From assembly GCA_037446635.1 (NCBI GenBank), contig JBBIIG010000052.1, positions 1 to 29,210 of the forward strand: a stretch of 29,210 bases of DNA. The letters run 5' to 3'. The number at the start of each line of letters is the position of its first letter. The stretch's first letter is position 1. The notes below the pieces were generated by a model. It saw only the letters and a list, made by a program, of their open reading frames with translations. It was not told the origin of the DNA and searched no databases. This DNA comes from a bacterium. GTDB lineage: Bacteria > Zhuqueibacterota > Zhuqueibacteria > Oceanimicrobiales > Oceanimicrobiaceae. Positions 1 through 29,210 of the stretch are shown here, piece after piece. Both the position numbers and the translations under genes were made by a program.

Positions 1-295
1 TATAATTAGGAAAAGTTAAATTGGCAGGTTGGCTCTGTTCTCCAGAACAACGGATGAAAACTAAACCCAAAATGGCAATCAAAACAATCATCGACTTGTG
101 ATTCATGGCTTGTGTTCCTTTGAACATTATGAGATTTGATGAGATTTGTATATTCATCATAACAGCTCTGTTCGCAAGGGATATTCCAAGCGTAGGAGCT
201 CTTAAAAGTATTTTTTTCATGCGGCATTTTGATATCGCATATTGCCAAGACGGATGGAAATATTTAAAATGATCTGGTTGTTTTCTTTTTACAAT

Positions 296-1204
296 ATGAT
301 TCAACGTAGATATATAATGTTGATCCTCGGCTGTTTTTTCCTGTGGAGCGGGAAAGTATATGCCGGGGCCTGGACGCTCAAGCGCGGCCAGCTCGGGGTG
401 AAGTTTTCATTGTCCTATCAAAAAACCGATGAACGCTATTACTCCAGAATAACCCCCTGTCCTCTTGGACATACCTGCACCAGAAGTGGTCAACGGGTTC
501 CATTTGCTTTTGATGGTGAAAGCCGATTCACCGGTCTGTTCGCTGACGTTAACTACGGTCTCACGGATGAAATCGAGTTTGATTTGCAAATTCCATTTTT
601 CGATATTGCTTTCACCGATGATGTTAATCCTCTCCGGCCTAAAACCGCAGACATTGGTGATATCCGCTTTGGACTGAGATACCGCTATTTATCGAGCCCG
701 GTAGTATCTACCTTAGCCATTGCCGCGAAAGCGCCGACCGGATTTTTTAATAAGGATGCAGAGGTGGTGCCCATTGGCGACGGTCAATGGGACCTTGAAT
801 TCATGGGAGAATTTGGAAAATCACTCTGGCCGGCTCCCGCTTATTTAAACTTGGATTTGGGTTATCGCATTCGATTCGCTCCCGATATCGCGACCTCCAA
901 CCGTGATCCTGGAAACGAATTTTTTTTCCGCGGTGAGGGAGGGTATCATCTCTTCAATAGCCTACTTTTCAAAATTGCCGTTAATGGGCTTTATGGAGCA
1001 AAATTTATTCAAAGTAATCTTGCGATACAGGATTCTCAGCGGCAGGTTTTATATTTTGAGTCTGGTGTTTTTTGGACGATAAAAAAACCCTTGGCCTTTG
1101 ACGCCTCCATACAATACACTCTTTCCGGTAAAAACTTTCCTGCCGGCGCCGTTTATAATGTTGGACTTTATTATTTGTTCTCTTTATGGTCTAAATCACG
1201 ATAA
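296..1204 (+). CDS. Secreted outer-membrane beta-barrel protein (transporter / MetA-pathway phenol-degradation-like family)
   Basis: Long ORF. ATG at 296 gives a signal peptide (MIQRRYIMLILGCFFLWSGKVYA-GAW). Amphipathic beta strands and family-like motifs GDIRFGLRY, KAPTG, IGDGQWD. Start codon uncertain (254/296/317). Confidence 0.7.
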   Translation: MIQRRYIMLILGCFFLWSGKVYAGAWTLKRGQLGVKFSLSYQKTDERYYSRITPCPLGHTCTRSGQRVPFAFDGESRFTGLFADVNYGLTDEIEFDLQIPFFDIAFTDDVNPLRPKTADIGDIRFGLRYRYLSSPVVSTLAIAAKAPTGFFNKDAEVVPIGDGQWDLEFMGEFGKSLWPAPAYLNLDLGYRIRFAPDIATSNRDPGNEFFFRGEGGYHLFNSLLFKIAVNGLYGAKFIQSNLAIQDSQRQVLYFESGVFWTIKKPLAFDASIQYTLSGKNFPAGAVYNVGLYYLFSLWSKSR

Positions 1205-1361
1205 GTTAAACGCCTGCCAGCAAGAGCCACCGTCACATCAATTTTGTCACGCCGAGTCGTTAATTAAAACATCGTTGAATTAATGGCTCGAAATTCAATT
1301 TAAAAATGAATTGGGAAATGCGGATAGGCGCCGGCGCGGGCCACCATCAGCTGAGATTTTG

Positions 1362-1405
1362 CGGGCGCAGACTTTTCATTTCGATTACTCTGCGCCCGTC
1401 TTTTC
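1362..1405. terminator. Probable intrinsic terminator between convergent genes
   Basis: 10-bp stem CGGGCGCAGA (1362-1371) / TCTGCGCCCG (1389-1398), followed by TCTTTT on the + strand; lies just past the stop of 1407..1982. Confidence 0.5.
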
Positions 1406-1406
1406 C

Positions 1407-1982
1407 CTACTGAATATTCACTGGAAAATCGATATCGATATCCGTCTCCGGACTGCGGGTGACGCCGTCTTTCGCAACTTCGTCGTAGTGGGCCAGAACC
1501 ACATTCAGCGTTCCCGATGCCGCCGGGCCGGCGGATACCGCCGCCGTAAATTCCAGGCCGATGGGAAGATTGTTGGCGTCGCGGTCCGTGATGGTCACGG
1601 TCACCCGAGCGGCAATGCCTCCCTCGGCAGTGTAGAAGAATTGATGCGCATCGGCTTCTTCTTCCACTTCCTCGGTAACATCTTCCGCTGGATTAACGCT
1701 CTCATTTAAAAGTTGAATCGCGCCGGTGTAAGTCTTACCAGCTTCCAAGGTCAACGTGCCGATGACCGGCGAATTGCCGCCGTCGCCGTCGAGGTCTTGA
1801 AATTGCGCAGTAACCTGGTTGGTTGTGCCGGTTTCGGTTAATGTCAGAATCACCGTGGTGATGAGTTCTTCTTCGCCGGGTCCGGCAGGATTTTTGTCGT
1901 CGCCGCAACCAAAATTGAACAACATCGCGCTAACGGTTAGGGCGAAAATCCAACGCAGTGATTTTTTGAAAATGGAATTCAT
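1407..1982 (-). CDS. Lipoprotein partner of the TonB-dependent receptor (acidic, His-containing, putative metal-binding)
   Basis: RBS AGGAGG before ATG 1982; lipobox FNFG-C26; motifs EEELITTV, EVEEEADAHQFFY and LNVVLAH resemble lipoproteins encoded after TBDTs in FCB-group bacteria. Confidence 0.85.
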   Translation of the reverse strand: MNSIFKKSLRWIFALTVSAMLFNFGCGDDKNPAGPGEEELITTVILTLTETGTTNQVTAQFQDLDGDGGNSPVIGTLTLEAGKTYTGAIQLLNESVNPAEDVTEEVEEEADAHQFFYTAEGGIAARVTVTITDRDANNLPIGLEFTAAVSAGPAASGTLNVVLAHYDEVAKDGVTRSPETDIDIDFPVNIQ

Positions 1983-2136
1983 GATTGAACCTCCTGTTGA
2001 AAGGTTAATGTGAAAGTGACGTAAGTTGACATCCGACTGAAAGACTTAGATGTTGATCAATGACAGCGCCAGTCCTTGACACTGACAATTTAATAATCGT
2101 GCAAAGTCGTTTTTTACCAAGGCGATGCCGGCTTAC

Positions 2137-2281
2137 TGTCATTTCGAGACGGAGCGCAGCGGAGTCGAGAAATTTGACGAAGAATTGCATCGGCGAATAC
2201 GCCCAGAGCTATTGGCATATTATGAGCCGTGCATCACCAGATTTCTCACCTCGACCAAAAGCGTCGAGCTGAGAAATGACA
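2137..2281. repeat. REP-like palindromic element (TGTCATTTC...GAAATGACA)
   Basis: 9-bp terminal inverted repeat plus inner GAGAAAT/ATTTCTC arms; same design as the element at 26620-26710. Confidence 0.7.
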
Positions 2282-2300
2282 CGAACTTTGGGCGGAATTC

Positions 2301-2636
2301 TCAGGCCAGAACCGTCGGCGGGGCGCGGGTGGAAAAGATGGAGAAAATATTTGCAGTAAGACTGGCGACGAGTCTCGGTGAGAAAATCAGCTCGATGAAA
2401 AACGGCGCGAAGCTGTAACGAGCGCACACCGTGCTCACGTTCAGCAGCGAGTAGGTGCATGCCCGGCAATCGAATCGCAGGGTTGGGTTACTCGGATTGG
2501 CGTCTGACCCGGCCTCATTTTCGACGAAGCTCACCGCGCCGCCAAACCCGTGCTGATGCGCCAGCTCGACCGTGCTCGAGAGCGCCAGCAAAATCACCGC
2601 TAACACCTGGGCGGTGACGGTTTTAAACTTTTTCAT
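2301..2636 (-). CDS. DUF2946/CruR-like leader protein 2 (signal-anchor, HxH, CxxC, RAPP), 111 aa
   Basis: ATG at 2636 with GAGGT RBS at 2641-2645; hydrophobic N-terminus, ELAHQH, CRAC, TRAPPTVLA-stop; colinear with 5182..5520. Confidence 0.8.
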   Translation of the reverse strand: MKKFKTVTAQVLAVILLALSSTVELAHQHGFGGAVSFVENEAGSDANPSNPTLRFDCRACTYSLLNVSTVCARYSFAPFFIELIFSPRLVASLTANIFSIFSTRAPPTVLA

Positions 2637-2713
2637 AGCAACCTCTGGTCTTGTCTTTGGCATTTCATTTATGACAAGGTGGATTAATGGATTGTTGCTG
2701 CATAGAGCAAAGT

Positions 2714-2741
2714 AAAAAAGGCGCCATGCGCTCTGCGCCTT
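2714..2741 (-). terminator. Probable intrinsic terminator after the TonB-dependent receptor
   Basis: Minus strand reads AAGGCGC-N10-GCGCCTT-TTTT, starting 3 nt after the TBDT stop codon. Confidence 0.55.
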
Positions 2742-2744
2742 GCC

Positions 2745-5090
2745 TTACGGCGCGAATTGGCCAAACGAGACCTGCATCCGCAAGACGACGTTGCGCCCCG
2801 GGTCGTCGATGAAGTAGCGAAATCGGCTGAGATAGTCGCGGTACGCCGTGTTGAATACATTGTTGACGCTGAGATAGATGAGGATCGGATGTCGTCCCAC
2901 TATGGTTTGCGTTCCCAATTCAAGATCCAGCAATTTGTATCCCGGCGGTGGATCGGTGTAATCGGCGTTGGCGGGCGCGCGATCCTGCCGCCGCACCAAA
3001 GTCGCCGAGATTTCGAAATAGGTATTTTCAAAACTCCCGAACGCCGGCAAATCGAAATGATTGATCCATTGCAGCCGATCGGACGGCATGAAGATCAACG
3101 GTTCATTGGTATCGAGATTGTCTGCTCGCACCGCTGAGGCCCGCGCCCCCAATCGGTAAAAGGCGAACAACTGATAATCGAACGTCAAATCGGCGCCGCG
3201 CAGCACCGCGTTGGCCTGACGATAACTAAACGCCGGAAACGCCCCGCGAATGGTTAAAATCGGCTCCGGCTCCGGGAACAGGAAAATAAAATCGTTGATG
3301 AAGTTGTTGTAAACGCTCAATTCGAGATGACTCTTTTGGCCCAGGTTGCGCAGCGTCGCATCTATGTTATAACTTTTCTCGGAGGTCAAGTTGGGATCGC
3401 CCTTTTCGTATTGCGCGGTGCCGTGGTGCACGCCGTCGCTGAACATTTCATTGACGCTGGGCGGCCGCCATGCCGTGCCGACGTTCACTGCCAGCGACCA
3501 CGCCGGCGCAAATTGATAGATCATCCCCACCACGGCGGAGACATTGTGCCAGTGGTTGATCTGCTCATCATCCGGATTCTGACGGAAGGCATACGCTCGC
3601 TGCCAGCGATAATCGAAGCGGCCGCCAAAGTTGAGGGTGAAATTTTCCTTTGTCCAATTCTCGAGGAGGAAAACGCCGAAGTTGTAGGCGCGAAAATTGG
3701 GAATCAAAAAGCCGCTGGTTTGCCGGAAGTTGCCCTGCCACATTCCGCTGACTCCAAACGTGCCGAAGAAATTTTTCACGGGTCGATGGCGGAATTTGAT
3801 GTCGCCGGAGTGGGTGTAGAGCTTGAGATCGAACGCGGCGTTTTTCGGCGGCTCAGATGAAAACGGAGAATGGGCGTCGAACTCCTGCCGGTGATTGAGT
3901 TGGAAACCGTACTGCGCCTCCAATTTTCCCAGCCCGATAAAATCCGACTGACCTTTGACCGAAATCAAGTCATGGCTGATCTTCTGCTTGGGCGGTTGGA
4001 TATCGTAGGTGAAATCTTTCTCCACCAGCGGCCGTCCGCGCTCGATGGCGTTTTGCAGATCCGTTAAGTTGCCAATATGCGAGCCGCGGAAAATTCCCAA
4101 CTCGGTTCCGAAATGACTGTAATAAAATTCAAGTTCCGATTGCTCGCGATGGTAGCCGGCCGCCAACGACCAGTCCCGCTCTTCAAAACCGGAGTTGTTG
4201 ATGACATAATCGGGCGCGCGCGCATCGCCAGCTTTGCGCAGACTGCCTTGCAGTCTCCAGCTCAAGCGGCTTATCCTCGGCGCGCGCCCTTCCAGAAGCA
4301 GCGACCCGGCGACCTGACGGTTGTTCGAGAAACCGTTGGCAAAAATCTGCCCGCCCAATCCTTGAATTGCCATCAATTGCCGCGGCTCCACGCGCACCAC
4401 CCCGCCGATGGCGTTGGAGCCGTACTCCACGCCGGCCGCGCCTTTCAGCACCTCGATTTTCGCCGGCGCAAAGGGATCGATCTCCGGCGCATGTTCGGCG
4501 CCCCATTGCTGGCCTTCCTGCGGCAGACCGGCATTCAGCACCAACACCCGCTGGCTGTGGAGCCCCCGCACGACTGGCTTAGAGATCGACGGGCCGGTTT
4601 GCAGCACGGTCACGCCGGGGATTTCTTTCAAGGTTTCGCTGAACGTCTGGCCGCGGTGCTTTTCCAGTTTTTCGGCGCTGAGAACCGTAACCGATTGACG
4701 GGAGCGCGTGAGCTCGACTTCCTCCTTGCTGGCGGTTACCGTCACTTCGGAAAATTCGATGACCGTGGGCGTCAAATAAAATTTCTTTTCGAGATTGCCG
4801 GTGATTTCTATGCTTTCCTTCACCTCCGTGTATCCCACAAAGCGACAGACAATGGTGTAGCTTCCTTTCGTCAATCTTTTTAATTGAAATTCACCATTGG
4901 CATCCGCGACATCGCCGCGATTCAGTTCCGCTATATAAATCGTGGCGCCGGGCAGTGGATGGTTGGTGGCGGCGTCGAGCACTTTTCCGGAAACAGCGGC
5001 CAGTTCGCTTTCCGGCGTGGCTGGCAGTCGCGCCGCAAAACTTAAGAGCAATAACAAAATTGTAAGCCGAGGTTTGAATAACCTGGTCAT
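2745..5090 (-). CDS. TonB-dependent outer-membrane receptor, probably for a transition metal
   Basis: Signal peptide; N-terminal carboxypeptidase-regulatory-like domain (SGKVLDAATNHPLPGATI); TonB-box-like EVTVTA; plug motifs (IPGV, KPVVRGL, IEVLKGA..EYGSNAIGGVV); barrel end NNVFNTAYRDYLSR..PGRN; His motifs GAEHAPE, GSHIGN, GVHHGTA. Confidence 0.95.
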   Translation of the reverse strand: MTRLFKPRLTILLLLLSFAARLPATPESELAAVSGKVLDAATNHPLPGATIYIAELNRGDVADANGEFQLKRLTKGSYTIVCRFVGYTEVKESIEITGNLEKKFYLTPTVIEFSEVTVTASKEEVELTRSRQSVTVLSAEKLEKHRGQTFSETLKEIPGVTVLQTGPSISKPVVRGLHSQRVLVLNAGLPQEGQQWGAEHAPEIDPFAPAKIEVLKGAAGVEYGSNAIGGVVRVEPRQLMAIQGLGGQIFANGFSNNRQVAGSLLLEGRAPRISRLSWRLQGSLRKAGDARAPDYVINNSGFEERDWSLAAGYHREQSELEFYYSHFGTELGIFRGSHIGNLTDLQNAIERGRPLVEKDFTYDIQPPKQKISHDLISVKGQSDFIGLGKLEAQYGFQLNHRQEFDAHSPFSSEPPKNAAFDLKLYTHSGDIKFRHRPVKNFFGTFGVSGMWQGNFRQTSGFLIPNFRAYNFGVFLLENWTKENFTLNFGGRFDYRWQRAYAFRQNPDDEQINHWHNVSAVVGMIYQFAPAWSLAVNVGTAWRPPSVNEMFSDGVHHGTAQYEKGDPNLTSEKSYNIDATLRNLGQKSHLELSVYNNFINDFIFLFPEPEPILTIRGAFPAFSYRQANAVLRGADLTFDYQLFAFYRLGARASAVRADNLDTNEPLIFMPSDRLQWINHFDLPAFGSFENTYFEISATLVRRQDRAPANADYTDPPPGYKLLDLELGTQTIVGRHPILIYLSVNNVFNTAYRDYLSRFRYFIDDPGRNVVLRMQVSFGQFAP

Positions 5091-5181
5091 ATTTACCTCG
5101 TTGAGAAAAATGAAAAAATGCTAAGCTAAACCAGCGTCGGTTTGGCCTGGACACAAAGCACTGAAGTTGTTGAGCAGGAAA

Positions 5182-5520
5182 TTAAGCGGGTTGAAGAGGA
5201 GGAGCGCGGTTAGAAACCGATGATTGAATCAGAATGGCAACAGGATTGTGAGTGTGGGATTTAAAAGCACAAGATTCAAAATGGGGAGAGAATAAATCGC
5301 ACTTGATTTCTCCAGATAGGTTGACGGTGGCGACCATGCACGCGAGGCAGACGAAAACGTGGATCGGCCGCTGCGCTGTCTCCGCGGCGTCATGGTTGGC
5401 GCTCACCGCCGCGGAGTCGTCCACCGGCGCGTGGCGATGACTCAGCTCGGCAGCGCCTGCCAGAAAAATCAGCGCGATCAAAATCGCCGTTGCGGTTGGT
5501 TTTCGCCCGTTACTTTTCAC
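5182..5520 (-). CDS. DUF2946/CruR-like leader protein 1 (signal-anchor, HxH, CxxC, RAPP), 112 aa
   Basis: GTG start; hydrophobic N-terminus, ELSHRH, CLAC, NRAPPLQPA-stop; ends 91 nt upstream of the TBDT start. Confidence 0.85.
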   Translation of the reverse strand: MKSNGRKPTATAILIALIFLAGAAELSHRHAPVDDSAAVSANHDAAETAQRPIHVFVCLACMVATVNLSGEIKCDLFSPHFESCAFKSHTHNPVAILIQSSVSNRAPPLQPA

Positions 5521-5546
5521 AAATAGCTTTTGGTTTAATTGGCTGC

Positions 5547-5576
5547 AATATAAGTATTGTCAGGAGAAAAGATCAA
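5547..5576 (-). promoter_or_regulatory. Putative sigma70-type promoter for the leader-TBDT unit
   Basis: TTGATC-N18-TATATT on the minus strand, -10 box 26 nt upstream of the GTG; a short CAATA-N4-TATTG inverted repeat overlaps the -10. Confidence 0.4.
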
Positions 5577-5946
5577 GCAAAACTTTTTTATCCAAAAAAA
5601 CGAGTGTAACAAACAAAATTTTTTTTAGAATTTTTCTCCACTTTTAAAACGTAGTTGCTAATATAGCTTTGTGTAGCTGATTCCATTCTTGTTTGCTATT
5701 AACATTTCATATCCGAGGGAGGGTAAGATTATACCAGGTAAGGAATTTTTGATCGGACTATAAATATTCCTTCAACCATTTCTGGGGGAAATGTTTGATC
5801 GCAATATTATAAGTTCGCCGGACATCGTGCACTGCAACAAGGGGAGATATGATATTGCACAACACTTTCCAGGGGCAACCGCCCTTCCTCAGGATGGAAA
5901 CCCTTCTGCGCGTCTCGTTTTCCATTCCAACAAATACATTTAATTC

Positions 5947-5980
5947 AAGCTCTGGGTGAACTACGTCCGGGGCTTTTTGT
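5947..5980 (+). terminator. Terminator-like hairpin in the 5' region of the 1433-aa gene (possible attenuator)
   Basis: AAGCTCTGGG (5947-5956) / TCCGGGGCTT (5966-5975) stem with G-U pairs, followed by TTTGT; about 45 nt before ATG 6023. Confidence 0.45.
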
Positions 5981-6022
5981 GTTTCTACGGGGGGTGAATC
6001 TTTTAGCGATAGAGGAGGATGT

Positions 6023-9000
6023 ATGTCACACAAACGTTATCAATTTTTGACGATTCTACTGGCTCTGGTTATTTTTGCAGCCAGTGGCAACACGCAACCG
6101 CCGGAGCACAATTTCGTTCCGCCGGTGGCCATCGGGCCGCAGAATCTCTCGTTTGGGGACGACGGGGTACACGAATTTTTAACTCAGGAAGGCACCTTGA
6201 AAGGCGACATCGGCGGAATCGTAGCGGGTCAAGAATACTGGGTTTATATTTGGGGAATTGACGCCAGTGGCGTGTCCGGGCTGCCGGGCCGCCGCGTTCG
6301 CTTTCATCTGCAAGACTCTGAAAATGGCTCGTCATTTAAACATCTCGGCATTAGCCTTTCGTTGCAAAACTCCCAGGCTGGCGGCGCCGATTTGCTGGAG
6401 TGTTATCAAGGAATCGGTTCGACGGTTGATGGCACCTCAACCCATGCTTTGGGGATCGGCTCAACTTCCCAAAAATTCGATCTACGCTTTCGCTTTACCA
6501 AAGACGAGGCTAGTGATCCCTGGTATGTTGAACCGTTTTTCAGGTTAAACGAAGGTGAATGGACATTGTTCAGCGTTGGACCATTCACCACTTCCGAAAA
6601 TAATGCGTTCGATTTCCTGGGCGCGAAGTTAGTGGTGATTTTTGACAACGGCGCCAACAGCAATGCCGAGGTTTCCTTCGACAACTTTTTCGTGGTCGGC
6701 CCCATTCAGGATTTTTCCGAGATTTTTGTAGATGATGATTGGGCTGATTTTGAGCCTGGTGACGTGGTGCAATTCCCCGGACGGTTCAATGTACAAATCA
6801 TCGGGCAGAATGCTTTCGATACCATTCAGGAGGGTATTAATAAAATTCAAGTGCCAGAGCAAGCGCCGATCTCTGCCATTTCCAGCGCCAATCAATTGAA
6901 TTTGGTGGATAACGGCCCCTCTCTCGCCACCGTGCACGTGGCCCCCGGCAGGTATTTCGAGAATCTCCAGATTTACTATCCCATGATCATTGAAGGCGGG
7001 GGCAGCGGCGAGGACGAGGAAACCAACACCATCATCGATGGCGATGGGAGTGATGTTATTTCTATTGACGGCTTGGCCAGCGGTTTTTCAGAAATCGATC
7101 GTTTGGTGCTGCGCAATCTGCGTGTGACCAACGGCGGTTCCAGCGGCAGCGGTATTTTTATGACCTTCCTCGAACAGACTCAAATTGCCAACTACAAAAC
7201 CAGCCGCACGAATTCTCTGAACGGCATTAGCACCGCAGACGCCGATTTCGCCCACATGACCTTTGAAAATATAGCGGCCGTCAACAACCTCAATGGCATC
7301 GCGTTTGAGTCCGGCAGCGTGGCCGATATCGAGGTCATCAACTGCGATTTATCGAACAATGAAAACAGCGGCTTCCGCATCGCCTCAAATGTTGACTCGT
7401 TTGACGGTCTCAACATGGAGGGCTGCACGGTCAACGATAACGGCATCAACGGTCTAACGACCGGCCCCAGTGGGTCGCAAAATGTAACCAATATTCATCT
7501 CAGCAATTGCGCGTTTTCCGGAAACGGCGACGCCCTTTCGCAATCCGGGATGGGGTCGGGCGACATCAGCTTGTTTCAGTTCAACGGCGATGCCGTGCTT
7601 ACCAATGTGAGCATTCACGGCGACGGGGCGCATATTGGTTTGCAAATTCGCGGCGATGATGAAGGGGGATTATTTCGAGCCGGAGCCGTTGATCTGGATA
7701 GCGTCATCATTTCGGGTATGTATCAGCACCCAAGCACCTGGGTTGGTTCCGGTATTTATATCAGCGGTTACAGCGATGTCAGCACCATCAGTTTTAACGA
7801 CGTGGAAATCGATATTACTCCGGTTCCGGGAAGCACGCCTGCCATCAACCTCAATTTGGAAAATATTTTTGGCAACCTTGACATCGGCAACACCAAATTG
7901 GGCGGCAACGCCTCGGTGGATATTCTAAACAACTCCGCCGCCGCGGTGGATGCCATAGACGCCGAGTTTATAGAGGCCGACAATAATTTTGAAATTGAAG
8001 ATCGCATCGTGCACGCCATTGATTTGGAAGTGATCCCGGGAAATGTTATTCAGCACAAGCCAAAAGGTAGTTTGCTGCCGCAAATTAACCTGAATATTGA
8101 ATCCGCGTTTGGTCTGGTGACCTGGGTAGTGGACAATGTGTTTATGACGCCGAATAGTTTTGCCGAACCCCTTACTTTTGCTCCCAGCATCCAGCGCGCC
8201 ATCAACGCGGCCTCGCCGGGGGATACCCTTAATATTGCCCCCGGTAATACTTACTCCGATGCCCCGAACATTTACATCTATAAAGATCTGGTGATTATTG
8301 GCTCCGGGCCGGAGCAGACCGTCATCAACTCTGGCGGCTCAACCGGTACACTCGAGCTCGATCCTTACTGGTTTGAGGTTTTTGATACCGCAAGCGTTCA
8401 TATTCGCGACATCGCTTTTGACGGCGGCGAGAACTGGACGTACTATGCTTTTCAAATGGACGGTACTGGTTCGTTCACGAATGTTCATTTCAATAATATT
8501 GTTTATGATGAATATGAGGGCACGGCCATCCGGGCGTCCGGCAGCGGTCCGGTGCATGTCACCAACTGCACTTTCACCAACATTGGCCGCGCCGGCGTGT
8601 GGTATTCCGGCTCGAGCGTCAACGGTTCGTTGTACAAACGCAGCACCTATACGGGCAAGGGCAACGGCGAGGAGGAAGAAGAATACATCGATTTCGCGGT
8701 GGTGGTGGATGGCGGCGCGCACGTCACTATCGATAGCAGCGCGGTTTCCAATAACTACGGAAATATTTTGGGAGAGGAATTTTCCGCCGGTTATCTGGTG
8801 AGGGATGGCGGCACGAATGTGACCATCAAAAACAGTGAAATCGGCTACAGTTATCACGGCATTCGCTTGGAATCGGGCGAGGGCAGCCCGTTTGTAATTA
8901 TCACCAACAATGATATTGATGGCTGTGAGATCGGCGTCGAAGTGGAGTCCGCGCTTTACGTGCGCGTGCAGCAAAACGACATCACCAATAACCACACCGG

Positions 9001-10324
9001 CGTGAATTTGAATAACATCACCACTACGTTCGATGTAGATTTAAACACCTTTTTAGATAATGAAAATTACGGTGTCCGCGTGACCAATGCCCCCGATGGT
9101 GAAATCAAAGACAACATCATTTCGGGGAGCACGACCGGAGTAGAAATCCAAGAGAATGCCGGCGCTACTAAAATCAAGCGCAACGAATTCTGCGACAATT
9201 CTTCCTTCGCCGTTAGAAATGTAAGTAGCGTGGTAGTTGACGCCACTAATAACTGGTGGGGTGCTCCTAGTGGGCCTGGCGGCGCTGGCCCCGGTATTGG
9301 TGATGCGGTAAGCGAAGACGTGGATTTTTCGCAGTTTAAGACCAGTCCCCTCTTTCCTGAATCGCCTTGCATCGAAGGATGTATCGGTGATGGCGATGTT
9401 GAAGACGACGATGAGATCACCCCACAAGATGCGCTCAATGCTTTCAATATTTCGTTAGGAGAAAATACTACCATTGGAGAGGGGTCGAGCTGCGAAATGA
9501 TTGCATCTGATGTAAACTGTGACGGAGAGGTAACGCCTCAGGATGCTTTGGATATTTTCTTACGTTCTCTTGGCGACTTGCCACAACCTGAGGAATGCTT
9601 TGCGCAGGATAGCTCACCGCTTAACAAACAGAGTTCAGCTTATTTGTATTCTCTTTCATTAATTCAGATAACAGCAGAGAATGAGCAGATCAAGATTGCA
9701 GTGGTTGTTGACAATGCAGTGGGGCTTGATGCATTTGGTTTGACTTTTCAGTACCCCGTGGATAAGTTTGAATTTGTGAACATTGAGCGCGCCGCATTAA
9801 CAACTGCTTGGGCTCAACTGAATGCTCGTATTTATGAGGGCGGTAAACTCATTGTTGGCGCGTTTGATATGAAACCTTTAGCCGGTACCTTACCCAGCGA
9901 GTTATTCCATCTCGTCTTTAAGCTAAAGAAAGAAGATGTCCGGCTTAATGAGATCCAAATTGTCAAATTGGTAGCAGATTTAAAAGGAGCTTTAGTTAAT
10001 ATCCCAGTATCCGATCCCATTAATTTGATACCGACGGCCTTTAGCCTGCACCAGAACTTTCCCAATCCATTCAATCCCGAAACCCACATTCGCTTTGACA
10101 TTCCCAAAGTGAGCAACGACGGTGTATTGGTGAGTCTTAAAATTTACAACATTACCGGTCAGCTCGTACGCACCTTGTTGAATGAGAAACGCGAAGCAGG
10201 TGTCCATACGGTTACTTGGGATGGCAAAAATGATTTGGGACAACCGGCTGCAAGCGGAACATATTTTTATACCCTTATAGCTGGTGAATTTAAGAGTAGT
10301 CAAAAAATGATCATGGTAAAATAG
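6023..10324 (+). CDS. Large secreted protein: right-handed parallel beta-helix repeats, dockerin-like domain, cohesin-like domain, FlgD-Ig/T9SS-like C-terminal domain
   Basis: GGAGG RBS; signal peptide; AFDTIQEGIN..VHVAPGRY and SIQRAINAA..GDTLNIAPG beta-helix caps; DATNNWWG; duplicated GDVEDDDEITPQDAL / DVNCDGEVTPQDAL; cohesin-like AFGLTFQYP..LFHLVFK; QNFPNPFNPET..WDGKNDLG C-terminus. Confidence 0.9.
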   Translation: MSHKRYQFLTILLALVIFAASGNTQPPEHNFVPPVAIGPQNLSFGDDGVHEFLTQEGTLKGDIGGIVAGQEYWVYIWGIDASGVSGLPGRRVRFHLQDSENGSSFKHLGISLSLQNSQAGGADLLECYQGIGSTVDGTSTHALGIGSTSQKFDLRFRFTKDEASDPWYVEPFFRLNEGEWTLFSVGPFTTSENNAFDFLGAKLVVIFDNGANSNAEVSFDNFFVVGPIQDFSEIFVDDDWADFEPGDVVQFPGRFNVQIIGQNAFDTIQEGINKIQVPEQAPISAISSANQLNLVDNGPSLATVHVAPGRYFENLQIYYPMIIEGGGSGEDEETNTIIDGDGSDVISIDGLASGFSEIDRLVLRNLRVTNGGSSGSGIFMTFLEQTQIANYKTSRTNSLNGISTADADFAHMTFENIAAVNNLNGIAFESGSVADIEVINCDLSNNENSGFRIASNVDSFDGLNMEGCTVNDNGINGLTTGPSGSQNVTNIHLSNCAFSGNGDALSQSGMGSGDISLFQFNGDAVLTNVSIHGDGAHIGLQIRGDDEGGLFRAGAVDLDSVIISGMYQHPSTWVGSGIYISGYSDVSTISFNDVEIDITPVPGSTPAINLNLENIFGNLDIGNTKLGGNASVDILNNSAAAVDAIDAEFIEADNNFEIEDRIVHAIDLEVIPGNVIQHKPKGSLLPQINLNIESAFGLVTWVVDNVFMTPNSFAEPLTFAPSIQRAINAASPGDTLNIAPGNTYSDAPNIYIYKDLVIIGSGPEQTVINSGGSTGTLELDPYWFEVFDTASVHIRDIAFDGGENWTYYAFQMDGTGSFTNVHFNNIVYDEYEGTAIRASGSGPVHVTNCTFTNIGRAGVWYSGSSVNGSLYKRSTYTGKGNGEEEEEYIDFAVVVDGGAHVTIDSSAVSNNYGNILGEEFSAGYLVRDGGTNVTIKNSEIGYSYHGIRLESGEGSPFVIITNNDIDGCEIGVEVESALYVRVQQNDITNNHTGVNLNNITTTFDVDLNTFLDNENYGVRVTNAPDGEIKDNIISGSTTGVEIQENAGATKIKRNEFCDNSSFAVRNVSSVVVDATNNWWGAPSGPGGAGPGIGDAVSEDVDFSQFKTSPLFPESPCIEGCIGDGDVEDDDEITPQDALNAFNISLGENTTIGEGSSCEMIASDVNCDGEVTPQDALDIFLRSLGDLPQPEECFAQDSSPLNKQSSAYLYSLSLIQITAENEQIKIAVVVDNAVGLDAFGLTFQYPVDKFEFVNIERAALTTAWAQLNARIYEGGKLIVGAFDMKPLAGTLPSELFHLVFKLKKEDVRLNEIQIVKLVADLKGALVNIPVSDPINLIPTAFSLHQNFPNPFNPETHIRFDIPKVSNDGVLVSLKIYNITGQLVRTLLNEKREAGVHTVTWDGKNDLGQPAASGTYFYTLIAGEFKSSQKMIMVK

Positions 10325-10380
10325 TAGCAATTTAATTTGTCAAAGGTTAAGAATATCTACTCAAATAAGGAGAGGTACTT

Positions 10381-11445
10381 ATGCAAAGAGATTATATTTT
10401 ATTGCCGATACTCATGGCTTGTCTGTTTTTCAGCTTTTCATCGGCTCTAATTGCTCAACCTTCTCAATTTGACCTGAGTCCGCCGCTAAGTGTTGATGCC
10501 GGTTCGACACCAGGAGCTGTCGTGCCCATTCCAATTACTCTTACCAATACCCTTGGCGTTCAAGTCGATGCATTTAAATTTAAATTCTTATATCCAGCTG
10601 AACTGCTCACCTTTCAGGGACTTGAAACCACCGGAACACTCACTAATGGTTGGACAACAGTCAAGGACTCATTAATAGCAGACGGGAATGTTAACATTAA
10701 TGGTTTTGATTCTGAGGGAGGTACAACTTCATCGGGTGTTTTGGTTATAGTAAAATTTCTAACAACCAGTACATCAGGATCGGACTCGCTCAAACTCACT
10801 AATTTTGTAAATGATATTGCTAGCGCCACATCCACACCCGGTATGCTCAATAGTTCCGTACCCGTAGAACTCGTATCCTTCTCCGCCAACGTCGTCGAAA
10901 ACACCGTGCGCCTGAGCTGGGCCACCGCCAGCGAAACCAACAATTTTGGTTTTGACGTCGAAAAAAGCGGAGACGGCCTGCTGTTCGCAAAGATCGGATT
11001 TGTGCCGGGTAACGGCACCACAACCGTTCCGCAGTCCTACTCGTTCGCGGAAAGCAATGTCAGCCCGGGTAAATACTTTTATCGTTTAAAACAAATCGAC
11101 ACCGACGGCGCGTTCGAGCACTCCAACGTCATCGAAGCCACGGTGCTGCCGCCGTCGCGGTTTAGTTTGTTTCAGAATTATCCCAATCCTTTCAATCCTG
11201 AGACGCGCATTCGGTTTGACATCCCCAATCTGCTGGGCGAGAAAGTGCGGGTGCAGCTCGCCATTTACAATCTCTTCGGGCAATTGGTGCGGACGTTGGT
11301 GAACGAAGAGCGCGGCCCGGGTGTGCACGAAATCAACTGGGACGGCCGCAGCGACGAGGGGATGGTGGCGCCGTCAGGCGTATATTTTTACACGGTGCGC
11401 GCCGGCGAGTTTAGAGAGACAAAGAAGATGCTGTTTGTCAGATAG
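10381..11445 (+). CDS. Secreted cohesin-domain protein with PVEL/FN3-like module and FlgD-Ig/T9SS-like C-terminal domain
   Basis: AGGAG RBS; signal peptide; cohesin-like PGAVVPIPITL..AFKFKFLYP..GVLVIVKF; PVELVSFSA..LSWATASETNNFGF..YYRLKQID-type module; QNYPNPFNPET. Confidence 0.9.
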   Translation: MQRDYILLPILMACLFFSFSSALIAQPSQFDLSPPLSVDAGSTPGAVVPIPITLTNTLGVQVDAFKFKFLYPAELLTFQGLETTGTLTNGWTTVKDSLIADGNVNINGFDSEGGTTSSGVLVIVKFLTTSTSGSDSLKLTNFVNDIASATSTPGMLNSSVPVELVSFSANVVENTVRLSWATASETNNFGFDVEKSGDGLLFAKIGFVPGNGTTTVPQSYSFAESNVSPGKYFYRLKQIDTDGAFEHSNVIEATVLPPSRFSLFQNYPNPFNPETRIRFDIPNLLGEKVRVQLAIYNLFGQLVRTLVNEERGPGVHEINWDGRSDEGMVAPSGVYFYTVRAGEFRETKKMLFVR

Positions 11446-11509
11446 TATCAAATGACTACAGGAGGAATGAAGTTTTAGGTTTCTCAAGCATAAAGAAGAA
11501 AATGGGATA

Positions 11510-11550
11510 AAAAGCCCGGGAGGAATCATGGGAGTTCCTCCCGGGCTTTT
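11510..11550. terminator. Bidirectional intrinsic terminator
   Basis: Perfect 16-bp inverted repeat AAAAGCCCGGGAGGAA / TTCCTCCCGGGCTTTT, 65 nt after the stop at 11445. Confidence 0.85.
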
Positions 11551-11711
11551 CCTTCGGTTCAGCCCCCTACGCCGTACAAAAAACGGAGGACCGCCTCCTA
11601 ACAACAACAGGACAAACATGCGGGTTTGCGCCAGCGATTTCTGAGTAGCCCAGCAGTACATCGATCTCTTCCCCAATAAATTCAAAAAACTCTCAAAGAA
11701 CAAAAATAAAC

Positions 11712-11739
11712 TTGATTGTGATGACCAATTCACTATATT
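11712..11739 (+). promoter_or_regulatory. Putative sigma70-type promoter
   Basis: TTGATT-N16-TATATT preceded by an A-rich tract, about 100 nt upstream of 11841. Confidence 0.35.
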
Positions 11740-11840
11740 TAATTCGTCCGCTGCTGAGAGTAACCTGCCGTTAATATAACTATTTGATACAAACTTACGA
11801 TAGTGGGAACTCATAAACTTTCATGAAGATAGTTGAGGGC

Positions 11841-12578
11841 ATGTACAAAAAATTTTTGCTCTTAGTTTTATTGGCACTATCATGCTCAAAAAACCCGGTA
11901 GCGGATTCGGACTTGAATCGAATCGTGGTGTTAGCGGTTTTGAGTCCGAACTTCGACCGCCAGACGATTATTTTATATGAAGGCATCAACGAGATCTATA
12001 CCGACGGCCTTCCCATTGGCGGTCTCGACAACCCGCTGCGGCGCGCCCGGGTCGTGGTAAGAGGCGAGGGTCAGGAGGTGATGTTCACAGAAATAGCACC
12101 GGGAGAATATCAGGACGTTGTCCAATCGCTCCATGTGGAACCGGGCAAAACCTACTTTTTGGAGGTGACCGCACCCAAAGGCCAGGTGGTAGAAGCGCGC
12201 ACCACGGTGCCCAACCCTATTTATTTTCTGCAGCCCGAAGATAGTTTAGAAGTCGCAGACAGCACGTTTGTGGAATTCATCTGGACCGAGAGCGCTGGGG
12301 GCGCCGCTTACACGTTCAATTGGCGCCTTCCATGCGAATACCCAAATTATTCCCGAGTTGGCTACCCGGTGTATTCAAATAGGATTGTGCTGTTGCTGCG
12401 CCATTGGCCGTTTTGTGAAGAAGAGCAACTAGTTTATACCTTTTGGGTGTATGCTCTGGATTCTGCTTTTGCGAGTTATATCGACGCCATTCCAAACCGC
12501 GGCACTAACATCGAAAACGGCGTCGGCGTGTTTGGCTCAATGGTTTCCGATTCCCTGCACCTCTTCGTCCTCCCTTGA
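11841..12578 (+). CDS. DUF4249-like lipoprotein
   Basis: ATG at 11841 after GAGG; lipobox LALS-C; motifs GKTYFLEV..VEARTTVP and TNIENGVGVFGS. Confidence 0.75.
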   Translation: MYKKFLLLVLLALSCSKNPVADSDLNRIVVLAVLSPNFDRQTIILYEGINEIYTDGLPIGGLDNPLRRARVVVRGEGQEVMFTEIAPGEYQDVVQSLHVEPGKTYFLEVTAPKGQVVEARTTVPNPIYFLQPEDSLEVADSTFVEFIWTESAGGAAYTFNWRLPCEYPNYSRVGYPVYSNRIVLLLRHWPFCEEEQLVYTFWVYALDSAFASYIDAIPNRGTNIENGVGVFGSMVSDSLHLFVLP

Positions 12579-12603
12579 TTTCCCGAAGAAGCCGGTTATT
12601 TTC

Positions 12604-13344
12604 ATGAATCCTCAAAAATTTGCCAGCCTGCTCCCCGATATTCCGCGCTGGGTGGAAACCCGCGGCCTGCTGCTCAGCGGCCGCGGCGAGGTGATGGCCA
12701 CCGCCCACCAAACCGCGCGTGATTTCGTCGTGCGCGGATTCAACAACCGGCTGATCTCGGTGGTCGGCCAGCCGCCGCCAAAAAGTCTGCTGGAGGCAAT
12801 TACTAAATCCGGAGCGGACGCGGAGGTGCTGGCGATGCCGGAAAGCGACGATCATGTGGCAGCGATCTTGTCAACCAAGCCGATCCGTTCTCGCAGAAAC
12901 GGCTGGCAGCGCTTTCCGGCAATCCTGCATCAGCTCGCGCCGCCCGTCGAATTTCGGACGCGGGAGCAAGCTGCCGTTCGGTTTATTCAAGCCCAAGAAT
13001 TGCATTCTCTGAAAAAAGATTTTCCGGACCTGGTGGATGAGCTTTTGGATGCGCTGAATTTCACCGCCGTCGCCGCAGTTTTTGTTGATGACCAGCCGGT
13101 GTCGTTCTGTTTTGCCGGCGGCGAAACCGAGACGCTGTGGGACATTTCCATCGAGACGCTGCCAGCGTATCAGCGCCGCGGTTACGCCCGGCAGGCCGTG
13201 ATATTTTTAAGCGATTTTATGCAGCAACGAAACAAACGGCCAGTTTGGGGCGCCGAGGAATCCCATGTGGCCTCGCTAAAATTAGCGGCCAAATTAGGAT
13301 TTCAACCGGTCGATCGCGTGATCGTGTTTAGGGGGTCGGAATAA
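12604..13344 (+). CDS. GNAT-family N-acetyltransferase
   Basis: Acetyl-CoA motif ETLPAYQRRGYA and ASLKLAAKLGF; ATG at 12604 avoids overlap with the upstream gene. Confidence 0.8.
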   Translation: MNPQKFASLLPDIPRWVETRGLLLSGRGEVMATAHQTARDFVVRGFNNRLISVVGQPPPKSLLEAITKSGADAEVLAMPESDDHVAAILSTKPIRSRRNGWQRFPAILHQLAPPVEFRTREQAAVRFIQAQELHSLKKDFPDLVDELLDALNFTAVAAVFVDDQPVSFCFAGGETETLWDISIETLPAYQRRGYARQAVIFLSDFMQQRNKRPVWGAEESHVASLKLAAKLGFQPVDRVIVFRGSE

Positions 13345-13394
13345 CCGCCGCCCCTTTTGCGTATTTATGGAAAACCAAAGGAGACGCCGCTCTT

Positions 13395-14477
13395 ATGAAA
13401 TTTCTTAAAACCAGCGCTGCTTTCATTTTACTTTATTTTTTTCTCTCCGCCTGTAAAGATGATAAAAATCCCTCTCCGCCGGGCATCGAGCTGTTGAGCC
13501 GCTTGGACTTCCCGGAAACCATGACCGACGTCTGGGGATACGTCGATCCGAACACCAACAAAGAGTATGCGCTCATCGGCTTCGGGCTGTTTAACGATCC
13601 TCCCAACAGCGGCGTGTACATCGTCGATGTCAGCGACCCGCGCCATCCTCTGCAAGCGGCGCGGGTGAACAACGCCCCCGGCTTTGACATGAAAGTCTGG
13701 CGTAATTTCATGTACACCGTGAACGGCCGCGGCGGAACCGGCGGTATTCTTGACATCAGCGATCCCAGCAAGCCGCAGTTGGTGGGATCGTTTCCCTCTT
13801 CCCACAACATTTTTATTTCGGATGACGGATTTATGTTCAGCGAATGCCCGGGTTTAATTATCTACGATTTGAATCCGGATCCCACCAACCCGACGCCGGT
13901 TTGGAGCGATGATGACAACAACGCCGACTGCCACGATTCCGCCATCATCGGGGACCGGCTGTACGATTTTCACGGCAGCGGCGGCACCAACATTTACGAT
14001 GCCACCAACCGCGCCGCGCCGCAGTTGTTGGGAACCATCAACCCGCCGTTTATTCGCTTTCATCATAGCGGCTGGCCCACCGAGGATGGCCGTTATCTCT
14101 TTATATGTGACGAAGGCGCGGCTCATCCCGACGCCGATCTCACGGTTTGGGATATCGGCGATCCCGCCAATCCCCAGCTCGTGGATTCGTTTGCGGACTC
14201 CACCGCCACCATCCACAACATTTACATCGTCGGCGACTTTGCGTACGCCGCCTACTACAACGCCGGCTTTCGCGTATTCGATGTCTCCAATCCCCGCGAT
14301 ATAAAAGTGGTGGATGAATACGATACCAATTCCGAAAGCGGCGAGGGTTTTAACGGCGCGTTTGGCGCGTACGCGTTTGCGCCCTCCGGCAACATTTACG
14401 TCAGCGATATGCAAAACGGGCTGCACGTTTTTTCGTTCCGGCCGCAATTGTCTAACCGCGGCGTGCTGGCCCCATAA
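13395..14477 (+). CDS. LVIVD-repeat / choice-of-anchor B-like beta-propeller lipoprotein
   Basis: AAGGAG RBS; lipobox LSA-C; DVWGY..KEYAL, repeated IVDVSDP / ILDISDP / VFDVSNP, HHSGW.TEDGRYLFICDE, IHNIYI, SDMQNGL. Confidence 0.85.
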   Translation: MKFLKTSAAFILLYFFLSACKDDKNPSPPGIELLSRLDFPETMTDVWGYVDPNTNKEYALIGFGLFNDPPNSGVYIVDVSDPRHPLQAARVNNAPGFDMKVWRNFMYTVNGRGGTGGILDISDPSKPQLVGSFPSSHNIFISDDGFMFSECPGLIIYDLNPDPTNPTPVWSDDDNNADCHDSAIIGDRLYDFHGSGGTNIYDATNRAAPQLLGTINPPFIRFHHSGWPTEDGRYLFICDEGAAHPDADLTVWDIGDPANPQLVDSFADSTATIHNIYIVGDFAYAAYYNAGFRVFDVSNPRDIKVVDEYDTNSESGEGFNGAFGAYAFAPSGNIYVSDMQNGLHVFSFRPQLSNRGVLAP

Positions 14478-14501
14478 AAAACCGGACGGGACGTTTGCGC
14501 C

Positions 14502-14530
14502 TTGAAATAATCCCCCCAATTTGCTATCTT
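14502..14530 (+). promoter_or_regulatory. Putative sigma70-type promoter for metH
   Basis: TTGAAA-N17-TATCTT with an extended -10 TG at 14522-14523. Confidence 0.55.
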
Positions 14531-14567
14531 CACCACCAATAGTTCAATAATGGATCCTCCATAGCTC

Positions 14568-14685
14568 TCGCTCCCACGCTCTGCGTGGGAGCGAAACTGA
14601 GGCCGCTCCGCGTTGATTCAAGCGTGGCCTGTGCCGGTCGTTCCCACAGAGTGTGGGAACGAGAAACGCTCTGCGTGGGAACGAG
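14568..14685. repeat. Cluster of REP-like palindromes (CGYTCCCAC...GTGGGARCG)
   Basis: TCGCTCCCACGC-TCT-GCGTGGGAGCGA (14568-14594), TCGTTCCCACA-GAG-TGTGGGAACGA (14638-14662) and a partial copy at 14666-14685. Confidence 0.8.
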
Positions 14686-14692
14686 AAATTTT

Positions 14693-14729
14693 CCATTGAT
14701 CCATTACTCCAGCACTTCATTACTCCAAT
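14693..14729. repeat. Octamer tandem repeat (CCATTACT-type)
   Basis: CCATTGAT CCATTACT CCAGCACT TCATTACT CCAAT; the first 19 bp are identical to 24113-24131. Confidence 0.6.
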
Positions 14730-14740
14730 ATTGAGAAGAC

Positions 14741-17700
14741 ATGACGAACGACACTTACCAAACTCTCGCTCAAATACTCAGAACGCGAATTATGGTGATC
14801 GACGGCGCGATGGGAACGATGATCCAACGCTACAAATTGACCGAGGACGATTTCCGCGGCGCGCCATTCAAAGATCATCCGCACCCGTTGAAAGGTGACA
14901 ACGATCTGCTGTCGCTGACCCAGCCGGAAATTATCAAAGAAATCCATCGCGAGTATTTGAAGGCCGGCGCCGATATCATCGAGACCAACACCTTCAACGC
15001 CACCGCCATCTCGCAATCCGATTATCATCTCGAAGATAAAATTTATGAGATGAATTTTGCGGCCGCAAAAATTGCAAAAGAAGCCGCGGCGGAATTCACC
15101 GCGAAGAATCCGGATAAACCGCGCTTCGTGGCCGGTGCGTTGGGGCCGACGAACAAAATGCTGTCGCTGTCGCCGGATGTCAACAATCCCAGCTTTCGCG
15201 CCGTTACGTTCGATCAAATGGCGGCGGCCTATCGCGAACAGGCGCGCGGCCTCATCGACGGCGGCGCCGACGTCCTGCTGGTGGAGACCATCTTCGACAC
15301 CCTCAACGCCAAAGCCGCGCTCTTCGCCATTCAGCAGCTTTTTCGTGAAATCGGCCGCACCCTGCCGGTGATGATCTCGGGCACCATCGTCGACGCCAGC
15401 GGCCGCACGTTATCGGGACAAACTCCGGAGGCCTTTTGGGTTTCGGTTTCGCACACCAAAAATCTGCTCAGCGTCGGACTCAACTGCGCCCTCGGCTCGC
15501 AAATGATGCGGCCGTATATCGAAGAAATTTCGCGGGTGGCGAATTGCTTCACGAGTCTCTATCCCAACGCCGGCTTGCCCAACGAATTCGGCGGCTACGA
15601 TGAGACGCCGGAATTCATGGCCGAGCAAATCGCCGATTACGCCCGCAGCGGCTTCGTCAATCTCGTCGGCGGCTGCTGCGGCACCACGCCGGATCACATC
15701 CGCGCCATCGCCGAAGCCGCGGCGCAATTTCCACCGCGGCAGATTCCAGAGATCAAACCCTACTTGCGGTTGAGCGGACTCGAGCCGTTCACGTTGCGAG
15801 CGGACACCAACTTCGTCAACATCGGTGAGCGCACCAACGTTGCGGGCTCTACCAAATTCCGCGATCTCATTCTCGCCGGCGATTTCGAAGCGGCGCTCTC
15901 CGTAGCGCGACAGCAAGTAGAAAACGGCGCGCAGATGATCGATGTCAACATGGACGAAGGCATGCTCGACTCCGAAGCCGCGATGGTGAAGTTTCTGAAT
16001 TTCGCCGGCGTCGAGCCGGAGATCGCGCGCGTGCCGGTGATGATCGATTCCTCCAAATGGTCGGTCATCGAAGCCGGGCTGAAATGCCTGCAGGGCAAAG
16101 GCGTGGTCAACTCGATCAGCTTGAAAGAGGGCGAGGAAATTTTCAAAGAGCACGCCCGCAAAATTTTGGACTACGGCGCGGCGGTGATCGTCATGGCCTT
16201 CGACGAAAAAGGTCAGGCCGACACCTTCGCGCGCAAGATCGAGATCTGCCAACGCGCGTACAAAATTCTCACCGAGGAAGTTGGCTTCCCGCCGCAGGAC
16301 ATCATTTTCGATCCCAACATCCTCACCGTCGCCACCGGCATCGAGGAGCACAACCACTACGCGGTGGATTACATTCGCGCCACGCGGTGGATCAAAGAAA
16401 ATCTGCCGCTGGCGAAAGTGAGCGGCGGCGTCAGCAACATTTCGTTTTCGTTCCGCGGCAATAATCGCGTGCGCGAAGCCATGCACTCGGCGTTTCTCTA
16501 TCACGCCATTCAGGCCGGCATGGACATGGGCATTGTCAACGCCGGGCAAATTGAGGTATATGAAGAAATTCCCAAAGACCTGCTCGAGCTCGTGGAAGAC
16601 GTGCTGCTCAATCGCCGTCCCGACGCCACCGAGCGGCTGGTGGCGTTTGCGGAGAACATCAAGCGCGGCGACAAAGTTGCGGTCGAAGAAGATGCTTGGC
16701 GCAAGACTAGTGTCGAAGAGCGGCTGAAGCACGCGCTGGTGAAAGGCATCGTCGATTTCATCGAAGCGGATACCGAAGAGGCGCGCCAGAAATATCCGAC
16801 TCCGCTGGCGGTCATTGAAGGCCCGCTGATGGACGGCATGAACATCGTCGGCGATCTGTTTGGTTCCGGCAAAATGTTTTTGCCGCAGGTGGTGAAAAGC
16901 GCGCGGGTGATGAAAAAATCCGTGGCGTATCTCGTGCCGTTCATCGAAGCGGAAAAAGCCAAACTGTCAGCGGAGCTGATCCGCTCCGGCGGAAAAGATG
17001 CGCGGCCACGGGCCAAGGTGTTGCTTGCCACCGTCAAAGGGGACGTGCACGACATCGGCAAAAACATCGTCGGCGTGGTGCTGGCGTGCAACAATTTCGA
17101 AGTGATCGATCTCGGGGTGATGGTGCCGTGCGAAAAAATCTTGCAGACCGCAAAAGAGCAGAAGGTGGACATCATCGGCCTGAGCGGACTTATCACGCCG
17201 TCGCTGGATGAGATGGTGCACACCGCCGCGGAGATGGAACGGCTGGGCTTCACGCTGCCGTTGCTCATCGGCGGCGCCACGACGTCGCGGGTGCACACGG
17301 CGGTGAAGATTGCGCCGAATTATCGCGGCCCGACCATCCACGTGCTCGATGCTTCGCGCGGCGTGACGGTGGCAAACAATTTGATCACCGATAATCAGCG
17401 CGAGACGTTTCTCAACGAAGTGCGTGCCGAGTACGAAAAAGTCCGTGACGAACATCAGCGCAAACAGGAGTCGAAAACTCTGCTAACGCTGGCGCAGGCG
17501 CGCGCCAATCGGCTGAAGATTGATTGGCAGAGGTCGGAGATCACGCCTCCGAAAAAGTTGGGTGTCACCGTTCTCAAAAATTATCCCCTCGCGGAGATTC
17601 GCAATTACATCGATTGGACGCCGTTTTTTATCACGTGGGAACTCAAGGGGCGCTACCCGCAAATTTTAGAAGACGAAAAAATCGGCGAAGAAGCGCGCAA

Positions 17701-18448
17701 GCTTTTCCGCGACGCCAACAAACTTTTGGATGACATCATCGCCAAAAAGCTGCTGCGCGCCAACGCCGTGTTCGGACTCTTCCCGGCCAACGCCGTCGGC
17801 GATGACATCGAAGTGTTCTCCGACGATTCCCGCCAAAAAGTGCGGACGATCTTTCACACGCTGCGCCAGCAAACGGAGAAAACCGGCGGCAATCCCAATC
17901 TTGCGCTGGCGGATTTCATCGCGCCGAAAGATTCGGGACGGAATGATTACCTCGGCGCGTTTGCCGTCACCGCTGGCCTCGGCGCGGATGATCTCGTGAA
18001 AAAATTCGAACAGCAGCATGACGATTACAACGCCATCATGGTGAAAGCCCTTGCCGACCGCCTCGCCGAAGCCTTTGCCGAGCTGCTGCACGAGAAAGTC
18101 CGCAAAGAATTCTGGGGCTACGCCGCGGATGAAAATCTCAGCAACGACGATCTCATCAAAGAAAAATATCGCGGCATTCGTCCCGCGCCCGGCTATCCCG
18201 CCTGTCCCGATCACACCGAGAAGCGGCTGCTGTTCGATCTGCTCGCGGTGGAAAAGAACGCCGGCATCACCCTCACCGAAAACTTCGCGATGCTGCCGGC
18301 GGCATCGGTCTCCGGACTTTATTTCGCCCATCCCGAGGCGAAATATTTCACGGTGGGAAAAATCGCAAAAGATCAGGTGGTGGATTACTCTCAGCGCAAA
18401 GGCATGAGTCTGTCTGAGGTGGAGAAGTGGCTGCGGCCGAATACGTGA
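14741..18448 (+). CDS. metH: Cobalamin-dependent methionine synthase
   Basis: [24 protein letters not shown] (Zn/homocysteine domain), NIGERTNV (folate domain), [20 protein letters not shown] (B12 domain), [12 protein letters not shown] (activation domain). Confidence 0.98.
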
Positions 18449-18560
18449 GATGGCGGAGGGCAGACGGCAGACGTGTATGTGAGACGTGAAAAGTGAGGTT
18501 AGGGGGAGGTCAAAGTGAGGAGTGAAAAGTGAAGAGGGATAAGTGAAAAAGTAAAGAGTA
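18445..18560. repeat. Purine-rich degenerate heptamer tandem repeat
   Basis: GTGAGAT GGCGGAG GGCAGAC GGCAGAC .. GTGAGAC GTGAAAA GTGAGGT .. GTGAGGA GTGAAAA GTGAAGA GGGATAA GTGAAAA. Confidence 0.6.
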
Positions 18561-18658
18561 AAAGGCGGCGCAAGAACCAAGAACAGAATCCCCCTTGGAT
18601 GTCCTAATTTGGCGCCGCGAAATGGGTGAAAAGAGGGACGCGAGAGGTGATAAGTGTT

Positions 18659-18699
18659 GGGGCTGTCCAAAAAGTCGAATTTTAATGTCATTATGAGGA
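18659..18699 (+). mobile_element. Truncated left end of a MITE-like element
   Basis: GGGGCTGTCCAAAAAGTCGAATTTTAATGTCATTATGAGGA, 40/41 identical to 28643-28683; the first 17 bp are the terminal inverted repeat of 26592-26734. Confidence 0.7.
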
Positions 18700-18704
18700 C
18701 CAAG

Positions 18705-18736
18705 TCCCCCTTTGAAGGGGGATTTAGGGGGAGGTC
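18705..18736. repeat. REP-like palindrome TCCCCCTT-TG-AAGGGGGA-TTTAGGGGGAGGTC
   Basis: 8-bp stem at 18705-18722; the tail TTAGGGGGAGGTC also occurs at 18499-18511. Confidence 0.55.
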
Positions 18737-18787
18737 CAAACTGAAGCCGCGAAAACATGAAAACGTCATTCCCAGATTTGAACGATC

Positions 18788-19444
18788 ATGCACAAGATGG
18801 ATTCGCAACCGAACCGCAATCTCCCGGAGACCGCTCTCATCGGGCTCAGCGACCACGATGTCGAGTGCTTGCTGGAATTAGCCCAAACCGGAGATTCCGC
18901 TGCCAAAGAACGACTGCTGGGGTGGGCCTATTTCACCGCGCACCGCTACTATCGACTCAAAGTCCCCGCGGAAAAGGCGCTGTCCGCGGAAGATGCCGAG
19001 GAATTGACTACTGCTTTTTTTCTGGAATTTGAGAGTAATCTGCCGCAATTACAATGCGCCACCCGCTATACCCGCTACGTCCTCAAGCAGAATCTGCGGC
19101 GCTATTTGAGGCGCAAAAGAATGCGTCGATGGCGCGCGGGATGGCCTTTGCACAACGTGGAGAAAAGCTCCGCAGCCGCTGTTGCAGATGAGCCCGGGTC
19201 GCCCTGGATGGCCTGGAGCGACGAGGACTTTTTCCAGTACCGCGCGGTGCTGCAAGCCCTCCATGAAACCGATGACACCACGCGGCGGGTCATACAATTT
19301 CGACTGGAAAACCCACCTTTGCCTTACCTGGAAATTGCGGCGCATTTAAACCTGTCGGAGACCGCCATTCGTATGCGCGTAACGCGATTCTACAGTCTGG
19401 TTCGCAAAATCTATGTTACTTTGACCAGAGGTCGTTCCCTATAA
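18788..19444 (+). CDS. ECF-type RNA polymerase sigma factor (divergent)
   Basis: Region 2-like LLELAQTGDSAAKERL..AEDAEELTTAFFL..NLRRYLRRKR; region 4 HTH YLEIAAHLNLSETAIRMRVTR. Start may be 18797. Confidence 0.85.
   Translation: MHKMDSQPNRNLPETALIGLSDHDVECLLELAQTGDSAAKERLLGWAYFTAHRYYRLKVPAEKALSAEDAEELTTAFFLEFESNLPQLQCATRYTRYVLKQNLRRYLRRKRMRRWRAGWPLHNVEKSSAAAVADEPGSPWMAWSDEDFFQYRAVLQALHETDDTTRRVIQFRLENPPLPYLEIAAHLNLSETAIRMRVTRFYSLVRKIYVTLTRGRSL
19414..19443 (+). promoter_or_regulatory. Putative ECF promoter, copy A (TGTTAC-N17-CCCTATA)
   Basis: Both boxes and the spacing are identical at 24304 and 24390; overlaps the sigma stop codon and ends 41 nt before the next ATG. Confidence 0.7.
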
Positions 19445-19484
19445 CAAGTAGGAACGCCGGATTGATGAATGGAGAAGACGGCCA

Positions 19485-20279
19485 ATGAAAAAACAGACAC
19501 TCGATTCCCGCACAATTGAGCGGATGCTGCGGCTGGCCCATACTCCGCCGGACGACGCACTTTTGCGGCGCTATTTCAACGCGTGCGCCGGAAAAGATGA
19601 CGGCTCCGCGCTGACGGATGCAGAACGGCGCTGGCTGACGGTGAATCTGGATGCAAATCCCAATTGGCAGCAAAAGTGGAAAGAACTGGAAAAGGAAATC
19701 GGCCATTCGGTGGATTGGCGGCGGCAGGCGCGGTTTCCGCAGGCTGCGGTCAAGTCTGAGCCGGTGGTCAAACCCCGCTTCTTTGAGGAATGGCTGCCGC
19801 GGGTTCAGCCGCAGTGGGCCTTCCGGCTGGCCTTCGCTGCCGTGGTGTTGGCGGCTTTGTATGGAACCCTGTGGCTGGTGGGGAGATGGGGTCTTCCGAA
19901 AACCTATGAACTGGCATCCGTGGCGAGCCATGAAGAATTTTTGAATGTTCGCGTGCGCGGAGAGTCGGTTGCAGCCGAAGCCGAGTTTGCCGCCGGCGCA
20001 GAGGCACTGCTCAGCGCACCGAAAGATTGGCTTGGACTGTTTCCCCACTACGATCGCCAAAAGGTGGACGTGGCCATCGTCCTTTTGACGCGGGCGTTTG
20101 AAGCCACGGACGATCCATTTCAACGCGCCGAGATCGCGTTTTTTCTCGCCAAAGCATATTTGATGAAAGATGAAATCACCGGCGTTAAACGCTGGCTGAA
20201 CGAAGCGCTGGCTCAAAATGTGGCGGATTATCGGAGAGAGGCAACTGAGCTGCTGAAAAAATTAGCGGAGAAAAATTGA
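19485..20279 (+). CDS. Putative membrane-anchored anti-sigma factor with C-terminal TPR-like helices
   Basis: Directly follows the ECF gene; N-terminal LLRRYF..LTDAERRWLTVNLDANPNW resembles an anti-sigma domain without Zn ligands; one TM helix (LAFAAVVLAALYGTLWLV); TPR-like AFFLAKAYL..WLNEAL..EATELLKKL. Confidence 0.7.
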   Translation: MKKQTLDSRTIERMLRLAHTPPDDALLRRYFNACAGKDDGSALTDAERRWLTVNLDANPNWQQKWKELEKEIGHSVDWRRQARFPQAAVKSEPVVKPRFFEEWLPRVQPQWAFRLAFAAVVLAALYGTLWLVGRWGLPKTYELASVASHEEFLNVRVRGESVAAEAEFAAGAEALLSAPKDWLGLFPHYDRQKVDVAIVLLTRAFEATDDPFQRAEIAFFLAKAYLMKDEITGVKRWLNEALAQNVADYRREATELLKKLAEKN

Positions 20280-20303
20280 ATAATTAAATCTGCTCGCTCA
20301 ACG

Positions 20304-20597
20304 TCACATATCTGAAGTTACTCTGAATTTGTCGGAAGTTAAGTGCATCCTTACCCCTAAGGCGTAGCAAACTTTCAAGAAAGCCTTGATATTGAAATTC
20401 GATCCCTTTTCAATCTTCGAAAGTTGTTGTTGTGTTATTTGCGCTTTGCTGGCGAGTTGGGATTGGGTTAAGCCTGCTTTCTTTCTCTCTTCAAAGATTC
20501 TATTTGATAATTGAAGTAATTGGATCTCTTCTTCATACATTTCTTTGAATTCTTTGTCCTTGAGCTTTTCCTCTAAATGTTCATTGAGTGTCTTCAT
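20304..20597 (-). CDS. XRE-family HTH protein, HigA-like antitoxin
   Basis: LEEKLKDKEFKEMYEE N-terminus and ERKKAGLTQSQLASKAQITQQQLSKIEKG HTH; AT-rich relative to neighbours. Confidence 0.85.
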   Translation of the reverse strand: MKTLNEHLEEKLKDKEFKEMYEEEIQLLQLSNRIFEERKKAGLTQSQLASKAQITQQQLSKIEKGSNFNIKAFLKVCYALGVRMHLTSDKFRVTSDM

Positions 20598-20677
20598 CGG
20601 CGATACCCCTTTGAATATCTTTCGAGAAAATCATCACGATATTTTATTGCTCTTTTTATTTCTGATTTCGGAATCTT
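20594..20677 (-). pseudogene. 3' remnant of a RelE/HigB (Gp49-like) toxin gene
   Basis: Reads KIPKSEIKRAIKYRDDFLERYSKGYRR-stop, typical of a Gp49/HigB C-terminus; its stop overlaps the antitoxin start (ATGA); only 11 nt separate it from the CHAT stop codon. Confidence 0.7.
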
Positions 20678-20688
20678 GAACTCAAGAA

Positions 20689-23600
20689 TCACTTTCCTAT
20701 CAACACAAACGGCGCCCAGAAATACGGCCGCGCGTATTTCGGATTCGACGCCATCAGATGCAACTTGGCGGCTCGCAGGGCATCCCTTTTGGACGCGCCA
20801 TTTAGCATCTCGTCATAAAAAGCGGTCATCAACTCCGCGGTGCTGACGTCGTTCACCTGCCAGAGCGACACCAGCAGGCTGGCCGCGCCGGCGTAGAGAA
20901 AGCCGCGGGTTAATCCCAACAAACCCTCGCCGCGCGCCATCTTTCCCAGCGCGGTCTTGCACGCGCTCAATACCACCAGATCGGCGTTCAATTTTAAATT
21001 GTAAATTTCTCCCAGATACAGCACCCCATCTTCCGATGATGTAGGCTCCGACGCGAGAAGCAGGCCGGAGAGTTTCGGCCGCGTCTCGTTGATGAGGCCG
21101 TGGGTGGCAAAATGCACAAACCGATAGACATCGAGCGGTTCAGCTTTCAGCCGACGCTCATCGGCCTGTTTCCCGGAAAGCACCCGCGTGTTATTGCCAA
21201 ACCAACGTCTGAAAAATCCCGCGCGCTGGCGGAACAATTCCTCGACTTGTGAAACCTCCTCTCGGGTTGCCGGCAAATAGGCGCTCCGCAGGCTCAGGGT
21301 GGAATCCACATTCCGGTTCGACTGGATGAAATCCGAGCCGCGAATGCTGCTTGCTTCGCCTTCAGAAAAGATAGGAGCCAACGCCAGGTAGTCGCGGGGC
21401 GCCGACTGGCGCGAACGGCCAAGGGTTTCCAACAACAACGTCGCGGAATAGGCATAGCTCACCGTGCGCTCTTTGAGCAGAAATGGCAGAGCGCGATAGT
21501 CTTTCCTGCCGGTGTCAGGTCGCACTTCCCGGGTGAGCAGCGCTTCGAAAGGCACGAAGCACAGCGGGCCGTCCGGAACAATGATGAGATGCGACGCGCT
21601 GAGTTTCCTAACAATGGGCTGGATGAGAGTCTGGTAAAGTGAGAATGCCGTACGGCAGAAGGGTTCATATTCCTGTGCCAACACACTCTCTCGCAACTGC
21701 TCGACCTTCTGCTGAAACGAGGAATCGATGCCCACCGCAACGAAATCAAGTTCATTGCGGCTTACCACAGCGATGAAGATGGAATCCGCTCCCACGAAGT
21801 ATTCCACCAGCGCAGTGCGGTCGTCGAGGAGTTTTTCCCGGACCTCGTCCACCGACGCGAGGTTGATGCGGTATTTGAGGTTGTAATAATCTGGATAGCT
21901 CGCCTCAAAATTATCGAGCAGCGATTCATAGGCCCGCTGCAAATCAAACAGCTTGCTTTGCCAGGCGATTAATTTTGAGCTGTCGGCTGCCGCGCCCTTG
22001 ATTTCTTCTTCGCCGGCGAGGCGATCGTAGTAAGCCAGGTCGCCGCGCAGGTGCTGTTCTTTTTCTAGCAAGGAATCCGCAATGCCCGCGAAATGCTTGG
22101 CCTCGGCTTCAGCCAGGGCGTCCAGCAGCACGCCGGCTTTGCTTTTCTCCATATATTGGAAAATCTGCAGTTTGTACACCGGATCGTTGGTGATATGGTA
22201 CAATTTCATCGCTGTTCGGATCGCCAGGTTATAGATTTCCACGGCATTTTCGGCCAGGAACAACTTGGCGCCTTCGGCTTTGTAGCCGTGCCGGAGTTGA
22301 TCGACGAGCTGGAGGGCCCGCTTACCGGCGGAGTTAGCAGCATGTAGATCAGGAGCGGGCCGCGCAGACCGCGCCGCCTTTTCTAACAGCGCGGTGGTTT
22401 TTCGCTGCAGCGTTTGCAGCAACTGGGTTTCGGAGAGCACTCGTTCGTCAGTTGGATTTTTCGTCGGATCAGGGTTGGAGAATCCGGGCGCATTGGCCGC
22501 GAGGGCGCGCTGATAGTTAACGAGGGCGAGATCGTACTGGCGCTGCCGGGTGTGTACGTCACCTATCAAGTCATAACACAACGCAAGTTCGGGATGGTGC
22601 TTTCCGTAAACGGATTGAAAGACCGCCAGGGCTTTTTGGTAAGATTCAAGCGCCTTTCGGTAATCGGCTTTTTTTGCATAATCCGATCCCAGGTTGCCAT
22701 AGCCGCGCGCCACCATAACGTGCGTTTCGCCCAATGAGGGCAAAATCATATCCAGCGCCTGGTTATGGTAGTCGATGGCGCGGGAAACCTGGCCCATCTC
22801 GAAATAGACATTGCCGAGGTTCATGTAGGTGCTGGCGACACGCCAATGGCGCTCTCCGAATTCTTGCTTCAGAAGAGCGATTGATTTTTCATAAAGCGTC
22901 ACGGCCGCTGCGTAATCTTTTTTGGCAAAGTTGACCAGGGCGAGATTGTGATGGACATTGGCCAATGGCAAAGGACCCACCTCTGCCGGCGGCAGCGCCT
23001 GCCAGATGGCCAGCGCCTTTAAGTAGTATTCGCGGGCGAGGTCGAATTCGCGTTTAAAAATATAAAGATTGCCAAAATAAAAAAAGATATCCCCGGCTCG
23101 CCAATCTTTGAGTTCGGGCTCCGCCTGCTTCCAGATAGTCAGTGCGGCCTCGAGATGCGGCAGGGCGAGGTCATATTGCCCTTTCTCCATGTAAGTGCCG
23201 GCAAACCGTATTTGACAATCCATCTTTTGGTGGGTCGGCGCGCCGGGAAGCGCCTGCAAAATCTCAAATTCTTTTTCAAAATACGCCAGGGCTTGCTCGA
23301 GCGCACTCTTGCTAATTTGAATGCGGCCCAGCTTTTCATAAATCAGGGCGATCAACTCATGATGTTCGCCGAAGCGACTGCGTGTTGTATCCAGCAGCGC
23401 GGTGAGTCGTTCCTCGCTGTCCTGCACGTTCAATTTGCCGAGGCTCATTCGTTTCATGGCCAATTCCACGGCGGTGCGCACGTACCCCTCCCAGTCCTGC
23501 GCTTGCCGATACACCTGGCTGGCCTGTTCGTAGTAGGCGAAGCTGCTGTCGTGTTGAAGGGTTTTAGCGAAGTGTTCGGCGCGGGCAACGAGCTGCTCGG

Positions 23601-23769
23601 CAGGGGACTCCTTTTTTCCGGAAACGCCTTCTTCCGCGCCGCGCACCTGCAGGGAATCGATAGTGGAAGACTGTTGTTCCGACTGCTTTTCCTGCGAACA
23701 AGCAAAAAGCAGGATAGCGGCCAGGGTAATCGCTCCCGGCCGGGATTTTTGACTTCCCCGGGCAAACAT
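20689..23769 (-). CDS. Lipoprotein TPR-CHAT (caspase-like, clan CD) protease
   Basis: Lipobox LFA-C24; many TPR repeats; CHAT motifs LIIVPDGPLCFVPFEAL, VHFATHG (catalytic His), LVVLSACKTALG (catalytic Cys), GEGLLGLTRGF..SLWQVND, PYFWAPFVLIG. Confidence 0.92.
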   Translation of the reverse strand: MFARGSQKSRPGAITLAAILLFACSQEKQSEQQSSTIDSLQVRGAEEGVSGKKESPAEQLVARAEHFAKTLQHDSSFAYYEQASQVYRQAQDWEGYVRTAVELAMKRMSLGKLNVQDSEERLTALLDTTRSRFGEHHELIALIYEKLGRIQISKSALEQALAYFEKEFEILQALPGAPTHQKMDCQIRFAGTYMEKGQYDLALPHLEAALTIWKQAEPELKDWRAGDIFFYFGNLYIFKREFDLAREYYLKALAIWQALPPAEVGPLPLANVHHNLALVNFAKKDYAAAVTLYEKSIALLKQEFGERHWRVASTYMNLGNVYFEMGQVSRAIDYHNQALDMILPSLGETHVMVARGYGNLGSDYAKKADYRKALESYQKALAVFQSVYGKHHPELALCYDLIGDVHTRQRQYDLALVNYQRALAANAPGFSNPDPTKNPTDERVLSETQLLQTLQRKTTALLEKAARSARPAPDLHAANSAGKRALQLVDQLRHGYKAEGAKLFLAENAVEIYNLAIRTAMKLYHITNDPVYKLQIFQYMEKSKAGVLLDALAEAEAKHFAGIADSLLEKEQHLRGDLAYYDRLAGEEEIKGAAADSSKLIAWQSKLFDLQRAYESLLDNFEASYPDYYNLKYRINLASVDEVREKLLDDRTALVEYFVGADSIFIAVVSRNELDFVAVGIDSSFQQKVEQLRESVLAQEYEPFCRTAFSLYQTLIQPIVRKLSASHLIIVPDGPLCFVPFEALLTREVRPDTGRKDYRALPFLLKERTVSYAYSATLLLETLGRSRQSAPRDYLALAPIFSEGEASSIRGSDFIQSNRNVDSTLSLRSAYLPATREEVSQVEELFRQRAGFFRRWFGNNTRVLSGKQADERRLKAEPLDVYRFVHFATHGLINETRPKLSGLLLASEPTSSEDGVLYLGEIYNLKLNADLVVLSACKTALGKMARGEGLLGLTRGFLYAGAASLLVSLWQVNDVSTAELMTAFYDEMLNGASKRDALRAAKLHLMASNPKYARPYFWAPFVLIGK

Positions 23770-23822
23770 TTCATCTAAGAGGTTTGATGACTACCGTCAT
23801 TTTTTAGTCAGGGCCAGTGTTG

Positions 23823-23890
23823 TCATTCAGGAGGAAACTTTTTTGATAACAGGATTTAGCTGAAACTCTGAAAGGATTCCCCCTGAATGA
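23823..23890. repeat. Imperfect inverted repeat upstream of the CHAT gene (TGTCATTC family)
   Basis: TCATTCAGGAGGAAACTTT ... AAAGGATTCCCCCTGAATGA. Confidence 0.55.
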
Positions 23891-24076
23891 TCTCAGCGGC
23901 AATAATGTAAAACGTTCTGATCCAACAAGCAAATTTTTTTATGGGTGACTTCCATGAACAGCGGTGCTGGCTTAACTTAAAGCCAAAGACGGACGGAAGC
24001 CACCTTTAGTATTACCAATGAACGTTTGCATTTTTTTGCAAAGAATTGACACTCTAAAAATTGCCAGGCATCAAGC

Positions 24077-24144
24077 TGGAGTAATGGAGTTTTGGAGTAC
24101 TGGAACTAACTGCCATTGATCCATTACTCCATTACTCCATTACC
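24077..24144. repeat. Inverted pair of octamer tandem arrays
   Basis: TGGAGTAA TGGAGTTT TGGAGTAC TGGAAC followed by CCATTGAT CCATTACT CCATTACT CCATTACC. Confidence 0.65.
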
Positions 24145-24303
24145 CCGCTTCGATTGGCACGCCCTCCTTTAGTTAAGACGTGTTTGATTAGTTATCACTG
24201 CGGCTTTGCCGCGCTGGGAGCTGCAGAATTGATTCCGCAGCGGCTGGGCTGTTTTTAAGGCGCTCAACCTAAGGGAGTGATAATCAATTTTTTAAAAAAA
24301 ATC

Positions 24304-24333
24304 TGTTACATCGCCCAATGATCCTGCCCTATA
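24304..24333 (+). promoter_or_regulatory. Putative ECF promoter, copy B (TGTTAC-N17-CCCTATA)
   Basis: AAAATC-TGTTAC-atcgcccaatgatcctg-CCCTATA. Confidence 0.7.
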
Positions 24334-24389
24334 TAGACAAATCCCAAACACAAAAAAATAAACCTAAAAACGGATGGGCAGAAAAATCT

Positions 24390-24419
24390 TGTTACATCAA
24401 GACGGTTATGTTCCCTATA
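24390..24419 (+). promoter_or_regulatory. Putative ECF promoter, copy C (TGTTAC-N17-CCCTATA)
   Basis: AAAATCT-TGTTAC-atcaagacggttatgtt-CCCTATA, ending 98 nt before ATG 24518. Confidence 0.7.
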
Positions 24420-24436
24420 CCAACCAGGGGCTTTAC

Positions 24437-24480
24437 GTGCGACGCGCTTCGCCAGTGCGTCACACATTTCGGACAGCCCC
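24437..24480. repeat. REP-like hairpin followed by a MITE right-end fragment
   Basis: GTGCGACGCGCT-TCGCC-AGTGCGTCACAC (24437-24465), then GGACAGCCCC (24471-24480) matching 26725-26734. Confidence 0.5.
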
Positions 24481-24517
24481 TTGAAAACTGGACGACATAA
24501 CTAAGGAGGTAACCGCT

Positions 24518-25081
24518 ATGAACCGATTCGTTACTGTTTTCGCCGCTGCCGCGCTCTTGCTGAGCCTGGCGGCTGCCGATGCTCGCGCGCAAACCTGGCA
24601 AATGCTCGCCAGCTTTCCCGGCCGCCCGGCCAGCGCATTTGTCTTCGCGGCCGGCAGCGTGCGTTTCAGCGTAAAAGACCGTCTGGACTTCGACGGCGAC
24701 GGCGTGGCAGAGATCGCAATGATTGCGGTCGTCGATCCGACCAACCCCAATGTCGTCTATCTTAAAATTCACAGCGGCGCCGATCCCAATCAGCAATGGC
24801 AAATTCCCCTGCCCAATGGTATCATTGCCATTCTTATCGGCTTTCTTGACTTCGATGGCAACAATGCCAAAGACATTCTCTTGGCGCACAAAGTGGGGCG
24901 GCAGTTTGTCAACCCCATGGTCCTCTATAACATTGATGTGAACTCTGGCACGTATGAAGTTGGCATTCCTGATGGCAGCACCGTGCTGATAGGTGGCTGG
25001 GACCTCGACAATGACGGCTATTACGAACTCGTCGTCGGCAGTCCGGACAAAAAAGAAGTGCAAATCTGGGGCTTCAAATAA
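24518..25081 (+). CDS. Secreted FG-GAP/VCBS-like (DxDxDG) repeat protein
   Basis: TAAGGAGG RBS; signal peptide ending ARA; DFDGDG..EI, DFDGNN..DI, DLDNDG..EL motifs. Confidence 0.85.
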   Translation: MNRFVTVFAAAALLLSLAAADARAQTWQMLASFPGRPASAFVFAAGSVRFSVKDRLDFDGDGVAEIAMIAVVDPTNPNVVYLKIHSGADPNQQWQIPLPNGIIAILIGFLDFDGNNAKDILLAHKVGRQFVNPMVLYNIDVNSGTYEVGIPDGSTVLIGGWDLDNDGYYELVVGSPDKKEVQIWGFK

Positions 25082-25093
25082 TCGGAGGACACC

Positions 25094-26578
25094 ATGAAAC
25101 GAATCACGCTTGCGATCGCGGTCATTCTTCTGTGTTCTGCTTCTGCCTGGGCGCAGATCGGCAGACTCTGGGAATCCTTTGAAGGCGCAAAATTCCGGCC
25201 GCCGCGGCCCAACAAGTTCATTCTCGAAATTGCCGGATTCCAAACCCCGACCGATGACGATCGACCCGCCATCATCGCCATCCTGATCGGTTTGCAAAAT
25301 CAGGGGGCAGCAGGGCAAGCACCGGCCTTGGCCCCAGCCGAGCCTGCTGCGGCACATCAAGTAGAGGACAGGATCGTGGTCTATGACGTTGCGGATAGCA
25401 GCGAAATCTGGTCCCTGCCATTGTCAACTTTGACCGGCGGGCAGCCAGCCGACAGCATTTCTATCAATACGGTCGGCTTTGTGCGTTTTCGCGGCACCGG
25501 GTCGACGCAGGCCACTTCACAAATGTCCTTCAGCAAGCATGCCATCGTCAGCTATGAGTGGGATTTTAATTATGACGGGATTTATGATCCCATGGAGCGT
25601 TTTCTATCCATCGTCGATCCAAACACCAATGAAGTGGTGTTTATGGAGCAGGGAGCGCTGCCGCTGGGGGTGTGGCAACGGCCGGATGGCCGGGTGGTTT
25701 TGCTTGAAGTTCTGGTAGCGGCAAAAAGAATCGCCGTCATTGGCGAGACCGGCGGTAGTGGTGGCTCCTTGGGTTCAACCGCGCCTCCGGCTTCTGCCGC
25801 AGCGCAACAAACGGCTGGCGCCTACCAGCTCGCGCTGAAATTTCAGGCTGAACCCGAATTGCGGCTGGCCTATGATCCGGAGCTTTTCGATCCTCCCGGC
25901 GACAATGATCTGAATGGCGACGGACGCTCCGACATTGCCATGCTGGTGGAAGACGCCAACGATGAGCCGCAAGGGGTGATTGTACGAGACGGACAAAGCT
26001 TCGATATCCTCTGGCAGTTCCCATTTCCCGATGAGCACAAAGAGAACATTCGCAAAGGATTTCACGGCTTTGTGGATGCCAATGGCGACGGCGAAAAGGA
26101 AGCAATTGTCGGCAACAATCTGGCAGTGACCCTCGATGGTACGGTGCACACCATCGCCGAGGATTTTCAGATTGTCGATGTCAACGATCTCGACAACGAC
26201 GGCTTTGAAGATATCATCGGCCTGAGCACGGTAGACAGCTCGGTGGTGGTGTACGGAATCCTGAAGCCGACTTCGGTGTCGGACTACGATCCATCGGAAA
26301 TACATTTCCGCCTGTTCCAGAACTATCCCAATCCCTTCAATCCCTCGACCGTGATCACCTATTCGGTGGCGCAGTCGGGCGAGGTGACGCTGAGGATTTT
26401 CAACACCCTCGGCCAGGTAGTGCGCACGCTGGTCAATGAGCGCAAACCCGCGGGCGAATACAGCCTCACCTGGGACGGCCGCGATGACGCCGGCCAGTTG
26501 CTGAGCAGCGGACCGTACTTCTATCGCCTGAAAGTAGGCGAGGCGGTCGAGACCCGGCGCATGCTGTTCTTGAAATAA
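25094..26578 (+). CDS. Secreted FG-GAP/VCBS-like repeat protein with FlgD-Ig/T9SS-like C-terminal domain
   Basis: GGAGG RBS; signal peptide ending AWA; DLNGDG, DANGDG, DLDNDG; QNYPNPFNPST..WDGRDDAG. Confidence 0.88.
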   Translation: MKRITLAIAVILLCSASAWAQIGRLWESFEGAKFRPPRPNKFILEIAGFQTPTDDDRPAIIAILIGLQNQGAAGQAPALAPAEPAAAHQVEDRIVVYDVADSSEIWSLPLSTLTGGQPADSISINTVGFVRFRGTGSTQATSQMSFSKHAIVSYEWDFNYDGIYDPMERFLSIVDPNTNEVVFMEQGALPLGVWQRPDGRVVLLEVLVAAKRIAVIGETGGSGGSLGSTAPPASAAAQQTAGAYQLALKFQAEPELRLAYDPELFDPPGDNDLNGDGRSDIAMLVEDANDEPQGVIVRDGQSFDILWQFPFPDEHKENIRKGFHGFVDANGDGEKEAIVGNNLAVTLDGTVHTIAEDFQIVDVNDLDNDGFEDIIGLSTVDSSVVVYGILKPTSVSDYDPSEIHFRLFQNYPNPFNPSTVITYSVAQSGEVTLRIFNTLGQVVRTLVNERKPAGEYSLTWDGRDDAGQLLSSGPYFYRLKVGEAVETRRMLFLK

Positions 26579-26591
26579 CTTTGTGGAGTAC

Positions 26592-26734
26592 CGGGCTGCC
26601 CAAAAAGTGTAAAAGTAACTGTCATTCTGAGGCGGTTTTTGCCGAAGAATCCCCTAATTTGAGCACCGTCCAGGAGATTCTTCCCCCGACACTTCGGGGT
26701 CAGAATGACATTCGCGTACTTTTTGGACAGCCCC
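26592..26734. mobile_element. MITE-like element (143 bp) with a nested REP-like palindrome
   Basis: Terminal inverted repeats CGGGCTGCCCAAAAAGT / ACTTTTTGGACAGCCCC (15/17); inner 11-bp inverted repeat TGTCATTCTGA (26620) / TCAGAATGACA (ending 26710); no transposase. Confidence 0.75.
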
Positions 26735-26795
26735 GTAACGGCGACATAGTCGCCGTACTCCAAAATATTTGCCTAAGACATACAGGAGCAAAATT

Positions 26796-28610
26796 ATGAA
26801 GAACAGATTTTCTTCTCTCGCGCTGGCGGCGTTGCTGCTCGCCAGCCTGGGGTCCCCTGCGCTTTTCGCGCAGTTTTATGAAATCAAACATGAAATCATA
26901 AATGCCTACGGCTGGTTTGGCGGCGACAACCGGCCCATGCAGCAGCGCACGGCCGGCGTCGGGCAAAGCGTCTTGATCGATACCACGATGACGGTCAGGA
27001 GCTTCGCCTTTTATTTCAGAGGGCCGTTTGATTATGCCTTCAATCCCGAGGGCAGGGGGCACGCGGTCACCTTGACGCTGAACGTGCGGGATGCGAGCGG
27101 TATCATTCTAAAAACAGTGCAAGCGGTCGTGCCCGATAGCTTTTCCGCCGGTTGGATCACCTGGCAAGGCATCAATCTGCTGGCCGCCGCCAATACGACG
27201 CTCATCTTCACCTGCTATCAAGTCGGCGCGTACGATTCTGCTCAATACACCGCGAGCCACGGCGCCGATGCCAGCCAGAGCTATACGAATGGCGTTCGCT
27301 ATGGCAAAGATGGTACGAGCGATGCGGACATGGAAAGCTGGACCGACTGGGTGGTGCACCCGAGCTGGGATTCGGCCTTCCGGCTGGAAGGAACCTTAGG
27401 CCCAGCATCCAACAAGAATTGCGATAAAACTTCCATCGGGCAGGTGCCGCTGAACGACTTGGGCACGGGGACTTATCAAGGCTATCAGGGTGGGCTTTAT
27501 CCCGGCGGCAGCAACGGCCTGCCCATTGCGCACAAAGCTGCCGGGCTTGCTGCCGCGGCGCAGGTCAGGCCGTTGGACCAATCAGGCAACGTGGATTTGA
27601 CCAACGGCAAGATCGCGCTCATTTCGATTGGGCCATCCTTCGCCACCATGGAATTTTCCGCCTTTCAATTTCTTGCCGGCCAGGATGTGTCCATTAACCC
27701 CAAACTCGTGCTTGTCGATGGCGCGCAAAGCGGCCAGTCCGCGGAACAATTTGCCGATACCTCCGACAATGTCTGGAACGTGATCGCTCAGCGTTTGAGC
27801 AATGCCAATGTGACGTCGAAACAGGTTCAGGTAGCCTGGGTCAAGTCCGTGAACGCGGTGCATACTGCGGGGTTTCCCGCTGACCAGACCAAACTAACCG
27901 GCGACCTGGCGACCATCTCCAGAAATCTCAAGGCAAAATTCCCTAACATCAAACTCGCCTATTTTTCCAGCCGGTCATACGGCGGTTATGGAGGGAGCGA
28001 GCCTTATCCGTATGAAACCGGCTTCGCGGTGAAATGGCTGATCGAGAACCAAATCACCGGCGACACCACGCTGGCCTTTGGTGGCGCCAACCCCAAAGCG
28101 CCGTGGCTGGTGTGGGGACCGTATTTCTGGGCCGATGGCACCACGCCCCGGCAGGACAGCCTGGTTTGGGAGTGCAGCGATTTTCAAGACGACGGCACGC
28201 ACCCTTCGCTGTTCGGACGCGCGAAAGTTGCAAGACTGTTGTTGACCTTCTTCAAAACGGATTCCACGACCAGCTTATGGTTTCTCCGAAATCCACCGAC
28301 GTCGGTTGAAGCGAATCGCCACGATTCTCCACGGGCTTTCGCCCTGGAACAGAATTATCCCAATCCCTTTAATCCAGCGACGACGATTCGCTATGTTCTT
28401 GAGCGTGACGATGAAGTACGGCTGGTGATTTATAATGCGCTGGGAAAAACCGTGCGCACACTGGTGCACGGTCATCAACCCGCTGGTGAACATACCGTCG
28501 TTTGGGATGGAAGAAACGATCTCGGTCAACCGGTGGCGAGCGGCAGTTATTTCTACCAGCTAAAAGTTGGAAATACTTTTTCCACCAAACGAATGTTAGT
28601 TCTGCATTAG
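26796..28610 (+). CDS. Secreted multidomain protein: N-terminal domain of unknown function, SGNH/GDSL-like hydrolase domain, FlgD-Ig/T9SS-like C-terminal domain
   Basis: AGGAG RBS before ATG 26796; signal peptide; ISIGPSF (Ser), DGAQSG, DGTHP (DxxH); QNYPNPFNPAT. Confidence 0.8.
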   Translation: MKNRFSSLALAALLLASLGSPALFAQFYEIKHEIINAYGWFGGDNRPMQQRTAGVGQSVLIDTTMTVRSFAFYFRGPFDYAFNPEGRGHAVTLTLNVRDASGIILKTVQAVVPDSFSAGWITWQGINLLAAANTTLIFTCYQVGAYDSAQYTASHGADASQSYTNGVRYGKDGTSDADMESWTDWVVHPSWDSAFRLEGTLGPASNKNCDKTSIGQVPLNDLGTGTYQGYQGGLYPGGSNGLPIAHKAAGLAAAAQVRPLDQSGNVDLTNGKIALISIGPSFATMEFSAFQFLAGQDVSINPKLVLVDGAQSGQSAEQFADTSDNVWNVIAQRLSNANVTSKQVQVAWVKSVNAVHTAGFPADQTKLTGDLATISRNLKAKFPNIKLAYFSSRSYGGYGGSEPYPYETGFAVKWLIENQITGDTTLAFGGANPKAPWLVWGPYFWADGTTPRQDSLVWECSDFQDDGTHPSLFGRAKVARLLLTFFKTDSTTSLWFLRNPPTSVEANRHDSPRAFALEQNYPNPFNPATTIRYVLERDDEVRLVIYNALGKTVRTLVHGHQPAGEHTVVWDGRNDLGQPVASGSYFYQLKVGNTFSTKRMLVLH

Positions 28611-28642
28611 GCGCTTAAACCACATAGGGAGGAGGGTACCCC

Positions 28643-28683
28643 GGGGCTGTCCAAAAAGTCGAATTTTAATGTCATTCTGAGGA
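28643..28683 (+). mobile_element. Truncated left end of the same MITE-like element
   Basis: 40/41 identity to 18659-18699; followed by a different GC-rich element (GGTTCCGGCTCGTCCGGGTTAGG, 28716-28738). Confidence 0.7.
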
Positions 28684-28768
28684 TTTGAACAAATCCTGTA
28701 AATCTGGTCTAATTTGGTTCCGGCTCGTCCGGGTTAGGTTCTTTCAGTTCAAAAATAAGGAGGAAACT

Positions 28769-29210
28769 ATGAAGACGCATATTCAACCAATGGTCTTAAC
28801 GCTTCTGTTGGGGACCAAACTTTTGGCGCAAAGCCAATGGACATGGCAAAATCCCCTGCCGCAGGGTTACACGCTGCATGCTTTGCATGTTTTCGATGCC
28901 AACACGGTGTTGGCCGCGGGCGAGGCGGCCACGGCGATCAAAAGCACCGACGGCGGCGCGAGCTGGAGTTTGCAGCACAACCTCGGCGGCGAAATGATCG
29001 TGGTCGAATTGGAATCCGTTGCGTTTGTCGATGCGAACACCGGGTATGCCGCCGGGCCGGGCGACCGCATTTTCAAAACGATGGATGGCGGCGCCACCTG
29101 GTCCGTGCAAAGCGCCGGCGTGTTTTCCACGCTGCACGCGGTTGATTTCAGCAATGCTCAAACCGGCTGGGCGGTTGGCGACGGCGGTACTATCCTCAAA
29201 ACCACCAACG
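28769..29210 (+). CDS. YCF48/BNR-repeat beta-propeller secreted protein, partial (runs off the window; absent from the ORF track)
   Basis: TAAGGAGG RBS; manual translation MKTHIQPMVLTLLLGTKLLAQSQWTWQNPLPQGYTLH..KSTDGGASW..FVDANTGYAAG..KTMDGGATW..GWAVGDGGTILKTTN. Confidence 0.9.
   Translation, partial: MKTHIQPMVLTLLLGTKLLAQSQWTWQNPLPQGYTLHALHVFDANTVLAAGEAATAIKSTDGGASWSLQHNLGGEMIVVELESVAFVDANTGYAAGPGDRIFKTMDGGATWSVQSAGVFSTLHAVDFSNAQTGWAVGDGGTILKTTN

Follow-up and report, generated by a model that had tools for sequence, protein, structure and literature searches.

Two candidate RAPP arrest-peptide leaders in a putative zinc-uptake locus of the Oceanimicrobiaceae

CruR (Bp2923, DUF2946/PF11162) precedes the gene for the TonB-dependent copper transporter BfrG/CrtA in Bordetella pertussis (PMC9426467). 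Its RAPP motif arrests ribosomes, with arrest shown at the Pro-Pro codons, and relief of the arrest leads to Rho termination (PMC12992588). CutF of Rhodobacter capsulatus, which carries CxxxC and PPP, is induced by copper via a stem-loop and lies before a detoxifying enzyme (PMC9973294; bioRxiv 10.1101/2025.02.05.636593). The survey of CutF-like clusters included Bacteroidota and TonB neighbours and already suggested non-copper members (bioRxiv 10.1101/2025.02.05.636593). A Fujiwara-type survey covered RAPP/RGPP upstream ORFs, including the ApdA/ApdP motif; the words 'zinc', 'tandem', 'two uORF' and 'same operon' are absent from its main text, and none of the leaders described here was tested in it (PMC12992588). 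Published supplementary lists contain RAPP leaders ahead of zinc-annotated receptors and of the lipoprotein family discussed below. In the literature searched, which left most subscription journals outside, nascent-chain metal sensing was reported for copper only (CruR, CutF), and there was no tested zinc-sensing RAPP leader, no two-leader operon and no characterised receptor-lipoprotein pair of this kind.

On the minus strand of the window, the whole 29,210-nucleotide stretch analysed, leader 1, a TonB-dependent receptor gene, leader 2 and a lipoprotein gene follow one another (Table 1). A preliminary description had given this order, and both the order and the coordinates of the genes hold. 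The motifs it had named (a hydrophobic N terminus, HxH, CxxC and RAPP near the stop) could be read directly in both leader ORFs. The His motif is ELSHRH in leader 1 and ELAHQH in leader 2, the CxxC motif is FVCLAC and FDCRAC, respectively, and in both leaders RAPP is followed by four residues and the stop. The CxxC-to-RAPP spacing is 43 residues in leader 1, in leader 2 and in a third leader encoded elsewhere in the genome. Another in-frame ATG is available for leader 2 at 2663.

Table 1. Genes, motifs and candidate signals of the locus, with positions in the window.
Feature	Position	Strand	Details
Leader 1	5182..5520	-	112 aa; GTG start; no visible Shine-Dalgarno
Leader 1 motifs	H28/H30 5439-5431; C58/C61 5349-5338; RAPP 105-108 5208-5197	-	Hydrophobic segment also present
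TonB-dependent receptor, ZnuD-like	2745..5090	-	781 aa
Leader 2	2301..2636	-	111 aa; GAGG precedes ATG
Leader 2 motifs	H27/H29 2558-2550; C57/C60 2468-2457; RAPP 104-107 2327-2316	-	Hydrophobic segment also present
Lipoprotein	1407..1982	-	191 aa; Cys26; invariant H113, H165
Candidate sigma-70-type promoter	5547..5576	-	27 nt ahead of leader 1 start; 9/12 matches
C>G stretch beneath leader 1 RAPP codons	5176..5253	-	28 of 78 nt are C, 8 are G; top 0.23% of 118,858 genome windows
C>G stretch beneath leader 2 RAPP codons	2295..2372	-	29 of 78 nt are C, 14 are G; top 1.7% of genome windows
Hairpin and U tract 3' of leader 1	5110..5161	-	-11.4 kcal/mol, loose criteria; inside 91-nt spacer; candidate site of pausing or release
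Weak hairpin and U run 3' of receptor	2713..2741	-	Stem-loop 2741-2718: 7 bp, 10-nt loop, -10.5 kcal/mol
Dispersed palindromic repeat, ~147 nt	2135..2281		In 318-nt spacer ahead of lipoprotein; >20 BLASTN matches elsewhere in genome
Strong hairpin 3' of lipoprotein	1362..1398	-	-25.2 kcal/mol; z -5.7; 0/200 shuffles as good; likely transcript end

Both leaders share with CruR an export-type N terminus, a CxxC, a fixed spacing to the C-terminal RAPP and a C>G stretch near the 3' terminus; the layout of leader, long spacer and receptor gene is shared as well. Both are shorter than 150 aa with an N-terminal hydrophobic segment, as CruR/CutF-like leaders are, and their spacing lies within the range of that type (45, give or take one or two residues), although it is 43 here and 45 in CruR itself. 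With CutF and CutF-like clusters they share a small exported leader, a Cys/His motif, a Pro-rich tail and, as predicted, action on the next gene. Unlike CruR, these leaders have a His pair behind the hydrophobic segment, and this pair is invariant.

The 194 loci compared, some of which had been retrieved precisely for holding a leader, contained 94 short ORFs that combine a hydrophobic segment with R[AGS]PP at the C terminus, whereas five control motifs gave 0, 2, 0, 0 and 0; the leader motif is thus not a product of chance. H28, C58, C61, R, P and P were invariant in 43/43 aligned leaders, which had been selected on CxxC and R[AGS]PP but not on His. The same residues were present in 150/150 best matches of 3,125 found at E<=0.001 in a library search with a profile that favours them, and the CxxC-to-RAPP spacing was 40-45 across 148 library matches. 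Membership of DUF2946, which had been proposed, failed for leaders 1 and 2: neither matched PF11162 at any threshold. The third leader scored 18.1 bits, below the gathering cut-off of 23.7 bits; 12/43 relatives matched at E<=0.1, and among 40 library matches 10 did so at E<=0.01 and one above the gathering cut-off. Pfam and NCBIfam gave no match for the leaders or the lipoprotein except one weak repeat. Judged by sequence, both ORFs are conserved leaders of the CruR/CutF type, as first described, and form a divergent, His-bearing branch of these DUF2946-like leaders.

Leaders 1 and 2 are 25-29% identical (BLASTP, 29% over 102 aa, E 8e-8). In a tree of 45 leaders, where 27/42 inner branches were open, the two did not group more closely with one another than with further family members, and a recent tandem duplication of leader 1 into leader 2 was unsupported. 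The AlphaFold model of leader 1 was poor (pLDDT 60) and uninformative on a metal site. It is very unlikely that leader 2 is a relic, or that what the leaders sense is export or thiol state instead of a metal. A repeat has been inserted behind leader 2, its branch is long, and the RAPP peptides ApdA/ApdP monitor secretion; but all motifs of leader 2 are intact at exactly the same spacing, it reaches E 1e-28 against a leader profile that includes leader 2 itself, and it has an intact counterpart in another genus. The nameable genes downstream of leaders were all metal-related or of unknown function.

The sensed metal is likely zinc, because the receptor keeps equivalents of two ZnuD histidines and, of 41 leaders at class level, 23 stand ahead of a single outer-membrane protein family in operons with ZnuA. 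The best solved relative of the receptor was ZnuD of Neisseria meningitidis (PDB 4RDR; E 2.9e-39 vs ~1e-18 for OprC), at low identity and without the N-terminal carboxypeptidase-regulatory-like domain that the receptor adds. Receptor H200 aligns with ZnuD His100 and H555 with His499; they occur in 115/116 and 116/116 receptor homologues, respectively, and H373 is also nearly invariant. Among the ZnuD zinc ligands Asp99, His100, Glu340 and His499, both His are thus kept, Asp99 is replaced by Glu, and the Glu340 region did not align. The score against the NCBIfam ZnuD model was 134.5 bits (cut-off 950). Of the 23 class-level leaders, 20 had a ZnuA-family binding protein in the retrieved DNA, and in two loci (L034, L039) the outer-membrane-protein/ZnuA operon leads straight into leader, receptor and lipoprotein. 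The third leader of this genome heads a ZnuA/ABC-3 operon; a plasmid search using it gave no match. The ZnuA/ABC-3 families transport Mn and Fe too, and all NCBIfam scores were far under cut-off. A non-copper metal had been proposed from the extra HxH and a 'His-rich' receptor. The argument from His richness falls, with only 19 His in 781 aa, while the metal itself fits the ZnuD-like receptor, its few invariant His and the genes behind the paralogous leaders.

We consider it doubtful that the leaders sense copper as CruR does, or Ni, Co, Mn, or a different metal each. The copper motif of CruR is CxxC, as in both leaders, PCuAC lies near 3 and SCO near 4 of 167 receptor loci, MerC occurs in locus L094, His-only CutF-like clusters are linked to Ni/Co genes, and an identity of only ~25% between leaders 1 and 2 would allow different metals. 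Nevertheless, the receptor resembles ZnuD, not OprC, and downstream of the leaders stand a ZnuD-like receptor and ZnuA/ABC-3 operons instead of the copper-related genes of the CruR/CutF type. By eye, a His pair right where the hydrophobic segment ends was seen in 0/26 copper-linked leaders (the first 13 of ~600 plus the first 13 of ~750 published rows), compared with 9/9 leaders ahead of zinc-annotated receptors in the portions of the published lists used and 138/150 family members (the best 150 of 3,125).

The copper systems studied have a single leader, in front. DUF2946 genes have been reported in first position, whereas leader 1 opens the operon here and leader 2 is internal, unless leader 2 has its own promoter. 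One leader before the receptor was the norm among receptor loci; a second leader ahead of the lipoprotein was found in 2/92 loci, both in the family of the source organism (Oceanimicrobiaceae), and no description of this order was found in the literature searched. The whole order is rare, but a leader directly ahead of the lipoprotein is a common module in other lineages and already appears in a published supplementary list. Leader 2 shares 20% identity between the two two-leader genomes, in an unresolved tree.

The four genes likely form a single zinc-uptake transcript, which would end at the strong hairpin behind the lipoprotein. A sigma-70-type promoter scan gave 8 sites vs 6.6 in shuffles, so that the candidate ahead of leader 1 is not significant alone; by eye, the first leaders of many relatives have similar elements at the matching position. 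By eye, no shared operator was visible 5' of the leaders. An Rfam scan of 1000-6100 gave no match at E<=5, and thus no known riboswitch lies in the spacers. Transcription could instead stop after the receptor, with leader 2 heading a transcript of its own and the locus joining two one-leader modules, but we think this improbable. A hairpin and U run do lie behind the receptor in the 108-nt spacer ahead of leader 2, leader 2 is no nearer to leader 1 than to other leaders, and in 15 of the 59 loci that lack an upstream receptor a leader lies within 900 nt of the lipoprotein. Against this, a promoter scan and inspection revealed no promoter-like site ahead of leader 2. The hairpin, previously described as terminator-like, exists with its U run, but it was absent from the terminator scan's list, was no better than shuffles (z -0.25) and has a core that is a dispersed repeat word with 11 sites at <=2 mismatches, making a terminator role doubtful. 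Leader 2 and the stop codon of the receptor overlap in the related locus L001, which places leader 2 on the receptor's transcript there, and the receptor and lipoprotein share L001/G007 as their closest full-locus relative.

Because a C>G stretch lies beneath each RAPP and Rho is encoded in the genome (above cut-off), we favour CruR-type Rho attenuation as the output on that single transcript; a 3'-end C>G bubble and a host Rho are both features of CruR/CutF-like leaders. The stretch of leader 1 is a candidate Rho loading site and that of leader 2 a weaker one. In 79 leaders the C/G ratio peaked at 2.5 in the 30 nt ahead of the Arg codon. The RAPP codons and a Ser/Pro/Thr-rich tail force C, and the bubble is partly codon-driven; the signal at synonymous sites was modest (C/(C+G) 0.60 vs 0.50-0.53), and the tail exceeded the downstream gene in 47/77. 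Intrinsic-terminator-like features followed 35/79 leaders under loose criteria, while shuffles gave 13.2 and the reverse strand 7. One is present behind leader 1, where the 91-nt spacer overall folded no better than shuffles (z 0.07), and none within 110 nt behind leader 2; we retained these features as possible pause sites only.

The same sensors could act on translation, as in SecM or CutF, with a parked ribosome opening a stem that hides the next ribosome-binding site, though this seems unlikely to us. CutF uses this mode, and at the third leader the next Shine-Dalgarno is paired with the final leader codons in a long stem, the opening cost dropping by 8.3 kcal/mol (p 0.1). Of 18 short-spacer loci, 14 were above their own shuffled mean, but just 5 reached p<=0.1; leader 2, which lies 318 nt from its gene, and 19 loci with spacers >135 nt were left out of this test. 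Leader 1 gave the opposite sign (-3.1 kcal/mol) and, unlike CutF, no comparable stem, and occlusion of the ribosome-binding site was rejected there. The 318-nt second spacer was also rejected as a conserved regulatory RNA: ~147 nt is a genome-wide repeat, and the remainder scored 60 against the L001 spacer, equal to the shuffle mean of 60.

In our estimate, chances are about even that the locus is one zinc-uptake transcript with two CruR-type arrest leaders in series, each shutting off the genes behind it at ample zinc. When zinc is absent, the ribosome would park on RAPP and mask the C-rich site, and transcription would continue. When zinc is present, the His pair and two Cys of the leader would bind the ion; these residues would be separated from the peptidyl-transferase centre by ~46 residues or more and hence lie outside the tunnel. 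Zinc-driven folding would then pull the nascent chain free, and Rho would terminate. In an engineered construct, zinc-dependent folding of a His2Cys2 domain can free an arrest peptide, with the pull peaking at 24-26 residues, compared with 43 in these leaders (PMC4571824). Leader 2 would be translated solely from transcripts that have passed leader 1, so the lipoprotein would need both checks, and its zinc threshold would be steeper or lower than that of the receptor. A more tentative proposal is that the leaders are natural ribosome-built His2-Cys2 zinc sensors from a thousands-strong family, used as repeatable per-module cassettes, and that two serial checkpoints set the lipoprotein's zinc threshold apart from the receptor's. 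If true, a zinc version, in which the His pair likely determines specificity, would add a second metal and permit a simple copper/zinc leader swap test, and two leaders on one transcript would mean that stacking arrest peptides can grade expression inside an operon. The three diverged paralogues of this genome, equal in spacing but with three different targets, provide a compact test set.

Relatives of the lipoprotein carry the database name type 1 periplasmic binding fold, an alpha/beta, two-lobe fold. A fold search gave no match with Z>=8 and no periplasmic binding protein among the 50 matches listed. The model of the lipoprotein was nearly all beta (pLDDT 89), and its best matches were Ig-like domains (Z 7.3, rmsd 2.9, 91 residues aligned); the predicted fold is an Ig-like beta-sandwich.

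The minus-strand order of leader 1, receptor, leader 2 and lipoprotein was borne out by the window coordinates (table below), as were the HxH, the CxxC and the RAPP four residues before the stop in both leaders. Leaders 1 and 2 follow one plan: the N terminus is hydrophobic, HxH and then CxxC follow, and RAPP comes after a further 43 residues, with four residues left before the stop. In a scan of the source genome (G000), 72 of 46,189 open frames carried a C-terminal R[AGS]PP, and three of the 72 had the leader pattern when judged by eye. A profile search of the genome also found three leaders; the third, on contig C97, has the same CxxC-RAPP spacing as the other two. The two-leader feature of the window is real.

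Open reading frames of the two-leader locus
Feature	Position	Strand	Source
Leader 1	5520-5182	-	window ORF
TonB-dependent receptor	5090-2745	-	window ORF
Leader 2	2636-2301	-	window ORF
Lipoprotein	1982-1407	-	window ORF

H28, C58, C61, R105, P107 and P108 were invariant among 43 aligned leaders, taken from 48 found by rule in receptor-bearing loci and relatives; the five omitted were mostly near-copies of included rows. Searched against 1.84 billion representative proteins, the family profile matched 3,125 at E<=0.001. In the 150 best of these 3,125 matches, the first His was always present (150/150), a His pair (HxH or HxxxH) occurred in 138 and a C-terminal R[AGS]PP in 148, with a CxxC-to-motif spacing of 40-45. 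A rule not requiring CxxC found 94 leader-like ORFs with R[AGS]PP in 194 loci, all with a His after the hydrophobic segment, versus 0-2 ORFs for each of five control motifs. The nearest named relatives bear the depositor labels KSB1 or Calditrichaceae. The profile of DUF2946, the family with whose upstream ORFs the preliminary description had compared the leaders, matched neither leader 1 nor leader 2; the third leader scored 18.1 bits, 12 of 43 relatives matched at E<=0.1, and one of 40 library matches tested exceeded the cut-off. Because of these graded scores, the leaders appear to shade into DUF2946, yet are not members by score. By analogy, they would act in the manner of CruR.

Of 171 loci surveyed, 94 had a receptor <=1.5 kb before the lipoprotein gene (92 without two twice-fetched stretches). 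The double order is rare: a leader lay between receptor and lipoprotein in 2 of the 92 loci, the window and L001, a locus of the same family. A leader preceded the receptor in 48 of 76 loci with sufficient DNA, weak calls counted. The receptor was found at E<=1e-60 in 2 of 21 genomes of the family, both with two leaders; in the same-genus genome G001 the lipoprotein gene is at a contig end and its flanking order is not visible. Ten other class genomes surveyed had no leader between receptor and lipoprotein. Within the sampled loci, the exact order is family-specific. One leader per module is a recurring design, because there are other two-leader layouts (two leaders on one strand in 6 of 194 loci: the window, L001, L004, L039, L094 and L131) and leader-lipoprotein units (a leader <=900 nt before the lipoprotein in 15 of the 59 loci that lack a receptor upstream).

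Leaders 1 and 2 were 25% identical, compared with 29% across 102 aa in a pairwise alignment (E 8e-8). Identity to the L001 counterparts was 24% for leader 1 and the first leader and 20% for leader 2 and the second, and the two receptors were 64% identical. The leader tree did not separate leader origins. In L001, leader 2 overlaps the receptor stop codon. L004 (2779-7151) reads leader-receptor-lipoprotein-leader-second lipoprotein paralogue. L131 (G049, 8350-9421) has back-to-back leaders 400 nt apart, the first missing the second His, before two DUF5916/CBM9 proteins and an ABC pair. L094 (G055, 4214-12584) reads leader-receptor-lipoprotein-MerC-leader-ABC ATPase, with a same-strand PCuAC gene upstream; this neighbourhood gives mixed hints of copper and zinc.

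The best solved relative of the receptor was ZnuD, for which four zinc ligands, including His100 and His499, have been named (PMC6288298). Counted along alignments, receptor H200 and H555 correspond to these two of the four, and were kept in 115/116 and 116/116 receptor homologues, respectively. The receptor is not His-rich as had been claimed (19 His among 781 residues). Leaders occurred in 33 of 125 class genomes. Among the 41 distinct leaders collected across the class, 23 stand ahead of a single outer-membrane-type protein family; 20 of these stretches, several ending at contig ends, included a ZnuA-family protein and 18 an ABC-3 permease. The remaining leaders precede the receptor (12, one cut short), the lipoprotein (2) or other things (4). 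A receptor/lipoprotein module adjoined a ZnuA-type module in three of the 171 loci with a receptor or a lipoprotein. Near 167 loci, with one member scanned per cluster, we found genes for Fur-family proteins (24), CobW-type GTPases (3), PCuAC (3), SCO (4) and FeoB (4). In the first rows of the PMC12992588 source data, tallied by eye, a His pair followed the hydrophobic segment in 9/9 rows before zinc-annotated receptors and in 0/26 copper-linked rows displayed, of which three had His runs further on and five a single His. Of the earlier suggestion of Zn, Ni or Co rather than Cu, zinc is favoured by the ZnuD-like receptor and the ZnuA/ABC-3 context, although PCuAC or SCO genes lie near a few loci; zinc is our best guess for the sensed metal, and Mn, Co or Ni is a conceivable alternative.

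In L098 (5511-8214), the third leader is followed by a 428-aa outer-membrane-type protein that has no name and by a binding protein of the ZnuA family. G000 may lack a separate zinc repressor, because its genome gave a single Fur-family match (L160, contig C13). In L034 and L039 (Gemmatimonadales), an outer-membrane protein, ZnuA-type protein, permease, leader, receptor and lipoprotein form a single run, and the leaders have one Cys in place of CxxC. No leader was called in receptor loci L051-L074, mostly labelled Saprospiraceae, and a Fur-family gene lies near at least one (L059); possibly a repressor was swapped for a leader there, or the reverse.

The lipoprotein had 260 relatives and matched no Pfam family. 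H113 and H165 were invariant, together with acidic residues, in 45 aligned sequences, and the protein may be a metal-binding partner of the receptor. Its model predicts a beta-sandwich, for which a structure search returned generic Ig-like matches, whereas relatives of the gene product (1407-1982) carry the database name 'type 1 periplasmic binding fold'.

Across 79 leaders, the C/G ratio climbed from ~1.1 to a peak of 2.5 immediately ahead of the Arg codon, then fell back to 1 by 60 nt past it. Among genome windows ranked by C>G, leader 1 was in the top 0.23%, leader 2 in the top 1.7% and the third leader in the top 0.35%; the C excess at synonymous sites was modest, C richness being partly forced by codons. 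The Rho site of CruR lies within a comparable C>G stretch (PMC9426467), and G000 encodes Rho. A test for masking of the following gene's ribosome-binding site gave a negative result at leader 1, a suggestive one at the third leader and a weak signal across the loci tested. The last codons of the third leader form a long stem with the Shine-Dalgarno sequence of the next gene. The terminator-like hairpin noted after the receptor is present but weak, and a strong one lies 3′ of the lipoprotein (z -5.7). Because of the C>G stretches, the presence of Rho, the weak middle hairpin and the strong final one, we favor a single transcript that would bear two Rho checkpoints, both off in the presence of metal. 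Stalling, sensing, direction and behavior in series are presumed for these leaders. A dispersed palindromic repeat (2135-2281) makes up about 147 nt of the second spacer; arrays of 8-nt units occur at >100 sites in G000 (2680-2697 in the window).

The CruR mechanism has been worked out, such genes being first in operons, and zinc affects bfrG mRNA moderately (PMC9426467). CruR arrest was demonstrated in vitro, and RAPP ORFs linked to TonB genes are widespread (PMC12992588). CutF has been characterized and non-copper members proposed (PMC9973294; bioRxiv 10.1101/2025.02.05.636593), and in Caulobacter the first gene of a zinc efflux operon activated by Zur belongs to DUF2946 (PMC4176598). No discussion of a zinc context or an internal second leader was found in the literature searched, which also took in PMC12914433, PMC4571824 and 10.1101/072470, and three supplements of PMC9973294 gave no matches; zinc-linked or double leaders may already stand in published supplements, above all its neighbor table.

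Elsewhere in the window, a Phenol_MetA_deg-family barrel gene (242-1204) is convergent on the operon. An adjacent pair of secreted FlgD-Ig proteins (6023-11445) gave weak matches to dockerin (E 0.007) and cohesin (E 0.028), both below threshold. Further genes encode a B12-dependent methionine synthase (14741-18448) and an ECF-like sigma factor adjoining a TPR-CHAT protein (18788-23769).

Follow-up and report, generated by a model that had tools for sequence, protein, structure and literature searches.

Two kinds of gene, one for an ECF-type sigma factor and one for a caspase-like TPR-CHAT protease, lie close to each other in the 29,210-nt stretch of DNA analyzed here (the window), with a gene for a single-pass membrane protein between them. 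This raises the question of whether the three form one signaling unit and, if so, what that unit would control. The initial annotation had placed these genes, together with two FG-GAP genes, at positions that match the predicted coordinates.

Sigma factor, membrane partner and predicted exported protease

The first gene (18788..19444, plus strand) encodes a 218-aa protein that sequence comparison identifies as a divergent ECF-type sigma factor, its activity being predicted. It scores under the Pfam and TIGR02937 cut-offs (TIGR02937 E value of 3e-8), and PDB sequence searches returned only Lrp-like HTH and chance matches for query A1 and no match for query A2. HHalign against the 19 ECFs of its own genome gave 98.2% over 173 columns covering sigma2 and sigma4, with a maximum of 1.8% among 10 column-shuffled controls. 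The protein has the ECF architecture, only sigma2 and sigma4 in about 200 aa; its Atlas neighbors are sigma-70 clusters, and it has 15 homologs at 48 to 58% identity.

The next gene on the plus strand (19485..20279) encodes a predicted anti-sigma of 264 aa with a four-helix N-domain in the structure model, one transmembrane segment (TM) at residues 115-133 and a TPR fold at 160-264, fold searches having covered the TPR part only. In 36 of 41 homologs the stretch before the TM is richer in Lys and Arg than the stretch behind it, which agrees with the extracytoplasmic C terminus predicted earlier. A single TM, an N-in orientation and a gene directly after that of the sigma, which lies upstream in 17/17 loci of the sigma family, make up the layout of a class I anti-sigma. 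Compared with 29 zinc anti-sigma (ZAS) domains, the N-domain reached an HHalign value of only 7% (shuffles, ≤1.7%); we nonetheless predict with high confidence that it sequesters the sigma factor.

At the edge of the periplasmic TPR domain, in a loop of the predicted structure, Arg158 is invariant (41/41 homologs) among variable neighboring residues. It is kept in 92 of 113 distant representatives, with Gly or Ser next in 67 of these 92. Among membrane proteins encoded beside ECFs in genome G000, R[GS] occurs at this position in 0/10 without CHAT and 2/3 with CHAT, to be read against a background of 16/87. Because the arginine is retained in most of 45 distant loci, only 4 of which have CHAT nearby, it may be a structural residue; 22 of 25 genomes of distant anti-sigma loci without a nearby CHAT carry one farther away.

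On the opposite strand (20689..23769, minus), a predicted lipoprotein of 1026 aa carries a CHAT domain (Pfam E value of 4e-68) with a His-Gly and Cys dyad behind TPRs, the arrangement of clan CD TPR-CHAT proteins. The dyad already recognized as intact, His890 and Cys937, is invariant in 120/120 CHAT homologs. Export as a lipoprotein, also proposed earlier, is again predicted, from a lipobox (LFAC, residues 21-24) whose Cys24 is present in 92 of 120 alignment rows (21 are gaps). Glu838, Trp970 and Asp974 are invariant as well, and Glu838 and Asp974 are candidate S1 residues. A PDB sequence search found 0 matches for the single CHAT domain and one with a CHAT profile gave 8ROT as the best sequence match (E value of 6e-6), and the structure model matches Csx29, DdvA and separase. 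Close homologs of the exported TPR-CHAT number 423 among 8000 scored.

The initial annotation had the sigma and single-TM genes converging on the CHAT gene. The orientation holds, but the genes do not abut: an overlooked insert consists of an XRE/HTH_3 antitoxin-like gene (20304..20597, minus; Pfam HTH_3 E value of 2.5e-11) and a short frame (20594..20690, minus) whose translation resembles a toxin C terminus and which is probably a remnant, presumably of HigB/RelE type. Both are unrelated to the module; in relatives the slot holds other small genes or is empty, and the XRE gene is therefore rejected as a component.

Conservation and known relatives of the unit

The triad is co-conserved, as a neighborhood check proposed with the initial annotation bore out, although the relatives counted are not independent samples: this sigma family is represented at 17 loci, and in 10 of them a TPR-CHAT gene is convergent; another 4 are truncated, and the last 3 have none nearby, two of these belonging to genomes that encode CHAT elsewhere. 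A convergent CHAT accompanies 14/22 close anti-sigma loci, and in each of the 4 close-family genomes tested without an adjacent CHAT, an ortholog (44-46%) is encoded at another place. The periplasmic domain remains beside CHAT while the sigma and the N-domain are exchanged, the N-terminal slot of the partner being filled in relatives by zf-HC2 or DUF4880-like anti-sigma domains. One sequence, P0271, has the TM and the periplasmic domain fused to a Peptidase_C14 (caspase) domain (E value of 2e-21) and is without the Arg-Gly. Of 145 genomes of the phylum, 35 have similar CHATs and only about 6 have the full anti-sigma family.

Type III-E Craspase (Csx29/Csx30/CASP-sigma), the comparison drawn in the initial annotation, likewise has a TPR-CHAT cutting an anti-sigma-like protein, and the best fold matches of our CHAT model are structures of Csx29 (E value of 2e-11, TM about 0.56). 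Csx29, however, is cytoplasmic, RNA-activated via Cas7-11 and cleaves after Met/Leu, whereas the window CHAT has a lipobox; Csx29 also has no Asp at the position of Asp974, and no CRISPR genes, including Cas7-11, Csx30 and Csx31, were recognized among the genes of the window. DdvA/DdvS of Myxococcus xanthus (PDB 8ROT, 8RW5) is closer: DdvA has already been described as an anti-sigma that spans the membrane and carries a TPR-CHAT in the periplasm (PMC11506125). Both systems pair an ECF sigma with a single-pass partner made of a TM, a linker and a TPR scaffold, and both have a periplasmic TPR-CHAT with a His/Cys dyad; for DdvA a linker cut is proposed, followed by RseP. They differ in that CHAT is here a separate lipoprotein encoded on the opposite strand, whereas DdvA carries ZASD, TM and TPR-CHAT in one chain, and in that the partner N-domain is here without the CHCC zinc site. 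The hosts here are KSB1 and Rhodothermales rather than Myxococcota, and the predicted outputs are secreted proteins rather than a CBASS/CRISPR island; comparison of 10 window proteins with PADLOC for defense genes gave only generic HTH and TPR matches up to the contig end at 29210.

The ECF54 sigmas of Actinobacteria also have conserved neighboring CHAT/TPR genes, but in their description (PMC7826278 supplement) no anti-sigma is proposed, the neighbors include a subtilase and a carboxypeptidase-regulatory protein, and the promoter is GTATCAG/CTCC in another phylum, so that motif, neighbors and hosts differ from those of the window. Given the DdvA/DdvS and ECF54 precedents, we regard the locus as a split variant of a described system and not as a new principle. 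What is new in this analysis is the invariant Arg158 in the partner and, in CHAT, invariant acidic residues at positions where Arg-specific clan CD proteases have theirs. Separase is a fold match (E value of 6e-8). In both proteins the catalytic Cys is followed by an Asp, at Cys+41 in human separase and at Cys+37 here, and in separase this Asp binds the P1 Arg; separase and other Arg-specific clan CD proteases are, in contrast, eukaryotic and intracellular. The ExxR pattern is only partly present in the window partner, with Glu or Gln common at 156 and not at 155. No description of a split unit of exported CHAT, anti-sigma and ECF sigma turned up in a literature search that covered mainly papers outside subscription journals.

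A promoter-like motif and its candidate targets

The motif GTTAC-N18-CCTATA occurs at 19415..19443, 24305..24333 and 24391..24419, always on the plus strand, with no other copy in the 4.64-Mb genome; the one copy ahead of the anti-sigma gene and two ahead of the FG-GAP genes reported earlier were thus recovered. The first falls within the coding sequence at the 3' end of the sigma gene, the second is directed toward the secreted genes and away from CHAT, and the third lies 98 nt ahead of the first FG-GAP start. Since a looser core pattern gave 4-7 copies in shuffled sequence, the motif is not overrepresented by count alone, and its support is its position and conservation. With a matrix trained on other genomes, the three copies rank highest in the 4.6-Mb genome: those at 24305 and 24391 score 37.7 (the genome maximum) and 32.6, and the third-ranked scores 23.8, barely exceeding housekeeping-like sites at 23.1 and 21.8. 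A sigma-70 consensus scan found 6 sites (6.4 expected), none at the motif.

Across the genomes compared, the motif tracks the sigma family: strict copies number 14 in 229 kb of close loci versus 0 in 592 kb of distant loci, and none was found in G010, G012 and G014, where CHAT is paired with other sigmas. The anti-sigma-side copy persists in two distinct reading frames and, at one locus, lies outside coding sequence. The correspondence has exceptions: 5/17 loci with this sigma have no motif ahead of the anti-sigma, the cargo genes of G167 are without it, G063 carries the sigma and gives no strict match, and G064 has another sigma and 4 matches. The Rhodothermales chromosome G061 has 11 copies, one of which adjoins its unlinked CHAT gene, versus 2 control matches. 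At the window locus the motif lies beside the CHAT start and secreted genes, but the predicted regulon need not be adjacent only, as put forward in the initial annotation: it is dispersed in that chromosome. In the forward reading, a clear gene of matching orientation lies within 300 nt of 8/11 G061 sites; the reversed reading, driving CHAT, would enter the sigma gene in antisense and was rejected on both grounds. In all likelihood the motif is the promoter of this sigma.

The predicted first target (24518..25081, plus) is a secreted FG-GAP-repeat protein of 187 aa (Pfam FG-GAP) with a 61% ortholog in the same slot in G167. It is followed by a predicted target (25094..26578, plus), a secreted FG-GAP protein of 494 aa with a T9SS-type C-terminal sorting domain and orthologs in G167 (79%) and L009 (37%). 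Two more secreted genes downstream are possible further targets: a sorting-domain protein (26796..28610, plus), with 78-83% homologs downstream of CHAT in G055 and G173, and a BNR/Ycf48-repeat protein incomplete at the contig end (28769..29210, plus), whose homologs occupy this slot in L047, G167 and G055. Predicted outputs differ by genome, from secreted sorting-domain proteins here to a lanthipeptide cluster in L012 and envelope and polysaccharide genes in G061.

A proposed protease-gated switch and its rivals

The reading that we moderately favor is that the three genes form a protease-gated sigma switch, predicted to be a split DdvA/DdvS-like system. The membrane protein would hold the ECF sigma in the cytoplasm until the exported TPR-CHAT, on a signal, cut it after Arg158 in the periplasm; RseP, which is present in G000 (C34), would make the subsequent intramembrane cut, and the freed sigma would transcribe the neighboring secreted cargo behind GTTAC-N18-CCTATA. 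The promoter inside the sigma gene would yield more anti-sigma and so reset the switch. CHAT as the site-1 protease and Arg158 as P1 are reasonably good candidates. RseP cleavage was shown for truncated DdvA, while CHAT cleavage of DdvA is itself a proposal, and dyad mutants of DdvA had no phenotype (PMC11506125).

That DdvS was still repressed in these mutants would also suit an arrangement in which CHAT binds and shields the anti-sigma like RseB/MucB, Arg158 docking as a pseudo-substrate or grip and another site-1 protease making the cut. An Arg in an S1 pocket, or a chain laid across it, can inhibit, as described for the gingipain prodomain and securin (PMC4357240, PMC10317155). A pure shield would not need a dyad, though, and its invariance in all 120 CHAT homologs, together with the mostly small P1' residue, makes this explanation unlikely. 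We give a similarly low weight to the view that CHAT is an output or a co-traveler, a periplasmic protease by which other proteins (cargo or invader proteins) are matured or destroyed, and that a general envelope protease opens the sigma/anti-sigma pair. The convergent orientation provides no operon link, CHAT homologs are far more widespread than this anti-sigma family, and in L011 the motif is directed into the CHAT gene; in 9 loci, however, the motif at the CHAT 5' end is directed away from CHAT, CHAT accompanies the periplasmic domain through sigma swaps, and the caspase fusion exists. A reading of the motif as a variant of housekeeping sigma-70 promoters, or as another regulator's operator, in a trio joined by shared mobility only is very improbable, for although the trio is patchy in the phylum and the next-best genome matches resemble TTGCA/TTGA-N17-TATATT promoters, the motif has a spacer one base longer and two different boxes, is absent from distant loci and has 1 match in total in 5 genomes without the sigma.

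The proposed protease-gated switch bears on the central step left open by the DdvA paper, namely, whether a periplasmic CHAT makes the site-1 cut. With enzyme and substrate as separate proteins and with a predicted scissile bond (Arg158-Gly159), S1 residues and promoter, it is accessible to assays on purified proteins and to a reporter; the host is probably uncultured, limiting in vivo work. More tentatively, an Arg-specific TPR-CHAT that is exported and a TPR ectodomain tagged with Arg-Gly might constitute a portable periplasmic caspase-signaling module, a universal input plug to which unrelated anti-sigma domains and sigmas have been joined in KSB1, Rhodothermota and Bacteroidota, such that one protease could fire several sigmas per cell (here those of C52 and of the CHAT-less C19 pair). 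CHAT would then be a site-1 protease of a new class, with secreted proteins, lanthipeptides and envelope polysaccharide genes as its outputs. If the split switch works as proposed, many exported TPR-CHAT proteins would gain a function, and an ECF group not yet classified would be defined.

Composition and distribution of the trio

We find that the module is real and conserved, and that it is a split, exported counterpart of DdvA-type systems, distinguished by a divergent sigma factor and a motif of its own. The window is the entire contig C52 of its genome, G000 (4.64 Mb, 97% complete). The sigma-like gene (18788-19444) lies below curated cut-offs, and comparison of its product with 19 ECFs of G000 gives 98.2% with an alignment spanning sigma2 and sigma4. 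The ORF directly upstream (14741-18448), which we take from its sequence to be the B12-dependent methionine synthase MetH, is not conserved beside relatives. The anti-sigma-like gene (19485-20279) is predicted to encode four N-terminal helices, one transmembrane (TM) segment, two short helices, a loop (155-161), and a TPR domain (160-264). Lys/Arg bias places the N terminus inside in 36 of 41 homologs, in agreement with the initial annotation, whose predicted topology put the C-terminal part outside the cytoplasm.

The TPR-CHAT (20689-23769, minus strand) has a lipobox at residues 21-24 and a His890/Cys937 dyad invariant across 120 CHAT homologs, bearing out the lipoprotein with an intact dyad proposed earlier, and its modeled protease domain (pLDDT 86) matches Csx29 (the type III-E CHAT), DdvA, and separase. 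In a rough screen of the N termini of 105 full-length CHAT homologs, 61 were lipobox-like, 32 were hydrophobic without a lipobox, and 12 were neither; judged from these sequences, export is the rule, and the 32 suggest a location in the periplasm rather than on the surface. Residues 846-859 (21190-21235) form a predicted amphipathic helix insert, GFF..WFG-like, that members of this CHAT subfamily share and that could contact the membrane or the partner; the remaining four CHATs of G000 do not have it. Those four genes lie at C25:40549-46843, C49:17209-25278, C3:94214-97291, and C80:4998-8300; the C25 and C49 genes come after a sigma gene and a zinc-finger/TPR membrane protein, and the C49 and C80 products look catalytically altered in the alignment. 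The CHAT gene is split over two frames in two relatives (G055:C9:101048-104123 and L047:2777-5353), by either frameshift or assembly error.

The anti-sigma and CHAT genes do converge, as initially described, but an XRE antitoxin-like gene and, upstream of it, a probable truncated toxin gene (20304-20690) had been overlooked between them; in relatives this slot holds other small genes or none. Elsewhere in the window (2301-5520 and 242-1982), a TonB-dependent receptor between two small His-containing membrane ORFs ending RAPP adjoins a lipoprotein and a MetA-pathway-type barrel, an arrangement resembling a metal-uptake unit. A REP-like dispersed element starting GGGCTG[TC]CCAAAAAGT occurs at 18660, 26593, 26733, and 28644, among 18 genome copies; 26593 and 26733 are an inverted pair, and two copies lie at contig ends.

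Close homologs come from records of candidate division KSB1, and related loci from KSB1, Rhodothermales, and Bacteroidota. Our set of 67 loci (the window, G055, and 65 others, with near-duplicates among them) included 22 with a close anti-sigma homolog (profile score >140), 14 of which had a convergent CHAT. The expected co-conservation of the trio was supported: convergent CHAT was present in 10 of the 17 loci with the window's sigma family, three (L010, L014, and L049) had none within 2-10 kb, and in four the sequence stops <200 bases from the anti-sigma gene. One more complete trio, in genome G167, adds to these 10, and for L010, L013, L014, and L017 a CHAT ortholog (44-46%) turned up elsewhere in the genome in every case. 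Among distant loci, CHAT was nearby in only 4 of 45, all tandem, and further away in 22 of 25 genomes tested. Across 145 genomes sampled from the phylum, strong anti-sigma matches (E <1e-40) occurred in 6 and similar CHATs in 35; the trio is patchy across the phylum, and proteases of this family extend beyond the window's anti-sigma family.

The periplasmic domain and a candidate cut site

Modularity is our main argument that the N-terminal domain is probably an anti-sigma domain and that the periplasmic part is the likely partner of CHAT, since exchanges of sigma and N-terminal domain keep the periplasmic domain: in G010, L016, and G014 unrelated sigmas and N-terminal domains accompany the same domain, again with CHAT in convergent orientation. 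Many relatives carry a zf-HC2 or DUF4880-like anti-sigma domain in this slot; direct homology of the window's own domain to anti-sigma profiles is weak (7%). A second sigma/anti-sigma pair in G000 (C19:50700-52141), with one gene broken by an assembly gap, has the same periplasmic domain (43%), Arg-Ser at the position matching Arg158, and no CHAT beside it; its G010 counterpart has CHAT alongside, and the C19 anti-sigma is possibly a second substrate of the C52 CHAT. The ENA protein P0271 (600 aa), a singleton without Arg-Gly, carries a different N-terminal domain, a TM segment, and the periplasmic domain in one chain with a caspase domain (Peptidase_C14), so that it resembles the DdvA fusion but uses a different protease family.

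The candidate P1 residue, Arg158, is present in 41/41 close anti-sigma homologs with variable flanks (154-157 and 160-166), and in 92 of 113 distant representatives, 67 of these 92 having Gly or Ser next. By eye, Arg-Gly/Ser follows the TM segment in 6 of the 7 other anti-sigmas inspected that adjoin a CHAT gene; the ectodomain of one does not look like a TPR. Among ECF-adjacent membrane proteins of G000 it occurs in none of the 10 that lack a neighboring CHAT and in 2 of the 3 that have one (background, 16/87); the C49 and C84 anti-sigmas have RPSGG in place of RG. A structural role for Arg158 is possible because the residue persists where no CHAT adjoins. Glu838, Trp970, and Asp974 of CHAT are invariant. 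S1 determinants of clan CD lie in helix 1 and loop L5 and are described as acidic in MALT1 (PMC4357240), and Asp2070 is reported to bind P1 Arg in human separase (PMC10317155); by spacing rather than superposition, Glu838 and Asp974 are candidate S1 determinants. Asp at the 974 position is kept in DdvA and missing from Csx29.

The proposed switch and known systems

We favor, with somewhat better than even confidence, a switch whose every step we infer, as the most likely mechanism. The anti-sigma partner would hold the sigma factor until the lipoprotein, through its TPR arm, detects a periplasmic cue; CHAT would then cut after Arg158, taking off the TPR cap, RseP (encoded in G000 on contig C34) would cut the TM segment, and the sigma factor would transcribe the cargo and more anti-sigma. 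That CHAT instead serves as a shield seems unlikely to us, and that it is an output of the system equally so.

DdvA/DdvS of Myxococcus (PMC11506125) is the fused counterpart of this switch, whereas here CHAT is a separate protein. That source treats cleavage by the DdvA CHAT as still a hypothesis and places DdvA homologs in Myxococcota and one Comamonas. ECF54 near CHAT genes (PMC7826278), ECFs adjoining EACC2-caspase genes (PMC8195603), SAVED-CHAT/PCaspase (10.1101/2023.06.23.546230), and a bacterial caspase-like protease with Arg specificity in type IV Thoeris (10.1101/2024.10.24.620036) have been described; the literature searched yielded no description of a split, exported CHAT/anti-sigma/ECF form.

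The promoter-like motif and its outputs

GTTAC-N18-CCTATA, usually with an A-tract ahead of it, has three occurrences in all of G000, every one in the window; this count is not above chance, and the weight lies in position. With a matrix trained on 14 sites from other genomes, the window copies rank as the top three in G000 (37.7, 32.6, and 23.8), followed by housekeeping-like sites at 23.1 and 21.8. The strict motif gave 14 matches in 229 kb of close loci and none across the 592 kb from distant loci, and a relaxed pattern 18 versus 3. It precedes the anti-sigma gene in 12 of the 17 sigma-family loci (7 of the 12 being training-set sites), lying inside the sigma gene in two reading frames and outside it once. 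At the CHAT 5' end it points outward in nine loci and inward in L011, and it is also found there in G061, where CHAT lies ∼138 kb from sigma.

That the motif has no connection with the window's sigma factor is very improbable in our view: five genomes without this sigma hold one match altogether, against which stand the G167 cargo, with no copy in front, G063, where the strict search found no match, and G064, whose anti-sigma is paired with another sigma type and which has four matches, three inside ORFs.

Secreted genes with motif copies lie past the CHAT start as the initial annotation had stated, their total being four, all co-oriented, with a T9SS-type sorting domain in at least two; certain cargo genes reappear at the same slot in relatives. 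The CHAT-cargo intergenic region (24077-24146) contains inverted arms built of short GGAGTAAT/ATTACTCC repeats. G061 carries 11 copies versus 2 control matches, dispersed on its contig C1 (L151, L159, L164, L166, and L168-L174), and 8 of the 11 lie no more than 300 nt from a gene that is clearly co-oriented. These include the anti-sigma gene, an FG-GAP/fn3 secreted protein, a Wzz-domain gene, and a GlgC-like gene, and others that we take by resemblance to be LptB-, MBOAT-, and oxidoreductase-like. The dispersed copies mark a predicted regulon that spans secreted proteins, polysaccharide, and envelope functions. In L012 the motif points into a LanB/LanC/ABC cluster. A Rhodothermales record (L148:4569-13289, G079:C8) holds a class I lanthipeptide cluster (LanB halves, LanC, and ABC exporter) directly behind the motif and divergent from CHAT. 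A search of the window proteins for defence matches gave no pointer to a phage-defence role, and the outputs are suggestive of a response concerning the envelope, the surface, or competition.

Follow-up and report, generated by a model that had tools for sequence, protein, structure and literature searches.

Conserved bipartite motif as the predicted cognate promoter of an ECF-type sigma factor in a sigma/anti-sigma/TPR-CHAT lipoprotein module

Three exact copies of a bipartite motif, TGTTAC-N17-CCCTATA, accompany the gene of a divergent sigma factor in the bacterial DNA studied here (29,210 nucleotides in all, hereafter the window), one of them inside the sigma gene itself. This raises the question of whether the motif is the promoter that this sigma recognizes and, if so, which genes the sigma would induce and which it would leave to other promoters. 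The features concerned are the following:

18788..19444, + strand: divergent ECF-type sigma factor, 218 aa, with one sigma2-like and one sigma4 half; below the cut-off of every curated family
19414..19443, + strand: motif copy A, predicted -35 TGTTAC, 17 nt, -10 CCCTATA, in the last sigma codons
19485..20279, + strand: predicted single-pass membrane anti-sigma, 264 aa, with an N-terminal helical domain and a periplasmic TPR-like end
20304..20597, - strand: lone HTH_3 gene (Pfam), a passenger
20689..23769, - strand: caspase-like TPR-CHAT protease of 1026 aa (Pfam: CHAT at E 4e-68, and TPRs)
24304..24333, + strand: motif copy B, 5' of the secreted-protein cluster and with an A-tract ahead of it
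24390..24419, + strand: motif copy C, 86 nt past copy B and 99 nt ahead of the ATG at 24518
24518..25081, + strand: signal-peptide protein with FG-GAP repeats, 187 aa, the first predicted target
25094..26578, + strand: FG-GAP protein with a FlgD-Ig/T9SS type A sorting domain, 494 aa (TIGR04183 above cut-off)
26769..28610, + strand: secreted protein of 613 aa with a FlgD-Ig/T9SS type A sorting domain, putatively co-transcribed
28769..29209, + strand: secreted protein with YCF48/BNR repeats, truncated at the contig end, putatively co-transcribed

Because the named relatives of the locus belong to KSB1/Zhuqueibacter and Rhodothermales, we infer that the window comes from the KSB1 phylum. The gene ahead of the sigma gene is presumably methionine-synthase-like, and no Cas genes were seen in the window. 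The sigma protein matches Pfam Sigma70_r4 and Sigma70_ECF as well as TIGR02937 (E 3e-8), and a profile of its family matches ECF sigmas in the PDB. ECF sigmas are made up of sigma2 and sigma4 only, in about 200 aa, and this protein has the same composition in 218 aa, with all its matches below the curated cut-offs. Its AF2 model (pLDDT 90.9) folds into two helical halves, and the Foldseek matches listed are all sigma factors; whole-chain TM-scores against solved sigmas are 0.23-0.34, low values that are expected because the two domains are mobile. The 264-aa protein encoded downstream has a transmembrane segment at about residues 111-134 according to hydropathy and no match in a Pfam search. 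An arginine in its periplasmic linker, Arg158, is invariant in 12 aligned proteins, among which no conserved CHCC zinc-site pattern was found. The TPR-CHAT gene is separate from the sigma/anti-sigma pair and convergent with it, and encodes a predicted lipoprotein (lipobox Cys24) with intact His890 and Cys937 motifs; the His/Cys dyad motifs occur in 11 CHAT proteins, six of which have a lipobox-like start.

The three motif copies lie exactly where the original prediction had placed them, all on the + strand and with an identical spacer of 17 nt, a number that none of 100 dinucleotide shuffles of the window reached (shuffle mean 0.00). The hexamer AAAATC precedes copies A, B, and C at 2, 0, and 1 nt, within the range first reported. 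The spacers had been described as largely dissimilar, which fits the pairs A-C (6/17 identical bases) and B-C (4/17) and is only roughly true overall because A and B share 9/17 (binomial p ~0.012). Copy A does overlap the final sigma codons, its terminal TA providing the first bases of the TAA stop. Scans with sigma-70 consensus sequences gave nothing at the three copies, and the motif can be written as (A-tract)-YGTTAC-N17-CCCTATA. A scan of the whole 4.64-Mb assembly, proposed at the outset as a check, recovered these three exact copies at the locus and no further target, against a chance expectation of ~0.005 copies from the half-site frequencies; the exact half-sites did not occur at any other spacer within 12-22 nt genome-wide. 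With a matrix built from 16 orthologous sites, from which the window sites and one site with an 18-nt spacer (L015) were excluded, the window copies rank as the top three in the genome at 22.4 bits, the next match scoring 16.0. Relaxed scans of the same assembly revealed no convincing extra target, weaker matches being equally common at shifted spacers.

The motif is also found in related loci. We collected 14 orthologous loci of the sigma/anti-sigma type, including one (L014) that ends ahead of any anti-sigma gene and was grouped by the tree; a tree branch with support 96/95 sets them and the window apart, and several of them are close kin (L010/L012/L013; G055/L015). In sites picked with a pattern derived from the window and inside syntenic windows, GT(T/A)AC-N17/18-(C/G)CCT occurs at the 3' end of the sigma gene in 10 of the 14 orthologous loci, and the motif lies ahead of the divergent gene in seven of the eight that reach beyond the CHAT start. 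The sigma-end copy is absent from 4 of the 15 loci of this type, namely the more divergent ones (L014, L057, L061, L077). ECF promoters are bipartite and asymmetric, their spacers being fixed at 16-17 nt; of the 20 sites aligned here, 19 have a 17-nt spacer and one, the sigma-end site of L015, has 18 nt, and A-tracts stand 5' of GTTAC. The GTTAC half reads Val-Thr in the window and Arg-Tyr in nine loci and lies beyond the stop codon in L016; none of the ten orthologues with a sigma-end copy has the CCCT half in coding sequence. Because the frame and position of one half vary and the other is non-coding, the sigma-end motif is, as judged from these alignments, independent of coding. The downstream cargo varies, with differing secreted proteins in the KSB1 loci and genes for a lanthipeptide dehydratase and a LanC-like protein in L016. 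The repeats are, on this comparative evidence, a real and conserved DNA signal.

The distribution of the motif follows that of the sigma. In the phylum of the window, the exact motif occurs in all five genomes with this sigma and in 8 of 162 without it (Fisher p 1e-6, kinship ignored), and the nine matches in those eight sigma-less genomes are all inside ORFs. Among 401 genomes of the Rhodothermales class the association is weaker: three of the five genomes with the sigma and anti-sigma contain the exact motif and the other two lack an exact copy altogether, as compared with none of the 23 genomes carrying a sigma of the sister clade and 16 of 373 others, always as a single copy. One Rhodothermia genome, G190, which is assembled in one contig of 5.3 Mb, contains 10 exact copies, against none for the control. 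One lies at the end of its own sigma gene, ahead of its anti-sigma gene. Others precede the genes of two large FG-GAP secreted proteins, one of them divergent from an unlinked TPR-CHAT gene ~135 kb away from the sigma gene, and those of an oxidoreductase, a receiver-domain protein, a Wzz-domain protein, GlgC, and an ABC ATPase that we take to be LptB-like. Eight of the ten face a recognizable gene and two face none, one of these being followed by a terminator-like hairpin. An Rfam search of four loci, a candidate small RNA included, gave no match. When one mismatch is allowed, G190 has 14 matches and the control also 14, and the signal thus resides in the exact sites. Single-mismatch matches inside the anti-sigma gene and inside an oxidoreductase gene were treated as chance.

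The position of the motif relative to the sigma and its neighbor suggests how the module would be wired. No copy was detected upstream of the sigma gene in any of the 15 loci (best + strand score 11.1 bits) and none faces the CHAT gene. When the sigma was modeled in complex with residues 1-85 of the downstream membrane protein, the pair scored 0.83 and the best control 0.00, passing a mark that is reached by 116 of 157 solved pairs and 2 of 215 mismatched ones and is only roughly valid with our own alignments. The partner has a pLDDT of at least 81, contacts agree to at least 80% between runs, and the interface involves sigma region 4 and the helix ahead of it. The membrane protein is therefore predicted to bind sigma region 4 through its N-terminal domain, and because it is modeled there it would be an anti-sigma. 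The model supports the prediction that copy A would induce the inhibitor. Together with the lack of upstream copies, it favors, as a prediction, the earlier proposal that copy A drives the anti-sigma gene and not the sigma gene.

Related sigmas share part of this organization. The sister clade (23 loci) has neither CHAT nor a long anti-sigma gene adjoining, and most of its sigma genes adjoin a gene that is presumably rhomboid-like. A related motif, GTTAY-N15-GKGTC, stands ~50 nt upstream of the sigma start in 21 of these 23 loci and led to a second, distant sigma family, present in 157 of the 401 genomes, whose downstream membrane protein is weakly similar to the anti-sigma (blastp E 0.005-0.8, with a shared short motif). 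In the 30 best-scoring loci of the second family, GTTAY-N15-GKGTC is found at the 3' end of the sigma gene in 22 and upstream of it in none; it also occupies the 3' end in 7 of 13 loci whose genomes gave no sister-clade match, and three of five further genomes lacking this clade have it in abundance. The upstream motif of the sister clade had been considered as its own autoregulatory promoter, or as a case of co-variation between -10 element and sigma2, and both ideas were rejected as unproven because the motif lies at the 3' end of the second family, also in genomes without the sister clade, and is abundant in some of the latter. The most probable reader of the GKGTC motif is, from this distribution, the second sigma family. 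The residues that distinguish the two motif classes map to a single tree branch and are uninformative on specificity. As far as sequence comparison goes, the 3'-end layout and the GTTAY upstream element are recurrent among related sigmas, the former on account of the 22 second-family loci just mentioned. Fifteen genome-wide matches to GTTAY-N15-GKGTC were examined: four precede recA, radC, YifB/ComM-like, and ComEA-domain genes, three correspond to sigma ends, and several of the rest fall within ORFs. GTTAC matches ~3.8 kb upstream of some sister-clade sigmas were discarded; their flanks are conserved and resemble coding sequence, which we take to be that of ribosomal protein L9.

Several other explanations of the motif deserve consideration. 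That the copies would be local duplications or chance repeats without function might be suspected since the motif was noticed post hoc and spacers A and B are identical at 9 of 17 bases, and is scarcely credible given that the motif is kept in two phyla at two syntenic places although spacers and reading frame change, and that G190 has ten dispersed exact copies. The orientation of the motif needed its own test because copies B and C sit between divergent genes, with 23769 on the - strand as the start of the TPR-CHAT gene. Read in reverse, as TATAGGG-N17-GTAACA, the promoter would serve the TPR-CHAT gene and yield an RNA antisense to the sigma gene, and proximity lends this idea something, the motif lying 17 nt from the CHAT start in L016 and a divergent gene 18-102 nt upstream of several G190 sites. 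It is nonetheless extremely unlikely: at four exact G190 sites the flanking genes both run in the motif sense, so that a reverse reading would be antisense to the upstream gene, one further G190 site is followed by the terminator-like hairpin, the A-tracts stand 5' of GTTAC, and same-strand genes follow the related GTTAY motif at a distance of ~50 nt. GTTAC is thus best taken as the upstream element, because of the gene order at those four sites, and the view that every copy is oriented toward a downstream gene agrees with the 3/3 window copies that face a same-strand gene and the 8/10 exact G190 sites.

It is very unlikely that an ordinary transcription factor, for instance the HTH_3 protein, uses the motif as its operator, or that the sigma-like protein binds the motif without acting as a sigma. 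The presence of the HTH_3 gene at the window locus, the scores of the sigma below curated cut-offs, and a CCCTATA unlike the -10 elements in the consulted portion of the ECF supplement (PMC7826278) speak for such readings; against them, tblastn found the HTH_3 gene in 0 of 13 orthologous loci, the motif is asymmetric and oriented, keeps its 17-nt spacer, and tracks the sigma across genomes, and the protein models as a two-domain sigma. A genuine ECF promoter might instead be read by another sigma that cross-regulates the anti-sigma gene and the secreted cluster. Such cascades seem to exist, since the sister-clade sigma gene has an upstream motif more likely read by another family, and G190 also encodes the second family; yet no close member of that family turned up in the genome of the window (best tblastn match at 30% identity, E 3e-9), the second-family sigma of G190 shows no GTTAY or GTAAY motif at its gene end, and the motif accompanies the sigma studied here in its own phylum. 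We consider this cross-regulation highly improbable. The motif is likely a -35/-10 promoter read by the ECF-type sigma encoded at 18788-19444, in agreement with the original prediction, which is supported, as a prediction, by positional conservation, fixed spacing, co-occurrence with the sigma, and orientation in a dispersed regulon. With high confidence, we interpret the whole as a cognate ECF promoter in a sigma/anti-sigma/TPR-CHAT lipoprotein module with predicted negative-feedback wiring.

By analogy with DdvS/DdvA, the TPRs of the lipoprotein CHAT protease may bind a periplasmic signal, upon which the protease would, as suggested by DdvA and Craspase, cut the periplasmic linker of the anti-sigma, with the invariant Arg158 as candidate site, and a site-2 protease would complete the process, again as in DdvS/DdvA. 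Once free, the sigma would act on copies B and C to express the secreted-protein cluster and on copy A to raise the level of anti-sigma. As the inhibitor would be induced and sigma and protease would depend on other promoters, the response would limit rather than amplify itself. A broader proposal joins several elements: an undescribed ECF group of KSB1 and Rhodothermia with a new CCCTATA -10 specificity, in which a stand-alone caspase-like lipoprotein would cut the anti-sigma in trans at a conserved arginine; and a wider sigma lineage whose members have their own promoter at the 3' end, inducing their inhibitor and never themselves, among them a core Rhodothermia sigma with its motif ahead of comEA, comM-like, radC, and recA genes, which would be a candidate competence regulator. 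All of this together is tentative and somewhat doubtful. The CCCTATA -10 element would be useful for specificity rules and is a candidate orthogonal switch. Groups of this kind would be missed if promoters were predicted from the sequence ahead of the sigma gene, because their cognate promoter lies at its opposite end.

RshA of Corynebacterium glutamicum is a soluble redox-sensing anti-sigma. In that bacterium, the sigH gene has other promoters, and a sigma-dependent promoter within its coding region drives rshA only and was proposed to shut the response down (PMC3489674). The feedback layout is therefore already known from sigH/rshA, with which our module shares an internal sigma-dependent promoter for the anti-sigma alone. 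The C. glutamicum system differs by its promoter, GGAATA-N16-19-GTT, and the absence of a CHAT protease. The -10 element CCCTATA is absent from the ECF catalogue text searched; the parts of the module are each of known kinds. Neither CCCTA, CCTA, nor TGTTAC occurs in the supplement text of the ECF re-classification that was searched (PMC7826278), and the sigma family was not found in the searched text of that work either. ECF54 is the sole group in this text with a neighboring TPR-CHAT gene and differs in being restricted to Actinobacteria, without putative anti-sigma and with the motif GTATCAG/CTCC, none of which matches here (PMC7826278). A search of the literature open without subscription retrieved no description of this sigma family or motif.

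Two other systems combine TPR-CHAT proteins with ECF sigmas. In the Craspase system (Csx29/Csx30/CASP-sigma), a TPR-CHAT protease cleaves an anti-sigma in trans and frees an ECF sigma with local promoter motifs; it is RNA-guided and tied to Cas7-11, whereas the partners here are predicted envelope proteins (PMC10028731). The consulted part of a type III-B preprint (10.1101/2023.06.23.546230) gave no rule for the cleavage site. The other system is DdvS/DdvA of Myxococcus xanthus, which also consists of an ECF sigma and a single-pass anti-sigma, the small cytoplasmic domain of DdvA binding sigma4 most tightly (PMC6061681, PMC11506125); our sigma4 interface is a modeled one. DdvS/DdvA and, by prediction, our module have a periplasmic TPR-CHAT with a His/Cys dyad and a private bipartite promoter with a mostly local regulon. 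They differ in that TPR-CHAT is fused to the anti-sigma in DdvA and encoded by a separate lipoprotein gene here, and in the CHCC zinc site of DdvA, which the N-terminus of our anti-sigma lacks. DdvS uses the promoter GTAA-n16-CGT to drive its own operon (PMC6061681), in contrast to GTTAC-N17-CCCTATA, and regulates itself positively, whereas no CCCT-type copy lies upstream of the sigma here (0/15 loci); its targets are CBASS/CRISPR, unlike the secreted proteins predicted as targets in our window. The TPR-CHAT of DdvA was proposed as site-1 protease, with RseP acting on truncated DdvA, and signal-induced CHAT cleavage was not observed (PMC11506125). The best reading of the module is that of a split relative of Myxococcus DdvS/DdvA. 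Because its genes are split, the action of the protease can be tested in trans, and the locus provides every component, from sigma and anti-sigma to protease and promoter, together with a reporter read-out, for addressing in DdvA/DdvS the proposed release of an ECF sigma by a periplasmic TPR-CHAT acting as site-1 protease.

Beyond the sigma module of the window, the Rhodothermia class possesses a second, near-core ECF family, present in 157 of its 401 genomes, which is associated with a different bipartite motif, GGTTAY-N15-GKGTC (hereafter the GKGTC motif). This motif lies at the 3' end of the family's own gene, ahead of an anti-sigma-like gene. Further copies stand upstream of recA and radC, as well as of a ComM/YifB-like and a ComEA-domain gene; a genome holds as many as 23, versus 0-1 for the control. 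The near-core family is a candidate competence or DNA-repair sigma. Its members and the sister-clade sigmas are found in the following extracted loci:

L126:426-1070 and L136-L165, for example G290:C2:1133525-1134169, near-core ECF family members in Rhodothermia genomes
L030, L035, L055, L056, L058-L060, L062-L076 and L078, sister-clade sigmas

The sister-clade loci are devoid of CHAT genes, and in 21 of the 23 the GKGTC motif occurs ~50 nt upstream of the sigma, which probably reflects a sigma cascade. An additional motif, GAATCC-N14/15-CGTA, is found 3' of the sigma in about half of them. Directly after the sigma stop, five loci (L030, L055, L056, L058 and L076) encode a membrane protein of 81-106 aa, a candidate minimal anti-sigma, whose N-terminal L(S/T)DxEIDxLI helix is similar to the modelled sigma-binding helix. 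Outside the sister clade, one divergent locus of the window's sigma/anti-sigma type (L061, G444:C61), with both anti-sigma and CHAT genes, carries the GKGTC motif upstream of its sigma and no CCCTATA at the sigma end, and may represent an intermediate state.

The window's own genome encodes a second anti-sigma (L009:8701-10140, contig C19), 3' of an unrelated ECF sigma; its periplasmic end is homologous (43% identity) and its N-terminus different, the gene containing a run of N.

The CCCTATA-type motif of the window also faces a lanthipeptide-type cluster in a Rhodothermales genome (L016:8676-14560; Lant_dehydr_N, Lant_dehydr_C and LanC-like). In L092:1500-1650 (G190:C1, from 2690978), a terminator-like hairpin and T-run follow an exact copy, TGTTAC-N17-CCCTATA, within ~110-150 nt, with neither a long gene nor an Rfam match; the site is a candidate for a sigma-dependent transcript, either a small RNA or the gene of a short peptide.

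Three further features were observed in the window itself:

242-5520, minus strand, cluster with a TonB-dependent receptor gene, a gene for a lipoprotein-like protein of 191 aa, and two short membrane-type ORFs rich in His
20304-20690, minus strand, HTH_3 gene, alone, with an apparent short remnant frame upstream
24071-24150, divergent intergenic region, short inverted REP-like repeat with units GGAGTA(A/C)T and ATTACTCC

The HTH_3 gene, whose place in orthologous loci is occupied by a different small gene or empty, is possibly, with its remnant frame, a decayed toxin-antitoxin pair. The minus-strand cluster is suggestive of metal uptake.
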